Part shown: positions 1 to 64,000 of the stretch, piece after piece | How the letters are laid out: every line of letters begins with the position of its first letter | Position numbering within the stretch: the first letter of the stretch is position 1 | DNA from: an uncultured Pseudomonadales bacterium | Lineage (GTDB): Bacteria > Patescibacteriota > Microgenomatia > UBA1400 > PJMF01 | Length of the DNA stretch: 64,000 bases | Direction: 5' to 3' | NCBI GenBank assembly: GCA_964620965.1 | Contig: CAZUHV010000002.1 | Location: 48,863 to 112,862 of the forward strand | Translations under genes and position numbers: made by a program | The notes under the pieces: model-generated | Told to the model about the DNA's origin: nothing | What the model saw: only the letters and a program-made list of their open reading frames with translations | Database searches by the model: none

Positions 1-31
1 GGTTTGTACCTATAGTTTTGTCCAAAACAAT

Positions 32-430
32 ATGCAACTTTCTCGCGCATCAGTTCTGGGAGAAAACGACTCTATGGAAATTGACGACCTAGATTTTGAT
101 GATGCTGATTTAGAAAACTCACTAGAAGAGCTAGATTTATTTCTAGACTCAGAGCTAGAAGAAGATTTGGGTGACAATCTAGATACTGAAGAGCTAGATA
201 CTGAAGAACTGGAACTTGATCCAGAAATAGAATCAGAAATTACTGAGGTTGAAACAGACTTTGAGGTTTCAACAGCTCCTCAAACAACAAAAAAAGTGAC
301 TAAAATTCAGAAACTATTTTTTCTTGTACCAGTAGAAATAGAATCAGAAGAAACCGTTACCGACTCTGGAATAACTGTTGAAAAAAAACAAACTCTACTA
401 GGCAAACTTCTCGATTTATTTAGCTTTTGA
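32..430 (+). CDS. hypothetical highly acidic protein (D/E/L-rich, DLD/ELE repeats)
   Basis: 132-aa ORF. Extreme Asp/Glu content with repeated DLD/EELD/LEE motifs. No recognisable domain. Starts 31 nt from the window edge. Confidence 0.4.
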   Translation: MQLSRASVLGENDSMEIDDLDFDDADLENSLEELDLFLDSELEEDLGDNLDTEELDTEELELDPEIESEITEVETDFEVSTAPQTTKKVTKIQKLFFLVPVEIESEETVTDSGITVEKKQTLLGKLLDLFSF

Positions 431-1038
431 TGTATACTGGTCTTATGACTGAAAAATCACTTTCTCAAAAAATAGTTGGAAGACTAACCGCGTGGTATCT
501 TGAAGCAATAACAGGCTTTCTGTGGTGGTTTGTTGGAATGATACCCTCACACACCATACGAAAATGTTTCTATAAACTGTTTGGAATGCAACTAGGAAGC
601 GGTTCTACAATTCATATGATGGCAAGAATTTATGATCCTCGCAATATTGAAATTGGTACCGATACTCTCATTGGGGAACGAGCCACACTGGATGGAAGAA
701 AACAACTTCCAAATTCAACTGGAGGACTTACAATTGGAAATCACGTAGATATTGCCAGTGAAGTAATGATTTGGACAAGCCAACATGACGTTCATAGCCC
801 AACATTTTCTGCAATAGAAGAAAAAGTTACTATAGAAGACTATGTTTTTATTGGACCAAGATCTATCATCCTTCCAGGCATTACAGTTGGAAAAGGAGCA
901 ATTATTGCAGCTGGATCTGTTGTTACAAAAAATGTTGAACCTTTTACGATTGTTGCCGGTGTACCTGCAAAACAAATATCAGAACGAAAAGATACAAATC
1001 CTAGCTATAAATTAGGAAGAGCTCGATTATTTCAATAA
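427..1038 (+). CDS. hexapeptide-repeat (left-handed beta-helix) sugar O-acetyltransferase
   Basis: Repeated [LIV]-G-x-x-x-x hexapeptides (IGERATLDG, IGNHVDIASE, IGPRSIILPGITVGKGAIIAAGSVV) typical of the LbH acetyltransferase family (WcaF/NeuD-like). Start overlaps the previous stop (ATGA). Confidence 0.7.
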   Translation: MMYTGLMTEKSLSQKIVGRLTAWYLEAITGFLWWFVGMIPSHTIRKCFYKLFGMQLGSGSTIHMMARIYDPRNIEIGTDTLIGERATLDGRKQLPNSTGGLTIGNHVDIASEVMIWTSQHDVHSPTFSAIEEKVTIEDYVFIGPRSIILPGITVGKGAIIAAGSVVTKNVEPFTIVAGVPAKQISERKDTNPSYKLGRARLFQ

Positions 1039-1056
1039 TTGAGTAAATAACTCGCT

Positions 1057-2028
1057 ATGTTACTGTCAGTAATTATTGTTTCTTATAACACCAAAGACCT
1101 AACCCTAGAAACAATCCATTCTGTTATTGAAACAACCAAAGGTTCAAAACTTCTGAAGAATAATTTAGAAATTATTGTTGTTGATAATGCTTCTAAAGAT
1201 GATTCTGTTGCAGCACTTAAAAAACTAAAAAGAAAAATTGGCACTCCACTTTCAATTATTGAAAGTAACTCTAACTTAGGATTTGGAAAAGCAAATAATC
1301 TTGGACTTGAACAAGCAAAAGGAGAGTATTACCTTTTTCTGAACTCTGACACAATTGTGCAAGAACTTGCATTAGATAATATGGTTCAGAGATTTTTAGA
1401 TGATGAAAAAGCTGTGGATGAAAACCTAGAGAGACTTGGAATACTTACTCCTATTCTCCTTAATATTGACTCAACATATCAACCACAAGGAGGATCATTT
1501 CCTTCACTGAGCTCGTTATTTTTTCATATGACAATGCTTGATGACCTTCCAATTATTGGTAAATATTTTCCGTCTACACAACAAACAGGCAAAGCAAGCC
1601 GTTTGAATTTAAATCTATTAGAACACTATACCCAACTCGTTCCCCTTGATTGGGTTGCTGGAACAGCAATGATGATTTCAAAAAAAGGTATTGAGTCATT
1701 TGGAGGATTTGATCCAAATATCTTTATGTATGCAGAAGACATTGAGATCTGCATGAGAGCAAAAAACCATCACTACACAGTTGCATTAGACCCAACTGCA
1801 AGAATTATTCATATACAAAATGCGAGCTCAACTTCAGAAAATGCAGTACGAGGAGAATACAAAGGCTACCTCTATATATTTTCAAAACATTTTTCAAATC
1901 TACAAACTACTATTGCTAAAATGCTTTTGCAGTATGGAGCCCTAATCAGAATATTTGTGTTCAGTATGCTTGCTCCAAATAAAGAAAAAGTAGCTATTTA
2001 TAAAAACGTTTTAAAAGACCTTTCTTAG
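1057..2028 (+). CDS. glycosyltransferase family 2
   Basis: N-terminal LSVIIVSYNTKD...VVDNASKDDS plus a DxD-like NSD motif, typical of the GT2 (GT-A) fold. Confidence 0.75.
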   Translation: MLLSVIIVSYNTKDLTLETIHSVIETTKGSKLLKNNLEIIVVDNASKDDSVAALKKLKRKIGTPLSIIESNSNLGFGKANNLGLEQAKGEYYLFLNSDTIVQELALDNMVQRFLDDEKAVDENLERLGILTPILLNIDSTYQPQGGSFPSLSSLFFHMTMLDDLPIIGKYFPSTQQTGKASRLNLNLLEHYTQLVPLDWVAGTAMMISKKGIESFGGFDPNIFMYAEDIEICMRAKNHHYTVALDPTARIIHIQNASSTSENAVRGEYKGYLYIFSKHFSNLQTTIAKMLLQYGALIRIFVFSMLAPNKEKVAIYKNVLKDLS

Positions 2029-2071
2029 AGCAAACTTGATAAAAATAGGGTATACTTAGAATTAGTTTCTA

Positions 2072-3781
2072 ATGGGAAAAAAAATAAAATCTATCAACTG
2101 GCTTACTTTCTTAGAACAACACATGCTCATCATATTGAGCTCATTTTTGTTAGCTTTTATTCCACTATACCCAAAGCTTCCATTATTTGACCTTATTGAA
2201 GGATACATCGTAAGAGTACGACTAGAAGATTTTTTAATTGTATTTGCTATGGGTATTTACTTTTTGCAGGTACTTAAAAAGAAAATCAGTATCGAAACAC
2301 CTTTAACAAAAATTATATTTGCATATTCCATAATTGGCTTTTTATCTGTAATTTCTGGAATTTTTATTACTCATACCATTCCAACAACACAAGTTCATTT
2401 ACTTAAAAGCTTTTTACATTTCTTAAGATACATAGAATACTTTTCTCTATTTTTTTTACTGTATGCTGCAATTAAATCAAAAAGAGACGTACAAATCGCT
2501 TCTGCTGTAATTGTTGTCACAATGTTATTGGTTGGAATATATGGATTAGGACAAAAATATCTGTACTGGCCAGTGTATTCAACGATGAATAGAGAGTTTA
2601 GTAAAGGAATTGTGCTCTATCTTACAGAACATGCAAGGGTTCAATCAACCTTTGCCGGACACTATGACATGGCAGCGTATTTAGTCATCGTTTTACCTCT
2701 GGTTTTAGCATTTTTATTTCAAAAAAATCTCAAAAGAATCACCAGAGTTTTTTTGTGGAGTTCATATGTTCTTGGGCTTTTAATGATGATGCTGAGTGCT
2801 TCAAGAACTTCGTTGGCAGGATTGGTATTTGGATTGTTCCTGACAATCTTGATCTCTGCTTTGCTAAAACAAACTAATTCGGAAAAAATTGGGTTCTTTT
2901 TTAAACAATCAATTGTAAATGGACTCATTTTTACGGTACTGTTTACATTTTTTGGAAGTAACATGGCAGAACGTTTACTCCAAGTTGTCGAAAAATATCC
3001 ACAGGTAGAAACAATAAAAACTGGAATTGAAAACACAAAAATAGCGCTCCTTAATGGAATTCAAATTAATAACTATCTTTCTTTTGAGGTTGAAAAACCA
3101 GAGAATGGCATCTCCACAGATCAAGCAGCAGTCTTGGTTTCTTCGGATACACGACCAACTCCTGTCAAACCAAGTGATGTATATGTTGACGTGCCAGATC
3201 AAGTAAAAGTTGCAACCATTTCTGCAACAGGAGAAAAAACCTTTGTTGTGATAGAAGTGCCAAGAACGTATTCAGATAATGCACTCAAACACGGACTTTC
3301 GATGGCCATTAGACTAGACACACTTTGGCCACAAGCACTAGCTGGATTTTATAAAAATCCTCTTTTAGGCACAGGATACGCAACACTAACTAAGTCCCAA
3401 GTTGATGAATTTACAGAAGCCGACTCAACAGATAATAACTTCTTAAGAACACTCGGTGAAACTGGCTTATTAGGCGTGATTACCTTCTATGGTTCTATTG
3501 TTATTGCACTTTTGGCAAGTAAAAAAATACTCACAAGTAAACTTGAAGAAGATCGATTCAAAAAACTATTTGCCATTGGATACATTGGAGCAACTGTAGG
3601 ATTACTTATCAATGCAACTTTTATAGATGTATTTGCTGCTTCAAAGGTTGCATACACATATTGGGCTGTCACAGGAATACTTTTAGCTTATGCAAATATT
3701 AAAACTACACCCGCTGTAAAAACTGAAAAAATGGCTAACAAAAGAAAACGTAAAAAAGGTACTCAATTTAAAAACACATGA
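2072..3781 (+). CDS. O-antigen ligase/polymerase-like (Wzy_C family) polytopic membrane protein with a C-terminal extension
   Basis: More than 10 predicted TM helices. SASRTSLAG motif and an extracytoplasmic loop typical of the Wzy/WaaL family. Extra TM segments at the C-terminus. Confidence 0.55.
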   Translation: MGKKIKSINWLTFLEQHMLIILSSFLLAFIPLYPKLPLFDLIEGYIVRVRLEDFLIVFAMGIYFLQVLKKKISIETPLTKIIFAYSIIGFLSVISGIFITHTIPTTQVHLLKSFLHFLRYIEYFSLFFLLYAAIKSKRDVQIASAVIVVTMLLVGIYGLGQKYLYWPVYSTMNREFSKGIVLYLTEHARVQSTFAGHYDMAAYLVIVLPLVLAFLFQKNLKRITRVFLWSSYVLGLLMMMLSASRTSLAGLVFGLFLTILISALLKQTNSEKIGFFFKQSIVNGLIFTVLFTFFGSNMAERLLQVVEKYPQVETIKTGIENTKIALLNGIQINNYLSFEVEKPENGISTDQAAVLVSSDTRPTPVKPSDVYVDVPDQVKVATISATGEKTFVVIEVPRTYSDNALKHGLSMAIRLDTLWPQALAGFYKNPLLGTGYATLTKSQVDEFTEADSTDNNFLRTLGETGLLGVITFYGSIVIALLASKKILTSKLEEDRFKKLFAIGYIGATVGLLINATFIDVFAASKVAYTYWAVTGILLAYANIKTTPAVKTEKMANKRKRKKGTQFKNT

Positions 3782-5217
3782 AAAATATTTTAAAAAAATA
3801 TCCACTCCTTATTGTTTTAGCAGTTTTTGCATTCACACTCAGACTCTATAAAGTAAATACCCCGTTACTTGACTGGCACAGCTGGAGACAAGCCGATACT
3901 GCTTCTGTCACAAGAGAGTACACAAAAAAAGCACTTAATCCTTTGACCCCAACATATCATGATTTATCTAATATCCCTTCAGGAATGGATAACCCAAATG
4001 GCTATAGAATGGTGGAATTTCCTTTTTATAACATATTGGTTGCTGCAATACTCAAAGCTATTCCAGCACTCCCATTGGTACCAACAAGTAGAATTGTTTC
4101 AGCTCTTTTTTCTATTGGAACGCTTTTTTGTTTGTTTTTTCTTGCTAGAAGTTACTATGGTAAAAAAGTTGGGTACCTTACTGCGTTCTTTTTCGCAGTA
4201 TTGCCATATTCAGTGTATTATTCTAGGGTAATTTTGCCAGAGCCTATTATGGTTTTTTTCTCAACACTTTCTATTACTGCGTTTAGATTCTATATTAAAA
4301 AACCATCTGCTAAAACTTATTGGACTTCACTCATCTCACTCATGCTTGCGCTACTGCTCAAGCCATTTGTTGCATTTTTAATTCCTGTATATGCAGTTAT
4401 CTTATTCGAAGAAAGGAAATTAAAAGCTGTTCTCACAGATATAAGACTGTATGCATATGCAGTATTGGCAGTTATTCCTTTTATGCTTTGGAGATACTGG
4501 ATAGCAAAGTTCCCAGAGGGAATTCCTGCTTCTGACTGGCTTTTAAATGGAAACGGAATTCGCTTCAGACCAGCTTGGTTTAGGTGGTTGGGGTATGAAA
4601 GAATTACAAAACTAATTCTTGGATATGTTGGCGTCATTTTTCTACCAATTAGCGTTATAAATCAACTAAAGAATAAAAAACTACTCATACCTGCATGGTG
4701 GCTTGGTATTGGTGTTTACTTTGCAGTAATTGCAACTGGAAACGTTCAACATGACTACTATCAAGCAATTACAACCCCAATTATTGCACTCACACTTGGA
4801 CATGCAGTGCTTGTGTTGGATAACTTTATTACAAAGAAAACGAATGCGCTTGTTTCTATTGCAGTTGTTGGAACTCTGATTATTGCTATGCTTACTTTGT
4901 CGTATAACCAAGTAAAAGGCTATTATAATATTAACCATTCAGAATATGAAAAGGCTGGAAAAGCAGCAGATGAATTGCTACCAAAAGATGCAAAAGTAAT
5001 TGCTCCACAATATGGAGGAGACACAGCATATCTCTATCAAATTAACAGAAGTGGATGGCCACTTGGATACGATATAGATAAAAAAATTGAAATGGGAGCA
5101 ACATACTATGTTTCAACATCATATGATGAAGAAGCAAAAGAACTAGAAGAGAAATACATGATAGTAGAAAAAACAAATGACTTTATCATCATTGATCTAA
5201 CTAAAACTAGAGAATAA
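3778..5217 (+). CDS. GT-C fold glycosyltransferase, ArnT/PMT-like (GT39/GT83 family)
   Basis: N-terminal YKVNTPLLDWHSWRQADTASVTREY motif typical of PMT_2/ArnT-type undecaprenyl/dolichyl-phosphate sugar transferases. About 11 TM helices followed by a C-terminal soluble domain. Confidence 0.6.
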   Translation: MKNILKKYPLLIVLAVFAFTLRLYKVNTPLLDWHSWRQADTASVTREYTKKALNPLTPTYHDLSNIPSGMDNPNGYRMVEFPFYNILVAAILKAIPALPLVPTSRIVSALFSIGTLFCLFFLARSYYGKKVGYLTAFFFAVLPYSVYYSRVILPEPIMVFFSTLSITAFRFYIKKPSAKTYWTSLISLMLALLLKPFVAFLIPVYAVILFEERKLKAVLTDIRLYAYAVLAVIPFMLWRYWIAKFPEGIPASDWLLNGNGIRFRPAWFRWLGYERITKLILGYVGVIFLPISVINQLKNKKLLIPAWWLGIGVYFAVIATGNVQHDYYQAITTPIIALTLGHAVLVLDNFITKKTNALVSIAVVGTLIIAMLTLSYNQVKGYYNINHSEYEKAGKAADELLPKDAKVIAPQYGGDTAYLYQINRSGWPLGYDIDKKIEMGATYYVSTSYDEEAKELEEKYMIVEKTNDFIIIDLTKTRE

Positions 5218-5222
5218 CTTGT

Positions 5223-6416
5223 ATGAAAATTTTAATGCTTACCCCATATTTACCATATCCGTTACTTTCTGGTGGACAGATAAGAACATACAACTTGCTT
5301 AAAAAATTAGCAAATAAACATGAAGTCACTCTTTTTTCATTGATAAAAAGCGAAGAAGAAAAAGAATATATTCCAGAATTAAAAAAATACTGCTCAAAAG
5401 TACGAGTTTTTAAGCGTTCCGAAAAGCCATTTACTCTAAAAAATATTTTCAAAACAGCTTTTTCATCTTATCCATTCTTGGTTATTAGAAACCACGCTCC
5501 ACAAATCATTAGTGCTGTAGAAACAGAACTTCAGTCGGAAAAATATGACTTAATTCATGCCGAGACCTTTTACATGATGCCTCATATTCCAAAAACAAAC
5601 ATTCCAACTATTCTTGTTGAGCAAACAATTGAGTATTTGGGTTATGAAAGTTATGCTAAAAAAACTCCATTTTTCCTCAGACCTATACTGAACATAGATA
5701 TTGAAAAAATTAGAAGGTGGGAAAAATTTTACTGGAACGCCTGCGATACACTCATTGTTATGAGCGAGGAAGACAAAAAATACATCGGAAAAGAAATTGG
5801 TGATTCAAAAAAAATTGAAGTTGTTGCAAATGGGGTAGATACTAGCTGGTTTGAAGAAATTAAGAAAAAAGTAACAAAAGTTCCAACTATACTCTCTGTA
5901 GGCACTTTTAAGTGGCTCCCAAATGTTGAAGCAGTAAAATTCTTAGTTACGAAAGTGTGGCCACTTGTGAAAAAAGAGTTACCAAATGTGCAACTAAAAA
6001 TTGTTGGAAATGCACCAACCGAAGATGTCTATAAATACGAAAAAGATGATTCTACAATTACTGTTATCGGCAGAATTCCAGATATCAGAGATGCATTTGC
6101 AACATCAGATGTTTTAATGGCCCCAGTATTTAGCGGCAAAGGGACAAGATACAAAGTTTTAGAAGCTATGGCTTCTGGAACACCAATTGTTGCTACAACA
6201 ACTGCTGTGGAAGGTTTGGAAGTCGAAAATGGAGTTCATGTCATGACTAGCAATACCCCAGAAGGAATGGCAAAACTTGCTGTTGAGCTTCTGAACGACC
6301 AAGAAAAAAGAAAAAAAATGGCAATAAATGGCAAAAAATTTGTTAAAGAAAATTATGACTGGTCACTTATTTCGCACAAACTTGATATGATCTACCAAAG
6401 AATTGGAAGTAAATAA
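5223..6416 (+). CDS. glycosyltransferase family 4 (GT-B)
   Basis: MKILMLTPYLPYP...SGGQ N-terminus. C-terminal EAMASGTPIV...E motif of GT4/GT1 retaining glycosyltransferases. Confidence 0.75.
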   Translation: MKILMLTPYLPYPLLSGGQIRTYNLLKKLANKHEVTLFSLIKSEEEKEYIPELKKYCSKVRVFKRSEKPFTLKNIFKTAFSSYPFLVIRNHAPQIISAVETELQSEKYDLIHAETFYMMPHIPKTNIPTILVEQTIEYLGYESYAKKTPFFLRPILNIDIEKIRRWEKFYWNACDTLIVMSEEDKKYIGKEIGDSKKIEVVANGVDTSWFEEIKKKVTKVPTILSVGTFKWLPNVEAVKFLVTKVWPLVKKELPNVQLKIVGNAPTEDVYKYEKDDSTITVIGRIPDIRDAFATSDVLMAPVFSGKGTRYKVLEAMASGTPIVATTTAVEGLEVENGVHVMTSNTPEGMAKLAVELLNDQEKRKKMAINGKKFVKENYDWSLISHKLDMIYQRIGSK

Positions 6417-6430
6417 AAGGTACCTAAACT

Positions 6431-7312
6431 ATGGCAAAAACAAAGCACCCCGATTTAGAAATTATTATTGTTAACTATAACAGTCAATTCTGGCTCAAGA
6501 AAACACTCTCTACATTAAAAGAGTTCTACTTAGACAAAACAAAGAAGTTTGTTGTTACAACTGTGGTTGATAATGCCTCAGAGGATGACTCTCTTAAAAT
6601 GATTGGAAGGGAGTTTCGTTGGGTTAACGTTATAAAACTGAAAGAAAATTTTGGCTTTGCTGTGGCAAATAACGCAGCACTTAGAGAAACAAAAGCAAAG
6701 TATGTTATGTTACTTAATTCTGATGTTGAGTTTACAGAAAAATCAAACCTTGATATTTTACTTCGGTTTTTAGATGATAAACCAAAAGTTGGTGTTATTA
6801 CTCCTAGAATTGAGTTTACTAACGGAGAAATAGACCCTGCGTGTCATAGGGGAGAACCAACAATTTGGGCCTCATTTACATACATGAGTGGACTAGAAAA
6901 TCTCTTGCCAACTAGTAAATGGTTTGCTGGGTATCATCAAACATATAAAAATTTCAGAAATATTCATACTATCGATGCATGTTCTGGTGCTGCAATGATA
7001 GTTCGAGGAGAACTTTTGGAAGACGTTGGACTTTTAGATGAACGCTTTTTTATGTATGCAGAAGATCTTGATTGGTGTAAAAGATTTCGAGAAGCTGGTA
7101 ATTTAGTTGTATATAACCCAGAAGTAATAGTCATCCACCACAAATATAAATCTGGCATTAAAAATACCTCTCAATCAATAGCAAGAAAAACTCGTAAGCA
7201 TTTTTACGACACCATGCTACAATACTATGACAAACACTACTTGGAAAGTTATCCAAGATTTGTTAGAAACATTATTAAGTACATTTTAGTAATAAAAAAA
7301 GGAGCACTATGA
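6431..7312 (+). CDS. glycosyltransferase family 2
   Basis: EIIIVNYNS...VVDNASEDDS and an NSD motif. GT2 fold. Confidence 0.75.
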   Translation: MAKTKHPDLEIIIVNYNSQFWLKKTLSTLKEFYLDKTKKFVVTTVVDNASEDDSLKMIGREFRWVNVIKLKENFGFAVANNAALRETKAKYVMLLNSDVEFTEKSNLDILLRFLDDKPKVGVITPRIEFTNGEIDPACHRGEPTIWASFTYMSGLENLLPTSKWFAGYHQTYKNFRNIHTIDACSGAAMIVRGELLEDVGLLDERFFMYAEDLDWCKRFREAGNLVVYNPEVIVIHHKYKSGIKNTSQSIARKTRKHFYDTMLQYYDKHYLESYPRFVRNIIKYILVIKKGAL

Positions 7313-7791
7313 ACTACCTTACTGAATTTAAAATTCAGCAACTTCGTACAAAAAATTTAACTGCTGCAGTTGAAACAGTAGCTATAACAATGGGAGCTGT
7401 AATGATCAACATGTTGGTCCCACAACTCTTACTTAAATATGTCTACACTGATCCAACAGCATTTGGTTTAGAAGCACCTGCAGTTTTCACATACCTTCCT
7501 TTAGTAACATATGCAGTTGCGCTTGGTTACTTCTTCTATGCAATGGTTGGAAACTTTGTTAGATGTAGAAAAGCAAACGCTTTAGAACAAGAATTTATTC
7601 TTACTGGCGGTTCTTGTGGTGACGGTTGTTGTGGAGATGGCTGTTGTTCTACTGAATCTCAAGATGAAGAAATCAGCGAAGATGAGTTAAAAGAACTCGA
7701 AAGAATCGTTGACGAAGCATTAAAACCATCAAAAAAATCAACAAAAGCTACTGCTAAAAAAACAGCAAAGAAGAAGACAGCTAAGAAATAA
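7309..7791 (+). CDS. small membrane protein with a Cys-rich GDGCC repeat and a lysine-rich C-terminal tail
   Basis: 160-aa ORF. ATGA overlap with the upstream GT2 gene, i.e. translational coupling. Two hydrophobic helices, then GGSCGDGCCGDGCC, an acidic segment and KKSTKATAKKTAKKKTAKK. A hairpin plus T-run terminator follows. Confidence 0.5.
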   Translation: MNYLTEFKIQQLRTKNLTAAVETVAITMGAVMINMLVPQLLLKYVYTDPTAFGLEAPAVFTYLPLVTYAVALGYFFYAMVGNFVRCRKANALEQEFILTGGSCGDGCCGDGCCSTESQDEEISEDELKELERIVDEALKPSKKSTKATAKKTAKKKTAKK

Positions 7792-7814
7792 TTTTGTAAA
7801 ATTTAGCATAAAAG

Positions 7815-7852
7815 TAAAAAACCGCCAGTTTTTAAAGCTGACGGTTTTTTTT
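7815..7852. terminator. bidirectional intrinsic terminator between convergent genes
   Basis: A-run, then CCGCCAG...CTGACGG hairpin (1 mismatch), then T8. It sits between the + gene ending at 7791 and the - gene ending at 7949. Confidence 0.55.
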
Positions 7853-7948
7853 GCTCATTTTACAATTTGTTGTGGATTTGGGCAGGCATTCTGCGTAAGC
7901 CACAACTCATATTTTAACAATTAAACGATTTAATTTTGATTCATTTTT

Positions 7949-10900
7949 TTATTGGCAACTACTCGGATAGACATAAATGTTATTCGAGTGTGCATAGTAG
8001 GGCGTATTCAGCGCCGTTACCCATATTTCGTACTGAAGACTACAATCCAAACCAGTCACTGTGTACGTTTCAGTATTTGCAGGCAAGTACACAAAGAAAG
8101 TATCGGCAGATGTAGTGGCTTTGTAGCCGAGCCGATACTCTAGTTCAATGTTTGAATTATCATTCCACACTACCGAAATAGAGGTTGTCGTTGAGGAAGT
8201 CTTATGAAGATCTGTTGGGGCATTAGGGGTTGGACCTTCAACTGGATCACAGGCGTTTGTGTTTGCACTTATAAAGTTGCTTTCCGAGTAATACAGATTG
8301 CCGTTATCCCAGTTTATCACGCGCACTACAAAATTGTATTGTGTTTCGCACTCTAAACCAGAAACTGTGTAGCTCTCAGTATTCGCAGCAACTGTGGGAT
8401 TAAACCATTCCCCACCATCTGCTTGATACCAGACTTCAAAATTATCCTCAATCGTGGAGTTATCGTCCCACGCGACGGTAATTGAGTTTTGGCCTACAGT
8501 TGTTACATGAAGGCCTGAGGGAGCGTTGGGAGTTGGGCCTTCTTGAGGAGGCGGCGAGCCACCAGGTTTTACTACCAAAGGGAGATATATTGCACCATCC
8601 CAAACAGGTTCAACATAACAACTTGGTGTAGAAACCGCAACCAAGTTTGGTGTAGCAGAGTCACCCCAGTTGTTGAAGGCCTTCACCAAGTAATGATAGT
8701 CTGTTCCACAAGGAAGGTCATTGAAAGTCCATGACGTTGTATAGCGGCTATTGATAGTCGCAACCAACGCATAGAAATCATCATCCACATGTTCGTAGAT
8801 ATGATACCCTTGCGTAGAACTATCTGTGCTTTGTTCCCACTCCACAGTGATTGACTGGTTGTCATTTTCCTCTGCCGACATGACAAATTGGCCTAAGGCC
8901 AAGTTGCCATTGTTATTTGAATACCCCCATGCGCTTTGTGGCATTTCGGGGGAGCCATCACAGTATTCGTTGTCGAACACTGCGAATGAGGAAATAACAG
9001 AATCGCCTTCGCCAACACTGATTGAAACACCGTTATTCAAGGCGTCATTTCTAAAGGTTGTCATGCTTGTTGAAAAACATTTATCTCCACCCTGATAGTT
9101 AGCGTGTTCCCAAACCTTAATTGACCAACCTGCCTTAATCCGCAAACTGGAAATTTGATCATTCCAGTTTGTTCCACACCAATTTGTTAAATCAGCGGCA
9201 GATGTTGGACCATGTCCACCGCAATTGGAAAACTGCACGCCTTCGTCTTGGTAGACAATGTAGTCATGAGTCTCAATAAGGGGATCTTGGCAAAGATCAA
9301 AGTTAAACACTTCTAGACCAACAATCTGATACGGCCAGCCAGCCGCATTTAGATTAGGCACGCTGCGATTAAAGCAGAATGCCTGATTGACGCTTTGCCG
9401 TTTGTCAATTCGGTACAAAACTACTGAGCTACCCGTTTTCAAACTCAGACTACCAGCATAGAAATACTGGTGGTCGTGAAAACCAGTGTAGTAGCTTGGA
9501 CCAGAGCCTTGATATCCAGTCCCGCTAAAGAATTGAACGTTAGGTGGTTGGGTTGGATTGGGTGGATCAGTAGGACAGACATCCCTGTTATACACGAAAA
9601 CTGACTGAATTTTCGTCTGCCAGTCATTGTGATCTTGTAGGTTAGGAACATTTGAGTTCCAACATTCACTCATACCCTGCATGTTGTCATCACGATAAGT
9701 GATAACCGACCAACCATTGGGGATCTGCATACTATAGCCTTCAGCATTTGGCTCGTTGTCGAGCCCTACATCAAAGGTATATAGCATCGCACCTTCATAG
9801 TTAGGGTATTGGAAGAGCTTAACAGCTCCACCACTACCAGTTTGAGGACCAGGAGGAAGAGGTTGTGTATCTGGAGAAGGCGGCGTATCAGGTGAATTTG
9901 TCGGGCAACTCCCAGCAATTATTTTTACACTCCCAACAAAATTAGCAATGCTAAAATGTGTCCCTGGGTAGAAATCTTTGTTCATATCCCACAGGTCACC
10001 AGAATAACAGGCAGACATTGTTGGAGGTGATTGTGGATTGTAAATAATCACACTATAACCTGGTTGTATGTCCAACGAATACGGGGTAAAATTACCAATA
10101 TTAATTTCTTGGCCGACTTGATTAGTCAACCAAATATTACCATTGCAATGTGTTTGGTCAAACAGACGCAAAAGCTCACTACTATGGTTGACTGATGAGT
10201 TATCTATACAATTCGAGTACGATGAAGGGTCAATGGTTCTGTAAATCCATGATTTGTAATTTGGGACATTTTGAAAACCCATTGTTTCCACATATCCACA
10301 GAAAGGAGTGCTTCCTGTAGAAATAATGGCTCCTAAAATGGTTTGACCATTTTTCACATATACAAGTGGACCACCACTGTCACCCGGACAAGTTGACCTC
10401 CCACTAATAACGGCTGCAACAAATTTATCTTGATTTTCGCTTTGAGTTAAATTATTGAAACTTATCTCAAGCAAATCATTTGATGTCTGAATCAGACCGA
10501 TATTGCCGTAACCCATTGCAACAAATTGTTCATGATTATCAATGTAAGTTGAAATATCGTCTGGCGTGCCAATTTGTATTGGTGGTCTTGAAGAAGGTCT
10601 AGATAACTTCCATAAAGCTAAATCAGTTTCCCCGGGGTTTAAATCTCCACCACTAAATGTAATTGGTTCACCATTTAGTTGAATTCTTTCAACATTTCCA
10701 TTCCAAATATGATCTCCACCAATTATGGCTGTATATACGGCATCACTACCATATGTGTAAAAGGCACCACCTGAAGTTGATCTCCAACAATGATGTGCTG
10801 TTAAAATCCAATCAGGATGAATTAAAACTCCGCCACAGAATTTATCATTTGTATAAGATTCATTTGTAGCAGTTAATTCAACCATCCAAGGATACTTACC

Positions 10901-11044
10901 GTTAGCATTTGTGCCATTATGAATTGCGCTAATCTTTTGTGTTGGATTTAAAACCAACATCAAAAATATCGAACAAAAAACTAGAAATACATGTTTAGTT
11001 TTCACTTTATTAACCTTTGTTGACAGTAAGCAATTTACTGTCAA
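7949..11044 (-). CDS. secreted trypsin-like (S1) serine protease with beta/gamma-crystallin-like repeats and three C-terminal fibronectin type III domains
   Basis: N-terminal signal peptide (KVNKVKTKH + VFLVFCSIFLMLVL). Catalytic His in LTAHHC and Ser in GDSGGPL. A Pro-rich linker, then Greek-key-like YxxxNYxG repeats, then three ~90-aa FN3-like repeats (PTPNAPSGLHVTTVGQNSITVAWDDNS... and PTPNAPTDLHKTSSTTTSISVVWNDNS...). Apparent TTG start at 11042-11044. Confidence 0.8.
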   Translation of the reverse strand: MTVNCLLSTKVNKVKTKHVFLVFCSIFLMLVLNPTQKISAIHNGTNANGKYPWMVELTATNESYTNDKFCGGVLIHPDWILTAHHCWRSTSGGAFYTYGSDAVYTAIIGGDHIWNGNVERIQLNGEPITFSGGDLNPGETDLALWKLSRPSSRPPIQIGTPDDISTYIDNHEQFVAMGYGNIGLIQTSNDLLEISFNNLTQSENQDKFVAAVISGRSTCPGDSGGPLVYVKNGQTILGAIISTGSTPFCGYVETMGFQNVPNYKSWIYRTIDPSSYSNCIDNSSVNHSSELLRLFDQTHCNGNIWLTNQVGQEINIGNFTPYSLDIQPGYSVIIYNPQSPPTMSACYSGDLWDMNKDFYPGTHFSIANFVGSVKIIAGSCPTNSPDTPPSPDTQPLPPGPQTGSGGAVKLFQYPNYEGAMLYTFDVGLDNEPNAEGYSMQIPNGWSVITYRDDNMQGMSECWNSNVPNLQDHNDWQTKIQSVFVYNRDVCPTDPPNPTQPPNVQFFSGTGYQGSGPSYYTGFHDHQYFYAGSLSLKTGSSVVLYRIDKRQSVNQAFCFNRSVPNLNAAGWPYQIVGLEVFNFDLCQDPLIETHDYIVYQDEGVQFSNCGGHGPTSAADLTNWCGTNWNDQISSLRIKAGWSIKVWEHANYQGGDKCFSTSMTTFRNDALNNGVSISVGEGDSVISSFAVFDNEYCDGSPEMPQSAWGYSNNNGNLALGQFVMSAEENDNQSITVEWEQSTDSSTQGYHIYEHVDDDFYALVATINSRYTTSWTFNDLPCGTDYHYLVKAFNNWGDSATPNLVAVSTPSCYVEPVWDGAIYLPLVVKPGGSPPPQEGPTPNAPSGLHVTTVGQNSITVAWDDNSTIEDNFEVWYQADGGEWFNPTVAANTESYTVSGLECETQYNFVVRVINWDNGNLYYSESNFISANTNACDPVEGPTPNAPTDLHKTSSTTTSISVVWNDNSNIELEYRLGYKATTSADTFFVYLPANTETYTVTGLDCSLQYEIWVTALNTPYYAHSNNIYVYPSSCQ

Positions 11045-11174
11045 CGATAAAAAAATCGTTTAATTGTTAATGAGCAATCTTTGTTTTTAAGACAAAGACC
11101 TATATTATAATAAATTTTGATATTTTAGTCAAGAAAATTGGTTAAAATACAAAAAATAATGATACAATATTTGT

Positions 11175-11786
11175 ATGGCAAAAAAATCAAAAATTAAAAA
11201 ACAACATATTAAAGTTATAATGTTACTCACTATTGTAGTAACTGTTTTAGCGATTTATTTTGGTCCTCTTTCTAAACCAAAAAAAGAGGTTTCGCAAAAA
11301 AATAGTTTTCAAAATTCAAACGCTGCACAAACATACAGTGGTACATATTTTTCTCTTAAGACTCCAGATAATTAGTATTTTGGTTCAGACATAAACGATG
11401 ACTATGAATGGATTAGAATATCTAGACAACCAGAAAAAAACAATGACAATATTGATGTGTCTAACATAGAAATTGTAGCAAGAAAAATACAAAATAATGA
11501 AACAATTAGCTCAAGAATTTCAGAATTGAACAGGGCAAAAAAAGAATATGAAGTAAATAAATCAGGGTCACTTGAAGATATTGAAAAAATTGAATTCAAA
11601 GGTCCAGAAGCCGTCAGTTATGTAATTCATATTAATATACCAAACGAAGAAATATCTGAAACAAGATCAGTTTCTGTCATTAAAAATGATATCATTTATT
11701 TATTGCGTTTAATATCATACGGAGAAAGTTTAGATCAATTATCAGAAGTTATAACTGAAAATTCTCTAATTTTCGACAATGTATGA
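11175..11786 (+). pseudogene. member of the MAKKS-anchored paralog family, interrupted by a single in-frame TAG (11373-11375)
   Basis: The six-frame ORFs 11175-11375 and 11457-11786 are in the same frame and separated only by one TAG. The N-terminus MAKKSKIKKQHIKVIMLLTIVVTVLAIYF matches the intact paralogs at 13164 and 13955. The C-terminal part (IIYLLRLISYGESLDQLSEVI) aligns with the paralog C-terminus (IVYEIEWILTAKNMNNLENII). Confidence 0.5.
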
Positions 11787-11806
11787 GACTCATTCCAGTT
11801 TACTAA

Positions 11807-12004
11807 ATGATAAAAAAAAATTTATTAGTAATTATTTTTATTGCAATATTAGTTAGTACTTTAGCAATTTTTGTTAAACCAAAATCAGTTAAAAATGAAG
11901 TTTTGACTGATCAATCTATTATTTCAGTTAATAAAGAAAAGACATTTGCAGAATTATCAATGGAAAAAGTTACTCAGAATGAAGACCGATATTATATAAT
12001 ATAA
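11807..12004 (+). pseudogene. 5' gene fragment (65 codons) of the paralog at 13955-14647
   Basis: An 85-bp stretch (11819-11903) is identical to 13985-14069, and similarity continues for about 190 bp. The ORF stops early and has no family -10 box upstream. Confidence 0.45.
11819..11903. repeat. 85-bp perfect direct repeat (copy 1) of 13985-14069
   Basis: Base-by-base comparison of the N-terminal coding sequence (aatttattagtaattatttttattgcaatattagttagtactttagcaatttttgttaaaccaaaatcagttaaaaatgaagttt). Confidence 0.8.
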
Positions 12005-12055
12005 AGACAATCATATCAAGTGAATAAGTGAATAAATGTTTTTAGTAAAGCTAAA

Positions 12056-12556
12056 TTATTTTTTTTTAGAAAGATAACTTTTTGTAAAGATAAAAGTAGC
12101 AATAAATAATATGATAGTATGTAGAACTACAACAGTAAAATTATAATCTGAAAAACTATACTTGGTTAAAAAATGAAAAGTATTCAAATTCTTAGGAGTT
12201 GACGTGAAATAAGACAAAATAGAAATAAATAAAGCAGCAGTGAACAATTTGTAAAAATTTTGTTCTATGAATTTTAATTTTAAAAGAATATTAAAAAATC
12301 CAAAAACTAATACCAACTGAAGAAGTACAACAAGATAAATATTTAAAGTGTCTGAATAGTAATAATAGCCATAATCATATAAAAAAACCGGTTGAGTAAG
12401 ACTATAATGAAAAATAAACATTGTAAACACTCTGAATAATAGTTCATTAATTATTGAGAAAATAAATGTACTAACTAAAATTGATAAAGTATTATTTTTT
12501 TCCATATATTTATCATTGTACCAAAAATTATCATTCAAATATAGAAGATTATTCAT
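12056..12556 (-). CDS. polytopic membrane protein (4-5 TM), island paralog 1
   Basis: 166-aa ORF, strongly hydrophobic and AT-rich. Paralogous to 12628-13113, with the same length class, TM pattern and C-terminal ...FIFTKSY / ...FYFFMNKK. Confidence 0.5.
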   Translation of the reverse strand: MNNLLYLNDNFWYNDKYMEKNNTLSILVSTFIFSIINELLFRVFTMFIFHYSLTQPVFLYDYGYYYYSDTLNIYLVVLLQLVLVFGFFNILLKLKFIEQNFYKLFTAALFISILSYFTSTPKNLNTFHFLTKYSFSDYNFTVVVLHTIILFIATFIFTKSYLSKKK

Positions 12557-12627
12557 TCAATAGCAACTTTTAACCATTCGATAAAAAGATATTTAAATCA
12601 ATTGCAACCTAAAAGATAACGGTAATA

Positions 12628-13113
12628 TTATTTATCATTCTTTTTATTCATAAAAAAATAAAAAGCGAAAAATATTATTAAGACATGAACAACTATTACA
12701 AAGTATGTGATAAAAAATGGTGCAAAGCCAAAAAACAATGTCTCAAAAAAATTTATTTTATAATACGGAGTTGCTGTACCATAAGAAATTATTGAAAGAA
12801 TTGTTGATGCAATGAATATTTGATAGATTTCCCCTTTTTGTTTTATGATTTTTACCAAAATTAAAAAAACAATTATGAAAAATACAAATTGAATAAATAT
12901 AAAGATTGAAAATGGAACATTCGCAAGATTAAAATATAAACGACCATAAAGGCTCTGTGAATAAAAACCAATATCAGGAATTAATGATTCGTAATAATTG
13001 GCAGCATAATAATTCGCAACAACGCGTAAATAATATTCATTCAATAATGATATAAAAAAAGCAATTAGTGCTAAAAAAAATTTTTTAACAAAAGTAAAAT
13101 CATTAGTTTTCAT
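12628..13113 (-). CDS. polytopic membrane protein (4-5 TM), island paralog 2
   Basis: 161-aa ORF. Paralog of 12056-12556. Divergent from the + strand family member at 13164. Confidence 0.5.
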   Translation of the reverse strand: MKTNDFTFVKKFFLALIAFFISLLNEYYLRVVANYYAANYYESLIPDIGFYSQSLYGRLYFNLANVPFSIFIFIQFVFFIIVFLILVKIIKQKGEIYQIFIASTILSIISYGTATPYYKINFFETLFFGFAPFFITYFVIVVHVLIIFFAFYFFMNKKNDK

Positions 13114-13163
13114 ACATGAATAATTATATCAATATCTAACTGAATGAATGTTATAATTTTTAT

Positions 13164-13904
13164 ATGGCAAAGAAATCAATAATTAAAAAACAACATATAA
13201 ATATTATTGTTGTCTTAGCAGTAATACTCACAGGTATAACAATATTTGGAAAGCAATACTTCTCAAAACTGCAATACAATACAAGATTCCATACTTGTAT
13301 TAATCAAGATGGCTCTACTTTTGAAACCACTGAACCATGTGAAAACTATTTACAAAAGGAAGAAACTTCAAATACTACCGTTAGCTTAGATCCTGATAAA
13401 CCAGATTTAGTTACCTTTCAAGCAGGATATTTTGCTGTAAAATATCCAAATAATTGGAATTATGTTGGTCATGATGGTGGTTTAGGAAATTTATTTGAAT
13501 ATCTACAAATAACTGATGTACAAGTCGAAGAAATGTATGATGGAAATCCAAATCTTCCGGCAATAATTTCCATTCAAGCAAATAAAAAAGGATTTTTCGG
13601 TGATTTTATTGGGAATGCTCATTATACGGGAAAATCTCTTGATGAATATATCAAAGATACTCTAAAAGAATTGGGGAACAATTACAAATCAAGAAGAGTT
13701 GATGGAACATCAGGCTGGTTAGTTGAAGAACCATCAGCTGATTGTTGTAAAATAAATATGTATCAATTAGTAATACATAATGACATATTCTATAATATTT
13801 CTTTAAATGTAAATGCATCAAATATGAAGGAGCTAGACGAAAAATCAAAAAAATATAGAAATGATTTTGATACAGTTCTTGATAACTTTAAATTTAATGA
13901 CTAG
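13164..13904 (+). CDS. signal-anchored (type II) surface protein, MAKKS family, with a variable C-terminal domain containing a CC pair
   Basis: MAKKSIIKKQHI + one TM helix, then a 200-aa hydrophilic domain. TATAAT sits 6 nt upstream of the ATG. Confidence 0.6.
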   Translation: MAKKSIIKKQHINIIVVLAVILTGITIFGKQYFSKLQYNTRFHTCINQDGSTFETTEPCENYLQKEETSNTTVSLDPDKPDLVTFQAGYFAVKYPNNWNYVGHDGGLGNLFEYLQITDVQVEEMYDGNPNLPAIISIQANKKGFFGDFIGNAHYTGKSLDEYIKDTLKELGNNYKSRRVDGTSGWLVEEPSADCCKINMYQLVIHNDIFYNISLNVNASNMKELDEKSKKYRNDFDTVLDNFKFND

Positions 13905-13954
13905 AGGTTAAGCATTTAATGAATTTATGACTTATTCTTGGTTACAATAGCTAT

Positions 13955-14647
13955 ATGGCAAAAAAATCAATAATGAAAAAACAAAATTTATTAGTAATTA
14001 TTTTTATTGCAATATTAGTTAGTACTTTAGCAATTTTTGTTAAACCAAAATCAGTTAAAAATGAAGTTTCGGTTGATCACACTACTGTTTCAGTTGATAA
14101 AGGAAAGACTTATGCAGAATTATCAATGGAAAAAGTTTCTCAGAATAAAGACGGAACTAGTACATATAATGGAGATTATTTTTCAACAACTTATCCAGAA
14201 AATTGGTATAAATGGTTTTTTGGTAGGGGAGTAAGTCTTGAAAACTTCCAAGTAAATTCGTTTTCTGAGGATAAAGTAGATGATATCTATGCAGAAGGTT
14301 CTTTCATAACTATAAATGTTGAAACTAAGGATTATAGACCCGTTTCAACATTAGAGGGGAAAATTGATTCTATAGAAGAATTAAAGAAGAATGCAGGTGA
14401 AAATACTAATGTAACATATAAAGTTGGACAATTTAAGTCAACACAAGCGGTTTACTCAGAAATTAAATCAAGTTCACATGGTTCAAAAAATCCAAGTTAT
14501 ATTAACACAATTTGGTTAATTAAAAGTGATATTGTCTATGAAATTGAATGGATATTAACTGCAAAAAACATGAACAATCTAGAAAATATAATATCTAGAG
14601 ATAAACTTGTTCATAATCAAATTGTTAATTCATTTGAATTTAAGTAG
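13955..14647 (+). CDS. signal-anchored (type II) surface protein, MAKKS family, with a divergent C-terminal domain
   Basis: MAKKSIMKKQNLLVIIFIAILVSTLAIFV TM anchor. TACAAT sits 6 nt upstream of the ATG. The C-terminal domain is unrelated in sequence to that of 13164. Confidence 0.6.
   Translation: MAKKSIMKKQNLLVIIFIAILVSTLAIFVKPKSVKNEVSVDHTTVSVDKGKTYAELSMEKVSQNKDGTSTYNGDYFSTTYPENWYKWFFGRGVSLENFQVNSFSEDKVDDIYAEGSFITINVETKDYRPVSTLEGKIDSIEELKKNAGENTNVTYKVGQFKSTQAVYSEIKSSSHGSKNPSYINTIWLIKSDIVYEIEWILTAKNMNNLENIISRDKLVHNQIVNSFEFK
13985..14069. repeat. 85-bp perfect direct repeat (copy 2) of 11819-11903
   Basis: See copy 1 at 11819-11903. Confidence 0.8.
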
Positions 14648-14687
14648 AGAGTCGAACATCAATTCCAATTTTGCTATAATCAGAAGT

Positions 14688-15041
14688 ATGAATATTTTGG
14701 ATTCAATTACATTTTTTTATCATCTTTATGGAGTACTTGTTTTGCTTTTTCTCTTCATATTTTTTGTTGTTTTAACATTTGTAGGGCTCAAGACAAAAAG
14801 AAGAGTAATATTTTTCCCTTCATTATTGATCGTAGTTATTTCCTTACTAATTATGTTTTTTGGTAGAAAATGTTGGTCGAGTGGGTGGGGTGGATTGTCA
14901 GGAATTGGTGATCAATGTACATGTAATGGCTTAGTTGTTAAATTTTATGTACCAAGCCCATTGTTATCGTATCAGTACACATGTTTTGGTATTGTTGAGG
15001 AGCCCGCTGAAATTTTTTCCTCAAGTAAATTTTACAGATAA
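14688..15041 (+). CDS. small two-TM membrane protein with a Cys-containing C-terminal tail
   Basis: ORF from the ATG at 14688 (MNILDS...). Extended -10 TGcTATAAT at 14672-14680, 7 nt upstream. Two hydrophobic helices, then CWSSGWGGLSGIGDQCTCNG...YTCFG. Confidence 0.35.
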   Translation: MNILDSITFFYHLYGVLVLLFLFIFFVVLTFVGLKTKRRVIFFPSLLIVVISLLIMFFGRKCWSSGWGGLSGIGDQCTCNGLVVKFYVPSPLLSYQYTCFGIVEEPAEIFSSSKFYR

Positions 15042-15076
15042 ACAAAGTATTACTTTATCTATAGTATAATGCATAT

Positions 15077-16174
15077 ATGAGAATCGGAATTGATGCTCGG
15101 TTATCAGGCGCTCAACACGCAGGAATCGGCAGATATACACAAAACTTAATTTTAGAATTGCTTAAAAAAAACAAAACCACAACGTATGTTTTGTTTTTCT
15201 ACACTCAAGAACAAGCAGAAGCAGTTTTGGGAACAGAAATTTCAAATAAAAAAGTTGAAATTGTTATTACACCCGTTCGTCATTACACAGTGACAGAACA
15301 ACTCAAGCTTCCAAAACTTTTCAAAGCACAAAAATTAGACTTACTGCATGTACCTCACTTTAATATTCCCATTTTTTATAAAGGTAAATTAATCATTACA
15401 ATTCACGACCTTTTATGGCACGAATACAAGGGTGGTTCTGTTACTACATTAAACCCGGTTATGTATTTCTTAAAATACTTGTTCTATAGATTAGTAACTA
15501 GAATTGCAGTTTACAAAGCAGAAAAAATTATTGTGCCTGCAGAAACTATTAAAAATACTGTTACTAAATTCTATCCAAAAACAGAAGAAAAAATTACAGT
15601 GACAAAAGAAGGTGCATATATTGTTGATCCCAAAAAACTTAAAAACTTACCTCAACTTAAAAACACACTTTTGTATGTTGGCTCACTCTATCCACATAAA
15701 AACTTAAAACTTATTTTGCAAGCATTACCATCACTCCCAAAATATAAACTTTTGATTGCCGGTTCAAGAAACGTCTTTCAAGATAAAGTGAGAGAGTATG
15801 TAAAATATAAACAAATTGAAGAACAAGTAGAATTTCTTGGATATGTCCCAGATGAAGACCTTGCAAAACTTTACCAACAAGTCACTGCACTTGTACAGCC
15901 ATCATTTTCCGAAGGATTTGGCCTAACTGGAGTAGAAGCAATGTCCTTTGGAACTTCTGTACTAGCTTCAGATATTCCTATTTTTAAAGAAATTTACCAA
16001 GATGTAGCCTTTTATTTCAGCCCTCATTCTATTGCATCTTTTATTCAAGCAGTTCATGCCCTTGAACAAAAATCAGATGCACAAAATAAAGAAGGGTTGC
16101 AACTTGCGAAAAACTATTCTTGGGAAAAAATGGCAGAGCAAACAATAGAGTTATATAAAGAAATTTTAAAATAA
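15077..16174 (+). CDS. glycosyltransferase family 4
   Basis: C-terminal EGFGLTGVEAMSFGTSVLASDIPIFKE motif, the GT4 signature. Confidence 0.75.
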   Translation: MRIGIDARLSGAQHAGIGRYTQNLILELLKKNKTTTYVLFFYTQEQAEAVLGTEISNKKVEIVITPVRHYTVTEQLKLPKLFKAQKLDLLHVPHFNIPIFYKGKLIITIHDLLWHEYKGGSVTTLNPVMYFLKYLFYRLVTRIAVYKAEKIIVPAETIKNTVTKFYPKTEEKITVTKEGAYIVDPKKLKNLPQLKNTLLYVGSLYPHKNLKLILQALPSLPKYKLLIAGSRNVFQDKVREYVKYKQIEEQVEFLGYVPDEDLAKLYQQVTALVQPSFSEGFGLTGVEAMSFGTSVLASDIPIFKEIYQDVAFYFSPHSIASFIQAVHALEQKSDAQNKEGLQLAKNYSWEKMAEQTIELYKEILK

Positions 16175-16178
16175 TTTC

Positions 16179-17396
16179 ATGCAACAAAAAAAACCAAAAA
16201 TTGCATTGGTATACGATAGAGTGAACACTCCGTTTGGAGGAGCTGAGATTGTTCTTACCGCCATTCATGAAATTTTTCCAGAGGCTCCAATTTATACTTC
16301 AGTTCATGATAAAAATAAAGCAAAGTGGGCAAAAAAAATCATAATAGTTCCATCTTTTCTGCAAAAAATACCATTTTTTAAAGATAAACACCAACTGCTT
16401 CTACCTTTCATGCCACTTGCTTTTGAATCACTAGATCTATCAGAGTATAACCTTGTTATTTCAATCACGAGCGCAGAGGCAAAAGGAATTCTTACAAAAC
16501 CAAATCAAAAACACATTTGCTATATGCTAACCCCCACAAGATATCTGTATTCTCATGAACAAGAGTATCTTGAAAGCAAAAGCTATCTAAAATTTCCAAT
16601 AATAAAACAACTTGCACAACTTATTTTTAAGTATGTGAAGGAATGGGATAAAACTGCTTGTTACCGTCCAGATACCATTATCCCTATTTCAAATCTCGTT
16701 TCAGATAGAATCAAAAAGTTCTACGATATAAAACCAGAAAAAGTTATATATCCACCTGTTCAAGTTAACTTAACCGAAGCTGAAATTTCAGATATACCAA
16801 CCCTAGAGAATACTCAAAAATTTTACTTAAGTGTCTCTAGGCTTGTAGACTATAAAAAAGTTGATCTGAGCATTCAGGCATGCATAAAAACACAAAAACC
16901 ACTTGTAGTGGTTGGAACAGGAGAATCTCAACAAAAACTGCACTCAATTGCTGGAACCCATGCATGTTTTATGCAAAAAAATGAAACTATCGAAGAGTTT
17001 TTACAACGAGGAACAATAGAAAACAAAAAAATACTATTCACCGGCAAATTAGCACAAAAGGATGTTTACAAACTTTTTAAAAATTGTGAAGCCCTACTCA
17101 TGCCGGGAGAAGAAGATTTTGGAATTACAGCACTTGAAGCAGGAATTTTTGGTAAACCTGTGATAGTATTTTATACAAGTGGTGTTTCTGAATTATTAAA
17201 AGATAGTTTGCACGCCATCCATATTAAAAAAGAAACTGTATCAGAAATGGTATATGCTCTTAGCAAACTCGATCAACTCAAGTTTAATGCAAAAGAACTG
17301 CGCTCTAATGCATTACAATACAGAGTAGACCTGTTTCAAAAAGAGTTTAAAAAAAGAATCGAACAAGAACTGAAAGGACAGTATGTCATATCTTGA
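16179..17396 (+). CDS. glycosyltransferase family 4
   Basis: C-terminal EEDFGITALEAGIFGKPVIV motif and GT-B architecture. Confidence 0.7.
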   Translation: MQQKKPKIALVYDRVNTPFGGAEIVLTAIHEIFPEAPIYTSVHDKNKAKWAKKIIIVPSFLQKIPFFKDKHQLLLPFMPLAFESLDLSEYNLVISITSAEAKGILTKPNQKHICYMLTPTRYLYSHEQEYLESKSYLKFPIIKQLAQLIFKYVKEWDKTACYRPDTIIPISNLVSDRIKKFYDIKPEKVIYPPVQVNLTEAEISDIPTLENTQKFYLSVSRLVDYKKVDLSIQACIKTQKPLVVVGTGESQQKLHSIAGTHACFMQKNETIEEFLQRGTIENKKILFTGKLAQKDVYKLFKNCEALLMPGEEDFGITALEAGIFGKPVIVFYTSGVSELLKDSLHAIHIKKETVSEMVYALSKLDQLKFNAKELRSNALQYRVDLFQKEFKKRIEQELKGQYVIS

Positions 17397-18486
17397 TCAC
17401 ACATTTGCAGTTATCTTAGCTGGAGGAGGTGGAACTAGACTCTGGCCAAAATCCAGAAACAAAACTCCAAAACAATTCCTCAAACTCATTGGAACAGAAA
17501 CAATGATGCAGATTGCAGCAAGCAGAATTACTAAACTCATTCCTTGGGAGCGAGTTATTGTTGTTACAAATGAACTATATAAAGATGAAGTTCATAATCA
17601 ACTTCCAGAAGTGCCTTTGCTAAATATCATCGCTGAACCTCAAAAAAAGGATACTGCATTAGCAATGCTTGTGGGAGCATTATACGCAAAATCATTAGAT
17701 CCAGATGCAGTTTGTGTAAACATGGCATCCGATCATATCCTTACCGATGAGCAAGAGTTTTCTAGAGTTATGAAACATGCAGCACAAACTGCGGCAGAAA
17801 ACGATTACCTCGTTACTGTTGGTATTTTTCCTACAAGACCAGCAACAGGGTTTGGATACATAAAAATTGGTGAAGATCTAAAAAAACTTGGTAACGGATT
17901 ATCCCTTTTTAAGGTTGAGAGCTTTACTGAAAAACCAAACGAGGCAACAGCAAGAGCATTTATTTCTACAGGAAAATATTTCTGGAACGCAAACATGTAT
18001 GTTTGGTCAAGTGCTGTACTACAAAGGGCATTTCAGACTCACATGCATTCTATGTATGAACAAACCAGTAAACTTGATGACCTAAAAGGTAAAGCTTTCC
18101 ATGAGGCTTTGCCAAAAATTTACGAAGCATCAGAATCAATTTCAGTTGACTATGCAATTTCAGAAAAAGCAACTAATCTTGTACTTATTCCTGGAGATTT
18201 TGGATGGGATGATGTTGGTGACTGGAAAGTTGTGTATGATCTTGAGAAAAAGGATCTTGCTGGAAATGTCGTTATCGGAGATGACCCTACAAGAAAAGTT
18301 CTGGCCATTTCTTCTCAAAATAACCTGATTCATGCAGATGGCAAACTAGTTGCAATGGTTGGCGTTAATGACATGATTGTCATTGACACCGGTGAAATTT
18401 TGATGATAATACCAAAGTCTCAAAGCCAAGATGTTAAAAAACTTGTCGAAAGACTCAAAGAAGAAAATCAGAAAGAATACTTGTAA
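17383..18486 (+). CDS. manC: mannose-1-phosphate guanylyltransferase (GDP-mannose pyrophosphorylase)
   Basis: FAVILAGGGGTRLWPKSRNKTPKQF nucleotidyltransferase P-loop. Length and ManC/CpsB-like architecture. Overlaps the upstream gene by 14 nt. Confidence 0.75.
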   Translation: MSYLDHTFAVILAGGGGTRLWPKSRNKTPKQFLKLIGTETMMQIAASRITKLIPWERVIVVTNELYKDEVHNQLPEVPLLNIIAEPQKKDTALAMLVGALYAKSLDPDAVCVNMASDHILTDEQEFSRVMKHAAQTAAENDYLVTVGIFPTRPATGFGYIKIGEDLKKLGNGLSLFKVESFTEKPNEATARAFISTGKYFWNANMYVWSSAVLQRAFQTHMHSMYEQTSKLDDLKGKAFHEALPKIYEASESISVDYAISEKATNLVLIPGDFGWDDVGDWKVVYDLEKKDLAGNVVIGDDPTRKVLAISSQNNLIHADGKLVAMVGVNDMIVIDTGEILMIIPKSQSQDVKKLVERLKEENQKEYL

Positions 18487-18487
18487 T

Positions 18488-19108
18488 ATGAACTATGCCC
18501 AACAAAAACGGATTCTTGATATAACAATAGCGCTTATGCTTATGATTGTCTTTTTGCCTATCTGGATAGTAGTCCCACTTATGATTTGGCTTGACTCTGG
18601 AACACCAATACTTTTTAAACATAAAAGAGTTGGTATTAATGGTAAAGAATTCTATCTGTATAAATTTAGGTCTATGATTCCAAATGCAGATGACATTTTA
18701 CACAAGCACAATAAAGAGTTGCTTAAAAAATTCAAACAAGGCGACTGGAAGCTTGAAAATGATCCAAGAATTACAAAACTAGGAAAAGCCCTTAGATCAC
18801 TTACTATTGATGAGTTTCCTCAACTCTACAATGTGATTCGAGGTGAAATGAGTATGGTTGGCCCAAGAGCGTATGTAAAAAAAGAGCTCGATGAGCAAAC
18901 ACAAAAATATCCAAAAACAAAAGAATATAGAGATCTTATTCTTTCAGTAAAACCAGGAATTACTGGACCTTGGCAAACTTCCGGAAGAAATGAGGTCCCA
19001 TTTGATGTCAGAGCCAAAATGGATGCTGAATATGCTCAATCTAATTCTATCTGGACCGATATAAAGATACTATTCAAAACACCTCAAGCAATGATTTCAA
19101 AGTGGTAA
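18488..19108 (+). CDS. polyprenyl-phosphate sugar-1-phosphate transferase (WbaP/WcaJ-type bacterial sugar transferase domain)
   Basis: From the ATG at 18488 (MNYAQQKRILDITIALMLMIVFLPIW...). One TM helix plus a conserved catalytic domain (KFRSM, PQLYNVIRGEMSMVGPR). Confidence 0.75.
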   Translation: MNYAQQKRILDITIALMLMIVFLPIWIVVPLMIWLDSGTPILFKHKRVGINGKEFYLYKFRSMIPNADDILHKHNKELLKKFKQGDWKLENDPRITKLGKALRSLTIDEFPQLYNVIRGEMSMVGPRAYVKKELDEQTQKYPKTKEYRDLILSVKPGITGPWQTSGRNEVPFDVRAKMDAEYAQSNSIWTDIKILFKTPQAMISKW

Positions 19109-19140
19109 CAACACCTACCTTTTTGGTATACTAACTAAAT

Positions 19141-21138
19141 ATGCTAGAAAAAGAGAACTTAGTTGATTCGTTTGAATATGGAATGGATGAAACCTCGCCA
19201 GAAAGTGTCGAAGATTCCTCTGTAAATATTTCACCTGAAAAAACAAACAAATTTAAGCAATTCATCTCTGGATTAAAACAAAAACCAGCCTTAGTTGTTG
19301 TTTTAGGTATCTTTTTACTACTCACACTTTTTACTACTATTGCAGGCGTTTATACCTATTCTGTAGTAAAAGAACTGCAAGCTCAGGCTCTTCCTCTAAA
19401 AGACAAAGTCCGTACAACATATGATCTGTTCAAAGCACAAAACCTACCAGAAGCTGAAAAAACACTCAATGAAATTGATACAGAATTCCAGGCTGTAAAG
19501 CAAACATATAGTAAATTAGGTTTTTACTCATATATTCCAATTGCAAAAAATTACTATGCAGACGGCCTACATGGACTAAACGCTGCACAAGCTGGTCTTT
19601 CTGCAGGTAAACGTTCGATAGCAGCAATTACGCCATATGCAGATGTTCTTGGGTTTTCTGGAGTTGAGTTTACTGGAGGAACAACTGAAGATCGACTTAA
19701 AGTTATACTAGAAACACTCGATAAAGTAGCACCAATCCTTGATGAAATCAGTGTAGATCTTGAAACAGTTAAAACTGAACTCGCCGCAATCAACCCACAA
19801 AGATACCCAGAGACAGTTAAAGATATACCAATTAGACAATATGTTGTAACAGCTCAAGAACTAAGCGCAGGAGCAGCAAATGCACTTGTTGAATACAGAC
19901 CTGTTATTGAAAAATTACCTAGAGTTGCAGGGGCTGGGGGTGAAACCCAAAAATACTTAATTCTCTTCCAAAATGATAATGAACTACGCCCAACAGGAGG
20001 ATTCCTTACTGCTTACGCGGTTATCAACATTACAGATGGTAAAGTTGAAGCTAGACAATCCGATGATATCTATGAATTAGATAAAAAGTTCACCAAAAAG
20101 ATTGCTATTCCAGAAGAATTGGGAAGATATTTAACAACAGAAAAATACTGGAACTTAAGAGACATGAATATTTCACCAGACTTTAAAGTTTCTATGGATA
20201 CATTCTATGAAAACTACCAAACCGTTCCTGGAGAACCAGAAGAAATTACTGGTATTATTGCCGTTGATACCCACTTCCTTACCAACCTCATGAATGTTCT
20301 TGGACCTGTTGAAGTACCAGGATATGGTACCTTTAGTGCACAAAACGATCCTCGTTGTGACTGTCCACAAATTATCTATGTCCTTTCTGAAATTATCACA
20401 AGACCAACTCCATACTTAAGAGAAGATAGAAAAGGTATCTTAGGCCCACTTATGAGAGCACTGCTTACAAAAGCATATGCTGCAGAAAAACAAACCTGGC
20501 CAGAACTTTTCAAAACTGGGTTTGAGAGCATCCAAAATAAACACGCTCAGTTCTATTTCTTTGACGAAGAAACTCAAAAGGCTGCCGAATTAGCTGCTGT
20601 TGCTGGAAGAATGAACCCACCTGAAAATGGAGAAGACTTCTTGGGAATCATCAATGCAAACTTAGCTGGAGCAAAATCAAATCTGTTTGTTACGTATGAG
20701 GTAAAGCAAGTTATAGCAGAAGCTCCTGTTGATGGCATGTTGACTAAAACAGTCGAAATTACCTATAAAAACACTCACAAAGCAGATAACTGTAACCTTG
20801 AAGCAGGCTTGCTCTGTTTGAACTCAACTTTAAAAGACTGGACGAGAATCTATGTGCCACAAGGATCTAAACTTGTCGAAGCACAAGGTTTCCTTGAAGA
20901 GGCAAAAGTGTATGATGAAAACGGATTCACTGTAATTGATGGATTCTTTACACTCGAACCTCTTGGATCTGCAAAACTTTCGTTTACCTACAAAGTGCCT
21001 TATGAAAATACTGCAGACTATAAAGTAAATATCTGGAAACAAGGTGGAATTGAGTCTTTCCAAAGTCTTATGGATGTTACTGGAGGCCAAGAAATCATTG
21101 AAGTCAAAAAAGATACTGCTTACGAAACGTTCTTCTAG
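19141..21138 (+). CDS. large membrane-anchored extracytoplasmic protein of unknown function (possibly DUF4012-like), last gene of the glycan locus
   Basis: 665 aa. An acidic N-terminus, one TM helix (ALVVVLGIFLLLTLFTTIAGVY), then a long hydrophilic domain. The family assignment is a guess from memory and not verified. Confidence 0.5.
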   Translation: MLEKENLVDSFEYGMDETSPESVEDSSVNISPEKTNKFKQFISGLKQKPALVVVLGIFLLLTLFTTIAGVYTYSVVKELQAQALPLKDKVRTTYDLFKAQNLPEAEKTLNEIDTEFQAVKQTYSKLGFYSYIPIAKNYYADGLHGLNAAQAGLSAGKRSIAAITPYADVLGFSGVEFTGGTTEDRLKVILETLDKVAPILDEISVDLETVKTELAAINPQRYPETVKDIPIRQYVVTAQELSAGAANALVEYRPVIEKLPRVAGAGGETQKYLILFQNDNELRPTGGFLTAYAVINITDGKVEARQSDDIYELDKKFTKKIAIPEELGRYLTTEKYWNLRDMNISPDFKVSMDTFYENYQTVPGEPEEITGIIAVDTHFLTNLMNVLGPVEVPGYGTFSAQNDPRCDCPQIIYVLSEIITRPTPYLREDRKGILGPLMRALLTKAYAAEKQTWPELFKTGFESIQNKHAQFYFFDEETQKAAELAAVAGRMNPPENGEDFLGIINANLAGAKSNLFVTYEVKQVIAEAPVDGMLTKTVEITYKNTHKADNCNLEAGLLCLNSTLKDWTRIYVPQGSKLVEAQGFLEEAKVYDENGFTVIDGFFTLEPLGSAKLSFTYKVPYENTADYKVNIWKQGGIESFQSLMDVTGGQEIIEVKKDTAYETFF

Positions 21139-21149
21139 ACTAAGTTGAT

Positions 21150-21548
21150 TTATCTAGTTGGATTAGCATTAATTTTTTCTTGAATTGCTAAACCTTCTTC
21201 TTGAGTCACACTAGTGTATGAACAAACAGTTCGTAAACCTCTGCCAGTAGTGCTATAAAAAACATACACAAACTGAGAGTCTGGTAAATCATGTTTTTCT
21301 ATTTTCATTTCATTACCTCTTCTTGTTTCTCTTGGAGCAGGGGGGAACACTATATGAAAACCACCATCACATGGAAAGAAAGCAGGATAGATTCCTTTAC
21401 GAATCATTTTTTCTAAACCACCAGGAGCACTCAACCGTCTCATGTACTCAGTTACAGGAGTTCTGTCTATTTTAGTAGCACCCTGCAAAAAAACAGACAA
21501 CTCTGTTGGAGTAAAAACTCTTGCTTTTGACTCTGTTGTAGTTTTCAT
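21150..21548 (-). CDS. small cytoplasmic protein of unknown function, tandem paralog 2
   Basis: 132 aa. Shares MKT(T/H)T...TEL, ...VFP(P/A)(A/V)P and a basic C-terminus with the adjacent gene. Confidence 0.5.
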   Translation of the reverse strand: MKTTTESKARVFTPTELSVFLQGATKIDRTPVTEYMRRLSAPGGLEKMIRKGIYPAFFPCDGGFHIVFPPAPRETRRGNEMKIEKHDLPDSQFVYVFYSTTGRGLRTVCSYTSVTQEEGLAIQEKINANPTR

Positions 21549-21558
21549 TACAACCTCC

Positions 21559-21972
21559 TTATTTTTGATATCTGCTGTTATGCTTTCTAACCGCAGCCTG
21601 TTTACCTGTTTGTAATAAACGAGTTTTCACTTTTTTTCTTAAATCATCAGCTCTCTCTTTGTCTAAAACAATAGAAACACAATGGTATAACTGGCCATCA
21701 ACTAATAATAAATATTCGCCATTCTTGTGTACAATTTTTCCGTTTTCACCAAAAGGAACTGCTGGGAACACAGCTCTAAAATTTTTACCTTCAGAAATAA
21801 TAACTGGAGCTACATCACGATCGACCATTTGATACACTCTTGCCCAGTTTCTAATCCAGTCTTCATAATCTTCTGGCTGGTTGTCATCAACAGTAAGAAT
21901 TTCTGCCGTTTCCAATATAAGTTCAGTTTGTGCACCTGTTTCTACTTGTGCTGTTCCTGTATGAGTTTTCAT
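21559..21972 (-). CDS. small cytoplasmic protein of unknown function, tandem paralog 1
   Basis: 137 aa. Paralogous to 21150-21548 (GKNFRAVFPAVP vs GGFHIVFPPAP). Confidence 0.5.
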   Translation of the reverse strand: MKTHTGTAQVETGAQTELILETAEILTVDDNQPEDYEDWIRNWARVYQMVDRDVAPVIISEGKNFRAVFPAVPFGENGKIVHKNGEYLLLVDGQLYHCVSIVLDKERADDLRKKVKTRLLQTGKQAAVRKHNSRYQK

Positions 21973-22080
21973 AAATCTAATCCTTTTTTTTGAACTATAT
22001 ATATACCTTTATAGCACATAATAATACAAAGAGTGTAGTTCGTCTATACTATTCATCAAAAACAATTTATAGTTACAGTT

Positions 22081-22626
22081 GTGAAAGACAACTCCTTTAC
22101 TACAACTGCAATTGTTTTGAAAAGAACCAATGTTGGTGAAACAGATAGAATTATTAACCTTCTGACACAAGAATATGGTAAGTTCACAGTGGTTGCAAAA
22201 GGGGTTAGAAAAATGAAATCTACCAAGAGAGCTTTTCTTGAACCAGGCAATATCATCAAAGCTTTCTGCATTAGAACAAAATCATTACCACTGCTAACAC
22301 AAGCTTCACTCATACAAGATTGCTCAGAAATGCAGCAAAACCTTGCAGCGTTTAGATCCCTCAATCAACTGCTTGAAATTTTTGAAAAGCTTTTTGTAGA
22401 AATTGAACTTGAACCAGAAATCTTTAATGCAATTTTGCTTTTACGAAAACAAGTTGTTGCCGGAAAAGCTCCTGCTAAATTCGTAAGAGACACCTTGAGT
22501 GAAATTATCGTACAAATGGGATTCCAGCACCCAGAAGAATCAAAATATAAAACAATTTCTGATTATGTCGCAGCACTTTCTGATAGCAAGATGAGAAGCT
22601 ATGAATTCCTACAAGTGAAAGTATGA
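22081..22626 (+). CDS. recO: DNA repair protein RecO (short form)
   Basis: AIVLKRTNVGETDRIINLLTQEYGKFTVVAKGVRK matches the RecO N-terminal OB-fold signature. GTG start. Confidence 0.65.
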   Translation: MKDNSFTTTAIVLKRTNVGETDRIINLLTQEYGKFTVVAKGVRKMKSTKRAFLEPGNIIKAFCIRTKSLPLLTQASLIQDCSEMQQNLAAFRSLNQLLEIFEKLFVEIELEPEIFNAILLLRKQVVAGKAPAKFVRDTLSEIIVQMGFQHPEESKYKTISDYVAALSDSKMRSYEFLQVKV

Positions 22627-23957
22627 AACAAAAATTAATTCTTTTTATACTGGCATATTTTAGATTTTTTGCAAAATTGCAATTGAAAAAAATTAACCCA
22701 ATAGTCATTGGAGTTACTGGAAGCGCTGGAAAAACAAGTACAAGAGATGCAATCTATGCTGTTTTGAAACCAGAATTTAAAGTAAAAGTAAGTTATAAAG
22801 CTAACTCAGAAAGTGGAATTCCTTTAAATATTCTTGGACTTACTCCAGTTAATTTTTCTCTGTTTGAATGGCTCAAATTAATAATTCTTTGCCCAATAAA
22901 ACTACTTACCAACTGGAAAAAATATGACATTTATCTTGTAGAAATGGGAATTGATAGCCCAAATAAACCAAAAAATATGGAGTATCTCTTAACCATTCTA
23001 AAACCAAACATTAGCATTATTTTAAATGCTGCTCCAATGCACTCAGAACCTTTTGATTACTTGGTAAATACTACAGACCCACAGAAGCGTGCAAAACAAA
23101 TTACCAAACTCATTGCTCAAGAAAAAGGTAGGATCGTTACAGACATTGATTCAAATCAAACTGCTATTGTGAATATAGATCAACAAGAACTTATAGAGTT
23201 ATTGCCAAATGTTTCAGCACAACTGTTGAGTTTTGGAAAAAGTGCAGATGCCGATATTGCAATCAAAAAATATGAAATAGATTCGTTAGGAACTCAGTTT
23301 TATTTTAATGTAGAGGAAAAAAAAGTAGTATTAGAGTTTAAAAATCAACTCTTGCCAGAACATTTTGGACATACTTTCGCTGCGGCAATCGCAGTAGGGT
23401 TTTCACTAAAAATACCTTTAGAAAAAATTAAAAATAACTTGGAAAATAATTTTAAACTACCTGCCGGCAGATCTAGTTTAATTGCAGGAATAAACAACAG
23501 TTTACTCATAGACAGCACGTATAATGCAAGCACAAAACCAATGTTAGATATGTTAGAACTGCTTAAAAAAATTCCAGGAAACAGAAAATTTGCACTTTTA
23601 GGAGATATGAGAGAAATGGGACAGGTTGCTCAAATTGAACATGAAACAGTTGCAAAAAAAGCTACAGAGGTCTGTGACCAAATTTTTCTAGTGGGACCAC
23701 AAATGAAAGAATTTGCGCTCCCAAAAATTCAAGAAACAAAAATACCTGTACAATGGTTTGAAACTGCCTATCAGGCTGGAAATTATATAAAAACAATTCT
23801 CAAAAAAGATGATGTGGTGTTATTTAAGGCGTCCCAAAATACACTGTTTTTGGAAACTGCAGTAGAACTGCTTATGGCACATCCCGATCAAGCAAAGATA
23901 CTGCTAGCTAGAAGAGGAGCTTTTTGGGATAAAAAACGAGCAGAGTATAAAAAATAA
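22623..23957 (+). CDS. murF: UDP-N-acetylmuramoyl-tripeptide--D-alanyl-D-alanine ligase
   Basis: Mur ligase P-loop IGVTGSAGKTSTRD. C-terminal DSTYNASTKPMLDMLELL...LGDMREMG is typical of MurF. Confidence 0.7.
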   Translation: MKQKLILFILAYFRFFAKLQLKKINPIVIGVTGSAGKTSTRDAIYAVLKPEFKVKVSYKANSESGIPLNILGLTPVNFSLFEWLKLIILCPIKLLTNWKKYDIYLVEMGIDSPNKPKNMEYLLTILKPNISIILNAAPMHSEPFDYLVNTTDPQKRAKQITKLIAQEKGRIVTDIDSNQTAIVNIDQQELIELLPNVSAQLLSFGKSADADIAIKKYEIDSLGTQFYFNVEEKKVVLEFKNQLLPEHFGHTFAAAIAVGFSLKIPLEKIKNNLENNFKLPAGRSSLIAGINNSLLIDSTYNASTKPMLDMLELLKKIPGNRKFALLGDMREMGQVAQIEHETVAKKATEVCDQIFLVGPQMKEFALPKIQETKIPVQWFETAYQAGNYIKTILKKDDVVLFKASQNTLFLETAVELLMAHPDQAKILLARRGAFWDKKRAEYKK

Positions 23958-23979
23958 CTCACTGTGCTATAATCAACCT

Positions 23980-24150
23980 ACAATTGAAGATTGTTTGAGT
24001 CCTTTGGCAAGGCAACCGTTTTAAACAAAAATGGTACAACAAACAAAATAAAGTGCGATTGCAAACATCTATTACAGGTAAAAAGCAACGAACTAGGGTG
24101 GAACCGCCCGGTAGGGTCCCTAACACAGTATGTGTTTGGGGCTTTTTTTA
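23980..24150 (+). promoter_or_regulatory. T-box riboswitch leader (glycine-specific by context) upstream of glyQS
   Basis: Extended -10 TGcTATAAT at 23964-23972. Conserved T-box sequence AACTAGGGTGGAACCGCC at 24091-24108. Terminator hairpin CCCTAACAC/GTGTTTGGG plus T7 at 24118-24149. GGC-A triplets in the stem-I region. Confidence 0.65.
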
Positions 24151-24317
24151 TTTCGGGTCCAACTTTTTTGAAAAAAAAGTTGTAGACACGAAATATGCAC
24201 AGCGCAGACTCTCCTTTTTTCAGAAAAAAGGAGTAAGTACATAAGATGCAACGCTATTGATGCAACACTATCCCAAACTCATACAAAACTTGGTAATATG
24301 TACATATAAAGGAAAAT

Positions 24318-25733
24318 ATGTCAGAACACACACAACCAACATTAGATGAAATTGTTAGCCTTTGTAAAAGAAGGGGGTTTGTCTATCCAACTTCCGCTAT
24401 TTATGGTGGGCTCGCCAATTCTTATGATTATGGTCCATTAGGAAGTCAACTACTTAAAAACATCAAGGATGCATGGTGGAAAGAATTTATAAATAAACGA
24501 ACTGATATGGTTGGCTTAGATTCTCAAATACTTTTACATCCAGAAACTTGGGTTGCATCTGGCCATGTTGGATCTTTTTCTGACCCACTCGTAGATGATC
24601 TTGTTACAAAAAAAAGATATAGAGCAGATCATCTCATTGAAGACTGGATTAAAAAACAAAAAAACGCTGGCTCTACAGAGTTTGATAATTTTGTGATTGA
24701 AGATCTTTCTATTTCTGAAATGGCTGAATTTATTAAAAGTCATAACATCACTAGCCCAGATGGTAATCCAATTAGTGAACCAAAAGCATTTAATCTTTTA
24801 TTTGAAACTGCAATTGGAACTGTTGCAGGCGACAAGGCAAAGGTATATCTTCGTGGTGAAACAGCACAAGGAATTTTCACTAACTTCAAGCAAATTCTTG
24901 ATACGAGTAGAGTGCAACTTCCATTTGGAGTTGGGCAAATGGGTAAGAGTTTTAGAAACGAAATTACAACGGGTCAGTTTATTTTCAGAACCCTTGAATT
25001 TGAACAAGCAGAGATTGAATACTTCTTCAATCCAAACCAAACCAACTGGGAAGAACTTATGCAGTCATGGAAAGACGCAATGGGGCATTTTGTCACTAAA
25101 ACTCTTGGAGTACGAGAAGAAAATGTCCGCTGGAGACGTCATTCAGATAGCGAAAGAAGCTTTTATAGTAAAGATACCTATGATCTAGATTATAATTTTT
25201 CATTTGGTTGGAAAGAACTTTGGGGAATTGCATATAGGACCGATTATGACCTAAAACAACACGTCAAACATTCTGGTGAAAAGCTTGAATATAGAGATCC
25301 ACATACAAATGAAGTCTTTACTCCACATGTTATCGAACCAGCACTTGGTATTGCTAGAGCCTTTTTAATGGTTATGACAGATGCATATTGGTTTGATGCA
25401 GAAAAAAATAGAACTGTTTTAAAACTAAAATCAAACTTAGCTCCATATAAAGTTGCAGTCTTTCCACTACTTAAAAATAAACCAGAACTTGTTACAAAAG
25501 CTCAATCTGTTTTCAGCCAACTTTCAGAAAAGTTTGAGACACTCTGGGATGATCGTGGCAATATTGGAAAACGCTATTTGTATCAAGATGAAATTGGAAC
25601 TCCATTTTGTGTAACCGTTGATTTTGAAACATTAGAAAATGATACTGTTACACTACGAGATAGAGATACAGCCGAGCAAATCAGAGTTTCAATCCAAGAT
25701 CTTGAAAGCCATATCTCATCCATGCTAGAGTAA
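24318..25733 (+). CDS. glyQS: glycine--tRNA ligase (alpha2 dimeric GlyQS type)
   Basis: FVYPTSAIYGGLANSYDYGPLGSQLLKNIKDAWW class II motif and the full-length GlyRS architecture. Confidence 0.9.
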   Translation: MSEHTQPTLDEIVSLCKRRGFVYPTSAIYGGLANSYDYGPLGSQLLKNIKDAWWKEFINKRTDMVGLDSQILLHPETWVASGHVGSFSDPLVDDLVTKKRYRADHLIEDWIKKQKNAGSTEFDNFVIEDLSISEMAEFIKSHNITSPDGNPISEPKAFNLLFETAIGTVAGDKAKVYLRGETAQGIFTNFKQILDTSRVQLPFGVGQMGKSFRNEITTGQFIFRTLEFEQAEIEYFFNPNQTNWEELMQSWKDAMGHFVTKTLGVREENVRWRRHSDSERSFYSKDTYDLDYNFSFGWKELWGIAYRTDYDLKQHVKHSGEKLEYRDPHTNEVFTPHVIEPALGIARAFLMVMTDAYWFDAEKNRTVLKLKSNLAPYKVAVFPLLKNKPELVTKAQSVFSQLSEKFETLWDDRGNIGKRYLYQDEIGTPFCVTVDFETLENDTVTLRDRDTAEQIRVSIQDLESHISSMLE

Positions 25734-25770
25734 TACAGCGTCCAAAAGTAGAAAGTATCGATAAGGATAT

Positions 25771-26565
25771 ATGAATAAAAAATTAGTACCAATTATCGGT
25801 GTAATCCTTCTTGTTCTTGTTGGAGGAATCTTCTTCCTAACAAGAGGAGAAAAAAGCTCTACACCACAAGAAGACACTTCACTTAAAAAAAGAAAAATCT
25901 CCGAACCAGTTAACGTCATTGATTTTGCAGAGAGGCCATATATTTTGGTCACTCCAAACACAGATGGCAGAAACCTAACAATCTCTGTTGATGCACTTAA
26001 AAAAGATGCAACAGAAGTTGAGTATGAACTTGAATATAAGTCTGGTTCATTACAACAAGGCGTTTTTGGTTCACTCAGTTTGTCTTCAATGCCAGCTTCA
26101 ACAAAACAGTTGATGGGTAGCTGTAGTGCTGGTGGTTCTTGTACCTATCATGAGGATGTTACAGGAGGAACTTTGGTCACCAGATTTATTGCAAGTGAAA
26201 ACTATGCATTAAAAACAGAGTGGAGATATATCGAAAATACAGAACAAGAAGATGAAATGGGATCTACAGATGCTAAATTCCAAATAACGTCCTCAAGCTT
26301 AAAAGGGGTAAAAATCGCTGTTATTGGAGATGCTTCTGGATTACCAGAAAAAGTAAAGGGTGATGTCGTTTCTGCACCTTATTACTTATCAACAGTCCCA
26401 GAAGTTTCTGGTAAAGCTGAACTCACAATGAGAGCTAATGAAGAAGGCGATCTCAAAGTCATGGGTTGGGACGGTTCAAAATGGCATGAATTCTCAGGAA
26501 CTGTAGATGGAAAATCTATCACAGCAGAAGTTGATCTTATGCAAGCATATATAGTTGTAAAATAA
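25771..26565 (+). CDS. membrane-anchored hypothetical protein
   Basis: N-terminal TM helix (LVPIIGVILLVLVGGIFFL) followed by a Ser/Thr/Gly-rich ectodomain. No recognisable domain. Confidence 0.5.
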   Translation: MNKKLVPIIGVILLVLVGGIFFLTRGEKSSTPQEDTSLKKRKISEPVNVIDFAERPYILVTPNTDGRNLTISVDALKKDATEVEYELEYKSGSLQQGVFGSLSLSSMPASTKQLMGSCSAGGSCTYHEDVTGGTLVTRFIASENYALKTEWRYIENTEQEDEMGSTDAKFQITSSSLKGVKIAVIGDASGLPEKVKGDVVSAPYYLSTVPEVSGKAELTMRANEEGDLKVMGWDGSKWHEFSGTVDGKSITAEVDLMQAYIVVK

Positions 26566-26590
26566 TTTTAATTGATAAGAAAGTGAAAAA

Positions 26591-26625
26591 GCCAATAAGC
26601 TATTAAAAAACTTATTGGCTTTTTT
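26591..26625 (+). terminator. intrinsic terminator
   Basis: GCCAATAAG / CTTATTGGC 9-bp stem followed by T6. Confidence 0.6.
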
Positions 26626-26652
26626 AATAAAATTTGGTAAAATACACTAACT

Positions 26653-26862
26653 ATGGAACCAGATCCCTTACCTGAACCGAATACTTCGCTTCATTTAGAA
26701 GATACACAAATCACCAAAAAAGACATTGAAACTATTTTGGGAGTCTCTAAGAAAAGAACTAAAAGAAAATTATTATACTTGTTTTCTAAGCACGTAATTA
26801 TTGCTGTTGCAACTATAACAACCTTTATTTATTTTAGTTTTCACTATTTTGGATTGATATAA
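26653..26862 (+). CDS. small tail-anchored hypothetical protein
   Basis: 69-aa ORF with a C-terminal hydrophobic helix. Weak. Confidence 0.3.
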   Translation: MEPDPLPEPNTSLHLEDTQITKKDIETILGVSKKRTKRKLLYLFSKHVIIAVATITTFIYFSFHYFGLI

Positions 26863-26871
26863 AAAATCTAA

Positions 26872-27753
26872 CTAAAACTCTTCAGAGATAAACTTTTGCA
26901 ATTCTGATCTTAATTCTGGATTGTCTTTAGCAACTATTAAGTTTGCTTTCAGCCAGTTTAAAACATTCCCACCGTCTAGATATCTACCTTGAGGGGTATA
27001 TATAACAACAGAATCATTTTGAGCCAGCTGAGTTGCTGTATCTGTAATATAGTACTCGCCACTTTGTGGGTTTGGCTCTTGGTTTTTAAGCAACTCAAAA
27101 ATTTTTGGAGTGAAAATATATTTACTTATATTTATCAAATTTGATGGAGCAGTTCCTGGAGCAGGCTTTTCTATTAAATTCGTTAAAAAAGTATATCCAT
27201 TTTCTTGTTTTGTTTCTGCAACTCCGTAACGATATAATTCTTCTTCTGGTTTTGTAATACAAGTTGCAAGGCCTTGAGCGCCTGATTTTTCGAATAACTC
27301 AATCATTTCTTTTGCTTCAATAACATGAGGATTATAAATAAAGTCATCTCCCATAAATACTAAAAATGCCTCTTCGTCTTTTAAATACTTTTCTGCAATT
27401 TCCACTGGAACGGCAGTACCATACTTATCTGCAATTGTTTGAGTAATAAATCTAAACTTAATTTTTTCTGGTAAACCTAAATGAGCTTGGCTATACTTAT
27501 CACCTTTACCAAGTTTTTCCATGTGTTGCTTTAAAGACCTAGATTCTGAATAGTAATGCTGAACCAACTGATTTTCATTTTCTTTAACAACAAAAATAAT
27601 TTCTTCAATCCCTGCATCAATACAATCTTGAACCACATAATCAATCATTGGCCGGTTTAAAATTGGCAACATTTCTTTTTGAATAGTTTTAGAAACTGGT
27701 AAGAAACGAGTTCCAAAACCTGCTGCTGTAATAAGTGCTTTTCTGATTTTCAT
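26872..27753 (-). CDS. galU: UTP--glucose-1-phosphate uridylyltransferase
   Basis: From the ATG at 27753 (MKIRKALITAAGFGTRFLPVSKTIQKEMLPI...). Classic GalU N-terminus. Confidence 0.8.
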   Translation of the reverse strand: MKIRKALITAAGFGTRFLPVSKTIQKEMLPILNRPMIDYVVQDCIDAGIEEIIFVVKENENQLVQHYYSESRSLKQHMEKLGKGDKYSQAHLGLPEKIKFRFITQTIADKYGTAVPVEIAEKYLKDEEAFLVFMGDDFIYNPHVIEAKEMIELFEKSGAQGLATCITKPEEELYRYGVAETKQENGYTFLTNLIEKPAPGTAPSNLINISKYIFTPKIFELLKNQEPNPQSGEYYITDTATQLAQNDSVVIYTPQGRYLDGGNVLNWLKANLIVAKDNPELRSELQKFISEEF

Positions 27754-27915
27754 ATAAAGCTTTCTAAAGTAACAATATTTTGATTCTAAACTAAATTTAA
27801 TAAAAGACAAAATAAAGATTTCCAAATCAAAACTATAAGTCTAAAAAACCATATATTTTCGGGTATTTTGGGCGTTTGCAGTTAACCAGACATAAGTTAT
27901 ACTTCTTCTTGATAG

Positions 27916-27968
27916 TGGTAAAAAATGGTAAATAGGCCTGTAAAAACAAATGTATATTGGTAAATATT
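27916..27968 (+). promoter_or_regulatory. putative MraZ operator: three TGGTA(AATA) repeats upstream of and overlapping the mraZ start
   Basis: TGGTA at 27916 and 27926 (10-bp phasing), TGGTAAATA again at 27958. MraZ autoregulates at TGGGN-like direct repeats in other bacteria. Confidence 0.3.
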
Positions 27969-28375
27969 ACTACACATTAGAAGAAAAAGGCAGAATCTCT
28001 TTACCAAAAGAATTTAGACAAAAGAACAACTCTTGGGTTGTTACAAGAGGGTTAGATGGAGGACTTTTCTTATTTGAAGAATCCGATTTCCAAACTCAAC
28101 TTGAGTCACTTTTGTCTCGCACATTCACAAAGAAAAAAAATCGTGACTTTGTAAGGTTGCTCACTAATGAAGCAAAAGTAGTCACTCCAGACAAAAATGG
28201 TCGAGTACAACTGCCCGAGTACTTGATTTCTTTTGCAAAACTAGACAAATCAGTCGTTTTGGTCGGTTCCCTTGAAAAAGTTGAAATTTGGGATAGAGAT
28301 ACCTATCACAGTTACATAGATTCAATCGAATCAAAAGCAGAAGAAATTGCAGAAACACTGGAGGAAAATGAATAA
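27950..28375 (+). CDS. mraZ: transcriptional regulator MraZ
   Basis: MYIGKYYYTLEEKGRISLPKEFR, tandem MraZ domains, first gene of the dcw cluster. Confidence 0.85.
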   Translation: MYIGKYYYTLEEKGRISLPKEFRQKNNSWVVTRGLDGGLFLFEESDFQTQLESLLSRTFTKKKNRDFVRLLTNEAKVVTPDKNGRVQLPEYLISFAKLDKSVVLVGSLEKVEIWDRDTYHSYIDSIESKAEEIAETLEENE

Positions 28376-29267
28376 ACATATTACTGTCATGCTCGAAGAT
28401 GCAGTTGCTGCTTTAGGTATAAAACCAGGTAAATGGTATATAGATGGCACTTTTGGAAGAGGTGGACACACTGCAAAAATCTTAGCAGCAGGTGGCAAAG
28501 TAGTTGCCTTTGATTTTGATCAAGATGCAATTACCTTTGGTAAAGAAAAATTCGCTGCAGAAATTGAAACTGGAAATCTGATTCTAATCAGAGAAAATTT
28601 TTCTCATCTAGCAGAAACCATAGTAACCTTACAAAAAACAAACCAAATTTCAGCAATTGATGGGATTCTTTTTGATTTTGGAACAAGCACTCAACAACTT
28701 ACCTCTCAAGAAAGAGGCTTTAGTTTTGAAGGAGATGGTCCACTAGATATGAGAATGGATCAACGACTTGGAGTTCAAGCTCAAGATTTGCTTGTAGTGA
28801 TTCCAGAAAATCAACTCACCGAACTATTTAAAGTTATGGGAGGTGAAATTGATGCAAAACGAATCTCAAAAGCAATCAAAAGCTCCAAAACACCAATTAC
28901 TACAACAAAACAACTTGCTGATTTGATTCTTAAAGTAAAGGGAAGAAGAAGTAGCAAAATTCATCCTGCAACAAAAGTGTTTCAAGCTTTACGAATTGCA
29001 GTTAATACTGAGCTCGACAATATCTCAGATATGCTTCCTCAAGCTTTAAACATTCTTAAAGATAACGGAAAAATCGTCACGATTGCTTTTCATGAAGGAG
29101 AAGACAGACTGGTAAAACATACCTTTAAATCTTGGGAAACCAGAAACTTAGGATACAACGAAACGAAAAAACCACTCACTCCTTCCGAAACCGAACTTAG
29201 TAACAATCAACGCGCAAGAAGCGCAAAAATGAGGGTCTTTGTTAAAGGAACAAATGAACAACACTAA
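28368..29267 (+). CDS. rsmH: 16S rRNA (cytosine1402-N4)-methyltransferase RsmH (MraW)
   Basis: VMLEDAVAALGIKPGKWYIDGTFGRGGHT SAM-binding motif. GGAGG SD upstream of the ATG at 28368, overlapping the mraZ stop. Confidence 0.85.
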   Translation: MNKHITVMLEDAVAALGIKPGKWYIDGTFGRGGHTAKILAAGGKVVAFDFDQDAITFGKEKFAAEIETGNLILIRENFSHLAETIVTLQKTNQISAIDGILFDFGTSTQQLTSQERGFSFEGDGPLDMRMDQRLGVQAQDLLVVIPENQLTELFKVMGGEIDAKRISKAIKSSKTPITTTKQLADLILKVKGRRSSKIHPATKVFQALRIAVNTELDNISDMLPQALNILKDNGKIVTIAFHEGEDRLVKHTFKSWETRNLGYNETKKPLTPSETELSNNQRARSAKMRVFVKGTNEQH

Positions 29268-29541
29268 AATAAATATTTACTACTCAATCTTACTCCTTGT
29301 TTTAGGTTTAAAAGTTGTAGCAACAATTTTTAGTAATGGACTCAGTGTCCATCATGGAAAAAAAATTGCTCAACTCCAAGTTCAAAAAAGTAATCTATTG
29401 CAACAAGAGATGAAACTGAATAGCGAACTTTCATCAAGATCTTCATTGGCTCAAATCACCGATACATATGATATTTCTGGATATGTTGCAATCTCAAACC
29501 CAGTAATCTTGAATAGCATAACCACAGTTGCTTCGAATTAA
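29254..29541 (+). CDS. ftsL: FtsL-like cell division protein (by position; single TM plus coiled coil)
   Basis: Small bitopic protein between rsmH and ftsI: IYYSILLLVLGLKVVATIF TM helix, then a heptad-like segment. Confidence 0.5.
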   Translation: MNNTKINIYYSILLLVLGLKVVATIFSNGLSVHHGKKIAQLQVQKSNLLQQEMKLNSELSSRSSLAQITDTYDISGYVAISNPVILNSITTVASN

Positions 29542-29592
29542 CTTTTTAAGATTTGCTAGTCTTAAAATCGTAGTTGTTGTATAGTAGCAAAA

Positions 29593-31395
29593 ATGATAAG
29601 TCCCAGAAAAAAAACTGTTCCTCAAACAACTCCAATCCTTTTTAGAGGGAAAATTAGTTTACTTGTTATCTATATTTTTTTAATAGTAATTACAGGAAGG
29701 CTTTTTTACTGGCAGGTACTCAAAAACAGTGACCTTTCTAAAAAAGCTGAAGATCAATATACAAGATCGGTGACCTTAACAGGAAATAGAGGCTCAATCT
29801 ATACTTCAGATGGGTATACTCTTGTTTCAAATGAACAAGTCTATACACTTTTTGCACAACCACACACACTCACACAAAACCCAAAAGATATTACAGAAAA
29901 AATACTTCCAATTCTTCTTTCTGAACTAGAAGAATATACTGATGCTTCTCAAGCAGCTGAAAAAGAAACAATTAAAGCAAATTTTCAAAATCAATTAGAA
30001 GATAAACTAAGCAAGGATTCAAAATGGGTATCCTTAAAAGCAAACTTGTCTGAAAATTCTAAAAAAATGATTGAAGAATTTAATATCTTAGGTCTTGGGT
30101 TTGATACCCATTTAAGAAGATATTATCCAGAAGCATCAATGGCAGCTCATGTTACTGGTTTTGTTGGTAAAGACGAAGATGGTTTAGATATTGGTTATTT
30201 TGGTGTTGAAGGTGCTTTAGAAAATGAACTTAAAGCAAGATCAACTAAAAATACTATTTTAACAGATGCGCTTGGATTACAACTTTCTGGAAAAAATTCT
30301 GTAAAAGAACAACTCATAGATGGAAGAAGCATAACTCTTACAATTAGAAGAGATATTCAAAATATTATAGAATCTGAGCTCAAAAAAGCCGTTGAAGTGT
30401 ATGGAGCAAAATCCGGTGAGATCATTGTTATGGAACCACAAACCGGCAAAATTCTTGGACTAGCAGCATACCCAAACTATCAACAATCAGCGTTTTATAA
30501 ATTTGATTCAGTATTTCATAAAAATCCTACTCTGAGTAACTTATATGAGCCTGGCTCAACATTTAAATCCATTACTGTTGCTGCTGGTATTGAAGAAGGA
30601 GTAATTACCCCAGAAACACAATGTGATAGGTGTGATGGCCCAAGAAGGTTTGGTAAATATACAATTAGAACCTGGAATAACGAGTACACTCCAAATATTA
30701 CGATGGAGGAAGGGCTTGCCAAATCAGATAATACTGCAATGATCTTTATTGCAGAAAAAATTGGAATAGATACATTCCAAGAGTACCTACATAAATTTAA
30801 AGTTGGGGATGAAATCCATATAGATCTGCAAGAAGACCATAACACTCCTTTCCCAGATAATTGGGGAGACGTAAAATTGGCAACAACCTCATTTGGGCAA
30901 GGAGTTGTCACAAATAGTATGCAAGTTTTGCGCGCAGTAAACACAATTGCAAATGGTGGCATTATGATGCGCCCAATGATTGTTGAATCTGTAAAAAATA
31001 CAACTACAGGAGAAGAAATTATTCACCAACCAACACAAGAGGGTAGAGTCATCTCTAGCGAAACTGCCCAAACTGTTACAAAAATGCTAGTTACAGCTGC
31101 ACAACATGGAGAAGCACAATGGATTGCTTCAGCAAAATACCCAGTTGCAGGTAAAACAGGCACTTCACAAGTAGTAACCGAAAATGGGTATGATCCAGAA
31201 AAAACTATCGCAAGTTTTATTGGATATGCCCCTCCAGAAAATCCAAAATTTATCATGATTACTAAGCTAGAAGAGCCAACTTCTTCCCCATGGGCTGCCG
31301 AAACAGCGGCTCCATTGTGGCATAAGATTGCAAATAAATTGTATCTACTATTTAATATAGCCCCAATCAGTGAACAACCTGATAGCCCTGAGTAA
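29593..31395 (+). CDS. ftsI: penicillin-binding protein 2B/FtsI-type transpeptidase
   Basis: SxxK (STFK), SxN (SDN) and KTG (AGKTGTSQ) motifs. N-terminal TM anchor and dimerisation domain. Confidence 0.85.
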   Translation: MISPRKKTVPQTTPILFRGKISLLVIYIFLIVITGRLFYWQVLKNSDLSKKAEDQYTRSVTLTGNRGSIYTSDGYTLVSNEQVYTLFAQPHTLTQNPKDITEKILPILLSELEEYTDASQAAEKETIKANFQNQLEDKLSKDSKWVSLKANLSENSKKMIEEFNILGLGFDTHLRRYYPEASMAAHVTGFVGKDEDGLDIGYFGVEGALENELKARSTKNTILTDALGLQLSGKNSVKEQLIDGRSITLTIRRDIQNIIESELKKAVEVYGAKSGEIIVMEPQTGKILGLAAYPNYQQSAFYKFDSVFHKNPTLSNLYEPGSTFKSITVAAGIEEGVITPETQCDRCDGPRRFGKYTIRTWNNEYTPNITMEEGLAKSDNTAMIFIAEKIGIDTFQEYLHKFKVGDEIHIDLQEDHNTPFPDNWGDVKLATTSFGQGVVTNSMQVLRAVNTIANGGIMMRPMIVESVKNTTTGEEIIHQPTQEGRVISSETAQTVTKMLVTAAQHGEAQWIASAKYPVAGKTGTSQVVTENGYDPEKTIASFIGYAPPENPKFIMITKLEEPTSSPWAAETAAPLWHKIANKLYLLFNIAPISEQPDSPE

Positions 31396-31446
31396 AAATT
31401 TGAAAATAGACTTTAACTTACCAAACAAGTATATATAATAGGATAT

Positions 31447-32679
31447 ATGTATAAACAAATACTCTACAAATTAAAACGCCCCTATCATTTTATAAAAACA
31501 GGAATTCTTGATGGTTTAAAGTCTGAACTGCAAACTGGTTTTCCTTCAAAACAGCTTAAAATTATCACCATTACTGGCACAGATGGAAAAACTACCTCAA
31601 CAACATTGCTGTATCATGTTTTAAAAACTGCAAAAAAAAAGGTTGGACTTCTTTCAACTGTTGCGGCATATTTGGGAACAAAAGCTGTTGATACTGGTTT
31701 TCATGTGACTTCTCCACAGCCTTCTGATCTACAAAAATTTATGAAAGAAATGGTAGATTCTGGCTATGAGTACTTAGTCCTTGAGGTCACTTCTCATGGA
31801 AGTTACCAATATAGGGATTGGGGTGTGAGACCAATTCTTTCTGGAGTTACCAATATTGCAAATGAACACCTCGACTATCATCTTAACTATGCAGAATATT
31901 TAGACGCAAAGGCAAATATTCTTAAAAAAGCACCAACAGCAGTTGTAAATGCTGATGACTATTCATATCAATTTTTAAGAAAAAAACTTTCTACAACCAA
32001 CCTAGTTACCTACTCAAAAGAAAGTGAACTCCCTAAAAAAGTGCAAAAAAGCATTGAAACTCGATTCCCAGAAAACTATAACCAAATGAATGCAAAGCTT
32101 GTATATGCTCTGAGCAAACTACTTCACATTGAAGATGCTGATTTTATAGAAGCAATTAATACATTTAAGGGAGTTCCAGGAAGGATGCAGGTTGTCCCAA
32201 ATAAAAAGAGACTCAACATTGTTGTTGATTTCGCTCATACTCCACAGGGCTTGAGGTCTGTTTTAAGATCACTGCGTGAACAAATTGATAAAAAGCAAAG
32301 CTCTGGAAAACTCATTGCCGTATTTGGATGTGCTGGACAAAGAGACACTAGAAAAAGGCCAGAAATGGGAGAAATAGCAAGTAAAATAGCAGATATAGCT
32401 GTCTTTACTGCAGAAGACCCAAGAGATGAAAATATCTGGTCTATTATTAGACAAATGAAAGAGGGCCTTACGGAAAACCATGATAAAGTAGTTTCAATAG
32501 CAGAACGAGGTGAAGCAATTGAATATGCTATTACCGAACTTGCAAAACCAGGTGATACTGTTGTAGTTCTTGGAAAAGGTCACGAAAAAAGCATGTGTTA
32601 TTTTGGGGTAGAATACCCATGGAATGACGTTGAAGCTATCGAAAAAATCTTAGATGGAAAACATCCAAGAGTAAAATAG
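31447..32679 (+). CDS. murE: Mur ligase, probably UDP-MurNAc-L-Ala-D-Glu--diamino acid ligase MurE with a shortened N-terminal domain
   Basis: ITGTDGKTTST P-loop, DFAHTPQ (compare MurE DYAHTPDAL) and GKGHE motif. Position after ftsI. Only 410 aa. Confidence 0.6.
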   Translation: MYKQILYKLKRPYHFIKTGILDGLKSELQTGFPSKQLKIITITGTDGKTTSTTLLYHVLKTAKKKVGLLSTVAAYLGTKAVDTGFHVTSPQPSDLQKFMKEMVDSGYEYLVLEVTSHGSYQYRDWGVRPILSGVTNIANEHLDYHLNYAEYLDAKANILKKAPTAVVNADDYSYQFLRKKLSTTNLVTYSKESELPKKVQKSIETRFPENYNQMNAKLVYALSKLLHIEDADFIEAINTFKGVPGRMQVVPNKKRLNIVVDFAHTPQGLRSVLRSLREQIDKKQSSGKLIAVFGCAGQRDTRKRPEMGEIASKIADIAVFTAEDPRDENIWSIIRQMKEGLTENHDKVVSIAERGEAIEYAITELAKPGDTVVVLGKGHEKSMCYFGVEYPWNDVEAIEKILDGKHPRVK

Positions 32680-32690
32680 AAAGTTACTAC

Positions 32691-33674
32691 ATGAAACAAA
32701 TTAAGGTTGTAACAATGGGCGGAGGAACTGGAACATTTCCAGTTGTGAGCGCACTTAAAAGACTCGATGTTGACATCACAGCAATTGTCTCTGTATCAGA
32801 TTCTGGAGGATCTACCGGCAGAATTAGAGATGAATTTGGGTTTCAGCCAGTTGGAGACTTGCGCCAGTCACTCGCAGCTCTAGCTGATGAAAAAGGACAA
32901 CAATGGATTCAAAAACTACTTTTATATCGTTTTTCTAAGGGAAACGGACTCAAAGGCCATAATTTGGGGAACCTTATCTTAACAGCTCTGCAAGATATGA
33001 CGGGAAACACCACCCAGTCGTTAGAAATTGCGGAGCATATTTTTAACCTAGATGGATCTGTGATCCCTATTACTTCTAGTTTTGTTGATTTAAAAATTCA
33101 CTATGTTGATGGTACAACCAAGATTGGAGAACACATTCTTGACGAAGAATCGCAGACTTCAAAGAAAATTGAAAAAGTGTCCCTAGAACCAAACTGTGTT
33201 ACAAATAGCTCTGCTAGAGAGGCTTTATTGAACGCAGACCTCATTATTATTGGACCAGGAGACTTATATGCAAGTATTCTTTCTACTTTAGTTTTAGATG
33301 ATACCCAAGATATTTTTTCACAAATTAAAGGAAAAATTGTATATATGTCCAATCTAATGACTCGAGAAACTCAAACACATGGTATGACAGCAAGTGAACA
33401 CTTACAAAAAATTGAAGATGCAATTGGAAAACCAGTAAACTCTATTGTTATAAATAATCAAGAAATCCCCTCTGAAGTGCTCAAAAAGTATGCAGAACAT
33501 AACGAGTTCCCTGTTATTGATGACTTACATGAAGACAAACGTGTCATTAGAACAGAATTGCTATTGAATGAACTTATTGAAAAAAAAGAATACGATACTG
33601 CACACAGATCTTTGCTCCGTCATGATTCAAAAAAACTAGAAGAAACTTTTAAGAAAATAATACAAAATATATAA
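32691..33674 (+). CDS. YvcK/CofD-like gluconeogenesis factor family protein (UPF0052)
   Basis: VVTMGGGTGTFPVVSALKRLDVDITAIVSVSDSGGSTGRIRDEFG signature. Confidence 0.75.
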   Translation: MKQIKVVTMGGGTGTFPVVSALKRLDVDITAIVSVSDSGGSTGRIRDEFGFQPVGDLRQSLAALADEKGQQWIQKLLLYRFSKGNGLKGHNLGNLILTALQDMTGNTTQSLEIAEHIFNLDGSVIPITSSFVDLKIHYVDGTTKIGEHILDEESQTSKKIEKVSLEPNCVTNSSAREALLNADLIIIGPGDLYASILSTLVLDDTQDIFSQIKGKIVYMSNLMTRETQTHGMTASEHLQKIEDAIGKPVNSIVINNQEIPSEVLKKYAEHNEFPVIDDLHEDKRVIRTELLLNELIEKKEYDTAHRSLLRHDSKKLEETFKKIIQNI

Positions 33675-33676
33675 CT

Positions 33677-35089
33677 ATGGCAATTCTTGAATATCAACAT
33701 TTTTATTTAGTAGGCATTAAGGGAGTTGCAATGACAAGCATGGCACAACTTCTTGTTGATGCTCAAAAAACGATTTCTGGCTGTGACCTAGAAGAAGACT
33801 TTGTCACCCAACCTATATTGGATAAACTTGAAATTACAATTGACTCTGGATTTGACCATGAAATACCTGAAAACATTGAGTGTGTCATCTATACTGCGGC
33901 ACATACTGGTAAATTCAACCCAATTGTCACTCAAGCAAACCAGAAAAACATCCCGACTTTTTCTCATGCAGAAGCGCAAGCAGACCTATTTAATCAGAAA
34001 AAAGGTATCGCAGTTTGTGGAGTAGGGGGAAAATCTACAGTCAGTGCAATGATTTCCTGGATTTTTGAAAAAACAAATAACAATACTTCGTTTGCAGTTG
34101 GCGTTGGAAATATTCCTGGATTAAATAAAACAGCACAATGGAATACAGATTCTGAATATTTTATCGCTGAAGCAGACGAATATGTAACTGATCCAAGTGC
34201 TCCAAAAAGAGGAGAAGCTATTACCCCAAGATTTTCTTATCTAAAACCACATATTACTGTTTGTACAAATCTTAAATTTGACCACCCTGATGTTTATGAA
34301 GATTTTGAACATACAAAAGAAGTCTTTTTTAGCTTCTTTAATCAGATTAGTTCAAATGGAACTCTAGTGATGAATGTTGCAGATATGGTTCATAACCCTT
34401 CAACTTCTGCTCAAACTGTTCTCACTTTTGGTACAGATAGCGCAGATTTTTCTTATGATTTTAATCCAAAAGAGCAAAAAGCTGGAATAACAATTGCAAC
34501 TATTACCCATGCAGAAAAACAATATACTTTAGAACTTAAAATACCTGGTGAATATAATGTGCAAAATGCACTTGCGGCAATAGCGGCTTGTTCTTGTGCA
34601 AATATACCAGTCGCAGATTCTGTTTCAGCTCTTAAAACTTTTGCTTCAACCCAAAGAAGATTTGAAAGCTGTGGGACTAAAAATGGAGTAATCTACTATG
34701 ATGATTATGCCCATCACCCAAACGAAATTCAGTCTGCAATAGCTGCACTTAACACCTGGTATACAGATAATAAGAAAATTATTGTTTTTCAACCTCATAC
34801 TTATTCAAGAACAAAACAACTGTTACATGAGTTCGTACACGCATTTAAAAATGCAGATGCAGTATACCTATTAGACATTTTTGCTTCGGCAAGAGAATCC
34901 TTTGATCCTTCTATTTCAAGCGACACTTTATTAGAGGGTATTAAAAAAAATTATCCAAATATTACAATTGAAAACTTACATACAGTTGATTCACTTGCAA
35001 GGTTTTTACAAGAACGCGTTTCCGCCGGAACTGTTGTTTTAACTCTTGGGGCTGGAGATATATATAAAGTACACAATAAAATTAAGTAA
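33677..35089 (+). CDS. murC: UDP-N-acetylmuramate--L-alanine ligase
   Basis: N-terminal FYLVGIKGVAMTSMAQLL (MurC Rossmann domain), GVGGKSTVSAM P-loop. Confidence 0.8.
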   Translation: MAILEYQHFYLVGIKGVAMTSMAQLLVDAQKTISGCDLEEDFVTQPILDKLEITIDSGFDHEIPENIECVIYTAAHTGKFNPIVTQANQKNIPTFSHAEAQADLFNQKKGIAVCGVGGKSTVSAMISWIFEKTNNNTSFAVGVGNIPGLNKTAQWNTDSEYFIAEADEYVTDPSAPKRGEAITPRFSYLKPHITVCTNLKFDHPDVYEDFEHTKEVFFSFFNQISSNGTLVMNVADMVHNPSTSAQTVLTFGTDSADFSYDFNPKEQKAGITIATITHAEKQYTLELKIPGEYNVQNALAAIAACSCANIPVADSVSALKTFASTQRRFESCGTKNGVIYYDDYAHHPNEIQSAIAALNTWYTDNKKIIVFQPHTYSRTKQLLHEFVHAFKNADAVYLLDIFASARESFDPSISSDTLLEGIKKNYPNITIENLHTVDSLARFLQERVSAGTVVLTLGAGDIYKVHNKIK

Positions 35090-35090
35090 T

Positions 35091-36179
35091 ATGCTACACC
35101 TACTCACTCAATTAAAATCTCAATTTCCTCACTTAGAATTCAAAGAAAATTATAGTTTGGCAAAACACACTACCGTAAAAATTGGTGGCCCAGCAGATTT
35201 ATATTGCGAAACAAAAACAAGCGAAAATTTTGTAGCACTTGTTTCTTATATGCGAAAAAATAATCTTCCACTCACACTACTGGGTTGGGGAGCAAATACC
35301 CTCATTTCTGACGCTGGGATCAGAGGTTTAGTTGTAAAAAACACATCACAAGCAATGAGCATTCTTGATTCACAAGGACACAATGAACACACTTTTGATG
35401 AAGCCGAACAGGAACAAATTGCTGCTCGCTGGCAGTCTGATTCAAAAAAAGGTACTTTTACTTATGAATTTAGCGATCTTGACTATGATGAATCAAAATC
35501 AGAGAGAGTTCTTGTGGAACTAGATTCTGGTGTTTCTTTGCCATACGCAATTAACATTCTGATTCAACAAGGAATCACTGGCTTACAGTGGTATTCAAGA
35601 ATTCCTGCAACTGTTGGAGGAGCAATCTACAACAATATTCATGGTGGAACACATTTTATCTCTGAAGTTATCAAATCCGTAACAGTTATTGATGAATTTG
35701 GTACAAAAAAAGTGCTTGATAAAATGGAACTCCAAGCTGGATATGATGTATCTAGATTCCATAAGACAAACGAAACAATTGTTTCAGCAGTGTTTTCACT
35801 GTACAGGGGGGATGCAGAAAAAGCAGCATATGTCGCACGAGAATGGGCGGTAAGAAAATCAATTCAACCTCAAAAATCTCTGGGATGTGTCTTCCAAAAT
35901 ATTAGCAATGAAGTGAAAGATAAATTAGGCTATCCAACAACAAGTGTTGGATACATTGTTGAGCACGTTCTACATAAAAAAGGTTTCCAAATTGGAGATG
36001 CAAAAATTTCCGAAAAACATGCAGCATTTATAGAAAACGTAGGCCTTGCAACAGCTCAAGATTATTTGAATGTAATTAAAACAGTAATATCAGAAACAAA
36101 AGAAAAAACTGGAGTGACTCTTAAACCAGAAATCTTTTTTCTAGGATTTGAGCCTTCAGAACTTGAGGGAATAATATAG
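35091..36179 (+). CDS. murB: UDP-N-acetylenolpyruvoylglucosamine reductase
   Basis: From the ATG at 35091. KHTTVKIGGPADLYCE...LLGWGANTLISDAGIRGLVV FAD-binding MurB signature. Confidence 0.75.
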   Translation: MLHLLTQLKSQFPHLEFKENYSLAKHTTVKIGGPADLYCETKTSENFVALVSYMRKNNLPLTLLGWGANTLISDAGIRGLVVKNTSQAMSILDSQGHNEHTFDEAEQEQIAARWQSDSKKGTFTYEFSDLDYDESKSERVLVELDSGVSLPYAINILIQQGITGLQWYSRIPATVGGAIYNNIHGGTHFISEVIKSVTVIDEFGTKKVLDKMELQAGYDVSRFHKTNETIVSAVFSLYRGDAEKAAYVAREWAVRKSIQPQKSLGCVFQNISNEVKDKLGYPTTSVGYIVEHVLHKKGFQIGDAKISEKHAAFIENVGLATAQDYLNVIKTVISETKEKTGVTLKPEIFFLGFEPSELEGII

Positions 36180-36264
36180 TATTGAGTTCAAAACTCGTTC
36201 TTTATCTGATACAATTTGAGTATTACTTACATAAAAGAATATAAATGTACTTAGAAAGTAGGTT

Positions 36265-37584
36265 TTGATGTCAGAGTTTCACGTCACTGGTGGGGTACCA
36301 CTGCATGGTTCAGTCAGAATTGGTGGTGCAAAAAATGCGTCATATAAACTTATGATCGCGTCCTTATTAGCAGATACTGAATCAAGAATTCTAAACTTTT
36401 CAAGAATTAGCGACGTTGAACTAGTAGCAAAAATCATAGACTATCTTGGGGGCAAAACTACAAGAGCAGGAGAAAGAGCAATTTTTATCGATCCTGCTGG
36501 CCTTAACAGTTTTGAAATTGACAAAGAACACGGAGAACAAGGAAGATTCTCAACTATGTTTATTCCTCCATTACTTGCAAAATTTGGAGAAGCAAGAGTC
36601 CCAGCACCAGGTGGAGATAAAATTGGAAAACGTCCACTTGATAGACACTTTGACGGTTTACGAGCCTTAGGTGCAGAGGTTACATTCGAAAATGGTATGT
36701 ATGTAGCTAAAGCAAAAAAACTTGTTGGAGCAACATACAAATTTGATAAAAATTCACACACTGGCACCGAAACGATGATCATGGCTGCAGTTAAAGCAGA
36801 AGGCACAACAATTCTTGAAAATGCTGCTTTAGAACCAGAAATTGATGATCTTATTGAGTACTTAAATGAGATGGGAGCTAGAATTAGAAGAAGATCATAC
36901 AGAATTATAGAAATAGAAGGTGTAACATCTCTTAAAGGCGCAATTCATAGACTCATTCCAGATAGAAACGAAGCCGTAAGTTATGCATGTGCAGCAATAG
37001 CAACAAAGGGAGACGTTATCATTGAAAATGCACGCCATGAACACCTCACCGCTTTCCTTAAAAAACTCGATGAAATCGGAGCTGGATACGAAGTTGGAAA
37101 CTATGGCATTAGATTCTATTATAAAGGGCCTTTAAGAGCTGCTGATATAACTACAGAAATAGAGCCTGGATTCATGACAGACTGGCAACCTCTCATGGCA
37201 ACTGTTCTTACACAATGCGAAGGCACAAGTGTGCTTCATGAAACAATTATGGCTAATAGATTTCAATATGTTGACGAACTTAACAAAATGGGAGCAAACA
37301 TAGAGAAATTTAACCCAGAGATTTCACATCCAGAAGAAGTGTATAATTTTGATCTTAAAGATGATGAACCAAAAAACATGCATGCAATTAAAATTACTGG
37401 TCCATCAAAGTTAAAAGCAGGAGAATTTGAAGTTAAAGATCTTCGACATGGGGCTACATTGATCCTTGCTGCAATGACTGCAGAGGGAACTTCTATTATT
37501 CGAGGCATTGAACATGTTGATCGTGGCTATGAGTCTCTTGACGAGCGCCTCAAATCAATGGGTGCAAAGATTATCAGAAAGTAA
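36265..37584 (+). CDS. murA: UDP-N-acetylglucosamine 1-carboxyvinyltransferase
   Basis: FHVTGGVPLHGSVRIGGAKNASYKLMIASLLAD, EPSP-synthase fold. 439 aa. Confidence 0.85.
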   Translation: MMSEFHVTGGVPLHGSVRIGGAKNASYKLMIASLLADTESRILNFSRISDVELVAKIIDYLGGKTTRAGERAIFIDPAGLNSFEIDKEHGEQGRFSTMFIPPLLAKFGEARVPAPGGDKIGKRPLDRHFDGLRALGAEVTFENGMYVAKAKKLVGATYKFDKNSHTGTETMIMAAVKAEGTTILENAALEPEIDDLIEYLNEMGARIRRRSYRIIEIEGVTSLKGAIHRLIPDRNEAVSYACAAIATKGDVIIENARHEHLTAFLKKLDEIGAGYEVGNYGIRFYYKGPLRAADITTEIEPGFMTDWQPLMATVLTQCEGTSVLHETIMANRFQYVDELNKMGANIEKFNPEISHPEEVYNFDLKDDEPKNMHAIKITGPSKLKAGEFEVKDLRHGATLILAAMTAEGTSIIRGIEHVDRGYESLDERLKSMGAKIIRK

Positions 37585-37599
37585 TAAGATTATAGTACT

Positions 37600-38643
37600 A
37601 TGAATTCTTTATCTGTTTTGCTGAGCATATTAATTTTGTCTTTTATCACAACTAGCGTTACTGTTGTACCATTTATTGATTTGTTATATAAACTTAAGTT
37701 TCAAAGAGCAAAACAAGATACACGAGATGCTTTTGGGAAACTAACTCCAATATTTAATAAATTTCATGAACAAAAAGCAGGAGTGCCTGTTGGTGGAGGA
37801 CTATTAGTCATTGGTATAGTTTCAATTTTGTTTGCACTTTTAATGCCACTTGTAAAAAAATTTGGTGTTGATATCACAAGCAACTATAAAGATATTCAAA
37901 GCGAAGTTAATATTTTGTTTTTTACCTTTTTATCTTTTGGAGTTTTAGGACTTTACGATGACATCAAAAAATTCTTTAAGTTTCAGACTTCCGGTTTTTT
38001 TGGTTTAAGAATGAAGCATAAGTTATTGTTTCAAATCATATTAGCAACAATTATTGCCTGGATGCTCTACTATAATCTTGGCATTTCTATCTTACACATT
38101 CCATTTATTGGAACATTTCATCTTGGTATTTTATATGTTCCATTTGCAACTTTCACAATTGTTGCATTTGCAAATGCTGTGAATATCACAGATGGTTTAG
38201 ACGGTTTGGCATCTGGGGCACTCATGATTTCGCTCTTTGGCCTTTGGTTTTTGTCATCTAAAATTTTAGATGTACCACTGGCTATTTTTCTAGCTCTTTT
38301 AATCGGCTCACTCATTTCATTTTTATACTTCAATGTTTTCCCAGCCCGTATATTCATGGGAGATGTTGGCTCACTTGCCTTTGGGGCAACACTCGCCGTC
38401 ATCGGCTTACTACTTGGTAAAACGATTGCACTCATTGTGATTGGGTTTATCTTTGTTTTTGAAATAACTACTTCACTAATACAACTAGTTTCTAAAAAAT
38501 TCTTTAAGAAAAAAATCTTTCCTGCAGCGCCATTTCATCTTTCTTTGCAAAGATATGGATGGGAAGAACCAAAAATTGTTCAAAGGGCGTGGCTAGTTCA
38601 AATTATGCTCACACTCTTTGGAGTCTGGTTAGCTGTCTTGTAA
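37600..38643 (+). CDS. mraY: phospho-N-acetylmuramoyl-pentapeptide transferase
   Basis: ANAVNITDGLDGLASG and DVGSLAFGA motifs. 10 TM. Confidence 0.85.
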   Translation: MNSLSVLLSILILSFITTSVTVVPFIDLLYKLKFQRAKQDTRDAFGKLTPIFNKFHEQKAGVPVGGGLLVIGIVSILFALLMPLVKKFGVDITSNYKDIQSEVNILFFTFLSFGVLGLYDDIKKFFKFQTSGFFGLRMKHKLLFQIILATIIAWMLYYNLGISILHIPFIGTFHLGILYVPFATFTIVAFANAVNITDGLDGLASGALMISLFGLWFLSSKILDVPLAIFLALLIGSLISFLYFNVFPARIFMGDVGSLAFGATLAVIGLLLGKTIALIVIGFIFVFEITTSLIQLVSKKFFKKKIFPAAPFHLSLQRYGWEEPKIVQRAWLVQIMLTLFGVWLAVL

Positions 38644-38647
38644 TTGT

Positions 38648-39709
38648 ATGACTCGTCACCAAATCATTGTTTTACTTACAACAATTTTACTTACAGTCAT
38701 TGGTATTATTTTTGTATTTGAAAGTTCTATAGCGGAAAGCTTTAGAACTTTTGGCAACCAATACCATTATCTTGTGCAACACTTAATTGGGATCGGTTTT
38801 GGCACTGTTGCCTTCCTCATTGGACTATTTATTCCAACTAAATCTTGGATAAAATTTTCTCCTTTTTTGTATGCTTTTGGAATATTCCTCTTAATTCTAG
38901 TTTTTATACCAGGAATAGGTCTTTCACTAAACGGAGCTAAAAGGTGGATCTCGATTGCTGGCTTTGGATTTCAACCAGTAGAGTTTCTCAAGTTTGCACT
39001 AATCGCATTTTACTCTAGTTGGATGACCAAACACCAAAGATTTCTACCTTTTTTATTTTTAAGTGTTATTCCAACAATACTCATGATTTTACAACCAGAT
39101 CTTGGTTCACTCTTGCTATTACTTGCAATTTCCTGTGCCATGTATTTCGTTGCTGGAGGAGATATAAAGAAGCTTCTTGGATTAGCAGCAATAGGAATTC
39201 CATTAGTTATTATCGCGATTGTATCTTCTCCATATAGACTCAAACGTCTCACTACTTTTCTGAATCCAGATTCTGATCCATTAGGAGCAAGTTTTCATAT
39301 ACGACAAATTACTCTGGCGTTAGGAAGGGGAGGACTCACTGGACAAGGAGTTGGGGAATCTCAGCAAAAATATTCATATATTCCAGAAACAAGCACTGAC
39401 TCTATCTTTGCTATCATAGCCGAAGAAATCGGTTTCTTGGGATCATTAGGTATTATTTTTCTTTATGCACTATTCTTTTACCACTCTCACCAACTAATAT
39501 CTAAATCAGATCAATCAGAAGAAAGTAAACTACTTGGTTTTGGAATTATTATTTGGATTGGCTTACAAGTTATACTTAATTTGAGTGCGGTTGTTGGACT
39601 TATACCACTTAAAGGTATGCCACTCCCATTCATTTCATTCGGAAGATCGTCTTTAGTTATGATACTATTTGCTACAGGCATACTTATTAGAATTGGAAAA
39701 CAAAAATGA
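38648..39709 (+). CDS. ftsW: SEDS-family peptidoglycan glycosyltransferase FtsW
   Basis: LQPDLGS, SDSIFAIIAEEIGFLG motifs. Lies between mraY and murG. Confidence 0.8.
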   Translation: MTRHQIIVLLTTILLTVIGIIFVFESSIAESFRTFGNQYHYLVQHLIGIGFGTVAFLIGLFIPTKSWIKFSPFLYAFGIFLLILVFIPGIGLSLNGAKRWISIAGFGFQPVEFLKFALIAFYSSWMTKHQRFLPFLFLSVIPTILMILQPDLGSLLLLLAISCAMYFVAGGDIKKLLGLAAIGIPLVIIAIVSSPYRLKRLTTFLNPDSDPLGASFHIRQITLALGRGGLTGQGVGESQQKYSYIPETSTDSIFAIIAEEIGFLGSLGIIFLYALFFYHSHQLISKSDQSEESKLLGFGIIIWIGLQVILNLSAVVGLIPLKGMPLPFISFGRSSLVMILFATGILIRIGKQK

Positions 39710-40827
39710 AACTGCTACTATCCGGAGGACACCTTACACCTGCATTAGCCTTTATAGAATATATTCAATCTACATATCCTCAGGATTCAATTACTTTTTT
39801 GGGTAGGCTGTATAGTAAAAAAAATACAAAACAAATTTCTCAGGAAAAAGCTGAAACAGAAAAACTTGGAGTAAAATTTATACCATATAACTCTGTAAAA
39901 CTTTCTCAAAATACAGCTTTTGCCAAAATACAATCAATCCCGCTGTTATTTATAAAAACTTTACAAACCACTTTTATCCTTATTAAAGAAAAGCCAGACG
40001 TATTTGTCAGTTTTGGAGGTTATCTTGCCGTTCCAATTGCCCTAGCATGTTGGATTATGCGAATCCCAGTAGTCACACATGAGCAAACTAGATCTGCGGG
40101 AGTTGCAAATCTCATTATTTCCAAATTTGCAAATAAAATCGCAATTTCATATCCAGAAAGTCTGGAGTTTTTTCCAAAATCAAGAACAACTCTTACTGGA
40201 AATTTAATTAGACAATCAGTTTTAAAAAATTCTAAAAAAATGCCAACATGGATAAAAAAGAAACCAGTAAAACCAATACTATATATTACTGGAGGAAGTC
40301 AAGGTTCAGAGATAATTAACCAAACAATTTCACAAATCTTAAAGCCGCTGCTAAAAAATTGGTTTGTAATCCACCAATGCGGGAAGCCATCTGGAAAAAT
40401 GAATTACTTAAATGAACTTTCTCATATAAAAAACAAACTCTCTCAAGCAAACCAAGAAAACTATAAAATTAGAGAATGGATTACTCAAGAAGAATTGTCC
40501 TGGATTTACTCTAATGCAAAAGGAGTTATCTCTAGAGCAGGAGCAAACACTACTGAGGAAATTGCATTAAACCAGATTCCAGCAGTTTTAATTCCGCTAC
40601 CTTTTTCTCACAACGATGAACAACTAAAAAACGCTCAAGCTCTTAGTAATAATAAGCAAGCTATTCTTCTTGAACAAAAAAATTTGAACCCAGAAGTTTT
40701 ATTAGAAGCAACTGAACTGATTAAAAAATTTCATAGAAAATTTTCAAGAAACTTGCAAATGTTCTCAAAAACAGAACATTCTGAAGAAAAACTCTATAAG
40801 TTGGTGCAATCAGTTGTAAAAAATTGA
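39706..40827 (+). CDS. murG: UDP-GlcNAc:lipid I N-acetylglucosaminyltransferase
   Basis: MKLLLSGGHLTPALA...ITGGSQGSEIIN GT28 motifs. Confidence 0.8.
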   Translation: MKLLLSGGHLTPALAFIEYIQSTYPQDSITFLGRLYSKKNTKQISQEKAETEKLGVKFIPYNSVKLSQNTAFAKIQSIPLLFIKTLQTTFILIKEKPDVFVSFGGYLAVPIALACWIMRIPVVTHEQTRSAGVANLIISKFANKIAISYPESLEFFPKSRTTLTGNLIRQSVLKNSKKMPTWIKKKPVKPILYITGGSQGSEIINQTISQILKPLLKNWFVIHQCGKPSGKMNYLNELSHIKNKLSQANQENYKIREWITQEELSWIYSNAKGVISRAGANTTEEIALNQIPAVLIPLPFSHNDEQLKNAQALSNNKQAILLEQKNLNPEVLLEATELIKKFHRKFSRNLQMFSKTEHSEEKLYKLVQSVVKN

Positions 40828-41510
40828 TGAAACAAAATATAGTTCTCATACCAATCTTACTTATTTTTATAGTTTTATTTTTACTTTTCAATAGAATTAC
40901 TAAAATTGAATGTTATCTTGAAGGTAGTAACTGTCCCGATGAATTACTCCAAGACCTCAAACAACTAGATGGAACCTCATTTTTTTTCGCAAATATTGAA
41001 AAAAAATACTCTGAAAATCAAACTATTGATTCTATTTATATTCTTGAGTCAACAAAAAAGAAATTTTTAAGCACACTTGTTTTGAATTTTAAGCAAGAAA
41101 AAATTGAGTATGAACTTATTATTGATAACACCAGTTATTATTTAGGAAATTCTGGGAAAATAATCCCAAAAAAAGATCAAAACATAAAAACTATAATACA
41201 ATGGGCTATGGAAGAACAAATCTTAGAAAATTCTCTCGTTAATCCAAATGTACATACTAAAGCATTGGAAATTGCTCATACAATAGAGCAACTAAAAATA
41301 GAAAAGGCTACATTGTACTGGAATTCAAACTCCGAAATTATTTTAGAAATTCCAGATAAACCAAAATTTATTTTTGATTCAGAAACAATACAGACGCAAA
41401 TCAAAAAAGTTGATACAATTGTACATGCAAAAGAATTAGAAGAAATTGAAGCACCAATTCTAGAGATTGATATGCGATTTGATTTACCTGTACTTCGCAC
41501 AGCTCAATAA
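40824..41510 (+). CDS. ftsQ: FtsQ/DivIB-like bitopic division protein (by position)
   Basis: N-terminal TM helix plus an extracytoplasmic domain, immediately upstream of ftsA. Sequence is divergent. Confidence 0.45.
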   Translation: MMKQNIVLIPILLIFIVLFLLFNRITKIECYLEGSNCPDELLQDLKQLDGTSFFFANIEKKYSENQTIDSIYILESTKKKFLSTLVLNFKQEKIEYELIIDNTSYYLGNSGKIIPKKDQNIKTIIQWAMEEQILENSLVNPNVHTKALEIAHTIEQLKIEKATLYWNSNSEIILEIPDKPKFIFDSETIQTQIKKVDTIVHAKELEEIEAPILEIDMRFDLPVLRTAQ

Positions 41511-41535
41511 ATTTGTTATTCTATATACACAAACT

Positions 41536-42843
41536 ATGACAAGAAATAGAATTATTACAGCAATTGATGTTGGCACAGACAAATGTGTTACCTTAATTGC
41601 TTCTATTGAGGAAGATACTAGCCTTCGAGTTATGGGGGTTTCTGCAGTTCATTCTAGAGGAATGAAACGTAGTCAAATAATTGATCTAGAAAAAGTTCTT
41701 GAAACAATCACTGAAAGTCTTGATGCAGCAGAACGTATGGCAGGCATTGAAGTTAAAAATGCATTCGTTTCAATCTCTGGCACTCATGTCTCATCACAAA
41801 ACTCAAAAGGAGTTGTTGCAGTAGCATCTCCAAATAAAGAAATAAATCCAGATGACGTTGAACGAGTTATTGATGCAGCAAAAGCAATTTCCCTTTCTTC
41901 TGAAAGAGAAATCATTCATGTTGTTCCTAAAGACTTCAAAGTTGACTCCCAAGAAGGTATTAAAGATCCTGTTGGCATGACTGGAGTTAGACTAGAATCC
42001 GAAGCTCACATAATTACTGGACTTAGTACTGCTCTTAAAAACATGGAAAAATGTATCCTTGATTTAGGTGTTCAAGTTGATGGGTTTATTTTTTCTGGAT
42101 TGGCATCTTCGTCAGTTGTGCTATCAGAAACAGAAAAGGAACTTGGCGTTGCAGTCGTTGATATTGGAGCTGGTTCAACTTCTTTGTGTGTATATGTTGA
42201 TGGATCCCTAGAATACTCAGCCTCTTTGCCTGTTGGTGCAAGACACATTACTCAAGATATTGCACTTGGCTGTAAAGTCAGCCTAGATAGTGCCGAAAAA
42301 ATTAAAATTGCACTTTCAAAAGAGGCTTTTAAACCACTTACACCAATTTCTGGAGAATCTAAACAAGATTTCACAAAGCGTAAAGCAAAAGCAGACCAGC
42401 TAAAATTATCTGACTTTGATTCTTCAATTACCTCAGATGAAAGTTTTTCTAAACAAGAAATTGTACAAAGAATTATGCTTCCAAGAATGCAAGAAATATT
42501 TGCTCTAGTAGGGGAAAGATTAAAATCTGAAAATCTGCTTCCTCTCATTCCTGCTGGTGTGGTTATAACTGGAGGAGGGGCTCAAACTACAAAAATTGCA
42601 GAAATTGCAAAAAGAGAGCTCAATCTCTCTGCAAGAGTCGGAAACCCTATAGAATTAAAAGGACTTACAAATGATATTACAAAACCAGAATTTGCTACAA
42701 GTATTGGCTTGCTGTATCTTGGTAAAAAAGAGGGAGGCACCGTACAAACAAGTAGCTTTGATCTTGGATCATTCTTTAAAGGTTTTTCATTGGGTTCTAT
42801 ACCAAGTAAATTAGGGAAATTATTCAAATCTTTAATGCCTTAA
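41536..42843 (+). CDS. ftsA: cell division protein FtsA
   Basis: From the ATG at 41536. RIITAIDVGTDKCVTLIA, VVDIGAGSTSLCVY actin-like ATPase motifs. Confidence 0.85.
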   Translation: MTRNRIITAIDVGTDKCVTLIASIEEDTSLRVMGVSAVHSRGMKRSQIIDLEKVLETITESLDAAERMAGIEVKNAFVSISGTHVSSQNSKGVVAVASPNKEINPDDVERVIDAAKAISLSSEREIIHVVPKDFKVDSQEGIKDPVGMTGVRLESEAHIITGLSTALKNMEKCILDLGVQVDGFIFSGLASSSVVLSETEKELGVAVVDIGAGSTSLCVYVDGSLEYSASLPVGARHITQDIALGCKVSLDSAEKIKIALSKEAFKPLTPISGESKQDFTKRKAKADQLKLSDFDSSITSDESFSKQEIVQRIMLPRMQEIFALVGERLKSENLLPLIPAGVVITGGGAQTTKIAEIAKRELNLSARVGNPIELKGLTNDITKPEFATSIGLLYLGKKEGGTVQTSSFDLGSFFKGFSLGSIPSKLGKLFKSLMP

Positions 42844-42981
42844 ATTTGCCCTTGCTGATTAGAGCAATTTAATGATACACTTTGTTCCAAAAGCATTGCA
42901 TATGCACGTTTTAGACTTGCTGTGTAAAATAAAAAACACACAAACAATGTCAAAAGTAATAGTTTAATCTGAAATACAAAT

Positions 42982-44340
42982 ATGGCACTTGTCAAACCTA
43001 ACAACACAACTTTCGCGAAAATTAAAGTTATTGGAGCTGGTGGAGGAGGTGGAAACGCTGTTAATTCCATGATTGAATCAAATCAAATTAATGGTGTTGA
43101 GTTCATTGCTGTAAATACAGATGCCCAAGCGTTACTTACCTCAAAAGCAGATACTAAGCTTCAAATTGGGAGTAACTTTACAAAAGGATTAGGCTCCGGT
43201 GCAGATCCAGAGGTTGGAAGAACCGCTGCAGAAGAATCCTATGACAAACTTAAGGAATTACTTTTTGATACCGACATGGTTTTCATTACTGCGGGTATGG
43301 GAGGGGGAACTGGAACTGGTGCTTCTCCTGTAATTGCCGAAATAGCAAGAGAAGCAGGAGCTTTAACCGTCGCTGTTGTTACAAAACCTTTTGCATTTGA
43401 GGGTAAGAAAAGAATGCTTACCGCAGAAGAAGGGATTTCAAACCTCAAAGATGCAGTTGATACTTTGATTGTTATTCCTAACCAAAGACTCATGGATGTT
43501 GTTGATAAAAAATTAAGTTTTCTTGACGCTTTTAAGTTAGCAGATAATGTATTAGGACAAGGTGTACAAGGCATTTCAGACTTGATCACTGTTCCAGGTT
43601 TGATTAACGTTGACTTTGCAGACGTTAAAACAATTATGTCTGAATCAGGCACGGCACTGATGGGTATTGGTGAAGCTTCTGGAGAAAACCGCGCTGTTAC
43701 AGCCGCAAGAACTGCAATTTCTTCTCCACTCTTGGAAGTATCTATAGATGGAGCAAAGGGTATTCTTTATAACGTTATTGCAGGACCAGATGTTTCCATG
43801 AGTGAAATTTCTGACGCTTCTACAATCATCGCAAATGCTGCTGATCCAGATGCAAACATTATTTTTGGTGCAACAATAGATGAAAACATGGGTAATAAAA
43901 TCAAGATTAGTGTTATTGCAACTGGTTTTGATAATAATGGCTTGTCAATTCCAAATAATAAACCACTTTTTGGAGCATATGGTAGAGATTCAAGAGCAAG
44001 AATCCAACAACAAGAGCAAACTCCTCCAGAACCACAAACTCCAAAGTTTGACAGAGCTCCATCTGGTTTTACCCAACCCCTCACAACTCAACAAATGACT
44101 GCAACTAAAAATGACCCCGTACAACCATTTGTAAAATCTCAAGCATTTGGTGACTCTGTACGAAGTGGCTTTAAAGCAATTAACCCTCTGAAAACTGATC
44201 CATCTGATGACACTGAAGAAACAGCACAAGAAAACTTTGATGAAGAAGAACCACCACAAGAAAATAAGAAAAAGTCATTACTTGGTGCTTTTGAAGATGA
44301 ATTTGAAATTCCTGCCTTTTTAAGACGTAAAAAGCAATAA
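42982..44340 (+). CDS. ftsZ: cell division protein FtsZ
   Basis: [17 protein letters not shown] and [16 protein letters not shown] tubulin signature. An acidic/Pro-rich linker and C-terminal EIPAFLRRK peptide. Confidence 0.9.
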
Positions 44341-44352
44341 AAAGGAATATTC

Positions 44353-44787
44353 ATGAAAACCGTTGCAGCAGCTTCAGAAACTGAAGTGTCTTATTTAAGA
44401 TTTACCGAAGGATTTGACCCAAAGAAAAGATATAAAACTGAAGTTAGACAAGCAATTATTGCAAGAAAACGGCCTGCAAAACGCGTACTGGAATCTTGCA
44501 TACAAGTTGCCCAAAAAATTCCTGGAGCAAAACTGAGATTTACAAAAAATGATAATCCTTATTTTATAATCACACTTGCACAAGCAGATGGAACTGTAGT
44601 TGATGCATCAATAATGCCATTTTTAAAACCAGTAACAGATGAGAGTGGGGAACCTAAAAAAAAGCGTAATCGAATAGTACAACACTTGCAAGTATGCTTG
44701 CGTTGGCCATTTGGAGATACTAATACAGCTCAACAAACACTTTACTTTGATAACGTAAATCAATGTATTAACTATCTTTCTCAGTAA
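44353..44787 (+). CDS. hypothetical protein downstream of ftsZ
   Basis: 144-aa ORF, basic, no recognisable domain. Not SepF-like. Confidence 0.45.
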   Translation: MKTVAAASETEVSYLRFTEGFDPKKRYKTEVRQAIIARKRPAKRVLESCIQVAQKIPGAKLRFTKNDNPYFIITLAQADGTVVDASIMPFLKPVTDESGEPKKKRNRIVQHLQVCLRWPFGDTNTAQQTLYFDNVNQCINYLSQ

Positions 44788-44821
44788 AAAAATAAACTCC
44801 CATATACTATATACTAATCCT

Positions 44822-45730
44822 ATGAATCAATACTTTGACTATTTTAATAATTATGAAAAGCTAGTTGCTGAAGCTGCTCATTATATACGCATTATTCTAG
44901 AAAAAAATAAATTAGAAACCCCCCAGTTTGCTATCACACTTGGCTCTGGACTAGGTGAGCTTGCTCACCAAATCGAAAACCCTATCACAATTTCATATTC
45001 AGATATTCCAAACTTTCCAACAACTACTGTACCTGGACACGAGGGAGTACTGATCATAGGAAACTTAGCTGGAGTTCCAGTCATTGGATTAAAAGGTCGA
45101 AAACATTTCTATGAAGTTGCTCATGAACCTTTTAACTGTGGTGTTCTAAAAGCAACATTTGCTGTGCAAGTTATGGCAGATTTAGGAATTAAAAATTATT
45201 TCGTAACAAATGCAGCTGGGGGATTAAATCAAAATTATAAAGTTGGTGACGTAATGATACTAAAATCCCACATTAATTTTATTCCAAACGTTCTCTTAGG
45301 CCCAACCCGAAATTTTAGGAGAGTTGATACACAATCTAGTGTTTGGCAATTTCAACCAATGAATGAGGCATATAATCTTGAATATAGAAAAATTTTAAAA
45401 GAAGCTGGATCGGAATTTGCTGAATCGATTCATGAGGGAATCTATCTTGCCGTTACTGGGCCAACTTATGAAACAGAGGGGGAATGTCTAGCTTTTAGAG
45501 ATGGTCTTGGAGCCGATGCAGTTGGAATGTCAACAAGTCCAGAAGTGATTGTAGCAAGAAATAGAGGGATGAATGTAGTCGGTTTTTCCTGCATTACAAA
45601 TACAATTACAAAAGATGGAGTCAATGCAACCAACCATGAAGAAGTTAAAGAAATTCTAGACTCAGAAAAAGTCAAAAGACGTTTAACAAACATTGTGGTA
45701 AAATTTTTTAAGGAAATAAAAAAACAATAG
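44822..45730 (+). CDS. purine nucleoside phosphorylase (PNP/MTAP family I)
   Basis: ITLGSGLGELA...VPGHEGVLIIGNLAGVPVIGLKGRKHFYE and AVGMSTSPEVIVAR motifs of trimeric PNP/MTAP. Confidence 0.75.
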   Translation: MNQYFDYFNNYEKLVAEAAHYIRIILEKNKLETPQFAITLGSGLGELAHQIENPITISYSDIPNFPTTTVPGHEGVLIIGNLAGVPVIGLKGRKHFYEVAHEPFNCGVLKATFAVQVMADLGIKNYFVTNAAGGLNQNYKVGDVMILKSHINFIPNVLLGPTRNFRRVDTQSSVWQFQPMNEAYNLEYRKILKEAGSEFAESIHEGIYLAVTGPTYETEGECLAFRDGLGADAVGMSTSPEVIVARNRGMNVVGFSCITNTITKDGVNATNHEEVKEILDSEKVKRRLTNIVVKFFKEIKKQ

Positions 45731-45731
45731 C

Positions 45732-45802
45732 GTGGGCATGGTTCAGTGGTAGAACGCTTGCTTCCCAAGCAAGAGACGAGAGTTCGATTCTCTTTGCCCG
45801 CT
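45732..45802 (+). tRNA. tRNA-Gly (anticodon CCC)
   Basis: Manual fold. Acceptor GTGGGCA/TGCCCGC (one G-U), D arm GTTC-AGTGGTA-GAAC, anticodon arm CTTGC-TTCCCAA-GCAAG, T arm GAGAG-TTCGATT-CTCTT, discriminator T. No encoded CCA. Confidence 0.8.
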
Positions 45803-45817
45803 CATTTTTAAATAAAC

Positions 45818-46486
45818 CTATTTTTCAAAAAATTTGAAAAACATTTTTATACATTTTTTAAGAATATTTTTACTTTTTTGATGTTTATAAATAAAATAAA
45901 CAATTGTACCTATAAGCAATAAGTAACCAAGATTCTCTATAATTGGATAACCTTCTCTGAATTTTTCAAGGTAGTTTAAACTTAAAACTCCTGCATAAAT
46001 ATAAACTAAGTTCTTTATAAGTGTGCCAGTAAAGGTTGACCAAATATAAGTTTTCAAATTTAGCTTTATAATTCCACAAAAAATTGATATTGGTGCATTT
46101 GGAAACAAGGGAACTGCCCTTAGTATAAAAAGTAAAATATCATCTCTTCTTGTATTGTTAAAATGCTTACCTATACCTTCTGTATCTTTATGAGATATCT
46201 TCAATATCTTTCCAAATTTGTTAATGAAAAAATCTTCTACTTTATCGCTGAATATATAAAGTACTAGACTAGCTAACGTTTTTACTGTGGATGCCAAAGC
46301 TGCAATAAACACAGCATAGAAAAAACCCTGCCCGCTTACCTGAATCATTGTCCCCGCTGAGGTCATTACTAGGGGAGATGGAATTGGAGCAACAATTTCT
46401 TCTAAGAAAGATCCTACTATAACAAAAAGAGGTAAAGGGATCAAACCTGATAGATTTTCAATCCATTGAATAAGTGACTCAATCAT
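45818..46486 (-). CDS. DedA/VTT (SNARE-associated, TVP38) family membrane protein
   Basis: FLEEIVAPIPSPLVM...G conserved DedA motif. 4-5 TM. Confidence 0.7.
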   Translation of the reverse strand: MIESLIQWIENLSGLIPLPLFVIVGSFLEEIVAPIPSPLVMTSAGTMIQVSGQGFFYAVFIAALASTVKTLASLVLYIFSDKVEDFFINKFGKILKISHKDTEGIGKHFNNTRRDDILLFILRAVPLFPNAPISIFCGIIKLNLKTYIWSTFTGTLIKNLVYIYAGVLSLNYLEKFREGYPIIENLGYLLLIGTIVYFIYKHQKSKNILKKCIKMFFKFFEK

Positions 46487-46579
46487 TCACCTATTATATT
46501 ATTTAAAAAATAGCTAAGAAACAAGCAAAAAATAACACATATAGAAGGTAATATAAAAGCTATGATATAATACTTTTTG

Positions 46580-46870
46580 TAAAAATCTAAAGAAAGCCGT
46601 TAACAGTTCTGCCAACTTGGACATCACAGAACGAGGCGAGAGAAGAACATTTATTTTTTGCAGAGATGCAAATTAAATTAGTAGATCTTTCCGGGTAAGC
46701 CCGTAAAAGCTGGAAATAAGAAGTTTGGTTATCAGGAATTGGTTTTACCCTGTTCACTCCAAACAAAAGAGGTGGTACCGCCACAATCTAAATAAAATTA
46801 GAAGGCCCTCTTGTGATTAGTGAAAACGTGCATTCGCGCAAAAAAACACTAATTACAAGAGGGCTTTTTG
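46580..46870 (+). promoter_or_regulatory. T-box riboswitch leader upstream of ileS
   Basis: Extended -10 TGATATAAT at about 46563-46571. Stem-I AGAGA/GA motif (aggcgagagaag). T-box sequence AAAGAGGTGGTACCGCC at 46765-46782. 18-bp terminator hairpin GCCCTCTTGTgATTAGTG / CACTAATTACAAGAGGGC plus T5 at about 46805-46868. Confidence 0.65.
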
Positions 46871-46914
46871 TGTTAAAAAGCAAACATAATATACGAAAAC
46901 CAACAAAGGATCTT

Positions 46915-49761
46915 ATGCCAAAACTAAAACAATTACCAGTTCGCCCAAGTTTTCCTGAACTAGAAGAATCAGTTCTTGAATACTGGCAAAAAAATAAATC
47001 GTTCGAAAAATCAGTTGAAATGAGAGATGCTTCAAAAGCATATGTTTTTTATGATGGACCTCCATTTGCAACTGGGCTTCCACACTATGGTCATTTACTT
47101 GGTTCAACAAGCAAAGACGTCGTTCCAAGATATTGGACAATGAAGGGATATAGAGTTGAGCGTGTTTGGGGTTGGGACTGTCATGGACTTCCAATCGAAA
47201 ACATGATCGAAAAACAACTTGATATAAAAGGTGGTAAAAAAGGAATTGAAGATCTTGGAATAGACAAATTTAATCAGGCTTGTCACCGTGAAGTTATGCG
47301 TCTTGATGGAGAATGGGAAAAAATCATCGCCCGTTTAGGTCGTTGGGTTGACTTCAAAAATAATTATAAAACAATGGATACTACCTATATGGAATCTGTA
47401 TGGTGGGGATTTAAACAACTCTTCGACAAAAATTTAGTGTATGAAGGTAGAAAAATTGTCATGTACTGTCCAAGATGTTCAACTCCACTTTCAAACTTTG
47501 AGATTGCAATGGATAACTCATATGAAGACGTTGAAGATTTTTCAGTGTATGTAAAATTCAAACTCGTCCCAGAAGCAAGAACTTCAAAAAATGAGAATGA
47601 ATACTTTGTGGCATGGACAACAACACCTTGGACGCTTCCTGGAAATGTTGGCTTAGCAGTTAACACTGAAGAAACATATGTCCAAGTTGAGCATGAGACA
47701 GAACTACTTTGGGTTGCAAAATCCCTTGTTGAAAAAGTATTTGCAAATAAAAAATACAAAGTTGTTAAAACCGTACAAGGTTCACAACTAGTTGGAAAAC
47801 ATTACGAACCACTCTTCCCATACGTGAATCCTCAAACAGAAGGTGCACAAAATAAGCCAAATGCTTGGTCAGTCCTAGCCGCTGATTTTGTGAGTATGGA
47901 AGATGGTACCGGAATTGTCCACACTGCTGCAATTTTTGGTGAAGACGACTATGCATTAGCATTAAAAGAAAATCTTCCACTTGTACCAACTCTGAACGAC
48001 GAAGGAAAATTTCTACCATTTGTTGAGCTCGTTGCTGGAAAATTTTACAAATCAGCTGAAAAAATAATCAATGCAGATTTAGCTGAGCGAAATCTATTAT
48101 TCAAAGAAGAAAAAATCACCCACTCATACCCATTTTGTTACAGATGTGCAACACCTCTATACTATAACGCTGTTCCTGCTTGGTTTATCAATGTTCAAAA
48201 AATAAAAGATCAACTTATTGAACAAAACGAAAACATCAACTGGTACCCAGAACACTTAAAATATGGTCGTTTTGGAAAAGGATTAGAAACAGCCCCAGAT
48301 TGGAATATCTCAAGATCAAGATATTGGGGTACTCCTATGCCAGTTTGGATCAGTGCAGATAAAACACAACTTCGTGTGGTTGGATCTATAGAAGAACTTC
48401 AAAAATGGTCTGTTGACCCTAAACAAACTGAAAATCTAACCAACATTCACAGAGAGTTTTTAGACAACATAGAAGTTTGGGTTAATGATGAAAAAACAGT
48501 AAAAGGAACCAGGATTCCAGAAGTATTTGACTGCTGGGTTGAGTCTGGTTCTATGCCATTCGCTTCAGTTCATTATCCTTTTGAAAATAAAGAAAAATTC
48601 GAAAGCACTTATCCAGCACAATTTGTTAGTGAATACATTGCTCAAACAAGAGCATGGTTCTACACAATGCATGTTATGTCTGTAGGAGTTTTTGGAAAAA
48701 ATGCTGTAGAAAACACCCTTACAACTGGAACAATTCTTGCCGAAGACGGCACAAAAATGAGTAAATCAAAAAAGAACTATCCAGATCCATTATTGCTTAT
48801 TAATGAATATGGAGTTGATAGTTTAAGACTGTACTTAATGAGCTCAACAGTGATGAAATCGGAAAATCTTAACTTTAGTGAGAAAGAAGTTTCCGAAATT
48901 CGCAAAAAAGTATTCCTGATTTGGTGGAACATGTTTGCGTTCTATAAGATGTATGCTCCAGAAAATCATACAGTTGATTTGAACAAACAACCTCATTCTG
49001 AGGATGTAATGGATAAATGGATACTCAGCAAACTAAATACGCTTGTAAAAGAAACTACTTTTAACATGGATAACTATGATCTTGTCCGCGCAAGTAGGGG
49101 ATTGATGAGTTTTGTAGATGAGTTATCTACTTGGTATTTAAGAAGAAGTAGAGAAAGACTCAGAGAAGACCAAAATTCTGTAGACGTCTTTGGGTATGTT
49201 TTAGCAAGATTAGCACAGCTTTTTGCACCATTTACTCCATTTTTCAGTGAACTTATGTGGCACAACTTAATTTCAGCAGATGAAAGCGTTCATCACTCAG
49301 ATTGGCCAGACTTTGATGAAGCGTTCATAAATGTTTCATTAGAAGAACAAATGGATGCAATCAAAAAAGTTGTTGAAAAAACGCATGCGCTACGAAGCGA
49401 AGCCGGAATTAAAGTCAGACAACCTCTAGCAAAAGTCACCTGTTTTGTAACAATAAAAACACCTGAAAAAAATGTATTAGATGTTCTTGCAGACGAAGTT
49501 AATGTAAAAGAAATAGATTGGAAACACTCAACAGAAAACTTGAGAGTGTTGCTTGATACAGAAGTTTCTGAAGAACTCAAAGAAGAAGGCGAAGCCAGAG
49601 AATTAATGCGTAATATTCAAAAACTAAGAAAAAAAGCTGGCTTACAAGTTGGGGATACTGCAGTTGTTGAAGCTTCAGATTGGCCAGAGAACTGGAAAAA
49701 AGAAATTGAGAAAAAGACAAATACAACTCTCAAAAAGGGGAATGAACTTAAATTAGTTTGA
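46915..49761 (+). CDS. ileS: isoleucine--tRNA ligase
   Basis: From the ATG at 46915, downstream of the T-box terminator. HIGH-class motif PHYGHLLG and KMSKS. Editing (CP1) domain present. 949 aa. Confidence 0.9.
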   Translation: MPKLKQLPVRPSFPELEESVLEYWQKNKSFEKSVEMRDASKAYVFYDGPPFATGLPHYGHLLGSTSKDVVPRYWTMKGYRVERVWGWDCHGLPIENMIEKQLDIKGGKKGIEDLGIDKFNQACHREVMRLDGEWEKIIARLGRWVDFKNNYKTMDTTYMESVWWGFKQLFDKNLVYEGRKIVMYCPRCSTPLSNFEIAMDNSYEDVEDFSVYVKFKLVPEARTSKNENEYFVAWTTTPWTLPGNVGLAVNTEETYVQVEHETELLWVAKSLVEKVFANKKYKVVKTVQGSQLVGKHYEPLFPYVNPQTEGAQNKPNAWSVLAADFVSMEDGTGIVHTAAIFGEDDYALALKENLPLVPTLNDEGKFLPFVELVAGKFYKSAEKIINADLAERNLLFKEEKITHSYPFCYRCATPLYYNAVPAWFINVQKIKDQLIEQNENINWYPEHLKYGRFGKGLETAPDWNISRSRYWGTPMPVWISADKTQLRVVGSIEELQKWSVDPKQTENLTNIHREFLDNIEVWVNDEKTVKGTRIPEVFDCWVESGSMPFASVHYPFENKEKFESTYPAQFVSEYIAQTRAWFYTMHVMSVGVFGKNAVENTLTTGTILAEDGTKMSKSKKNYPDPLLLINEYGVDSLRLYLMSSTVMKSENLNFSEKEVSEIRKKVFLIWWNMFAFYKMYAPENHTVDLNKQPHSEDVMDKWILSKLNTLVKETTFNMDNYDLVRASRGLMSFVDELSTWYLRRSRERLREDQNSVDVFGYVLARLAQLFAPFTPFFSELMWHNLISADESVHHSDWPDFDEAFINVSLEEQMDAIKKVVEKTHALRSEAGIKVRQPLAKVTCFVTIKTPEKNVLDVLADEVNVKEIDWKHSTENLRVLLDTEVSEELKEEGEARELMRNIQKLRKKAGLQVGDTAVVEASDWPENWKKEIEKKTNTTLKKGNELKLV

Positions 49762-49793
49762 GATAAAAATAGTTTATTTATAGAATTTAGAGC

Positions 49794-50294
49794 TTAGGGT
49801 CGCCAAGTATTACCATTAAACCTGAGCTCTAAATCACCAAATTGTGCACTAAATAACACGTATGAAACTCCAGCCTCTTCAAACATTTCTAATGCAATTT
49901 TAATTGCTTCCGGCCACTGGCCATGTGATTGTGCGATAGCTTCTTCATGGACAACTACCTTTAGTATCCCTGAATTAATGATTGCTTGAGCACAAGTTTC
50001 ACAAGCTGCACAAGGAGAGTACATCGTAGCTCCTAGTGTTGTTTCTCCGAATCTTGCTGCCGATAAAATTGCAGAATCTTCTGCATGAATGACATATTTA
50101 TATTTTGCAGGTCTTTGTAATCGCATTTCTGTTTCCTGAACCCCTAATGGAAAATTGTTAGCACCTCTTGCAATAATTCTTCCTGACGGATTTACAATAA
50201 CTGCGCCATTTTGAGTGCTTAGATCTCTACTTTTTAATGCTTCTAAGTATGCTAATCTTAAAAACTCTTTTGTTTGTGAGGGGTTTGATTTCAT
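49794..50294 (-). CDS. CMP/dCMP deaminase zinc-binding family protein (dCMP deaminase-like)
   Basis: HAE...PCAACETC zinc-ligand motifs. 166 aa. Confidence 0.65.
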   Translation of the reverse strand: MKSNPSQTKEFLRLAYLEALKSRDLSTQNGAVIVNPSGRIIARGANNFPLGVQETEMRLQRPAKYKYVIHAEDSAILSAARFGETTLGATMYSPCAACETCAQAIINSGILKVVVHEEAIAQSHGQWPEAIKIALEMFEEAGVSYVLFSAQFGDLELRFNGNTWRP

Positions 50295-50367
50295 ATGATC
50301 GGTTTTAACACAAAAAAAACAGAATTGTCAATTCCTTTCAATGATTCAGTTCCTGTATACTAATTAA

Positions 50368-51576
50368 GTGAAAAATAAATCTGTTTGGTTATTTATCTCT
50401 ATTGCGTTCATGATTTCTTTTGCCGATGGAATCATGTCATATATCAGCCCAATTTTTATTGAATCAAAAGTTCATAGTACTTTATTCATGGGCATTATTT
50501 TTTCGTTTTCGTCAGTCATAGGCATTTTATGTGACGTAGTTTTTCCAAAAGTTTTTTCAAATCAACCTCATTACTTTTTCTTAAAAGCAACGTTGCTTTC
50601 TGCAATTATGTTCCCTTTAGTCTATCTTTTATTTCCAAACCATATTCTGACTTTCTTACTCGCAATGTCAGTATGGGGCATATATTATGAACTCAATATT
50701 TTTTCTTCATTTCAGTTTGTTAAATCATATGTTGGAATTGATGAACACACAAAAACTTGGGGGAAAATTGTTGCATTCCAAACTTCTGCTTATGCACTTG
50801 CGCCAATATTTGCCACCCATTTGTTAACACTAGGCTATAAACAAAGTTTTCTTTTTGTTTGTGTATTGCTCTTACTAACTATTGTTCCTATTTTAAAATT
50901 TAAGCAAAAATTTGTAATACACAGTAATAAAGACAGTCAAGAAAAACCAAGAAACATCTCTTGGAAGAAAGAACTAGAAATTTGGAAATTACTTTTTCCT
51001 AAAGTTTGGCAGCTAATACTCTTACAAACGGCAATTACCATTATTGATGCAGGATTTTGGACTATCGGTACCTTATTTACTCTGCATTTAAGTAAAACTC
51101 ATGCACTTGGAAATCTACTCATTCCTGCATATATGGCTCCGGCAATACTTGTTGGATTCTATCTTGGTAGATCTAACCAAAAATCAGGTAAGAAAAAAAC
51201 TGCATTAATTAGTAGTTTGCTATCTGGAATTCTGTTAACTACATACTTCTTTTTAAACTCTGTTACAGGAATCATTGTAGTAACCGCTGGAGTCTCAATA
51301 TTACTTGGGGTTGCAGTACCTGAAATAAAAGCAACATTTGAAGACTATGTGAGCAGACTTAAAAATGAAGATAATGAGATGATCGGACTTCAAAGTGCTT
51401 CTACAAGTTTAGCGTATGTAATTGCGCCAATTGTTGCAACATTCCTTGCAGAAATTGTTGGTTATCAAAATGCTTTTGCATTTTTAGGACTTTTCCTAAC
51501 AATTCTTACTACTTTCCTCATTTTTGTAACTCCTAAAAAAATTAAGATGCCACAAAAAGAGTTGGCAAAGATCTAA
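50368..51576 (+). CDS. MFS transporter
   Basis: 12 predicted TM helices in a 6+6 arrangement with a central loop. Confidence 0.55.
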   Translation: MKNKSVWLFISIAFMISFADGIMSYISPIFIESKVHSTLFMGIIFSFSSVIGILCDVVFPKVFSNQPHYFFLKATLLSAIMFPLVYLLFPNHILTFLLAMSVWGIYYELNIFSSFQFVKSYVGIDEHTKTWGKIVAFQTSAYALAPIFATHLLTLGYKQSFLFVCVLLLLTIVPILKFKQKFVIHSNKDSQEKPRNISWKKELEIWKLLFPKVWQLILLQTAITIIDAGFWTIGTLFTLHLSKTHALGNLLIPAYMAPAILVGFYLGRSNQKSGKKKTALISSLLSGILLTTYFFLNSVTGIIVVTAGVSILLGVAVPEIKATFEDYVSRLKNEDNEMIGLQSASTSLAYVIAPIVATFLAEIVGYQNAFAFLGLFLTILTTFLIFVTPKKIKMPQKELAKI

Positions 51577-51596
51577 ACTCCTGTATACTGAAAAAT

Positions 51597-52661
51597 ATGA
51601 GACAATGGGTCATTCCAATTATCATTTTGGTTCTAGGTTTGTTAAGTATTCTCACACTTTCTAGCATTGCTCCAGCACTAGCTCCAAAACAACTTATTTT
51701 TTTTATGATTGGCTTTGGAATCTTTTTTTTTGTTACCAAAATTTCCTTCAAACAGATCTCCAATTTAAGCAAAGTGGCCTATCTTTTTCTAAATGCACTA
51801 TTATTACTAACTTTAGTAATAGGAGACATCACAAAGGGAAGTTCCAGATGGATTGATATAGGTGGTATATTTGCAATTCAAGGATCTCAGCTTGCCATTC
51901 CAATTGTTACCATATACCTTACTACTCAATTCAACAAAAAACCTCTTACAAAACTTACTAATCTTTTTACATTCTTAGTTCTCACTGCTATTCCAGGAAT
52001 TTTAATTTTGATAGAACCAGATTTAGGAACAACAGTTGTCTATTTACTTTCCATATCTATAATCCTTTTTATTTCAGAGACTAAAAAATTACACATGATT
52101 CCACTTCTTGCTGGAGGTCTTGTCACAATTGTTATTGCTTGGTTATTTATTCTGCATCCATATCAAAAAGCACGTATTACTTCTTTTATTTCTCCTGATG
52201 ATACTCAAGGAGCTGGATATAATGCAAGACAATCACTTATTGCGGTTGGATCAGGACAAATTACAGGAAGGGGACTTGGACAAGGGATTCAATCTCATTT
52301 ACGATTTCTTCCAGAAAGACAAACTGACTTTGTATTTGCGTCTTTTGCTGAAGAATTTGGTTTTATTGGCTCAATTTTAGTGGTGAGCCTCTACACAGTT
52401 CTTGTTACTGTAACACTCAGAACTGCCCAAAAAGCAAATTCTCTTCAAGAACAGTTGTTTTGCTACGTAACTGCTCTCATGACCACTCTCCAGACTGGAG
52501 TTAATATTGGTATGAACATTGGGCTTCTTCCAATAACTGGAATTACATTGCCATTTATGTCTTATGGAGGAAGTTCCATTCTAACCCTGCTTGGTATGTT
52601 TGGAATAGTTCAAAATATTCGTCTGAACCAAAAACCAAAAGTGACCCTCCACTTGGAATAA
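51597..52661 (+). CDS. rodA: SEDS-family protein RodA/FtsW paralog
   Basis: EPDLGTT, QTDFVFASFAEEFGFIGS, PITGITLPFMSYGGSS motifs. Second SEDS gene, outside the dcw cluster. Confidence 0.7.
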   Translation: MRQWVIPIIILVLGLLSILTLSSIAPALAPKQLIFFMIGFGIFFFVTKISFKQISNLSKVAYLFLNALLLLTLVIGDITKGSSRWIDIGGIFAIQGSQLAIPIVTIYLTTQFNKKPLTKLTNLFTFLVLTAIPGILILIEPDLGTTVVYLLSISIILFISETKKLHMIPLLAGGLVTIVIAWLFILHPYQKARITSFISPDDTQGAGYNARQSLIAVGSGQITGRGLGQGIQSHLRFLPERQTDFVFASFAEEFGFIGSILVVSLYTVLVTVTLRTAQKANSLQEQLFCYVTALMTTLQTGVNIGMNIGLLPITGITLPFMSYGGSSILTLLGMFGIVQNIRLNQKPKVTLHLE

Positions 52662-52764
52662 ATTCATGATATAATAACCGTTCAGTCTGTGTTGTTGCTA
52701 TGCAATCTCGTTGGACATGCTACAACACCAAACAAAACAAGATAAAAAAACAGTAAGGAAATAT

Positions 52765-53082
52765 ATGTCATACGCAGTTATTCAAATCGCAGGCAAACAA
52801 TTCAAGGTCAGTGAAGGTGACACAATCACTACAGACAGAATTGCAGATAAAGAAGTCGGCGATACAATTAAAGTAAACGACGTTCTTTTAGTCGCTGATG
52901 AAAAAGAAAGCACCGTTGGAACCCCAACAGTTGCTGGCGCGGAAGTAACATTAGAAGTTGTTGAACACGCTAAAGGTAAAAAAATTCAAGTTGTTAAATA
53001 TAAATCAAAATCAAAATACAGAAAAATTCAAGGTCACAGACAACTCGAAACCTACCTAAAGGTAATAAAAATAAAAGCTTAA
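52765..53082 (+). CDS. rplU: 50S ribosomal protein L21
   Basis: From the ATG at 52765 (SD aaggaa). MSYAVIQIAGKQFKVSEGD... Confidence 0.85.
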   Translation: MSYAVIQIAGKQFKVSEGDTITTDRIADKEVGDTIKVNDVLLVADEKESTVGTPTVAGAEVTLEVVEHAKGKKIQVVKYKSKSKYRKIQGHRQLETYLKVIKIKA

Positions 53083-53093
53083 ACCTGACAAAA

Positions 53094-53124
53094 GAAGGGT
53101 GCGAAAAGCACCCTCTTTAATTTA
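53094..53124 (+). terminator. hairpin (AGGGTGC-gaaaa-GCACCCT) plus U-rich tract after rplU: terminator or attenuator
   Basis: 7-bp GC-rich stem with a GAAAA loop, then CTTTAATTT. Confidence 0.4.
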
Positions 53125-53134
53125 TACTACAATT

Positions 53135-54304
53135 ATGCAAAATTATTTTTTCCAACTTGGAAACACACCAGAACTTTCTATCACAGAGCTCAACGCAGTT
53201 GTAGGCTCTGAGTTTGTAGAACAGGTAAGTGATCAAGTTGCTTTGGTCAAACTAAGATCAGAGGAGAGAGCAAAAGAACTTGTGGATCTGTTAGGTGGAA
53301 CTGTAAAAGTAATTAAGGAAGTTGAAAAACTTGAAACTTCAGATATTCAAGCACAAAAAGAAAAAGTCATCGAGTATCTCATCCAAATTGCCGATGGGAA
53401 CAAAATTCATTTTGGATTTGGCGAATTAGGCAGAGATCATTTAGAAAAAATTGAAGGATTTGACCTTAAAGCAAGTTTACAAAAAGAAGGTATAAACTCT
53501 AGATATGTTGATGGTTCAAGATATGGACTTTCAGCAGCCGTACTCTTACACAAAAAAAGAGTAAAAGAAATATTCCTTATTTCTACAAAAGATGGCGTCT
53601 ATCTTGGAGAAACAATCGCTGTTCAAGATATTGATGACTGGACAAATAAAGACAGAAATAAACCATATTTTGACAGAAAAAAAGGTATGTTACCTCCAAA
53701 AGTTGCACTCATTATGGTCAACATTGCTCTTGGAGACAATCCTGTTCAAGAAAACAGAAATAATATACTTTTAGATCCATTTTGTGGAACTGGAACAGTT
53801 ATTATTGAAGGACTCTTAACAAACCTCGATGTTATTGGGAGCGATCTTGACGAAGAAGCAGTGTCTGGAACTAAGAGAAATCTTGAGTGGCTTGCACAAG
53901 ATTATCCATTTACTCATGAATATACTGTTTTTCAATCCGATGCAACAAGAATTCCTCCTCAAAAAGAAAAAATTCAGTATATCGTAACTGAACCATTCTT
54001 AGGCAAGCCTAAACCAAATCCAGCAAAACTTCCATATATTTTTAAAGGTTTAGAAAAAATGTATCTTGGGGCTTTCAAACATTGGACGACTTTACTTGAC
54101 GAAAACGCAAGTATCGTAATAGTTTTTCCAACAGTCACTATAGAGGATGCAAAAGGTAAAAAAATTACATACTCACTCGATAATCTCATTGACAAATTAA
54201 CAACTTTTGGGTACACTACATTGTCTAAACCTGTTTTATACAGTCGTCCACAGGCAGTAGTCCAAAGACAAATATACAGATTTAGGTTCAATAAACAAAA
54301 ATAA
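53135..54304 (+). CDS. putative RNA (guanine-N2) methyltransferase with an N-terminal THUMP-like domain
   Basis: From the ATG at 53135. LLDPFCGTGTVIIEG is motif I of Trm11/RlmL-type N2-G MTases. Variant motif IV TEPFLG. Lies between rplU and rpmA. Confidence 0.5.
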   Translation: MQNYFFQLGNTPELSITELNAVVGSEFVEQVSDQVALVKLRSEERAKELVDLLGGTVKVIKEVEKLETSDIQAQKEKVIEYLIQIADGNKIHFGFGELGRDHLEKIEGFDLKASLQKEGINSRYVDGSRYGLSAAVLLHKKRVKEIFLISTKDGVYLGETIAVQDIDDWTNKDRNKPYFDRKKGMLPPKVALIMVNIALGDNPVQENRNNILLDPFCGTGTVIIEGLLTNLDVIGSDLDEEAVSGTKRNLEWLAQDYPFTHEYTVFQSDATRIPPQKEKIQYIVTEPFLGKPKPNPAKLPYIFKGLEKMYLGAFKHWTTLLDENASIVIVFPTVTIEDAKGKKITYSLDNLIDKLTTFGYTTLSKPVLYSRPQAVVQRQIYRFRFNKQK

Positions 54305-54316
54305 GGAAATAGTAAC

Positions 54317-54574
54317 ATGTCACACGTTAAAGCAGGTGGTAAAGTCGCTCAACATAAACAAGGTAAACGTCATGGAAAAAGACTTGGTGTTAAAAAATAT
54401 GCAGGCGAAAAAGTCATCACAGGAAATATAATAATCAAACAAAGAGGTGCTAAATACAAACCTGGTAAAGGTGTTGGTATTGGAAGCGATCACACAATCT
54501 TTGCAATGATGGACGGAGTTGTTCAATTCTCAAAAAGATTTGGCAGAACTGTTGCAAACGTTATCAAACAATAA
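54317..54574 (+). CDS. rpmA: 50S ribosomal protein L27
   Basis: [31 protein letters not shown]... Confidence 0.9.
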
Positions 54575-54600
54575 AGTATCTCATTTTAGAATTTAGAAAA

Positions 54601-54624
54601 GCCTCCAGGTACGGAGGCTTTTTT
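54601..54624 (+). terminator. intrinsic terminator after rpmA
   Basis: GCCTCC-aggtac-GGAGGC followed by T6. Confidence 0.65.
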
Positions 54625-54713
54625 AGTTGAAACTTCGTAAATACATCAAAATACTACTTATATAAAATTTAAGTACTCATTTTTCACACAAATACTGGTA
54701 TACTTTTCATAAT

Positions 54714-55556
54714 ATGAAAAACCAAACAGTTCAAAACCTTGATATCAATATTCTACAAGCAAACCCTTTTCAACCTCGTGAAAAAATCAACAATGAAGAG
54801 CTAGAAGATTTAGTTAAATCAATTAAGATTCATGGCGTTTTAGAACCTTTGGTTATTGCACATACTCCTGCTGGCTATCAAATCATTGCTGGAGAAAGAA
54901 GATGGAGAGCCTCAAAGCTTGCAGGACTTACCGAAGTCCCTGCAATCATAAAAGAAACAACCCCAAAAGGGATGTTAGAAATGGCAATCATTGAAAACCT
55001 GCAAAGAGTCAATCTTTCTCCTATCGAAAGAGCTCAAGCATTTTTTAGATTGCAACAAGAATTCTCTTTGGGAGTCAGTGAAGTTGCAGAAAGAGTTGGA
55101 AAATCAATTTCTTTCATTAGTAACTCTTTAAAGTTACTACAATTGCCAGACGCAATAAAAGATGGACTTCTAGGAAAACAAATCTCTGAAGGCCATGCAA
55201 GGGCTATTTCTGGCATTCAAGATATCAAAACAATGATAGAAGTTTATAAACAAATCCTCAAGGAAAATGCATCTGTAAGAAGAGCAGAAGAGCTTGCAAG
55301 AATCGCAAAAACTAAAACAGGACAAACAAGAGTATTTAAACCAAAAACTGTAGTGTATCAAGTAGACGATGATCAGGTTAAAAGTTGGGAAGAAAAAGTC
55401 AAAAATTATCTTGGAGCAAGATCAAAATTAAAACTAAAAAGAACAAACCAATCAACTCAAGTCAGCTTTATTCTCAAAGGTGATCCTGAAGAAACCCAAG
55501 AAGGTTTAGAAAAAATCATGGACTTCATCAAAGGAATCAAAGAAGGTTCAAAATAA
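54714..55556 (+). CDS. parB: ParB/Spo0J-family partition or nucleoid-associated protein
   Basis: VIAGERRWRASKLAGLTEVPAIIKE ParB box and HTH. No parA adjacent. Confidence 0.8.
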   Translation: MKNQTVQNLDINILQANPFQPREKINNEELEDLVKSIKIHGVLEPLVIAHTPAGYQIIAGERRWRASKLAGLTEVPAIIKETTPKGMLEMAIIENLQRVNLSPIERAQAFFRLQQEFSLGVSEVAERVGKSISFISNSLKLLQLPDAIKDGLLGKQISEGHARAISGIQDIKTMIEVYKQILKENASVRRAEELARIAKTKTGQTRVFKPKTVVYQVDDDQVKSWEEKVKNYLGARSKLKLKRTNQSTQVSFILKGDPEETQEGLEKIMDFIKGIKEGSK

Positions 55557-55568
55557 AAATAAGTAATT

Positions 55569-56150
55569 CTAGTATTCTGCTGATTCAATCCAGCCGAACT
55601 CACTTGTAGGCCAGTATCTTAAAAATGCTTTACCAACAATATCCTCTTTGCCAATTGGACCCCAAACACGTGAGTCACTAGAGTACTCTCTGTTATCACC
55701 GCTCACAAAATACTCATTAGGACCCATTGTGACTGTTCTACCTTCAATAAATTTTCCTGGAAGAGTTTTAAAATCACTTGGAATGTATGTTTCAGCCAGT
55801 GCTTCTCCGTTTACGTAATATGCATTATCGTGTAAGGCAATTGTATCTCCAGGAACAGCTAGGATTCTCTTTATAAAATCACAACCTGTCCCAGTAGGGC
55901 AACTTGCTTCTTCTGGAGCATGAAACACAACAATGTCGCCACGTTGTGGCTCACCAGTTCTATACACAATTTTATTCGTTAATAGATAATCACCAGAGTT
56001 GAATGTAGGATACATAGATCTTCCATTCACTTGGTGTGGTTGCATGAAAAATAGATAGACAATCAAAAAAAATGAAGCACCAATAGTGAGCGTTTCCGCC
56101 AAATCTAAAAATAAACTACTAAATGATTTCAAGATATTTTTCATACTCAA
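55569..56150 (-). CDS. lepB: signal peptidase I
   Basis: GRSMYPTF (Ser box), GDNREYSSDSRVWGP. S26 family. Confidence 0.85.
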   Translation of the reverse strand: MSMKNILKSFSSLFLDLAETLTIGASFFLIVYLFFMQPHQVNGRSMYPTFNSGDYLLTNKIVYRTGEPQRGDIVVFHAPEEASCPTGTGCDFIKRILAVPGDTIALHDNAYYVNGEALAETYIPSDFKTLPGKFIEGRTVTMGPNEYFVSGDNREYSSDSRVWGPIGKEDIVGKAFLRYWPTSEFGWIESAEY

Positions 56151-56204
56151 GATTATGCTATTTCATAACTGGAGTTTCAAGCCCTAAACGTGCATAATAT
56201 AAGC

Positions 56205-57431
56205 ATGGGATACACCAAACATACGATTTCTGGTTTTAGTTGGCAGACAGTGCTTAAAGTCCTCACTATGGCTACAATACTGATTAAAACCTTTTTTCTT
56301 GCCAGAATCCTTACCCCTACCGACTTTGGACTTTTTGCGTTAATTGCGATTGCACTTGGCATTGCAGAAGCCACAACTGAAACAGGGGTTAACCTAACAA
56401 TCATTCAATCAAAACGATCTATCAAATACTTTATTGATACTGCTTGGGTAATTGCAATTATTCGAGGTTTCATCATTGGAATTATCATGGTGTTAATGGG
56501 TCTTATTATGAGTAAATTCTATAAAGAAGAATCATTAACCATTCTTGTTGCTATTGCAGCACTTGTTCCAATAGTAAAAGGATTTATCAATCCAAGTATT
56601 ATTTTGTTTCATAAAAACTTGGAATTTTTCAAAGATAGCGCGTTCAAATTTACAATTATCTTATTTGATGCAACTGTCGCCGTCATACTCGCACTCTTAT
56701 TTAAATCAGTCTCAGCATTGATTTTTGCTCTCATCTTAGGTGGTCTTTTTGAAGTACTGCTGAGTTTCTTGATATTCTCAGACAAACCAGTTTTTAACTA
56801 TATTCCAAGTAGAGCTAAGTTAATTTTTGCAAATGCTAAAGGCTTGACTATTTCAGCAGCACTTTCATATATCAACGAAAATATTGATGATTTTTTATTA
56901 GGAAAAATTATTGGAACCTTTTCTTTAGGGCTGTATCATAATGCATATAGTCTTGGTCACAAAACAAACTATGATTTTGCCAAGTCAGTAAATCATAGTA
57001 TTTTGCCTGTGTTCACAAAAATATCAGACGAAAAAAACAGGCTGAAAAAGGCATTTGTTAAATCACTTGTTGTGACTGCGCTCATTACTATTGGAGCTTC
57101 TATCCCACTGTTTATTGCTCCAAATCTCATTGTCTCGATTATTTTAGGCGAACAATGGCTCAGTATTGTTCCAAACCTGTACTTTTTTGTAATTGCAGGA
57201 ATTTTACAAAGTATTTCTATTATTTTTTATACTCTGTTTTATGTAAAGAAAAGATACTCAACTGTGAATTTTCACTTGCTTGTAACAATTGTAACTTTGG
57301 TTACATTGCTTTTATTATTACCTGCAAAATATGGTCTACAAGGTGCAGGAGTTGCCCTAGTTACTAGCAGATTGGTGAGCTTACCATTCCTGTTTTATCA
57401 AGCAATTATGTTATTTAAAAAATCTGAATAA
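56205..57431 (+). CDS. Wzx-like oligosaccharide flippase (polysaccharide biosynthesis protein, MOP superfamily)
   Basis: 12-14 TM helices and an N-terminal LIKTFFLARILTPTDFGLFALIAIALG typical of PST-family flippases. In-frame GTG at 56190 possible, ATG at 56205. Confidence 0.6.
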   Translation: MGYTKHTISGFSWQTVLKVLTMATILIKTFFLARILTPTDFGLFALIAIALGIAEATTETGVNLTIIQSKRSIKYFIDTAWVIAIIRGFIIGIIMVLMGLIMSKFYKEESLTILVAIAALVPIVKGFINPSIILFHKNLEFFKDSAFKFTIILFDATVAVILALLFKSVSALIFALILGGLFEVLLSFLIFSDKPVFNYIPSRAKLIFANAKGLTISAALSYINENIDDFLLGKIIGTFSLGLYHNAYSLGHKTNYDFAKSVNHSILPVFTKISDEKNRLKKAFVKSLVVTALITIGASIPLFIAPNLIVSIILGEQWLSIVPNLYFFVIAGILQSISIIFYTLFYVKKRYSTVNFHLLVTIVTLVTLLLLLPAKYGLQGAGVALVTSRLVSLPFLFYQAIMLFKKSE

Positions 57432-58174
57432 TGCCAATCAAAAATACAACTACCATAATTCTAACAAATCGTAATGACCAACGATTTCTTAATGCTTTGC
57501 AATCTGCGCAAATTACAGCATCCTGCATAGTTATAGACAATAATAGCCAAAATGAATGGGAAAAGTTAAGAAAAGAATTTAATTTTAAACTCATAAAGTA
57601 TCCTGAAAAAATAGCTGATTTTTCCAAAATAAAAAATACTGCTCTGGAAGAAGTAAAAACAGAATGGGTATTATTTTTAGATAGCGATGAGGTACTCTCT
57701 AAAAATGCTGAAGAATGTATTGAAAATGTAGTACAACAAAATCTTTTTGATGCAGTTAGCATAAAAAGGGTAGATTATTTTTTAGGTAAACCATTGTTAT
57801 ATGGAGAGGCTGGCTCAATGCCACTGATTCGATTATTTAAAACTAGCAAAGGAAAATTCAGAAGAAATATTCATGAAGTTGTTGAAACACAAGGTAAAAT
57901 TGGAGAAGCTGATTTTCAAATTTTACATTTTTCACATGAGTCAATCAAAAGTTTCCTAGAAAAAATAACTCTTTATTCACAAATTGAATCAAAAAATAAA
58001 AAAATATCAAAAAATGAAACAATTTTTCAAATGATTTTTTTTCCAATCGGAAAATTTATTTTAAATTATTTTTTGAAATTTGGATTTTTAGATGGATTTA
58101 GAGGACTAATATACGCAATAATTATGAGCTTGCACTCGTTTTTTGTTCGAATTTTTTATTATGAAAACCTTTAG
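57431..58174 (+). CDS. glycosyltransferase family 2
   Basis: TTIILTNRND...IVIDNNS, DSDE motif. C-terminal amphipathic/hydrophobic segment. Confidence 0.65.
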   Translation: MPIKNTTTIILTNRNDQRFLNALQSAQITASCIVIDNNSQNEWEKLRKEFNFKLIKYPEKIADFSKIKNTALEEVKTEWVLFLDSDEVLSKNAEECIENVVQQNLFDAVSIKRVDYFLGKPLLYGEAGSMPLIRLFKTSKGKFRRNIHEVVETQGKIGEADFQILHFSHESIKSFLEKITLYSQIESKNKKISKNETIFQMIFFPIGKFILNYFLKFGFLDGFRGLIYAIIMSLHSFFVRIFYYENL

Positions 58175-59360
58175 AAAAATAGCACTTTGGATTTTTGTTG
58201 CACTTTTAAGTCTAGGACAACTTCAAAGAATTGAGTTAGCAAACACCCCAACTGCAATTTATTTTCACGATGTTTTTATTATTTTTTGGATTTTTCACAT
58301 TTTTTTCACAAATCCTATAGCATTTGGCGAATATATTTTAGAATATTTTAAAAATAATAAAAAAATACAAATATTTATTTATATTACCGCTTTTTCTCTA
58401 ATTATTAATTTATTGCAAAATTTTGACAATATTTTAATTTTATATATCTGCAGATTAATAACATATGTACTATTTGGATTTTCACTAGCATTCTTAATTA
58501 AAGAAAAAAATATAGATTTGGAATATTTTAAATTTCAGATATTTTCTGTCGGATTATTCAGTTTATTTTTAGGTTTCTTACAATTCATCTTTATTAAAGA
58601 CACCAGATTTTTGGCGATTTTGGGATGGGATGATCACTATGCAAGATTAATTGGCCCATACTTTGATCCGGGATTTACCGGAATTATTTTTTTAATAACA
58701 CTTCTAGTTGGTTTAAGTAGTGAATATTTAAAAAATAAAAAATTACAACTATTTTTAATATTATTTTTTATTTGGGGAATAATATTAACATTCTCTCGAG
58801 CTAGTTACTTAGCAACTATTACAAGTTTTGCAACTTTTTTTCTTGTGAAAATAAAAAATCTCAAAAACCCAATTCTGTTTAAAAAAATTGGTGTTGGGAC
58901 ATTAGTATTTTTTCTTATGATACTACTTGCACCAAAACCATGGGGAGAAGGAGTGAATCTCTTAAGGACTTCAACTATTACTGCCAGAATTTCTGCAGTT
59001 ACACAACAAATACAAGAACTCAGCTTCAAAACAGTAGTTATTGGAAACGGGTTATTTTCTGAAAAAAATAGCCTTACTTACTCTATAAAGAATAATTCTG
59101 AAGTCAATATTCCAAGTCATTCAAGAGTCCCAGATAATATTTTCCTTAATATTTTTCTTTCAACCGGAATAGTTGGATTAATAATCTTTATTATTTTATT
59201 AAATGATTGGGGAAAAGCATTTCTTAAAAGAAATATTTATTTATTTGCAATTTTTGTTGGACTTTTAATACATACACAATTTAGCAACTCAGTCTTGCAA
59301 CCATTTGTTCTGCTACTATTTTTATCGGCACTATCTGTTCTACAAAAACCTACAAACTAA
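58143..59360 (+). CDS. O-antigen ligase/polymerase-like (Wzy) membrane protein
   Basis: About 11 TM helices. FSRASYLATI motif and a periplasmic loop. Confidence 0.5.
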   Translation: MFEFFIMKTFRKIALWIFVALLSLGQLQRIELANTPTAIYFHDVFIIFWIFHIFFTNPIAFGEYILEYFKNNKKIQIFIYITAFSLIINLLQNFDNILILYICRLITYVLFGFSLAFLIKEKNIDLEYFKFQIFSVGLFSLFLGFLQFIFIKDTRFLAILGWDDHYARLIGPYFDPGFTGIIFLITLLVGLSSEYLKNKKLQLFLILFFIWGIILTFSRASYLATITSFATFFLVKIKNLKNPILFKKIGVGTLVFFLMILLAPKPWGEGVNLLRTSTITARISAVTQQIQELSFKTVVIGNGLFSEKNSLTYSIKNNSEVNIPSHSRVPDNIFLNIFLSTGIVGLIIFIILLNDWGKAFLKRNIYLFAIFVGLLIHTQFSNSVLQPFVLLLFLSALSVLQKPTN

Positions 59361-60135
59361 AAGAGTAGGTAAGCTCAACTTTATTTTGATTTCCAGCTTT
59401 ATCTATAGCTTTAATCTCAATTTTATTTTCACCTTCTTCTAAATGATAGGTGTAACTAAATGTCCCGTCTTCCTTTGGAAAAACAACTCTTTCATTGATA
59501 TAGATTTTTGTGCCAACTTCATCTTTATCCGTATTACCTTTTATAGTAACAGACTGATTGGTTCTAGTTTCAAAGCTTGCACCATCTTCTGGTTCAATAT
59601 TTTCTATAGTTGGTGGTTTTGAATCAAAAAGAGTAGTGTAATCCTTTGTTGATGCCGACTCATTTTCTGCTTCATCAACACTATATGCATTTATTTTATT
59701 TTCACCTTGTTCTAAAGTTATTGGAACTTCAAATGAACCATCTTCACTTATCGTAACTTTATCTTGTTTGGAACCATTAATCACAAAGATAACAAAGCTC
59801 TCTGGCTCTCCATATCCGGATATTTTTAATTCAGCACTATTTGTTGCAGTCACTGGAGCAGATAAAATTGGAATTTGAGGCGGAATATCGTCAGTTTCTT
59901 GAAATGGAGTAGAGGAATCCAAAAAATTAGTCACAAAGTTAATAAAATTAGGAATTACAACAAAAATAAAAGTGAAAAAAATAACTACTGCCACACCAAT
60001 CATAACTACTGATTGTGAAAGTACCTTCTTTTTTTCTTTTCTAACTCTTCTTGAAGAAACTGGAGAATAACTCATAGTGGATCTCTCATTTTGTCTTCTA
60101 CTTTGAATTCTGCTTAATCTAGACATAACTGCCAA
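59350..60135 (-). CDS. bitopic membrane protein with a long basic N-terminal tail and two tandem Ig-like repeats
   Basis: RRQNERS...RRVRKEKKK cytoplasmic tail, one TM helix, then two ~70-aa repeats (DKVTISEDGSFEVPITLEQGENKINAYSVDEAEN / ERVVFPKEDGTFSYTYHLEEGENKIEIKAIDKAGN). Confidence 0.5.
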   Translation of the reverse strand: MAVMSRLSRIQSRRQNERSTMSYSPVSSRRVRKEKKKVLSQSVVMIGVAVVIFFTFIFVVIPNFINFVTNFLDSSTPFQETDDIPPQIPILSAPVTATNSAELKISGYGEPESFVIFVINGSKQDKVTISEDGSFEVPITLEQGENKINAYSVDEAENESASTKDYTTLFDSKPPTIENIEPEDGASFETRTNQSVTIKGNTDKDEVGTKIYINERVVFPKEDGTFSYTYHLEEGENKIEIKAIDKAGNQNKVELTYSFSL

Positions 60136-60190
60136 TAAGTATACAGTACTAACACTTTTGAGTGCAAGTTAGATACTTGAGAGTAAACTG

Positions 60191-60263
60191 AGCCGAAGGT
60201 GGGATTCGAACCCACGACCTATGGTTTACGATACCAGTGCTCTACCAGCTGAGCTACTTCGGC
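60191..60263 (-). tRNA. tRNA-Thr (anticodon CGU)
   Basis: Manual fold of the reverse complement: GCCGAAG acceptor, D arm GCTC-AGCTGGTA-GAGC, anticodon loop ATCGTAA (27:43 C·U mismatch), T arm GTGGG-TTCGAAT-CCCAC, discriminator U. Confidence 0.75.
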
Positions 60264-60740
60264 AACAAACAAAATAATATTCTATAAATGCAAAACAGTA
60301 TAGTGATTTTAACACAGAAGATAAAAAAATTGGGGCCCTTGCTCTTTCGAGTAGGTACCCCTTAATCCAGGAACTTTACGAAACCCGTCAGAGTTTTTTA
60401 TTCAACAATGACGAGGTAGGTGTGCCACTCTTGACACACCGAACACCATACGATCAATACGTAAATGGTCATCGGTTCACCTTTGATTGCTGCTTGGATT
60501 TATGCCCAAAGGCGGCATAGACAGCAATTCTAATATCACAAAAACATATGAACTTAGAATTGCTGCCTACTGTATCAACAAAGTGAAAAAATAATTGTAA
60601 AGTGCCTGAACTATTTTATAGTTCAATATAGAATTGGAGCCAAGCATTTTGGCAACTTTCTATACCAAATTATATTAGATTATATCATAATGTTAATTAT
60701 CTGTCAATATTATGGGATTAAAAATTTTAATGACTTATAC

Positions 60741-60769
60741 TTGACTTTTTGATAAAAATATCCTATAAT
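60741..60769 (+). promoter_or_regulatory. near-consensus sigma70 promoter (TTGACT-N17-TATAAT)
   Basis: Exact TTGACT at 60741-60746, 17-nt spacer, TATAAT at 60764-60769. A GGAGA SD sits 8 nt before the GTG at 60844. Confidence 0.65.
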
Positions 60770-60843
60770 ATATATTGTGAATATCAATTTTTTGATATTC
60801 GCATTTGCACCTTCAAATGTAACATACTGCAGGAGACAATGTC

Positions 60844-61359
60844 GTGAAACTGTTGACATCAGAAAAGTACTTTTTGTACTCCGTAGTTGTTTCTATCTTT
60901 GCGATAGTCATCAACTACACCCAAGGTTGGGATTTTACTCAACTTTGGTTCAAGTCTCCATTTACCACTGGTCTTGCATCAGTGGTTGGGTTTGTAATTC
61001 CAGCAGGAATTGCACTCAAAACTGTCAAAAAAGACAGTAAGGCAGGTAACTCAACTAAGATGCATCTTTTTAAGATGTCCATCTTTGAGGAACATATCTT
61101 TAGACTTGCGGCCGTTGTCGCAATTCAGATACTGCTTTCCTTAGAGTTACAGGCAGTAGAAATAGGAGTTGGAATCGCATTAATTGGACTGATTCAAACA
61201 GTATTGTTTATGGCAATACATCACAGAATCAGCATCATGCATGTGATTTATCCACTTTGCGTATGGCTTCCACTGGCTTGGTATGGAGGGTTGATTGCGG
61301 CTGTAATCAGCCACATATCAGCAAATCTCTTACCAAGACTATTGGTGGAAGGAGACTAA
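60844..61359 (+). CDS. CPBP family intramembrane glutamic endopeptidase (CAAX protease / Abi)
   Basis: Motif 1 EEHIFR, motif 2 FMAIHH, motif 3 HISANLL in TM helices. GTG start. Confidence 0.65.
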   Translation: MKLLTSEKYFLYSVVVSIFAIVINYTQGWDFTQLWFKSPFTTGLASVVGFVIPAGIALKTVKKDSKAGNSTKMHLFKMSIFEEHIFRLAAVVAIQILLSLELQAVEIGVGIALIGLIQTVLFMAIHHRISIMHVIYPLCVWLPLAWYGGLIAAVISHISANLLPRLLVEGD

Positions 61360-61375
61360 TTGGAAGGTTAATATA

Positions 61376-61404
61376 GCCCAGTCGGAAACGACTGGGCTTT
61401 TTTT
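61376..61404 (+). terminator. intrinsic terminator
   Basis: GCCCAGTCG-gaaa-CGACTGGGC 9-bp stem followed by T7. Confidence 0.7.
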
Positions 61405-61466
61405 GTTCCAAAAAAAACGCATCTCTGCGCCTTAATAAAAAATTAAATCCAAAATAAAACTTCTTG

Positions 61467-61539
61467 CGAGCCCGAACGGAATCGAACCGTCGATCTTCTC
61501 CGTGACAGGGAGACATGTTAACCGCTACACCACGGGCCC
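61467..61539 (-). tRNA. tRNA-Asp (anticodon GUC)
   Basis: Manual fold of the reverse complement: GGGCCCG acceptor, anticodon arm TCTCC-CTGTCAC-GGAGA, T arm GACGG-TTCGATT-CCGTT, discriminator G. Confidence 0.75.
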
Positions 61540-61655
61540 AACAATTAAATAAATCTTTTTTCAAAGAACAAAGGGAATTATACCCTAATAGACCTAGTTT
61601 TGCCAATAGTTATGTAGTATAGTACATACTAAGTAATTAAAGGAGACAGATACAT

Positions 61656-62243
61656 ATGAATATTTTCCTAATTTTAGTCGTTGTTGGCGTTGCAATTGCT
61701 GCCTATGTTATTGGTATTTACAACACACTACAAAGACTTAAAACCCAAATCAAGGCAAGCATTCAAGAAATTGGAAATCAATTAAAACGTCAGGCTTCCT
61801 TAATTCCTAACCTCGAGGCATCAGTCAAAGGAATGATGAAGCAAGAAAAAGGTATTTTCAAAATGCTTACCGATGCAAGAAAATCTATTGCAACTGCTCA
61901 AGAAACTCAAAAAGCAACAGATATCGAAGCCGCAATTGAACAAATCCAATCAATTGTTCCTCAGATTTCAATTGCTGTTGAAGATAATCCAGAACTCAAA
62001 AGCGATGCAACTGTTACAAAACTAATGAATGAACTCACAGATACTGCAGACAAACTCATGTATGCAAGACGAGCAGTTATTGATCTTTCACAAAACTTTA
62101 ATGAAAAACTAGTCACCTTCCCATCCAATATTGTTGCTGGAATCTTTGGATTTAAGGAAGAAAAAGGAATTGTAACTGCAATGACTGGTTCTCATGTCGA
62201 AGTTTCTGATGCAGACACAAAGGATGTTACAGTAGATCTCTAA
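61656..62243 (+). CDS. lemA: LemA family protein
   Basis: N-terminal TM helix plus NTLQRL...QASLIPNLEASVKG...LTDARKSI, conserved LemA motifs. Confidence 0.8.
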   Translation: MNIFLILVVVGVAIAAYVIGIYNTLQRLKTQIKASIQEIGNQLKRQASLIPNLEASVKGMMKQEKGIFKMLTDARKSIATAQETQKATDIEAAIEQIQSIVPQISIAVEDNPELKSDATVTKLMNELTDTADKLMYARRAVIDLSQNFNEKLVTFPSNIVAGIFGFKEEKGIVTAMTGSHVEVSDADTKDVTVDL

Positions 62244-62245
62244 AC

Positions 62246-63139
62246 ATGACACATTACGAGCTTGTTTCAAGCAATAAACAGAAATCTGGCATTGTTGTTG
62301 CATTGTTTATAGCATTTATTGCTTTTGCGACCTATGTTATGGCAATTGGGTTTGACTATCCCCTCAGTATTGTCGGAGTAGCATTTATTTTTTCAGGAAT
62401 CGCATCATTTGGATCATATTGGTATTCAGACAAAATTATTTTAGGAATTTCTGGAGCAAAAGAAGCAAACAGAACAGAATACTTTGATTTTTACACAATT
62501 GCAGAAAATTTAGCTGCATCTAAAAGGCTTCCAAAACCAAAGCTTTATGTCATCGAAGACTCCGCACCAAATGCATTCGCAACTGGAAGAGACCCAGAAC
62601 ATGCAGTCATTTGTTGTACAACGGGTATCTTACAAAAACTCAATAGGGCTGAACTAGAAGGCGTAATCGCACACGAACTTTCTCATATTGATAACTATGA
62701 CATCCGTTTAATGAGCATCGTAACAATCTTGGTTGGATTTGTGGCACTCCTTTCCGACTTTATTTTAAGAAGTACATTCTTGGGTGGTAAAAAAAATGAG
62801 AGAGAAAGCAGCCAATTACAGACAATTTTATTAATTGCTGGCATTATAATGGCAATACTTTCACCTATTATTGCTAAACTAATTCAATTAGCCATTTCTA
62901 GAAAAAGAGAATTCTTAGCAGACTCAAGTGCTGTTGCGATGACTAAAAACCCAGAAGGGCTAGCCCGTGCACTGGAAAAAATTTCTATGGATAGAGAACC
63001 ACTCGAAGCTGCAAATAATGCTACAGCTCATCTATATATTGCAAATCCACTCAAAAACACAAAGGGTCACCTTTTTTCTGGGCTTTTTATGACTCATCCA
63101 CCTGTAGAAGAACGTATCAAAGCCCTTCGAAGTTTATAA
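62246..63139 (+). CDS. htpX: M48-family zinc metalloprotease HtpX
   Basis: HELSHIDNYD (HExxH) plus 4 TM. Adjacent to lemA, a common pairing. Confidence 0.85.
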   Translation: MTHYELVSSNKQKSGIVVALFIAFIAFATYVMAIGFDYPLSIVGVAFIFSGIASFGSYWYSDKIILGISGAKEANRTEYFDFYTIAENLAASKRLPKPKLYVIEDSAPNAFATGRDPEHAVICCTTGILQKLNRAELEGVIAHELSHIDNYDIRLMSIVTILVGFVALLSDFILRSTFLGGKKNERESSQLQTILLIAGIIMAILSPIIAKLIQLAISRKREFLADSSAVAMTKNPEGLARALEKISMDREPLEAANNATAHLYIANPLKNTKGHLFSGLFMTHPPVEERIKALRSL

Positions 63140-63274
63140 TTTGCTTTTCAACTATAAAATCTGTGATATACTAACAACTGTATGATTCATACAAATACTT
63201 TTGCACAAGCACAAAATCAACAACAAAACATGTTGTAATTTTCGTGGCAAGTGATAAGTATAAAAATCTAGATT

Positions 63275-63298
63275 GCGAGCCACAAGCTCGCTTTTTTT
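63275..63298 (+). terminator. intrinsic terminator after htpX
   Basis: GCGAGC-cacaa-GCTCGC followed by T7. Confidence 0.6.
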
Positions 63299-63485
63299 AT
63301 TATTTTGGACCCGATCTTTTTCATCAAAAAAAGTCGAAGGTACAAAAAATGCAAGGCTCAGGCCCTCTCTTTTTGCAAAGCAAAAAGGAGCTGGCATGAA
63401 AGATGCAACTTGAATGAAATTCAAGTTGCAAAAAAGCCAAAAACTAAAAACCAAAAAAGGTATAAATTAGGTACAATATACACAC

Positions 63486-63797
63486 ATGAAAAATAAACAA
63501 ACTATAACAAAAGCACAAATTAAACACATCGCAAACTTGGCAAACATTCCTGTTTCCAATAGTGAACAAGAAAACCTTAAAAATGCTTTTGAAGAAACTC
63601 TAGAGACTATTTCCGAACTGCAATCAGTTGATGTCACCAATGTTGAGCCAACTCATCAGGTAACCGGTCTCACAAATGTGCTTCGGGAAGATACTGTCGA
63701 TGAAGACCACATGTTCACTCAAGAAGAAGCTTTGGCAAATGCTCCACAAACACATAATGGCTATATAGTAGTACCTAGAATTATCGAAGAAAAATAA
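63486..63797 (+). CDS. gatC: Asp-tRNA(Asn)/Glu-tRNA(Gln) amidotransferase subunit C
   Basis: ITKAQIKHIANLANIPVSNSEQENL...VDVTNVEPT GatC signature. About 100 aa. Confidence 0.75.
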   Translation: MKNKQTITKAQIKHIANLANIPVSNSEQENLKNAFEETLETISELQSVDVTNVEPTHQVTGLTNVLREDTVDEDHMFTQEEALANAPQTHNGYIVVPRIIEEK

Positions 63798-64000
63798 AAT
63801 GAAAAATACACTCACACTCAAACAGGCAATTGATAAGCTCAAAGCAAAGGAGCTAACCCACGAAGAACTATATAAAGATCTTGATGCAGTTGTTGCCGTT
63901 GAAAATAAAAAACTAAATGTTTACTTAACTCTAGACAAAGAAGCAGAAAAAAAATCTGGACACCTCCTAGATACTCCTCTTGCTGGCGTTCCTATTGCAG
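63797..64000 (+). CDS. gatA: Asp-tRNA(Asn)/Glu-tRNA(Gln) amidotransferase subunit A (5' partial; continues beyond the window)
   Basis: MKNTLTLKQAIDKLKAKELT...LDTPLAGVPIA amidase N-terminus. ATGA overlap with the gatC stop. Confidence 0.7.

What the first reader, a model, noticed from the sequence alone, without database searches (positions are those of the whole stretch)
7949..11060. About 1030-aa secreted trypsin-like protease fused to beta/gamma-crystallin-like and triple FN3 modules, with its TTG start codon buried in an 11-bp hairpin
Seen: the catalytic triad motifs of family S1 (TAHHC, GDSGGPL) sit behind a signal peptide. Downstream come Greek-key-like YxxxNYxG repeats and three FN3-like repeats, each starting PTPNAP. 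The apparent start, TTG at 11042-11044, lies inside a perfect inverted repeat GTTGACAGTAA-gcaat-TTACTGTCAAC (11019-11045). A second hairpin AACGAT-A6-ATCGTT follows at about 11043-11060 in the 5' leader. Inference: a large extracellular, adhesion-domain-bearing protease in a reduced genome suggests a role in host or partner interaction. The start-codon hairpin suggests translational control, thermo- or factor-dependent, or an operator.
Basis: partly seen in the sequence, partly recalled or inferred. Interest (0 to 1): 0.55.

Follow-up and report, generated by a model that had tools for sequence, protein, structure and literature searches.

The report
Secreted protease mRNA with paired ends
A candidate-phyla (Patescibacteria) bacterium encodes a large secreted chymotrypsin-type protease on a crystallin/fibronectin stalk; its supposed "start-codon hairpin" is really a leader stem, and the leader carries a conserved 25-base match to the gene's own tail, a rare kind of bacterial mRNA end-to-end pairing.

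Summary
The protein description holds. It has a Sec-type signal peptide, an S1A (chymotrypsin-fold) protease, about four beta/gamma-crystallin-like modules (three with direct support) and three FN3 modules.

The start-codon claim does not hold. Orthologue N-termini, in-frame stops in two orthologous loci, a Shine-Dalgarno site and the signal peptide all place the start at GTG 11005-11003. The TTG at 11044 lies in the 5' UTR.

The 11-bp hairpin (P2, 11045-11019) is real. Five related loci keep its structure while its sequence is almost completely replaced. It never covers the SD or the true start, and it stays folded from 10 to 55 C. The second hairpin is not conserved.

New finding: the conserved leader block (11077-11053) is complementary to two conserved 3'-UTR segments (7931-7914 and 7858-7851, just before the terminator). 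Compensatory changes support the pairing. It is the only such pair among 62 ORFs in the window. The closest known case is the B. subtilis hbs 5'/3'-UTR interaction.

In a 94%-identical sister locus the signal peptide, head and first module are replaced by an M23-like cassette. More distant relatives carry CHAP or NAGPA heads.

Function is inferred: a secreted cell-envelope or host-surface hydrolase whose mRNA ends pair to control its decay.

The parts
11104..11132 (-). Sigma-70-type promoter TTGACT-17 nt-TATAAT. The transcript probably starts near G11100/G11099.
   Evidence: It matches 11 of 12 consensus positions. The same -35/17 nt/-10 layout sits at the same distance from GGTCTTTG in L006, L004, L081 and L002.
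11076..11100 (-). P1: hairpin at the 5' end of the transcript (GGUCUUUGU / ACAAAGAUU).
   Evidence: RNAfold predicts it in 4 of 5 loci. The closing pair covaries U-A/C-G. It is absent from L002.
11053..11077 (-). Conserved leader block UUGCUCAU + UAACAAUUAAACGAUUU. This is the 5' strand of the long-range helices LRb (11077-11070) and LRa (11069-11053).
   Evidence: It is nearly invariant in 5 loci. The 18-nt stretch 11070-11053 has exactly one other copy in the 64-kb window, inverted, at 7914-7931.
11043..11060 (-). It is not conserved, and its 5' arm belongs to LRa.
   Evidence: It is present only in the window and L006. L004, L081 and L002 have no matching 3' arm.
11019..11045 (-). P2: perfect 11-bp hairpin with a 5-nt loop in the 5' UTR. 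It contains the non-start TTG (11044-11042).
   Evidence: The repeat is. The structure is kept in 5 loci with almost complete sequence turnover; 52 of 55 cells are paired and most positions show 2-4 pair types. Its energy is -13.2 kcal/mol.
11014..11018 (-). Shine-Dalgarno-like AAAGG, 8 nt upstream of the GTG.
   Evidence: Read from the sequence. The equivalents are AAAGGUGAG in L081 and UAGGUGAU in L004/L002. It is about 75% unpaired in folding.
11003..11005 (-). True start codon GTG, giving a 1018-aa product.
   Evidence: Orthologues P0004 (MKKRYLILFLCSIFL) and P0002 (MNKLRMFF) start at this aligned position. L004 has TAG and L002 has TGA in frame just upstream. A 1018-aa call, P0078, exists.
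10925..11002 (-). Signal peptide (M)KTKH-VFLVFCSIFLMLVL-NPTQKISA. The predicted cleavage is A|IHNG.
   Evidence: The n/h/c regions were judged by inspection. I41 aligns with chymotrypsinogen Ile16. No signal-peptide predictor was available.
10235..10924 (-). S1A (chymotrypsin-fold) serine protease head, with His in TAHHC (10787-10801), Asp in TDLALW (10610-10627) and Ser in GDSGGP (10367-10384).
   Evidence: Pfam Trypsin E=1.2e-24. The best PDB matches are chymotrypsin, tryptase, kallikrein and VesB.
9905..10177 (-). Module A, a Cys-bounded beta-rich module of unassigned fold. It belongs to the swapped head cassette.
   Evidence: Alignment A1. The non-homologous segment against L006 ends at 9884.
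9827..9904 (-). Pro/Thr/Ser-rich linker PTNSPDTPPSPDTQPLPPGPQTGSGG. The 3' boundary of the head-cassette swap lies here.
   Evidence: blastn against L006: 94% identity resumes at 9883.
8960..9835 (-). Stalk of three beta/gamma-crystallin domains: B 9569-9835, C 9290-9541, D 8960-9262.
   Evidence: B: AF2 pLDDT 94.8, Foldseek match to clostrillin TM 0.79. C: hit by the B-domain HMM at 1e-9 to 1e-13. D: Crystall_3 28.7 bits and Inhibitor_I36 23.4 bits, both above cut-off.
7952..8899 (-). Three FN3 modules, approximately 8615-8899, 8240-8536 and 7952-8233. A YLPLVVKPG linker lies at 8561-8590.
   Evidence: Pfam fn3 E=6.5e-27 with 3 stretches. Module borders are approximate, taken from motifs.
7914..7931 (-). 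LRa': 3'-UTR segment AAAUCGUUUAAUUGUUAA, 17 nt after the stop codon. It is the perfect complement of leader 11070-11053.
   Evidence: It is conserved in 5 loci, with one compensatory change in L081 (U>C paired with A>G).
7870..7905 (-). H3: 3'-UTR hairpin (UUGUGG...GCAG-AAUGC-CUGC...CCACAA) between LRa' and LRb'.
   Evidence: In the outer stem, 4 of 6 pairs show changes on both sides. RNAalifold predicts it.
7851..7858 (-). LRb': AUGAGCAA, complementary to leader UUGCUCAU (11077-11070). It lies 6 nt before the terminator stem.
   Evidence: 100% of cells are paired in 5 loci, with one compensatory change (L002 A>U with U>A) and one G.U (L081).
7816..7844 (.). Bidirectional intrinsic terminator CCGUCAG-9 nt-CUGGCGG, flanked by A8 and U6. 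It is shared with the convergent 160-aa gene (7309-7791, +).
   Evidence: Sequence. It is invariant in 5 loci. The scan missed it because its loop is 9 nt.

Best explanation
The gene (GTG 11005 to TAA 7949, 1018 aa) encodes a Sec-secreted modular hydrolase.

Protein. Signal-peptide cleavage at A|IHNG would expose the Ile16-equivalent N-terminus directly, so the chymotrypsin-fold head would be active on export without a propeptide. The head has a chymotrypsin-like S189/G216/G226 pocket. It sits on a stalk of beta/gamma-crystallin domains and three FN3 modules. This stalk is shared with relatives that carry M23, CHAP or NAGPA heads. The stalk is therefore most likely a surface- or cell-wall-targeting scaffold, and the head an exchangeable 'warhead' acting on another cell's envelope or on the bacterium's own.

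Transcript. A near-consensus promoter makes a roughly 3.3-kb monocistronic mRNA with these parts in order:
- a 5'-terminal hairpin P1;
- a 25-nt conserved block;
- hairpin P2;
- a free SD and the GTG start;
- after the stop codon, the complement of the block, split by hairpin H3;
- the terminator.

I propose that the block pairs in cis with the 3' UTR (LRa about 17-18 bp, LRb 8 bp). This would lock the 5' hairpin and the terminator into one junction and govern access of ribonucleases, most likely stabilising the message as in B. subtilis hbs.

Status of each step. Shown: the domain identities, the start site, the conserved structures and the complementarity with compensatory changes. Inferred: that pairing occurs in vivo, its effect on decay, and the protein's target.
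For: Start site and protein:
- Orthologue N-termini align at the GTG.
- In-frame stops lie upstream of the start in L004 and L002.
- A 1018-aa gene call exists.
- Pfam Trypsin and fn3 match. I41 aligns with Ile16, and the triad and pocket align with chymotrypsin.
- Module B has the crystallin fold. Pfam supports module D and the B-domain HMM supports module C.
- Related heads are M23, CHAP and NAGPA.
- The head cassette is swapped within an otherwise 88-94% identical locus.

RNA:
- P2 is kept in 5 loci with 52/55 cells paired and near-total sequence turnover, including G.U pairs that are valid only on the sense strand.
- An 18-nt perfect 5'/3' complement is unique among the 62 ORFs of the window; all others reach 12 nt or less.
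- On the concatenated UTR alignment, 95.3% of cells pair against 29-48% when partners are slid. Eight pairs change on both sides against 1-3 when slid. None of 500 shuffles reaches the observed values. Both LRa and LRb carry a compensatory change.
- RNAalifold predicts the same helices independently.
- A mini-mRNA folds into exactly this architecture with z = -9.7.
- Between window and L081 the UTRs are more conserved (72-78%) than the coding stalk (68%).
- Conservation stops at the promoter and the terminator, which are the transcript's ends.

Precedent: the hbs 14-nt 5'/3' interaction lies next to a leader hairpin and just upstream of the terminator, and was proven with compensatory mutants (PMC5737220).
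Against: - There are only five distinct loci, all from one narrow Microgenomates-type clade, so the statistics rest on few independent events.
- No transcript ends, RNA-RNA contacts or half-lives are available.
- The two partners are about 3.1 kb apart on a translated mRNA, so formation in vivo is not assured.
- Compensatory changes would also be kept by DNA inverted repeats that are homogenised by recombination.
- More distant relatives (L080, L082, L084, L085) lack any such complementarity, so the feature is not needed by the protein family as a whole.
- The direction of the effect is unknown: it could stabilise the mRNA or create an RNase III cleavage site.
- The protein's substrate is inferred only from the domains found in relatives.
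Confidence: 0.55

Rival explanations
1. The 5'/3' duplex (about 17-18 + 8 bp) is an RNase III processing or decay site, like the stems that flank rRNAs or the icaR 5'/3' duplex. Cleavage would remove the protective 5' hairpin and the terminator, and would lower or mature the message rather than stabilise it.
For: The combined helix length, about 25 bp if LRa and LRb stack, is in the range RNase III accepts (established knowledge). A relative's contig encodes RNase III (L002 892-1575). icaR shows that a 5'/3' duplex can be an RNase III substrate (PMC3868564).
Against: The helix is interrupted by a three-way junction, and LRa alone is 17-18 A-U-rich bp. No cleavage data exist. Placing P1 and the terminator immediately outside the duplex fits protection at least as well.
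Confidence: 0.2
2. The 3' UTR (LRa'-H3-LRb'-terminator, about 115 nt) is released as a 3'-UTR-derived small RNA. This RNA would pair in trans with the leader of its own mRNA, or of paralogues, giving feedback regulation.
For: The segment looks like an sRNA: a single-stranded seed, a hairpin and an intrinsic terminator. The complementarity and covariation fit trans pairing as well as cis pairing.
Against: No promoter-like site precedes it. Only one target site exists in the 64-kb window. Nothing indicates processing.
Confidence: 0.1
3. The repeats act on DNA. They would be inverted repeats flanking the gene that serve a site-specific inversion (ON/OFF switch) or mobilise the cassette.
For: An 18-bp perfect inverted pair flanks the gene. 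The head cassette is exchanged between strains. A duplicated 5' fragment lies in L002. Recombination would also keep the repeats matched.
Against: - No recombinase or transposase lies within about 5 kb.
- All 8 contigs show the same orientation.
- L004 and L002 have 1-nt indels inside the repeat, and L081 has a G.U-type mismatch. RNA helices tolerate these better than recombinase sites do.
- The 3' copy is split by a covarying hairpin.
- Conservation extends beyond the repeats to the promoter and terminator.
- The swap boundaries (10998 and 9884) do not coincide with the repeats.
Confidence: 0.08
4. One reading: translation starts at TTG 11044 inside the hairpin. Melting of the hairpin, or a bound factor, controls initiation; alternatively the palindrome is an operator.
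For: The TTG is in frame with no stop before the GTG in the window. The palindrome is perfect.
Against: - Orthologues start at the GTG/ATG position, and L004 and L002 have in-frame stops between hairpin and start.
- No SD precedes the TTG.
- The two window-versus-L006 differences in this stretch would both be non-synonymous.
- The hairpin stays closed from 10 to 55 C.
- The palindrome's sequence is not conserved, only its pairing.
Confidence: 0.03

Closest known systems
B. subtilis hbs mRNA 5'/3'-UTR long-range interaction (Braun, Durand & Condon 2017, PMC5737220)
   Same: The leader has hairpins. A single-stranded leader segment is fully complementary to a 3'-UTR segment just upstream of the terminator. 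The pairing does not cover the SD. Its proposed role is to limit ribonuclease access.
   Different: Here the pairing is about 25 bp in two parts split by a hairpin, against 14 bp in hbs. It spans a 3.1-kb ORF, whereas hbs is a far shorter message. It is supported by compensatory changes in natural variants rather than by experiment. The organism is a Patescibacterium and the gene encodes a secreted hydrolase.
S. aureus icaR 5'/3'-UTR pairing (Ruiz de los Mozos et al. 2013, PMC3868564)
   Same: The 3' UTR of an mRNA base-pairs with its own 5' UTR, creating a double-stranded region that RNase III could cut.
   Different: icaR pairs with the SD and blocks initiation. Here the SD and start are outside the duplex, and constraint folding shows no consistent effect on RBS accessibility.
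RNase III processing stems flanking 16S/23S rRNA (established knowledge)
   Same: Sequences 5' and 3' of a kilobase-scale RNA pair to form a long closing helix.
   Different: This RNA is a translated mRNA and the helix is shorter and interrupted. No cleavage evidence exists.
5'-terminal stem-loop mRNA stabilisers (E. coli ompA leader, B. subtilis aprE leader; recalled from memory, not checked in a paper here)
   Same: A hairpin lies within a few nucleotides of the 5' end, followed by an AU-rich single strand and a second hairpin close to the RBS. aprE also encodes a secreted protease.
   Different: Those leaders act alone. Here the single-stranded part has a conserved partner in the 3' UTR.
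Microbial beta/gamma-crystallin domains (clostrillin 3i9h, flavollin 3hzb, Protein S 1nps)
   Same: Module B superposes with TM 0.76-0.79 and 26-30% identity on clostrillin and flavollin (17% on Protein S). The double Greek-key signature is present.
   Different: Here the domains form a 3-4-domain stalk behind a catalytic head. Module B lacks the canonical N/D-N/D-x-x-S/T-S calcium motif; module D has WNDQISS.
Bacterial secreted S1A proteases such as Vibrio cholerae VesB (4lk4)
   Same: The chymotrypsin fold, the catalytic triad and a C-terminal non-catalytic extension.
   Different: The crystallin + FN3 extension differs, there is no propeptide between the signal peptide and the Ile16 equivalent, and the pocket is chymotrypsin-like rather than trypsin-like.

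Membership tests
Peptidase family S1A (chymotrypsin fold) | Profile match above the curated threshold | tested here: met
   Pfam Trypsin 87.8 bits against a cut-off of 20.6, covering 5-220 of 220 profile positions.
Peptidase family S1A (chymotrypsin fold) | His57-Asp102-Ser195 triad in order within conserved motifs | tested here: met
   TAHHC, TDLALW and GDSGGP are present. The His and Ser motifs align with chymotrypsin; Asp is assigned from its motif and its order between them.
Peptidase family S1A (chymotrypsin fold) | Free Ile16-type N-terminus created by cleavage | tested here: inconclusive
   I41 aligns with Ile16 directly after the predicted signal-peptide site A|I. Cleavage itself cannot be tested here.
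Peptidase family S1A (chymotrypsin fold) | Trypsin-type specificity (Asp189) | tested here: not met
   Position 189 is Ser (STCPGDSGGP), with Gly216 and Gly226. This is a chymotrypsin-like pocket.
Beta/gamma-crystallin domain | Profile match above the curated threshold | tested here: met
   Module D in the isolated stalk: Crystall_3 28.7 bits against 27.3, and Inhibitor_I36 23.4 against 21.1. It is below threshold in the full-length scan (22.3). Family members P0224 and P0229 pass PF00030.
Beta/gamma-crystallin domain | Double Greek-key fold | tested here: met
   AF2 model of module B has pLDDT 94.8. All top 29 Foldseek hits are beta/gamma-crystallins, the best with TM 0.79 and rmsd 1.7 A.
Beta/gamma-crystallin domain | Calcium-binding motif N/D-N/D-x-x-S/T-S | tested here: inconclusive
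   Module D has WNDQISS. Module B has NDWQTKIQS, which carries an insertion. Binding cannot be tested here.
Fibronectin type III | Profile match above threshold, in three copies | tested here: met
   fn3 94 bits against a cut-off of 25, with 3 stretches.
Sec signal peptide | Basic n-region, hydrophobic h-region, and a c-region with small residues at -1/-3 | tested here: inconclusive
   MKTKH / VFLVFCSIFLMLVL / NPTQKISA from the GTG start, judged by inspection. No predictor was available. P0004 and P0002 conserve it.
mRNA 5'/3'-UTR long-range interaction (hbs type) | Complementary segments in the leader and in the 3' UTR upstream of the terminator | tested here: met
   The 18-nt and 8-nt perfect complements are unique in the window. 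LRb' lies 6 nt before the terminator stem.
mRNA 5'/3'-UTR long-range interaction (hbs type) | Pairing maintained in evolution by compensatory change | tested here: met
   LRa and LRb each have one pair changed on both sides, plus one G.U. Overall 95.3% of cells pair against <=48% when slid. RNAalifold agrees. Only 5 sequences are available.
mRNA 5'/3'-UTR long-range interaction (hbs type) | Both segments on one transcript, pairing in vivo, with an effect on decay | not testable with these tools
   The promoter and terminator are predicted only.
icaR-type translational block by the 3' UTR | The 3' UTR pairs with the SD or start region | tested here: not met
   The duplex ends about 35 nt upstream of the SD. 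Blocking the leader block changes RBS accessibility inconsistently, from -0.05 to +0.18.
RNA thermometer / start-codon sequestration | The SD or start codon lies in a stem that melts in the physiological range | tested here: not met
   The true SD and GTG are outside P2. P2 is -13.2 kcal/mol and stays closed from 10 to 55 C.
Invertible DNA segment | Flanking inverted repeats, a recombinase, and both orientations observed | tested here: inconclusive
   The repeats are present. No recombinase is found in the neighbouring genes. Only one orientation is seen in 8 contigs. Read-level data could not be searched.
Any Rfam family | Covariance-model match at the gathering score | tested here: not met
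   Nothing reaches threshold on the leader or the 3' UTR. The whole window yields only 3 tRNAs.

The most novel reading that the evidence does not exclude
The leader, stalk and 3' UTR form a conserved 'expression and delivery chassis'. The roughly 3.3-kb mRNA would be closed end-to-end by an evolutionarily maintained 25-bp 5'/3'-UTR duplex, which I found reported in no paper or Rfam family for Patescibacteria. Interchangeable lytic heads (S1 protease, M23, and in relatives CHAP or NAGPA) would be swapped into this chassis by recombination between the start codon and the first linker. Under this reading, end-to-end pairing is a dedicated control of a host-attack or cell-wall enzyme in an episymbiotic bacterium.
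Probability: 0.3. Interest if true: 0.75.

Novelty: new variant of a known kind. Interest (0 to 1): 0.6.

Why it matters
Base-pairing between the two ends of a bacterial mRNA has been proven in only a few cases, hbs and icaR among them, and those were found by experiment. This case has a longer, bipartite 5'/3' pairing supported by natural compensatory changes. It lies in an uncultivated, reduced-genome lineage whose RNA biology is essentially unknown. It is small enough to test in a heterologous reporter.

The clean replacement of the catalytic head inside an otherwise 94%-identical locus shows how such bacteria may diversify secreted enzymes aimed at cell envelopes. That bears on how Patescibacteria deal with hosts or neighbours.

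It also corrects the gene model. The public annotation starts at an internal ATG and loses most of the signal peptide.

Tried and rejected
- Scan of the metagenome collection for the leader core (TTAACAATT..AACGATTTTTT). It gave 73 hits, and none carried the extended leader, so all are chance matches.
- Two scans of species-representative genomes. There was no close relative and only one distant Anaerolineae fragment, so the organism had to be placed through FtsZ.
- AlphaFold on the whole 300-aa stalk with 6 sequences. pLDDT was 53.7, which is unusable. It was replaced by a single-module model.
- RNAduplex energies of 5' versus 3' UTR against shuffles. These were not discriminating in such AU-rich sequence. 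They were replaced by longest-complement and covariation tests.
- The idea that the leader block masks the RBS until the 3' UTR captures it. Accessibility changes were inconsistent across the five loci, so it was rejected.
- Thermosensor idea: rejected.
- Operator idea: rejected, because the palindrome sequence is not conserved and has no second copy.
- A mini-ORF (TTG CTC ATT AAC AAT TAA) in the leader. Its length and stop are not conserved in L004 or L002 and it has no SD, so it was rejected.
- Search for the same 5'/3' design in other genes of the window and in more distant relatives: none found.
- PADLOC gave only a weak LmuA match (22 bits), taken as generic protease similarity.
- The covariance model of the leader found no second copy in the held sequence. 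Its weak opposite-strand hits at the gene's 3' ends led to the 3'-UTR complement.

Full report
OBSERVATION

The ORF 7949..11044 on the minus strand reads 1031 aa from TTG.
- Pfam gives Trypsin at aa 45-267 (87.8 bits, cut-off 20.6) and fn3 in three stretches (94 bits). The crystallin families score below threshold in the full-length scan.
- A perfect repeat of 11 bp or more with a 3-8-nt loop occurs at two places in the window. Markov simulations give about 0.4 per 64 kb. On its own the repeat is therefore only mildly unusual.
- PTPNAP opens two FN3 modules, not three. The strict YxxxNYxG pattern does not occur; a looser Greek-key pattern occurs four times.

ORGANISM AND SETTING

The window carries a dcw cluster (murE, murF, murC, murA, ftsA, ftsZ), ileS and glyS. 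The closest named relatives of its FtsZ are Patescibacteria, Pacebacteria and Woesebacteria (87-74% identity). GC content is about 0.35. The neighbours of the protease gene are glycosyltransferases, a PMT_2 protein, a Wzy_C-like protein and small unassigned proteins. There is no recombinase.

START CODON

Four lines of evidence place the start at GTG 11005-11003, giving a 1018-aa product:
- The closest relatives begin MKKRYLILFLCSIFL... (P0004, 62% identity) and MNKLRMFFIF... (P0002, 76%). These align with VKTKHVFLVFCSIFL in the window.
- In their loci, in-frame stops (TAG in L004, TGA in L002) lie between the hairpin and the ATG.
- An SD-like AAAGG sits 8 nt upstream of the GTG, and nothing SD-like precedes the TTG.
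- One public gene call of 1018 aa uses the GTG (P0078). The NCBI-derived call of 1003 aa starts at an internal ATG and truncates the signal peptide.

From the GTG, the N-terminus is a textbook signal peptide: MKTKH / VFLVFCSIFLMLVL / NPTQKISA. The next residue, I41, aligns with chymotrypsinogen Ile16. Signal-peptide removal would therefore create the activating N-terminus directly. That last step is inference from established S1A biochemistry.

PROTEIN

Head. It is S1A: the best solved relatives are chymotrypsin, tryptases, kallikreins and VesB. The pocket residues S189/G216/G226 indicate chymotrypsin-like rather than trypsin-like specificity.

Stalk.
- Scanned alone, module D passes Pfam thresholds for Crystall_3 and Inhibitor_I36.
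- An HMM of module B also finds module C and bona fide crystallin proteins.
- A 25-sequence AlphaFold model of module B (pLDDT 94.8) matches clostrillin, flavollin, Protein S and hahellin, with TM up to 0.79.

Family size. A profile of the stalk finds 82 cluster representatives at E<=1e-30 and 465 at E<=1e-10 among 1.84 billion. Every named relative but one (a Maricaulis crystallin protein) is from Chloroflexota.

Heads found in front of the same modules:
- Trypsin;
- M23 (41 bits in P0211, near threshold in P0003/5/6 and P0228);
- CHAP (49.5 bits in P0208, 35 bits in P0009);
- NAGPA (98 bits in P0232);
- unassigned heads.

Head swap. L006 is 94% identical to window 9883..5265 and 88% identical to 11226..10999. 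The stretch between them (10998..9884: signal peptide, S1 head and module A) has no DNA similarity to the 1.4 kb in L006 that encode an M23-like head. The head is therefore an exchangeable cassette bounded by the start codon and the Pro-rich linker.

THE LEADER

Five distinct loci share the following elements: the window; L006 and L081, which have M23-like heads; and L004 and L002, which have S1 heads.
- A promoter with 17-nt spacing.
- GGUCUUUG... and hairpin P1 (absent in L002).
- A nearly invariant block aUUGCUCAUUAACAAUUAAACGAUUUU.
- A hairpin, P2, immediately or shortly upstream of the SD.

P2's sequence is almost entirely different in the window, L081, L004 and L002, yet 52 of 55 cells pair. 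Several pairs are G.U, which is valid only on the sense RNA strand. P2 never includes the SD or the start. It is -13.2 kcal/mol and stays closed from 10 to 55 C, while the SD remains about 75% unpaired. No Rfam family matches.

THE 3' UTR AND THE LONG-RANGE PAIRING

Weak opposite-strand hits of a leader covariance model at the 3' ends of three loci led to the 3' UTR.

After the stop codon come, in order:
- AAAUCGUUUAAUUGUUAA (7931-7914);
- a hairpin H3 (7905-7870);
- AUGAGCAA (7858-7851);
- the terminator CCGUCAG-n9-CUGGCGG-U6 (7844-7816), which is bidirectional and shared with the convergent gene.

Read together, the two segments are the exact complement of the leader block, in the correct antiparallel order.

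Evidence for the pairing:
- The 18-nt match has exactly two copies in 64 kb, inverted, one at each end of this gene.
- Among 62 ORFs in the window, no other reaches more than 12 nt of 5'/3' complementarity.
- All five loci keep the pairing.
- L081 changes U>C in the leader and A>G in the 3' UTR at the paired position.
- L002 changes A>U and U>A at another paired position.
- L081 has one G.U pair.
- The outer stem of H3 covaries at 4 of its 6 pairs.
- For the whole structure, 95.3% of cells pair against 29-48% with slid partners. Eight pairs change on both sides against 1-3 when slid. None of 500 shuffles reaches the observed values.
- RNAalifold predicts the same helices without being told.
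- A mini-mRNA, with the ORF replaced by a short and partly artificial linker, folds into P1 + LRb + LRa + P2 + H3 + terminator at -85 kcal/mol. Shuffles give -44 +/- 4, so z = -9.7.
- Conservation ends at the promoter on one side and the terminator on the other. In L002 the unit lies in a different downstream context. This fits a constraint on the transcript.

More distant relatives (L080, L082, L084, L085) have nothing comparable.

MECHANISM

The pairing leaves the RBS free. Constraint folding shows no consistent change in RBS accessibility when the block is sequestered. An icaR-like translational block is therefore unlikely.

The layout resembles B. subtilis hbs. In hbs, a 14-nt leader segment next to a hairpin pairs with a sequence just upstream of the terminator and restrains RNase Y cleavage, as shown by compensatory mutants (PMC5737220).

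My preferred reading is a cis interaction that ties the 5' hairpin and the terminator into one junction and controls decay, most probably by protection.

Alternatives:
- an RNase III site;
- a 3'-UTR-derived sRNA acting in trans;
- DNA inverted repeats used for inversion or mobility.

Several points argue against the DNA alternative: no recombinase nearby, a single orientation in all contigs, indels and a wobble-type mismatch inside the repeat, a covarying hairpin splitting the 3' copy, and conservation that follows the transcript's boundaries.

VERDICT

The start-codon-in-hairpin idea is wrong.

The region is nevertheless more interesting than proposed. It contains a structured leader, a conserved 5'/3'-UTR pairing and a swappable catalytic head.

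The evidence is comparative and rests on five loci from one narrow clade. All functional statements are therefore inferences awaiting transcript mapping and reporter tests.

Noticed in passing
L002 2743-2910: A duplicated fragment of the protease gene's 5' end (signal peptide through ...KFC, about 80% identical to window 10978-10835) lies in the intergenic space about 0.8 kb upstream of the intact gene, with no leader in front of it. It may be a footprint of cassette recombination or an assembly artefact.
   Followed up: partly
window 8561-8590; also P0006, and the C-termini of P0005/P0007/P0008: A short hydrophobic motif, (I/V)YLP(L/I)V, recurs between FN3 modules: IYLPLVVKPG here and VYLPIVTTP in P0006. 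It also forms the extreme C-terminus of relatives (…VLLPIVVSR, …IFLPLVRK). No known sorting or processing signal was identified.
   Followed up: no
window 2072-7312 and linkers at 9827-9904, 9542-9574: The protease gene lies next to a glycosylation cluster (Wzy_C-like, PMT_2, GT4, GT2). Its inter-domain linkers are Pro/Thr/Ser-rich, so the secreted protein might be O-glycosylated.
   Followed up: no
window 63404-63430: This is the only other perfect inverted repeat of 11 bp or more with a short loop in the window (GCAACTTGAAT-gaaa-ATTCAAGTTGC). On the minus strand a T-run precedes it, the same U-run-then-hairpin order as at P2. It is not a canonical terminator on either strand.
   Followed up: no
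L080, L083; P0207, P0217, P0218: Named distant relatives of the crystallin stalk are almost all Chloroflexota (Caldilineaceae, Roseiflexaceae, Aggregatilineales, Anaerolineae). P0005, on a GC-richer contig with an ISL3 transposase, shares 63% identity over the stalk. This hints at transfer of the module between Chloroflexota and this Patescibacteria clade.
   Followed up: partly
window 7309-7791 (+): The convergent 160-aa gene that shares the bidirectional terminator encodes a small membrane protein with a GGSCGDGCCGDGCCS motif and a Lys-rich tail. It has no Pfam match and is conserved next to the protease gene in L006.
   Followed up: no
window 12001-16000 and 56001-60000: Two stretches have clearly lower GC (0.275 and 0.299) than the rest of the window (about 0.35). 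The first holds several small ORFs with no family match, just upstream of the protease promoter region.
   Followed up: no
public annotation of P0001: The NCBI-derived protein (1003 aa) starts at an internal ATG (aa 29 of the TTG frame) and lacks the n-region and most of the h-region of the signal peptide. The deposited gene model is probably too short by 15 codons.
   Followed up: yes

Follow-up and report, generated by a model that had tools for sequence, protein, structure and literature searches.

The question raised by this locus is whether several genes that begin with almost the same DNA join a conserved trafficking module to unrelated C-terminal domains, or are members of a single family. 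The genes lie in an AT-rich part of the window (the whole stretch of 64,000 nucleotides that was analysed), which is from a Patescibacteria (Paceibacteria-like) genome. A reading made from the sequence alone had favoured the first view and had seen in the layout a resemblance to effector/immunity cassettes or phase-variable adhesins. Our analysis shows that the cluster is a lineage-specific family and not a mix-and-match effector/immunity system. The best explanation of the whole, to which we give a probability of about 0.6, is a birth-and-death array of signal-anchored PsbP-like proteins that likely bind the adjoining peptidase or envelope targets. The features of the locus are given in Table 1.

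Table 1. Features of the array and its surroundings (positions in the window)
Feature	Position	Strand	Remarks
Variable genomic island, ~7.2 kb	7850..15060	.	holds the array and the S1 protease
Giant secreted peptidase	7949..11044	-	signal peptide, S1/trypsin head, beta/gamma-crystallin-like repeats, three fn3 domains
Paralogue A, pseudogene, signal-anchored PsbP_2-type protein	11175..11810	+	two in-frame stops
5' fragment of a C-type paralogue, 65 codons	11807..12004	+	begins at the Met7 equivalent, ends after ~codon 61
Membrane protein 1, 166 aa, ~4 TM helices	12056..12556	-	paralogue of 12628-13113
Membrane protein 2, 161 aa, ~4 TM helices	12628..13113	-	divergent from paralogue B
Paralogue B, 246 aa	13164..13904	+	MAKKSIIKKQ, one TM helix, Cys-loop linker (FHTCINQDGSTFETTEPC), PsbP_2-type ectodomain
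Paralogue C, 230 aa	13955..14647	+	MAKKSIMKKQ, one TM helix, PsbP_2-type ectodomain
Small ORF, 117 aa, 2 TM helices, Cys-rich tail	14688..15041	+	own TATAAT box

The near-identical start of the + strand genes was readily confirmed, and three genes and one fragment have the 5' module in common. The 30-nt module ATGGCAAARAAATCAAWAATKAAAAAACAA occurs exactly three times in the window (at 11175, 13164 and 13955), always on the + strand, and gave 0 matches in 100 shuffles. In every copy MAKKSxIKKQ leads, as had been noticed, into one hydrophobic helix, with Kyte-Doolittle peaks at residues 11-32. There is no lipobox cysteine at or just after this helix in copies A, B and C (the first cysteine of paralogue B is residue 45, within the Cys-loop) and the array proteins are therefore signal-anchored, not lipidated. 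They are type-II membrane proteins in which a Lys-rich cytoplasmic N-terminus (MxKKxxIKKQ) and a single TM helix are followed by a variable linker and then by an extracytoplasmic domain of ~150 aa.

The C-terminal domains had been taken to be unrelated to one another. However, the ectodomains match each other pairwise even when the N-terminal module is left out (E = 3e-5, 3e-7 and 3e-5), and the paralogues align end to end with common motifs (YF(S)xxYPxNW, IKNDIxYxIxL and a C-terminal DxV(L)DSFEFK). The genes of the + strand belong, as full-length paralogues, to a single lineage-specific family, and within the array the trafficking module is followed by homologous PsbP_2-type domains. A family can also be named, where none had been before: the ectodomain is Pfam PsbP_2 (PF18933), with the Mog1/PsbP alpha-beta sandwich fold. 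The gathering score of this Pfam family (27 bits) is passed by the intact 206-aa orthologue of A in L057 (28.3 bits, E 2.1e-6, profile positions 7-181 of 184) and is reached by 0/3 of the window's own copies; paralogue B stays below it (13.5 bits, E 0.07, profile positions 15-184 of 184), and C and A have no match at E <= 1. PsbP_2 is matched by 5/10 family members, among them P0008 (E 1.5e-3), and any other Pfam family by at most one. The sole match of the family profile among PDB sequences is PsbP itself, weakly (E 1.9). A structure model of low confidence (mean pLDDT 50, from a 5-sequence alignment) has a strand-rich core and a long C-terminal helix, and places the ectodomain with the alpha-beta sandwich that PsbP, Mog1, DcrB and LpqN share in the Mog1/PsbP-like superfamily.

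Just 3 relatives of the family were found among 1.84 billion representative proteins, and none among the scanned GTDB species representatives or JGI metagenome contigs. The B-type is the only paralogue type present in all four loci recovered, and the B orthologues are P0004 (80% identical) and P0008 (41%). The family is under constraint (dN/dS 0.34-0.37, with 0.37 for B against L001; 41% identity to the orthologue in the distant L057) and gene-wide dN/dS above 1 was not found. These are not the conserved, syntenic, single-copy housekeeping genes that had been envisaged as the contrary case; the family is very small, confined to its lineage and variable.

Copy A is a pseudogene. The in-frame TAG reported for it lies at 11373-11375, where TGG>TAG removes the W of the YPxNW motif. 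The resulting 66-aa truncated product and the 109-aa ORF that follows are present in five assemblies made independently from five sequencing runs, and therefore the TAG is not an assembly error. It is not the single stop that had been described: a TGA at 11784-11786 falls 8 codons short of the usual family C-terminus (ending DNV-stop-DSFQFTK-stop). Both codons are ordinary stops here (TAA 23, TAG 8 and TGA 6 among the long ORFs). The 65-codon fragment duplicates 13972-14155 (184 nt, 91% identity) and does share a perfect repeat with the intact copy C, although the longest measures 87 nt (11817-11903 = 13983-14069) and not 85 bp. The junction between the fragment and paralogue A resembles the D-C gene junction of L001 minus ~30 nt.

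Comparison across genomes, which had been proposed as a check, shows that near-identical strains differ in array copy number and alleles, so that the locus is polymorphic as suspected. A strain with flanking genes ~97.5% identical at the DNA level has one extra paralogue, a much more divergent allele of the 230-aa gene (85% nucleotide identity; dS 0.375 versus 0.09 in the flank) and one membrane protein instead of two, and is without the small TM ORF that lies within the island here. Divergence within the genes is patchy, with 87-89% identity over 13390-13590 and 64% over 14373-14472. The promoter and first ~10 codons of paralogue C match the D paralogue of L001 and mark a recombination junction. 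At least one gain or loss maps to a crossover within this conserved 5' module (the promoter together with the first ~10 codons), and the module is therefore a recombination substrate besides encoding the membrane-targeting end. The high dS of copy C indicates allele replacement rather than fast adaptive change. Because the shared 5' module, the TAG copy and the fragment repeat are all real, the array is a tandem birth-and-death family in which A has been pseudogenized, a C-type copy has been truncated and copy number and alleles vary between near-identical strains.

The array had been placed directly downstream of the S1 protease. The two are instead divergent: the minus-strand S1 gene (edge ~11002-11044, with a start codon that is probably a GTG near 11002) and the array (start 11175) have a ~130-170-bp region in common, and this region is conserved (77% identity to L002 over 11000-11209). 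The S1 head has the motifs LTAHHCW, DLALW and GDSGGP, and the protein matches Pfam Trypsin (1.2e-24) and fn3 (6.5e-27). The stalk of the peptidase is conserved between loci and the head is not, being S1 in the window and L001 and M23 in L002 and L057. Over residues 320-1030 the identity to the L057 protein with an M23 head is 52%, rising to 64% in the core; between strains that are ~97.5% identical in their flanks, the identity of the S1 head is only 47%. The array and the giant peptidase are paired head to head in 4/4 recovered loci, although these represent about two independent evolutionary states, and in L057 they are kept together among HD and DUF1801 genes instead of GT4. The view that the array is envelope-related is borne out.

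The two membrane proteins on the opposite strand are paralogous, as had been proposed (BLASTP 3e-6, 29% identity across the full alignment). Membrane protein 1 has no match in Pfam, NCBIfam, PADLOC or PHROGs and is missing on contig L006 of a related strain. An assignment of the pair to CPBP/Abi intramembrane protease-type immunity proteins was rejected, the combination of a PF02517 match with the EExxxR, FxxxH and HxxxN motifs being lacking. Their genes share the operon side with the S1 gene, are present with S1 heads only and are absent in both M23-type loci (L002 and L057); the proteins are probably accessories of the S1 module and not of the array.

The island is bordered on the left by a terminator hairpin 3' of a conserved 160-aa gene (7309-7791) and on the right by the -10 box of a GT4 glycosyltransferase gene (15077), and sits in a cluster of conserved glycosyltransferase and O-antigen-ligase-like genes. 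In the two closest species representatives (L007 and L008) the 160-aa gene (68% identical) is followed by GT4 (77-78% identical) after a spacer of ~80 nt, with no island between. The content of the island in L001 and L006 differs from that in the window. The GC content is 25.8% in the array part, as AT-rich as had been stated, 44% in the protease stalk and 34.6% in the rest of the window. Syntenic absence in close relatives, differing content between near-identical strains and atypical composition together identify a flexible genomic island. Neither flanking direct repeats nor an integrase were found at the island, there is no tRNA target (the nearest tRNA is 30 kb off), and a mobile element (integrative island, phage or plasmid) was rejected, there being also no transposase, phage match or PHROG match.

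As to function, the ectodomains may act as extracytoplasmic binding partners of the peptidase or as variable surface proteins. They would be non-enzymatic binding modules on the outer face of the cytoplasmic membrane, and their most likely role would be to bind the giant peptidase or its envelope targets, whether in docking, chaperoning or self-protection. Head-to-head pairing in all four loci, one of them in a different context, argues for this role, and in that case the ectodomains may vary through co-evolution with hosts or phages as well as with the peptidase. A tentative alternative, which we consider somewhat unlikely, is that the array encodes exposed, variable surface proteins with a function independent of the peptidase, serving as phage, host or predator targets or receptors. 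The island would then be an ordinary envelope flexible island in which frequency-dependent selection keeps diversity, and the peptidase would be adjacent by co-residence in a hotspot. Its position within the glycosyltransferase/O-antigen-ligase-like cluster and its absence from the closest species are consistent with this, as are the differing gene content and old alleles between ~97.5% identical flanks, the patchy divergence inside genes and the pseudogenes and fragments. Large fn3-bearing surface proteins of Patescibacteria have also been seen as host-interaction candidates (PMC13059738). However, independence from the peptidase fits poorly with the linkage in L057 despite different surroundings, with the conserved divergent intergenic region and with gene-wide dN/dS below 1.

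We think it improbable that the array provides head-specific self-protection, with each paralogue type neutralising one peptidase head type at the producer surface, like the periplasmic immunity proteins of secreted peptidoglycan hydrolases, and the 4-TM proteins acting as extra immunity to the S1 head. Paralogue type does co-vary with head type (E-type with M23 only, in L002 and L057; C- and D-types with S1 only, in the window and L001), A is intact beside M23 in L057 and a pseudogene beside S1 in the window, the 4-TM proteins accompany S1 only, and an S1 head of 47% identity between ~97.5% identical flanks is what an arms race would produce. The four loci stand for about two independent states, however, and the co-variation is therefore explicable by shared descent. 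The B-type occurs beside both S1 and M23 heads and therefore cannot be a head-specific partner; additionally, the array genes are divergent from the peptidase gene rather than downstream of it, and no known protease-inhibitor family was matched in any library searched. Least credible by far are polymorphic effector/immunity cassettes with small membrane immunity proteins, or phase-variable adhesins. The conserved 5' module, the fragments and the copy-number variation speak for these, and outside the array P0009 (455 aa) does combine this anchor and Cys-loop with a distinct C-terminal region of ~390 aa. Within the array, in contrast, the C-termini are homologous and have a non-enzymatic binding fold and not a toxin fold, no copy has an individual downstream immunity gene, one array gene being succeeded directly by the next, and the membrane proteins are encoded on the other strand and missing in the M23-type loci. 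Phase variation is not borne out either: the A7 run in ATGGCAAAAAAATC is broken in copy B (GCAAAGAAATC) and in the C copy of L001 (GCAAGAAAATC), the poly-A runs of the 5' module are not conserved across copies or strains, no convincing inverted repeats flank any segment, and an invertible element was not found.

Domain swapping on a scaffold is shared with polymorphic toxin systems, but here it is found in the giant peptidase (S1/M23) and not in the array, and the variable domain is N-terminal and has a fold common among secreted peptidases, not that of a dedicated toxin; the cognate downstream immunity gene and standalone cassettes of those systems are both absent from the array locus. Within the Mog1/PsbP-like superfamily (PsbP, DcrB, LpqN, Mtc28, DUF1795/Eag), the array ectodomain appears from the low-confidence model to be the same alpha-beta sandwich of ~150-180 aa, and like DcrB, LpqN and Mtc28 it is extracytoplasmic and N-terminally tethered. 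It is very divergent from the PsbP_2 family, the window copies scoring at most 13.5 bits. DcrB and LpqN are bacterial lipoproteins tethered through a lipobox cysteine, whereas the array proteins have an uncleaved signal-anchor with a conserved KKxxIKKQ motif. The array also differs from DcrB, LpqN and PsbP in being tandem, strain-variable and beside a giant peptidase, an arrangement that to our knowledge is undescribed for any of the three. A precedent for the proposed partnership is offered by adaptors of the Mog1/PsbP fold (Eag/DUF1795), which are encoded beside secreted T6SS toxins (Zhang et al. 2012, PMC3482391). These are cytoplasmic, bind effector TM helices and have T6SS genes nearby, whereas the array domain is extracytoplasmic, its genes are multi-copy and divergent from the large gene, and among the genes adjacent to the array none for a secretion system was seen.

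Finally, the island resembles strain-variable envelope islands such as the cell-wall island of Haloquadratum walsbyi (PMC4535781) and the hypervariable modules of Thermococcales centred on large Ig-domain proteins (PMC8416519). In the parts of these accounts available to us, such islands likewise lie in envelope/glycosylation clusters, combine a large multi-domain secreted protein with variable small neighbours and differ in gene content between otherwise near-identical strains. They involve other protein families in other phyla than the Patescibacteria and, unlike the islands as described there, the one analysed here has as its variable neighbours the paralogues of one PsbP-like family with a recombinogenic 5' module.

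The AT-rich stretch at 11.1-15.05 kb (GC 25.8%, compared with 34.6% in the rest of the window) contains three plus-strand ORFs, copies A, B and C, that begin with a common 30-nt module, ATGGCAAARAAATCAAWAATKAAAAAACAA; this module is matched three times in the window and never in 100 shuffles. Each product starts with MAKKSxIKKQ followed by one hydrophobic helix, and because none of the array proteins has a lipobox Cys this helix is predicted to be an uncleaved signal anchor. A sequence-only reading had held that the C-terminal domains are unrelated to one another. However, BLASTP of the three ectodomains with the shared N-terminus removed gave pairwise E values of 3e-5, 3e-7 and 3e-5. An alignment of eleven members, from the window and related contigs, has in common not only the N-terminal MxKKxxIKKQ and TM helix but also a YF(S)xxYPxNW strand, an IKNDIxYxIxL strand pair and a C-terminal helix with a DxV(L)DSFEFK end. 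Shared motifs thus run to the C-terminus, and on these alignments the array genes are full-length paralogues.

The same reading could name no homologous family, but one can be named. Pfam PsbP_2 (PF18933) matches window copy B weakly (E 0.07, profile positions 15-184 of 184) and a distant B orthologue better (E 1.5e-3), and it matches the intact copy-A orthologue of L057, a contig from a more distant lineage, at 28.3 bits (E 2.1e-6), above the curated cut-off of 27 bits. Five of ten family members match PsbP_2 and at most one matches any other Pfam family. The sole match of the family profile among PDB sequences is plant PsbP, and it is weak. We conclude that the ectodomain is a putative divergent PsbP_2/Mog1-PsbP-fold domain. 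No phage, defence-system or NCBIfam identity was found for any of the small proteins of the locus, and a match of the giant protease to LmuA was discarded as due merely to its S1 domain.

Coordinates of the features (window positions unless a contig is named)
Feature	Location	Remarks
Upstream genes	2-7.8 kb	O-antigen-ligase-like gene, 479-aa, 397-aa GT, 293-aa GT2, 160-aa gene; shared by L007, L008 and window
Island	~7850-15060	giant S1 protease, decayed A/C' pair, two 4-TM genes, B, C, small 2-TM Cys-rich ORF
Giant secreted protein gene	7949-11044 (-)	
Giant secreted protein gene, L057	4441-8373 (-)	
Giant secreted protein gene, L002	1-1410 (-)	
Giant secreted protein gene, L006	691-1578	
S1 gene promoter and leader region	10995-11140 (-)	
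S1 gene promoter	11132..11104 (-)	TTGACT-17-TATAAT, near-consensus
Palindrome in S1 leader	about 11017-11041	perfect, 10-bp arms
Copy A	11175-11810 (+)	
Fragment C'	11807-12004	65 codons
4-TM genes	12056-12556 (-), 12628-13113 (-)	
Copy B	13164-13904 (+)	246 aa
Copy C	13955-14647 (+)	230 aa
117-aa ORF	14688-15041 (+)	own TATAAT box
GT4	15077	
TAnAAT boxes	11160-11175, 13150-13164, 13941-13955, 15060-15077, 13113-13130 (-), 14672-14688, 31430-31447	
Second AT-rich patch	58143-59360 (+)	GC 25%
P0009 gene	L055 1129-2496, L056 500-1867	455 aa

Copy A is a real pseudogene, fixed in the population sampled by five assemblies. Its in-frame TAG (11373-11375) had been seen before but is not the single stop it was taken for; a TGA at 11784-11786, eight codons short of the usual family end (...DNV*DSFQFTK*), had been missed. 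The TAG occupies the position of the Trp of the conserved YPxNW in the other copies, and is therefore a TGG>TAG nonsense change. An alternative genetic code or recoding is rejected since TAA, TAG and TGA all end long ORFs in the window (23, 8 and 6, respectively). Five assemblies, made independently from five different sequencing runs, all contain the truncated products of 66 and 109 aa, which shows that the pseudogene is real and fixed. Fragment C' is the 5' part of a copy C-like gene, matching over 184 nt (91% identity), 87 of them in one perfect run, and the two minus-strand ORFs encode paralogous proteins of about four TM helices. Several short-read assemblies end within the 87-nt repeat (L062-L064 at about window 11846, L004/L005 at about 14012), so the copy number of the locus in MAGs may be mis-assembled.

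A TAnAAT box ends 6-9 nt 5' of the ATG of every array gene, as it does at a number of first genes elsewhere in the window, and there is no Shine-Dalgarno sequence at the first genes preceded by this box. This suggests that leaderless or very-short-leader mRNAs are common in this genome, which may place an extra constraint on the first codons of the array genes.

The related strain SRR11524805 (contigs L001 and L006; flanks 97.5% identical in DNA, GT4 99.2% in protein, dS 0.09) is arranged as the S1 gene and one 4-TM gene on one strand, divergent from B, D, C and GT4. D is an additional paralogue of 201 aa. The B allele has 95% DNA identity with a divergent patch at 13390-13590, and the C allele merely 85% DNA and 77% protein identity (dS 0.375). 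Only the first ~45 codons of the single 4-TM gene match the window, and the strain has neither the A/C' remnant nor the small TM ORF. The dN/dS values (B, 0.37; C, 0.34; flanks, 0.04-0.18) give no sign of gene-wide positive selection on B and C, and indicate constrained but relaxed genes together with replacement by older alleles. Gene-junction alignment shows that the window B-C spacer, promoter and first ~10 codons are those of the L001 B-D junction, beyond which window C continues as the L001 C gene. The presence or absence of D is therefore accounted for by crossing-over inside the conserved 5' module. The window A/C' junction resembles the L001 D-C junction after loss of ~30 nt lying between short AATGA repeats. 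The conserved 5' DNA therefore both encodes the targeting end and serves as a substrate for unequal recombination, and the locus is a detailed example of how the gain and loss of cassettes can be driven by a conserved 5' end of genes.

The best relatives of the flanking GT4 glycosyltransferase are in Patescibacteria/Paceibacteria-type MAGs (77-78%). The two closest species, L007 and L008, have the upstream gene order of the window, but there GT4 comes directly after the 160-aa gene, which is 68% identical. Alignment places the insertion site between the terminator hairpin of the 160-aa gene and the -10 box of GT4, which defines a 7.2-kb island. No integrase, tRNA or flanking repeats were found to mark it, and it contains no credible Rfam family. 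The 117-aa ORF has two TM helices and a Cys-rich C-terminal tail, matches no family and is missing from the close strain L001; GC skew is strongly positive over 14001-15000, around this ORF. A gene for a polytopic O-antigen-ligase-like membrane protein forms the other AT-rich patch of the window and looks ordinary.

The giant secreted proteins have a crystallin-like/fn3 stalk in common, in which residues 320-1030 are 52% identical and the core 64%; the stalk is encoded by DNA of 44% GC in a 35% GC genome. The N-terminal catalytic head is S1/trypsin in the window and L006 and an M23 peptidase in L057 and L002. Between the window and L006 the S1 heads are only 47% identical although the flanks are ~97.5% identical. 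The S1 protein probably starts at a GTG near 11002 rather than at the TTG at 11044. The leader of the S1 gene (~100 nt) has two to three hairpins (MFE z-score -4.07) and no Rfam match, and conservation in L006 is 80% over the upstream stretch (11043-11148).

The family is extremely narrow, confined to a handful of metagenomic lineages. When 5.8 billion proteins were searched by a word index, each query recovered only itself and one or two relatives, and a full HMMER scan of 1.84 billion representative proteins found three relatives. None of 36 N-terminal pattern matches among GTDB species representatives was confirmed, and no members were found in a JGI metagenome scan with B-type motifs or by the family HMM in 48 GT4-syntenic loci of other Patescibacteria; the ten-member alignment is too divergent for deriving search patterns. 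Scanning metagenomes for the peptidase stalk gave only two high-GC contigs, which are irrelevant: they have a crystallin-like repeat in common but no family members. The single-copy protein P0009, whose gene adjoins gltX, has the anchor and Cys-loop (MTKKTIIKKQH...FHNCIATDGTVFQTTEDC) of the B-type paralogues (48% identity, residues 1-66) and then a different region of ~390 aa with no Pfam match, so that outside the array the N-terminal module is joined to another ectodomain.

In L002/L003 the giant gene with an M23 head is divergent from E, B and one more copy, and in L057 from A, E and B, which are followed by HD and DUF1801 genes. The array therefore travels with the peptidase and not with the GT cluster. 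The head-to-head pairing is invariant across four loci, which represent two genomic contexts, and points to array proteins that most likely act at the cell surface by binding the giant peptidase or the envelope substrates of this enzyme. The main rival explanation is that the array lies in a flexible envelope island and simply encodes exposed proteins that vary. The E type is found with M23 heads, and the C and D types and the 4-TM proteins with S1 heads; A is intact alongside M23 and a pseudogene alongside S1, while B is indifferent to head type. Partners specific to each head would be compatible with this co-variation, which however amounts to only about two evolutionary states that are independent.

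Extending the binding reading, the island would be a two-part host-interaction module of episymbiotic Patescibacteria, an unlikely proposal to which we give roughly one chance in seven. The secreted peptidase would exchange S1 or M23 heads on its conserved stalk, the anchored PsbP-fold proteins would co-evolve as partners that dock to, or protect the cell from (immunity), a particular head, and the common 5' module would give strains an in-built site of recombination for shuffling their partner repertoire. The observations of the sequence-only reading largely hold, and so does the polymorphic, envelope-related and lineage-specific character of the locus, but not its central point, since the C-termini are related and the family can be named. 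Neither an effector/immunity cassette system nor a phase-variable adhesin family is borne out by any feature that could be tested. In summary, the locus appears to be a flexible envelope island that carries a family of PsbP-like envelope proteins, with a peptidase-plus-array module of which we found no description in the literature searched.

A large part of bacterial diversity belongs to the Patescibacteria, which are believed to live attached to other cells; to our knowledge, few of the molecules at this interface have been described. As a concrete candidate for a module of surface interaction or self-protection, the locus combines a secreted peptidase with swappable heads, anchored binding domains of fast turnover and strain-level presence or absence. 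Its wider significance is modest for now, since the family is very narrow and function is inferred throughout. Fold relatives of the ectodomain include DcrB (an inner-membrane lipoprotein), LpqN (lipid-binding, in cell-envelope biogenesis), Mtc28 (a secreted antigen) and the PA0094 and SciW class, and small PsbP/MOG1-like proteins beside T6SS toxin genes have been proposed as adaptors (PMC3482391). All of these are non-enzymatic binding modules.

Follow-up and report, generated by a model that had tools for sequence, protein, structure and literature searches.

The 64-kb stretch of DNA analysed here (the window) carries a 7.3-kb island, spanning 7792-15076, that is specific to its lineage. It comprises a trypsin-fn3 protease gene on the minus strand, gene A, fragment D, the gene pair E and F, paralogs B and C, and ORF 14607-15041. 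The island is regarded as lineage-specific because the genes that flank it, at 7309-7791 and 15077-16174, are adjacent in related species, and because A, B, C, E, F and the protease occur in none of 48 related loci. A homolog of 7309-7791 lies directly upstream of the glycosyltransferase in at least six of the nearest species representatives. Ranked by the glycosyltransferase at 15077-16174, these representatives are Patescibacteria/Paceibacteria metagenome-assembled genomes with 77-78% amino acid identity, and the genome that carries the island is itself a Paceibacteria-like CPR genome. Base composition differs along the region, with 42% GC in the trypsin-fn3-crystallin protease gene, 21-29% in the genes of the family to which A, B and C belong and 33-36% in the flanking genes.

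All members of this family share one architecture, consisting of a short basic N-terminus, a single transmembrane (TM) helix, a variable linker and a domain of about 150-170 residues. Paralogs B (13164-13904, plus strand, 246 aa) and C (13955-14647, plus strand, 230 aa) are intact and both end in TAG. Orthologs of B have 92% amino acid identity in the related contig L061 and 78% in the related contig L057. Pfam and NCBIfam scans of A, B, C, E, F and ORF 14607-15041 returned nothing significant, and a PDB sequence-profile search likewise returned nothing. A word-index protein search with A, its Trp restored, gave zero matches, a search with the A-type alignment returned only its own members, and family-profile scans of genome contigs and metagenome contigs gave zero confirmed relatives. 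Relatives came from a HMMER profile search run exhaustively over 1.84 billion representative proteins, which gave only 29 matches at E <= 1e-3. What emerges is a small, uncharacterised family of PsbP fold that travels with a large secreted peptidase.

The fold was approached through paralog C. Its single-sequence AlphaFold model was unusable (pLDDT 39), and a model built with a 31-sequence alignment (pLDDT 86.8, pTM 0.74) was used instead. In this model a PsbP/Mog1-like domain follows the N-terminal TM helix, and the predicted structure is an alpha-beta-alpha sandwich superposable on PsbP/Mog1. A Foldseek comparison against the PDB places PsbP first (2vu4, 1v2b and 2xb3; E ~3e-6 to 1e-5; TM-score normalised to the target at most 0.68), followed by Mog1, DcrB and LpqN. 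The Pfam family PF18933 (PsbP_2) matches 11 of the 31 members at E <= 0.01, with a best E of 2.7e-7. The N-proximal motif of the family, YFSxxYPxxW, is typical of the PsbP/Mog1 fold class. Judged from the model, the family is a small Patescibacteria-specific group of surface proteins that combine an N-terminal membrane anchor with a predicted PsbP/Mog1-like domain. The likeness to PsbP-like proteins (PF18933; Mog1/PsbP/DcrB/LpqN-type fold) thus lies in the predicted fold of C and in the PF18933 matches, but there are also clear differences. The copies in the window fall below the Pfam threshold (B scores 13.5 bits, where the cut-off is 27, with E = 0.07; neither A nor C is matched), they carry an N-terminal TM anchor, they are arranged in tandem beside a large secreted peptidase, and they have no link to photosynthesis.

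Gene A (11175-11810, plus strand) is the member whose reading frame is broken. The initial annotation placed an amber codon, TAG, at 11373-11375 between two ORFs of the same frame, 11175-11375 (66 aa, ATG start) and 11457-11786 (109 aa, GTG start), and this description is correct: the two starts are 282 bases (94 x 3) apart, and translation through the TAG does give the 204 codons with one internal stop that had been described. The 66 codons before the TAG (11175-11372) encode the basic N-terminus, the TM anchor, the linker and the first beta-strand motif (YFSLKTPDN). The frame is open again immediately past the TAG, from 11376, and the 136 open codons that follow (11376-11783), which contain ORF 11457-11786, would encode most of the PsbP-like domain. 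Local composition is 28% GC, for which the expected spacing of stops is about 11 codons, and the probability of 136 open codons arising by chance is about 3e-6. The 212 codons of 11175-11810 contain 3 stops in the frame of gene A; the two remaining forward frames contain 14 and 27.

The statement that gene A is split by a single stop holds for the TAG but not for the rest of the gene. The TGA at 11784-11786, which had been taken as the natural end, is premature as well, because the next seven codons, DSFQFTK, keep matching the family C-terminus. These residual codons and the ancestral stop, a TGA at 11808-11810, occupy 11787-11810, and they still encode the family C-terminal motif F(D/N)xI(L/I/V)(D/S)(S/T)F(K/E)F(K). 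The second stop falls in a conserved hydrophobic column (13 Leu, 7 Ile and 5 Val), for which TTA is probably the simplest ancestral codon. Gene A carries two premature stops, TAG and TGA, and zero frameshifts.

The residue that the TAG replaces can be read from the paralogs and from more distant relatives. At the site, the DNA alignment has CCAGATAATTAGTAT in A, CCAAATAATTGGAAT in B and CCAGAAAATTGGTAT in C, with TGG in both B and C. In an alignment of 29 sequences (27 of the 29 profile matches together with B and C from the window) the TAG column is the last position of the motif YFSxxYPxNW, and it is occupied by Trp in 26 sequences, Leu in two and Phe in one. Given TGG in both paralogs and Trp in 26 of 29 members, a single G>A transition (TGG>TAG) suffices to explain the stop. 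The Tyr of the YP motif is likewise found in 26 of 29 members; gene A has Thr at this position, which may, like the second stop, be a sign of lost function. In the model of C the TAG position corresponds to W85, just past the first two beta-strands.

Homology extends across the stop. With paralog C as query, tblastn is colinear through the TAG from 11175 to 11801 of the window (E = 2.8e-13), in keeping with the proposal that the two halves of A are colinear with the paralogs. The further claim that both parts align with the intact paralogs is sound for the N-terminal part, which scores z = 13.6 with B and z = 17.7 with C against shuffled sequences; for the C-terminal part it is sound with C (z = 4.3, reached by 1 of 500 shuffles) but weak with B (z = 1.4). 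The C-terminal part has independent backing from a protein beyond the window, P0018, which matches A with 37% identity over 158 aa (E = 4e-26). Taken whole, the A protein has 35-36% identity to the intact proteins P0018 and P0024, and no close ortholog of A (above 40% identity) from another strain was found.

The 5' end of gene A is well preserved, and together with 17 nt of upstream sequence it has 85% DNA identity to B. A promoter-like element of the extended -10 type, TGnTACAAT (11160-11174, plus strand), ends 6 nt 5' of the ATG, without a Shine-Dalgarno sequence. The same arrangement, TGnTAYAAT ending 6 nt 5' of an ATG that lacks a Shine-Dalgarno sequence, is present in all three paralogs (11160-11177, 13149-13166 and 13940-13957). 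The pattern TAYAAT-N5-TATGGCAAARAAATCAAWAAT occurs three times in the window (at 11163, 13152 and 13943) versus zero occurrences expected by chance. The 5' segments of the paralogs have 84-85% DNA identity over 50-61 nt; the proteins are only about 25% identical overall. A promoter role for the TGnTAYAAT element may be inferred, and the arrangement suggests that the paralog transcripts are leaderless.

The region between the divergent protease gene and gene A (11019-11174) has counterparts in two other genomes (L057:1400-1582 and L063:7765-8006) and is far better conserved across the three than are the flanking genes. It contains a perfect 11-nt palindrome, GTTGACAGTAA-N5-TTACTGTCAAC, at 11019-11045, with a symmetric G/C>A/T change in L057, and a second element, TCTTTGTTTT-N-AAGACAAAGA, at 11078-11098. 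An Rfam scan of 10900-12100 yielded no credible RNA family. This conserved palindromic region may function as an operator or as a 5'-UTR hairpin.

Gene A is followed directly by fragment D (11807-12004, plus strand), a 65-codon, 3'-truncated copy of a C-type paralog that has 91% DNA identity to 13972-14155 and whose homology ends near 11990. D was also considered as a 5'-truncated gene. This was rejected, because its MIKK... sequence is the usual start of the family and its ATG overlaps the ancestral stop of A (ATGA); on these features D is read as truncated at the 3' end only. The truncation point abuts an oppositely oriented pair of genes, E (12056-12556, minus strand) and F (12628-13113, minus strand), each encoding a small polytopic membrane protein with no family assignment. 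E and F are paralogs of each other (35% identity over 71 aa, E = 3e-6). The pair (12056-13113) splits the array, and it is absent from the L057 and L063 arrays.

The TAG can be followed in several independent data sets. Six Logan runs, assembled independently and drawn from at least four accession series, have the same TAG as the window. The exact 66-aa and 109-aa products are found in Logan contigs from runs SRR10580904, SRR10580905, SRR32005136, SRR10807893 and SRR11577119, and an NCBI contig of 351,388 bp is a further recorded source of both. The contigs with the TAG match the window at 100% identity over the site, except for one from SRR11577119 (L007), which represents a slightly diverged strain with 11 differences in 6.7 kb and keeps the TAG. 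In this strain the neighbouring glycosyltransferase genes have 10 SNPs, every one of them at a third codon position; the sole SNP within A, at 11605, is a second-position change (Pro>Leu, n = 1). This lone change fits relaxed constraint on gene A and, at n = 1, is suggestive only.

A search for an intact allele was made among about 15 billion proteins by exact look-ups of A with every single-nucleotide sense variant at the site (W, K, E, L, S and Y) and of the versions with the Pro>Leu change of the diverged strain, and none was present. These look-ups replaced an earlier argument from the absence of an intact allele in a listing of 90% identity clusters, which was rejected when the Pro>Leu variant of the 109-aa ORF was seen to lie in a separate cluster. 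One apparently intact A protein of 203 aa, with Gln at the stop (P0003), was also rejected. Its source, a 1.2-kb contig from SRR32005135 (L008), has TAG at the site and is 100% identical to the window, and the look-up reported the gene on this contig as not translating to P0003. The protein is evidently a gene-caller artefact, in which a TAG=Q code was applied to a short contig. Literature searches on the run accessions and on CPR pseudogenes found nothing.

Several explanations other than gene loss bear on these data. The initial annotation had allowed for a sequencing or assembly error, which has in its favor only the prior that single-base errors happen; the agreement of 11373-11375 in all of the independently assembled runs refutes it, and its probability is negligible. 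More room is left, in principle, for polymorphism within the population, with the TAG as the majority allele and an intact TGG allele persisting in some cells or strains, so that the gene would be segregating and not lost. The array does vary between strains, and the near-clonal contigs that carry the TAG sample little diversity. Yet every run assembly and the window have the TAG, the exact look-ups returned zero single-nucleotide sense variants, and the only full-length entry, P0003, comes from DNA with the stop, which together make a segregating gene quite unlikely. A reversible switch at the TAG was another suggestion, and gene A does sit in a variable surface-protein array, a type of locus in which phase variation is common in other bacteria. 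The site, however, is a point substitution in non-repetitive sequence (CCAGATAATTAGTATTTTGG) with no homopolymer, short tandem repeat or invertible element, and in the absence of a repeat tract slipped-strand phase variation does not apply. Unlike a phase-variable contingency locus, the site shows one and the same 'off' state in all assemblies, and the second stop would need to revert too; on-off switching is hardly worth entertaining.

Two further explanations would have gene A, or a part of it, still expressed in spite of the stop. If the TAG were decoded as Trp, Gln or pyrrolysine, through a suppressor tRNA or an alternative code, its exact coincidence with the conserved Trp column would be accounted for, and one gene caller did apply TAG=Q to arrive at a 203-aa protein. 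That protein, however, is the artefact of a 1.2-kb contig with DNA identical to the window, and the usage of stop codons in the window speaks against recoding: among the 56 stop-to-stop ORFs that reach 150 codons, TAA is the terminator of 33, TAG of 15 and TGA of 8, and those ending in TAG include B and C, at the normal C-terminus of the family. With all three codons working as stops, the standard code applies and recoding is not supported. TGA, a different stop that ends eight normal ORFs, also interrupts gene A. The three tRNAs of the window are Gly-CCC, Thr-CGT and Asp-GTC, with no suppressor tRNA (CUA anticodon) in the 64 kb, and a scan of same-frame ORF pairs found no further homology-supported case of an in-frame stop. 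In a large code screen (PMC8629427), the CPR lineage named as having a reassigned stop is Absconditabacteria, where UGA codes for Gly. A frequent terminator with a single homology-supported interruption in the 64-kb window is not what stop reassignment or programmed readthrough would present, and recoding is extremely improbable; the regulated readthrough raised in the initial annotation is not supported. A functional split or reinitiated gene, in which the cell still makes and uses a 66-aa anchored peptide or a C-terminal product (with GTG 11457 as its start, or arising from low-level UAG readthrough), would agree with the 136-codon open frame past the TAG and with the intact promoter-like element. 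The domain, however, is a single compact unit broken within its first beta-strand motif, and neither piece is predicted to fold as the family does. GTG 11457 has no preceding Shine-Dalgarno sequence, a C-terminal product would lack the membrane anchor/export signal present in all members, and the TGA removes the conserved C-terminal motif as well. The base directly after the TAG is T; in E. coli work, TAG followed by T is an efficient termination context. Continued use of the pieces is on these grounds very unlikely.

The reading that accounts for most of the evidence, and that is very probably correct, is that gene A (11175-11810) is a recently inactivated paralog, a young and ordinary pseudogene in a gene array of fast turnover. 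This agrees with the suggestion in the initial annotation of a recent nonsense mutation in a fast-evolving family, and its support comes from the position of the TAG at a conserved Trp, the second stop, the truncated paralog alongside and the strain-variable array. Several marks of a nonsense pseudogene are present here: an in-frame stop at a sense codon of the homologs, homology on both sides of it, a stop that is real in the DNA and, within the 64-kb window, a codon that serves as a stop. The course begins with one G>A transition that, as the alignment shows, turned TGG, the conserved Trp codon of the YPxNW motif, into TAG. With an apparently intact start, translation would then stop at 66 residues, and the product, which keeps the membrane anchor and the linker but only one or two beta-strands, would on the model of C be an anchor with a stub, from which the domain of about 150 residues could not form. 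The second stop at 11784-11786 removes the conserved C-terminal DSFxFK motif, and the neighboring copy D has lost its 3' two thirds. The mutation is carried by a near-clonal population that several sequencing projects have sampled. It is judged young because the 212-codon frame is open but for two stops, has zero frameshifts and retains an intact promoter-like element. The long open frame past the TAG would be equally expected if readthrough or reinitiation still allowed translation of the downstream part.

Nonsense pseudogenes in surface-protein families are a general phenomenon, seen for example in host-associated reduced genomes. Gene A resembles other bacterial pseudogenes of this class, in paralogous surface-protein families, in that a single-base change turns a conserved sense codon into a stop and leaves the remaining frame recognisable. 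Further points of likeness are the additional disabling change (the second stop of A), the presence of truncated copies nearby and the strain-variable gene content. It differs in residing in the genome of an uncultured member of the Patescibacteria (CPR), in an uncharacterised family. The phenomenon is ordinary, and as an isolated fact pseudogene A is of little import. It does document that gene birth and death continue within a lineage-specific surface-protein island, in a reduced CPR genome. For annotation, the two ORFs 11175-11375 and 11457-11786 are best joined and marked as a single pseudogene, and any database record of an intact protein that has Gln at this position is an artefact, of a kind that gives rise to falsely 'intact' orthologs.

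The number and type of family members in the island vary among strains, which points to gene birth and death in a fast-turnover array within the 7.3 kb. A homologous module is found in two different genomes, on contigs L063 and L057, in which a large fn3/crystallin-repeat peptidase on the opposite strand is divergent from a PsbP-like array. In L063 (41.5% GC) the position of A is occupied by an A-type gene encoding P0024, which is 33% identical to A and intact, with the Trp and a full C-terminus; it is divergent from the homologous fn3 peptidase and is followed by a Cys-rich 243-aa gene and a B-type gene. In L057 the N-terminus of A is joined at the same position to an unrelated Cys-rich body, and a B ortholog comes directly after. 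A closer relative, L061 (SRR11524805, 95-98% nucleotide identity), has a glycosyltransferase with 97.6% nucleotide identity to that of the window, a further family member of 201 aa (L061:766-1371) that lies between its B and C orthologs, and a C ortholog with only 85% DNA identity, a pattern that reflects strong rate heterogeneity or recombination. A C-like member in L062 (L062:435-1081, ERR14369873) is split by a frameshift into two tblastn segments in different frames, and it may represent either a disrupted gene or an assembly error on a 1.2-kb contig. Taken together, the differences among these four arrays indicate fast turnover of content and sequence, with disrupted members recurring.

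The Vlp/Vsa-type loci of Mycoplasma are examples of variable surface-protein arrays in which the 5' ends are conserved and some copies are silent or partial. The array in the window resembles them in its tandem paralogs with a conserved promoter-proximal and N-terminal segment and diverged bodies, in its disrupted or partial copies and, in L057, in the different body behind the same N-terminus. Unlike those loci, the window array shows no invertase, repeat tracts or recombination sites and no evidence of gene conversion; D shows ancestral states and no clear mosaic. The likeness to Vlp/Vsa-type loci is architectural only. A broader proposal is that the island represents a mobile, conserved CPR module in which the gene of a large secreted fn3/crystallin-repeat peptidase is divergent, via a strongly conserved control region with palindromes, from a leaderless array of PsbP-like anchored proteins whose bodies turn over by duplication, cassette replacement and decay, with A and D as silent reservoirs for recombination. 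It is put forward here as an unlikely possibility; if it were true, recombination involving A and D would diversify the cell surface of an episymbiotic bacterium. The preferred interpretation of A as a young pseudogene is retained.

Two minor observations concern the surroundings of the array. The coding status of ORF 14607-15041 (144 aa, TTG start) is doubtful; it overlaps the 3' end of C and fills a 430-bp gap before the glycosyltransferase, and the matching gap in L061 measures only 190 bp, with zero genes called. In the slightly diverged strain from SRR11577119, 9 of the 11 SNPs relative to the window are clustered in 170 bp (5783-5951) of the glycosyltransferase gene 5223-6416, all at third codon positions, and the cluster looks like a short recombination tract.

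Follow-up and report, generated by a model that had tools for sequence, protein, structure and literature searches.

From an uncultured Patescibacteria (Paceibacteria-like) bacterium we analysed a 64-kb stretch of DNA, called the window throughout, that carries a lineage-specific island with a family of membrane-anchored proteins (A, B and C), two small membrane proteins (M1 and M2) and a 65-codon gene fragment, which shares an exact direct repeat with the intact gene B. Its features, in window coordinates, are as follows.

7792 to 15076, no strand assigned: lineage-specific island of ~7.3 kb (protease, A, fragment, M1, M2, C, B and orf117)
11163 to 11207, plus strand: 5' module of gene A, equivalent to that of B (repeat family and alignment)
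11175 to 11786, plus strand: family member A, with an in-frame TAG at 11373-11375 where its paralogs carry Trp (YPxNW)
11806 to 11987, plus strand: first copy of the full homology block, 91% identical to 13972-14153
11807 to 12004, plus strand: the fragment, a truncated B-type paralog (65-codon ORF) equal to B residues 7-66, with membrane helix and linker, ectodomain absent
11817 to 11903, plus strand: first copy of the exact repeat, encoding the membrane helix and linker start of the truncated paralog (exact-match extension; spanned by contig L001)
12056 to 12556, minus strand: M1, small polytopic membrane protein of 166 aa, paralog of M2, GC 21% (ORF)
12628 to 13113, minus strand: M2, small polytopic membrane protein of 161 aa (ORF)
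13152 to 13196, plus strand: 5' module of gene C, equivalent to that of B (repeat family and alignment)
13164 to 13904, plus strand: family member C, 246 aa, between the repeats
13943 to 13987, plus strand: conserved 5' module of B, comprising TACAAT, 6 nt, ATG and the first 33 coding nt (repeat family and alignment)
13955 to 14647, plus strand: intact gene B, 230 aa, N-terminal membrane anchor and predicted PsbP/Mog1-fold ectodomain
13983 to 14069, plus strand: second copy of the exact repeat, codons 10-38 of B (exact-match extension; Logan contig ends)

The AlphaFold2 model of B, with a pLDDT of 85 overall and above 90 at residues 60-230, consists of a helix (residues 10-28), a disordered stretch (32-49) and a fold that begins at about residue 57. 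A Foldseek search of this model against PDB placed PsbP at the top (E 2e-6 to 1e-5), followed by Mog1, DcrB and LpqN, and the B ectodomain is predicted to adopt an alpha/beta PsbP-type fold. The Pfam model PsbP_2 (PF18933) matched 10 of the 27 aligned sequences at E <= 0.01 (best 2.7e-7); among the window proteins, C stayed below the threshold (E 0.07, 13.5 bits against a cut-off of 27) and B gave no match. The family is rare, with 28 relatives among 1.84 billion representative proteins. Its paralogs share ~25% protein identity, and their first 33 coding nucleotides are 79-97% identical. The counts returned by a promoter and terminator scan were at chance level in this AT-rich DNA.

Gene A is split by its in-frame TAG also in contigs L001 and L055. 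An alternative genetic code was considered for this stop and rejected, since it is a TAG where the paralogs have Trp and the other genes read normally in table 11; a nonsense mutation is the simpler reading. M1 and M2 belong to no family in Pfam, NCBIfam or PADLOC, and a single outside homolog was detected among 5.8 billion proteins, namely P0035 of strain L058. Their AlphaFold2 model (pLDDT 54) was too low in confidence for use; their N-E-x3-R and C-terminal His motifs may resemble those of CPBP proteases.

Extent and assembly support of the direct repeat

Exact-match extension revealed a maximal direct repeat of 87 bp (11817-11903 = 13983-14069, offset 2166), which upholds and lengthens the 85-bp identity (11819-11903 = 13985-14069) given in a preliminary description of this DNA. 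It is the only pair of exact repeats of at least 20 nt within the window, and in 64 kb of the same composition the chance expectation for an 87-mer repeat is ~4e-40. The surrounding ungapped homology covers 11806-11987 and 13972-14153, with 16 mismatches in 182 nt (91%). On the 3' side of the exact tract the fragment and window B are 83% identical over 84 nt, rather than the earlier estimate of about 90% over the next ~100 bp, and homology to window B ends near 11987. As described before, the two copies bracket the antisense membrane-protein genes (12056-12556 and 12628-13113) and the family member at 13164-13904.

We compared the window with independent Logan assemblies (k=31) of other sequencing runs. 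The contigs matched it at 100% or 99.9% identity and ended exactly 30 nt, that is k-1, inside a repeat copy: L055 ends at 11846, L051 covers 11874-14012, L052 ends at 14012 and L129 starts at 14040. Contig L001 (10404-12260) crosses copy 1 with unique sequence at either side. The path from A through the repeat to M1, together with three of the four repeat edges, was reproduced at 100% in contigs from four other sequencing runs, and the A-to-repeat edge at 99.9% (L055). Assemblies of five runs gave an identical sequence for the repeat region of the window strain, and the fragment-carrying contigs represent essentially one strain (99.9-100% identical). The breaks at k-1 nt, which are the expectation for a true two-copy repeat, and the read-through of copy 1 by L001 thus show that the repeat did not arise in assembly. 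A false second copy made by a collapsed or chimeric join, for which we found only the general fact that metagenome-assembled genomes can hold such errors, is extremely improbable given these contigs and the differing flanks of the two copies. Shortened identity or collapsed assembly, either of which the preliminary description saw as fatal to the repeat, is contradicted by an identity that proved longer and by independent contigs that reproduce the edges of both copies.

The offset of 2166 equals 3 x 722, so the repeats are in frame and the product of a deletion between them would be a complete 224-aa B ORF. RecA-type recombination between the repeats could remove M1, M2 and C, after which A would be followed by a complete B. 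Such a deletion is a plausible future event, neither observed nor programmed, and no deletion junction was seen among the assemblies compared. The segment had earlier been called poised for deletion or inversion; the first is plausible, and the second is impossible because the repeats are direct, which permits deletion or duplication/excision only.

The truncated copy and its mosaic relation to gene B

Homology bears out the earlier view that the fragment is a paralogous version of the start of the coding sequence of intact B (13955), and that it is promoter-less, since no TAYAAT box of its own is present at 11807-12004. It starts 20 nt past the stop codon of gene A. In other strains, operon-internal family members begin at the equivalent 'MIKK' position, 11-14 nt past the preceding gene or overlapping it; given this shared start, the 5' end of the fragment is probably not a duplication breakpoint. 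The real truncation is at the 3' end only, at ~11987-12004. A full-length counterpart, which we call B*, was not found in any strain compared, so that a formerly complete B* gene is putative. We infer that the remnant is co-transcribed with gene A and functionless.

The distribution of differences along the fragment is strongly uneven: 0 of 87 positions differ from window B within the tract and 14 of 84 downstream of it (Fisher p = 2.6e-5). Compared with the B allele of strain L002, the downstream part differs at ~10 of 84 positions, and is thus roughly equidistant from both B alleles. In the three-way comparison, which has a small count of informative sites (22), all five variable sites of the tract set L002 B apart; an assignment of all 5 to the L002 branch has a probability of 0.0048. 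Past the tract, a run of fragment-specific changes is followed by a run of window-B-specific ones (runs test p = 0.0026). Synonymous sites taken alone, with 0/20 differing in the tract and 1/16 downstream, do not distinguish the two parts. An identity tract bounded by divergent sequence with a different phylogenetic signal is the pattern by which gene conversion is recognised, and this mosaic, in which the tract equals window B and the downstream part is equidistant, fits short-patch recombination (gene conversion) better than a plain recent copying of B. The preliminary description had left the choice between a recent partial duplication and gene conversion; recombination is the right kind of process, and a simple recent copy of the present B misfits the downstream counts.

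Such a copy, in which ~200 bp of the present B (codons 7 to ~66) were placed at the junction of A and M1, is the strongest alternative, although we consider it rather unlikely. It would explain the identity by little elapsed time and constraint on the helix, with a linker that changed fast in both copies; in a variant, a foreign allele later took the place of the B ectodomain, the breakpoint being near 14069. The very low synonymous divergence between fragment and B (1 of ~37 sites, dS 0.03) speaks for recency, and an ectodomain dS of 0.45 against a background of 0.09 indicates that allelic replacement occurs at this locus. Yet the part of the fragment beyond the tract is no closer to window B than to L002 B, the branch-specific changes come in blocks, and relative distances differ between tract and flank (p = 0.005). 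Moreover, the left edge of the fragment falls on a start codon natural to operon-internal members, not on an arbitrary breakpoint, and additional events would be required anyway.

A different reading retains the 65-codon ORF as a functional small membrane protein, made of a helix and a short extracytoplasmic tail and co-transcribed with A, whose helix is under selection that keeps the 87 bp identical. The open frame, an ATG where operon-internal family members start, the intact helix and the annotation of the 65-aa ORF as a protein by the NCBI and Logan gene callers are all compatible with it. We nevertheless judge it improbable: the upstream gene A has the in-frame TAG in every sample, so the sub-operon is apparently decaying, and selection on the protein leaves the identity at all 20 synonymous tract sites unexplained. 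The same tract in L002 B accommodates 2 synonymous and 3 non-synonymous changes, the sequence outside the tract has 11 non-synonymous against 1 synonymous changes, so no purifying selection acts there, and a related strain is without the fragment.

Strain variation and proposed history of the island

In at least 13 related loci, the gene that comes 36-245 bp after the 7309-7791 homolog is a homolog of the GT4 gene (window gene 15077-16174), and none of 120 related loci encodes any of the island proteins. The island is thus inserted between two genes that relatives carry side by side, within a conserved glycan-synthesis (surface-glycan) cluster. Its edges have no repeats of at least 12 nt, and no transposase or integrase was found. 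PADLOC gave nothing on the island beyond a weak protease-domain match, and a defence system was rejected on that result.

Comparison of strains, proposed in the preliminary description, uncovered different gene contents. Strain L002, whose C is 95% identical at the nucleotide level, has the order C-D-B-GT; where it is aligned to the window, the matches overlap over the first 42 nt of B (13955-13996), a pattern that fits a crossover at this site. In L058, which comes from the sample that also yielded L002, only one M gene follows the protease, and A, the fragment and M1 are all missing; L056/L057 carry protease, E, C' and a next member, with no M genes between family members. Between strains, the B ectodomain reaches a dS of 0.45, compared with 0.09 for the flanking genes and B codons 1-38, which points to imported or old alleles; the most variable part of B (14375-14494) is 65-68% identical. 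A search of JGI metagenomes for other strains gave 0 matches to an exact 41-mer of the repeat, a scan of the same metagenomes with the GT4 protein found relatives at <=73% identity only, all without the island, and a literature search returned nothing specific. Gene content and alleles at the island turn over much faster than the genome background.

We regard the repeat as probably a dead-end remnant within a fast-recombining tandem gene family and not a device. The island carries very divergent paralogs (A, C and B, with D and E in other strains), each encoding an N-terminal membrane anchor and a predicted PsbP/Mog1-fold extracytoplasmic domain, behind a near-identical 5' module that comprises a TAYAAT box (in promoter-bearing members), the ATG, ~33 coding nt and the membrane helix. 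Recombination between these modules, and with alleles of other strains, may repeatedly add, delete and re-assort the genes. The 65-codon ORF would be the leftover of a second B-type gene that was formerly operon-internal behind A and was cut short where it meets the M1/M2 block on the minus strand, losing the 3' two-thirds and with them all of the folded domain. Later, short-patch recombination, most likely intragenomic gene conversion in either direction, would have made the helix-coding 87 bp identical in remnant and B, and the adjacent linker-coding sequence would retain older mosaic differences. Both this order of events and gene conversion as the origin of the tract are inferred.

The repeat alone is a routine footprint of paralog recombination, of use mainly as an annotation note on a pseudogene fragment and a possible deletion substrate. 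A strain-variable island with a rare PsbP-fold family in a surface-glycan cluster is modestly interesting for understanding uncultured Patescibacteria. A locus of this type is expected to be involved in how the cell surface interacts with hosts or phages.

Comparison with known systems

Target-site duplications of transposons and IS elements are as a rule 2-14 bp long and flank a transposase-bearing element with terminal inverted repeats; this origin was rejected, because the repeat is 87-182 bp of coding sequence and the bracketed genes have no transposase match, and no convincing terminal inverted repeats were found around the bracketed segment. DGR template/variable repeat pairs resemble the locus in having two repeats of ~100-180 bp with scattered mismatches, one of them in a surface-protein gene. 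Here, however, the repeat occupies the 5' end of the gene, where a DGR would have it at the 3' end, no reverse transcriptase is adjacent (none of the scanned island ORFs, namely the protease, the C-terminal part of A, the fragment, M1, M2, C, B and orf117, gave a match), and the mismatches are not adenine-specific, with A in the fragment copy at 8/16 and in the B copy at 4/16; a DGR was therefore rejected.

Pseudogene cassettes drive antigenic variation in Neisseria pilE/pilS, Borrelia vlsE, Anaplasma msp2 and Mycoplasma genitalium MgPa/MgPar. It is very unlikely, in our estimate, that the 5' module is a recombination handle by which PsbP-fold surface-protein bodies are swapped, silenced and re-activated, with the fragment as a stored partial cassette exchanging with B; if true, the candidate phyla radiation would have here a rudimentary system of surface variation by gene conversion. 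Even less credible is a programmed, antigenic-variation-like gene-conversion system that varies surface protein B with the fragment as its silent donor or acceptor cassette. The locus does share with the pseudogene-cassette systems a partial, promoter-less copy near an expressed paralog, a conserved segment followed by a differing one and signs of short-patch recombination, the B ectodomain is hypervariable between strains, and a life in attachment to host cells is generally assumed for such Patescibacteria. However, where antigenic variation draws on several silent cassettes, the window holds one partial copy and no further one, hence no repertoire, and this copy covers residues 7-66 (helix and linker), not the hypervariable 14375-14494. 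No adjacent recombinase, reverse transcriptase or special sequence was found, all samples of the strain carry the same sequence, and no switching within a population was seen among the assemblies.

As a protein, B matches the PsbP_2 (PF18933)/PsbP-Mog1 fold group (DcrB, LpqN, Mtc28 and DUF1795/Eag) in the predicted fold of its ectodomain; the window proteins differ from that group by falling below the Pfam threshold and by an N-terminal membrane anchor with no lipobox. As a locus, it can be set beside the tandem bacterial surface or secreted protein families of hypervariable 'flexible' islands, in which truncated paralogs and concerted evolution by ectopic gene conversion occur. Although a very rare PsbP/Mog1-fold branch in Patescibacteria is involved here, and no mobile-element genes, the likeness extends to a tandem array whose paralogs are divergent yet homogenised in places, genes gained or lost from strain to strain by recombination in conserved 5' segments, a pseudogene (A) next to a truncated copy, atypical GC and a location in a cell-envelope glycan cluster.

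The repeat and its gene context

The preliminary description had reported an 85-bp perfect direct repeat (11819-11903 = 13985-14069). Sequence comparison confirmed that the two stretches are identical, within a maximal exact match of 87 bp (11817-11903 = 13983-14069; offset 2166). This tract belongs to an ungapped homology of 182 nt (11806-11987 / 13972-14153; 16 mismatches, 91%), although identity over the 84 nt following it is 83% rather than the ~90% reported, and the similarity of the fragment to gene B stops near 11987. No other exact repeat of at least 20 nt occurs in the 64-kb window, and the chance expectation of an 87-mer repeat is ~4e-40. ORFs, called with genetic code table 11, place copy 1 in a truncated B-type fragment and copy 2 in the intact gene B.

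Features around the repeat
11175-11786: gene A, family member with an in-frame TAG at 11373-11375
11807-12004: fragment, 65 codons
12056-12556, minus strand: M1, polytopic membrane protein
12628-13113, minus strand: M2, polytopic membrane protein
13164-13904: gene C, family member
13955-14647: gene B, intact family member
14688-15041: orf117, small membrane protein
15077-16174: GT4 glycosyltransferase

A, C and B share 19-26% identity, and their family is very rare: a 5.8-billion-protein database holds seven members, each encoded here or in a strain variant of the locus, and 1.84 billion cluster representatives include 28 relatives. An AlphaFold2 model of B (pLDDT 85; alignment of 27 sequences, 10 of them matched by Pfam PsbP_2) predicts a membrane helix (10-28), a disordered linker (32-49) and an alpha/beta domain from ~57; a Foldseek search of this model against PDB retrieved PsbP (E 2e-6) and also Mog1, DcrB, LpqN, Mtc28 and Eag chaperones. 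The fragment matches residues 7-66 of B and therefore encodes the anchor and linker, with the folded domain entirely absent. In gene A, the TAG falls at the conserved Trp (TGG) of the paralogs (TPDN followed by the stop vs YPENW / YPNNW), and contigs L001 and L055, from other samples, show the gene split in the same way; the TAG is probably a fixed nonsense mutation and A a pseudogene. Each of the tandem genes M1 and M2 encodes a small membrane protein, predicted to have about four helices. They are paralogs (35% identity over 71 aa; GC 21-23%) with no detectable family, and 5.8 billion proteins contain just one homolog, encoded by the single M gene on contig L058 of a related strain.

We checked the assembly against Logan contigs (k=31) from other sequencing runs, retrieved by exact-protein look-ups. 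L001 (SRR32005136) equals window 10404-12260 and spans copy 1 together with unique sequence flanking it on either side. From SRR11577119, the 37-kb contig L055 (99.89% identical) ends at 11846 and L052 ends at 14012; from SRR10580904, L051 equals 11874-14012 and L129 starts at 14040. Each break lies exactly 30 nt (k-1) within a repeat copy, the signature of a real repeat node, two-in and two-out, in the de Bruijn graph, and all four edges are seen: A to repeat, C to repeat, repeat to the M1 side, and repeat to the rest of B. Breaks and edges match a true two-copy repeat, ruling out an assembly artefact such as the collapse of a single copy, the caveat raised earlier.

Origin of the identity tract

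Between the fragment and window B, 0/87 positions differ in the tract and 14/84 just downstream (Fisher p = 2.6e-5). We compared both with B of another strain (contig L002, SRR11524805). All five variable sites within the tract set L002 B apart from the identical pair (probability of 5/5 on the L002 branch, 0.0048), the next seven are fragment-specific and the following six window-B-specific, with one exception each (runs test, p = 0.0026). Beyond the tract, all three sequences are approximately equidistant (14, 10 and 10 differences), so the fragment is not merely a young copy of the present gene B, one of the two origins proposed earlier. Short-patch recombination probably produced the tract, with gene conversion inside the genome as its simplest form. 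As a caveat, synonymous differences are scarce in both the tract (0/20 sites) and the downstream region (1/16), and a very recent duplication with fast amino-acid change in the linker is a less likely alternative. A DGR, transposon target duplication, a defence system and an alternative genetic code were considered and rejected.

Recombination, and not point mutation alone, appears to have shaped the locus, and synonymous divergence between the window and L002 is further evidence: dS is 0.092 in GT4, 0.097 in C and 0.09 in B codons 1-38 vs 0.45 in B codons 39-230, pointing to an old or imported ectodomain allele. This ectodomain (14070-14647 vs L002 1498-2075) is most divergent at 14375-14494 (65-68% nt identity).

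Conserved gene starts

Among paralogs, identity reaches 79-97% over the first 33 coding nt, against ~25% at the protein level otherwise. A TAYAAT box stands 6 nt 5' of the ATG in A, C, B and in D and E, members from other strains (box plus 5' module: window 11163-11207, 13152-13196 and 13943-13987; L002 751-800; L056 1562-1610). The pattern looks like leaderless transcripts combined with a homogenised 5' module serving as a recombination site. No such box precedes the fragment or L002 B, in agreement with the earlier view of the fragment as promoter-less. Operon-internal members (C' in L056, the next gene in L057, the internal Met of L002 B) start at 'MIKK', which lies 11-14 nt past the gene before it or overlaps that gene's stop. 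Because the fragment starts at this same position, 20 nt past A, its 5' end is probably a native gene start and its 3' end the sole breakpoint. In L057 (1219-1232), the C' stop overlaps the start of the next member (TTCAATGATTAAAAAACAA: ...FND, stop / MIKKQ...), a case of a gene's 3' end imitating the conserved 5' module of its successor.

A strain-variable island

The flanking genes belong to a conserved surface-glycan cluster (hexapeptide transferase, GT2, Wzy-like, PMT-like, GT4, GT2; later GT4, GT4, ManC). Among related Patescibacteria/Paceibacteria loci, at least 13 place the GT4 homolog within 36-245 bp after that of 7309-7791, and 0/120 related loci encode the protease, family members, M1/M2 or orf117. 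We therefore read ~7792-15076 (7.3 kb; protease, A, fragment, M1, M2, C, B, orf117) as an insertion specific to this lineage. It carries no integrase, and no repeats of at least 12 nt flank it. GC is 42% in the protease gene, 21-29% in other island parts and 34-35% in the flanks. The product of the protease gene (7949-11044, minus strand) is a large secreted-type protein (~1000-1030 aa) that combines a trypsin-like protease domain with beta/gamma-crystallin-like segments and three fn3 domains. The gene's high GC (45% in the 8-10 kb bin vs 34% for the genome) suggests a foreign origin. Between strains the protein is strongly diverged (47% aa identity in L058).

The strain comparison suggested earlier revealed that L002, L058 and L056/L057 differ from the window in gene content. 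L002 (C 95% nt, B 85% nt / 77% aa, GT4 97.5%) has the order C, D, B, GT4, where D is a new 201-aa member. Its alignments to the window overlap at the start of B, over 42 nt (13955-13996), so a crossover in the common 5' module would explain the presence or absence of D. In L058, from the same sample, the protease is directly followed by a single M gene (47-529), with A, the fragment and M1 all absent; identity to M2 is 93% nt along the contig's initial 183 nt (46 bp 5' of the gene and the first ~137 coding nt) and 44% aa over the whole protein. In L056/L057 (SRR22541073/4), the protease is followed by E (250 aa), C' (78% aa) and one more family member, and M genes are absent. The B-GT4 spacer, 412 nt in the window (14648-15059, including orf117) vs an unrelated 172 nt in L002 (2076-2247), appears to be another replaced segment, at the island edge.

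The 87 identical bases exceed the minimal efficient length for RecA-dependent recombination. As the repeats are direct, the inversion once envisaged is impossible. With an offset of 3 x 722, a crossover in the tract is predicted to place a complete 224-aa B gene right behind A, with M1, M2 and C lost, resembling the arrangements of other strains; the assembled contigs compared contained no such deletion junction. We read the feature as a truncated paralog whose identity tract derives from recombination, lying in a strain-variable island of PsbP-fold membrane-anchored proteins; the preliminary interpretation is partly supported. As such, it offers a fresh example, in a Patescibacteria genome, of well-known genome dynamics.
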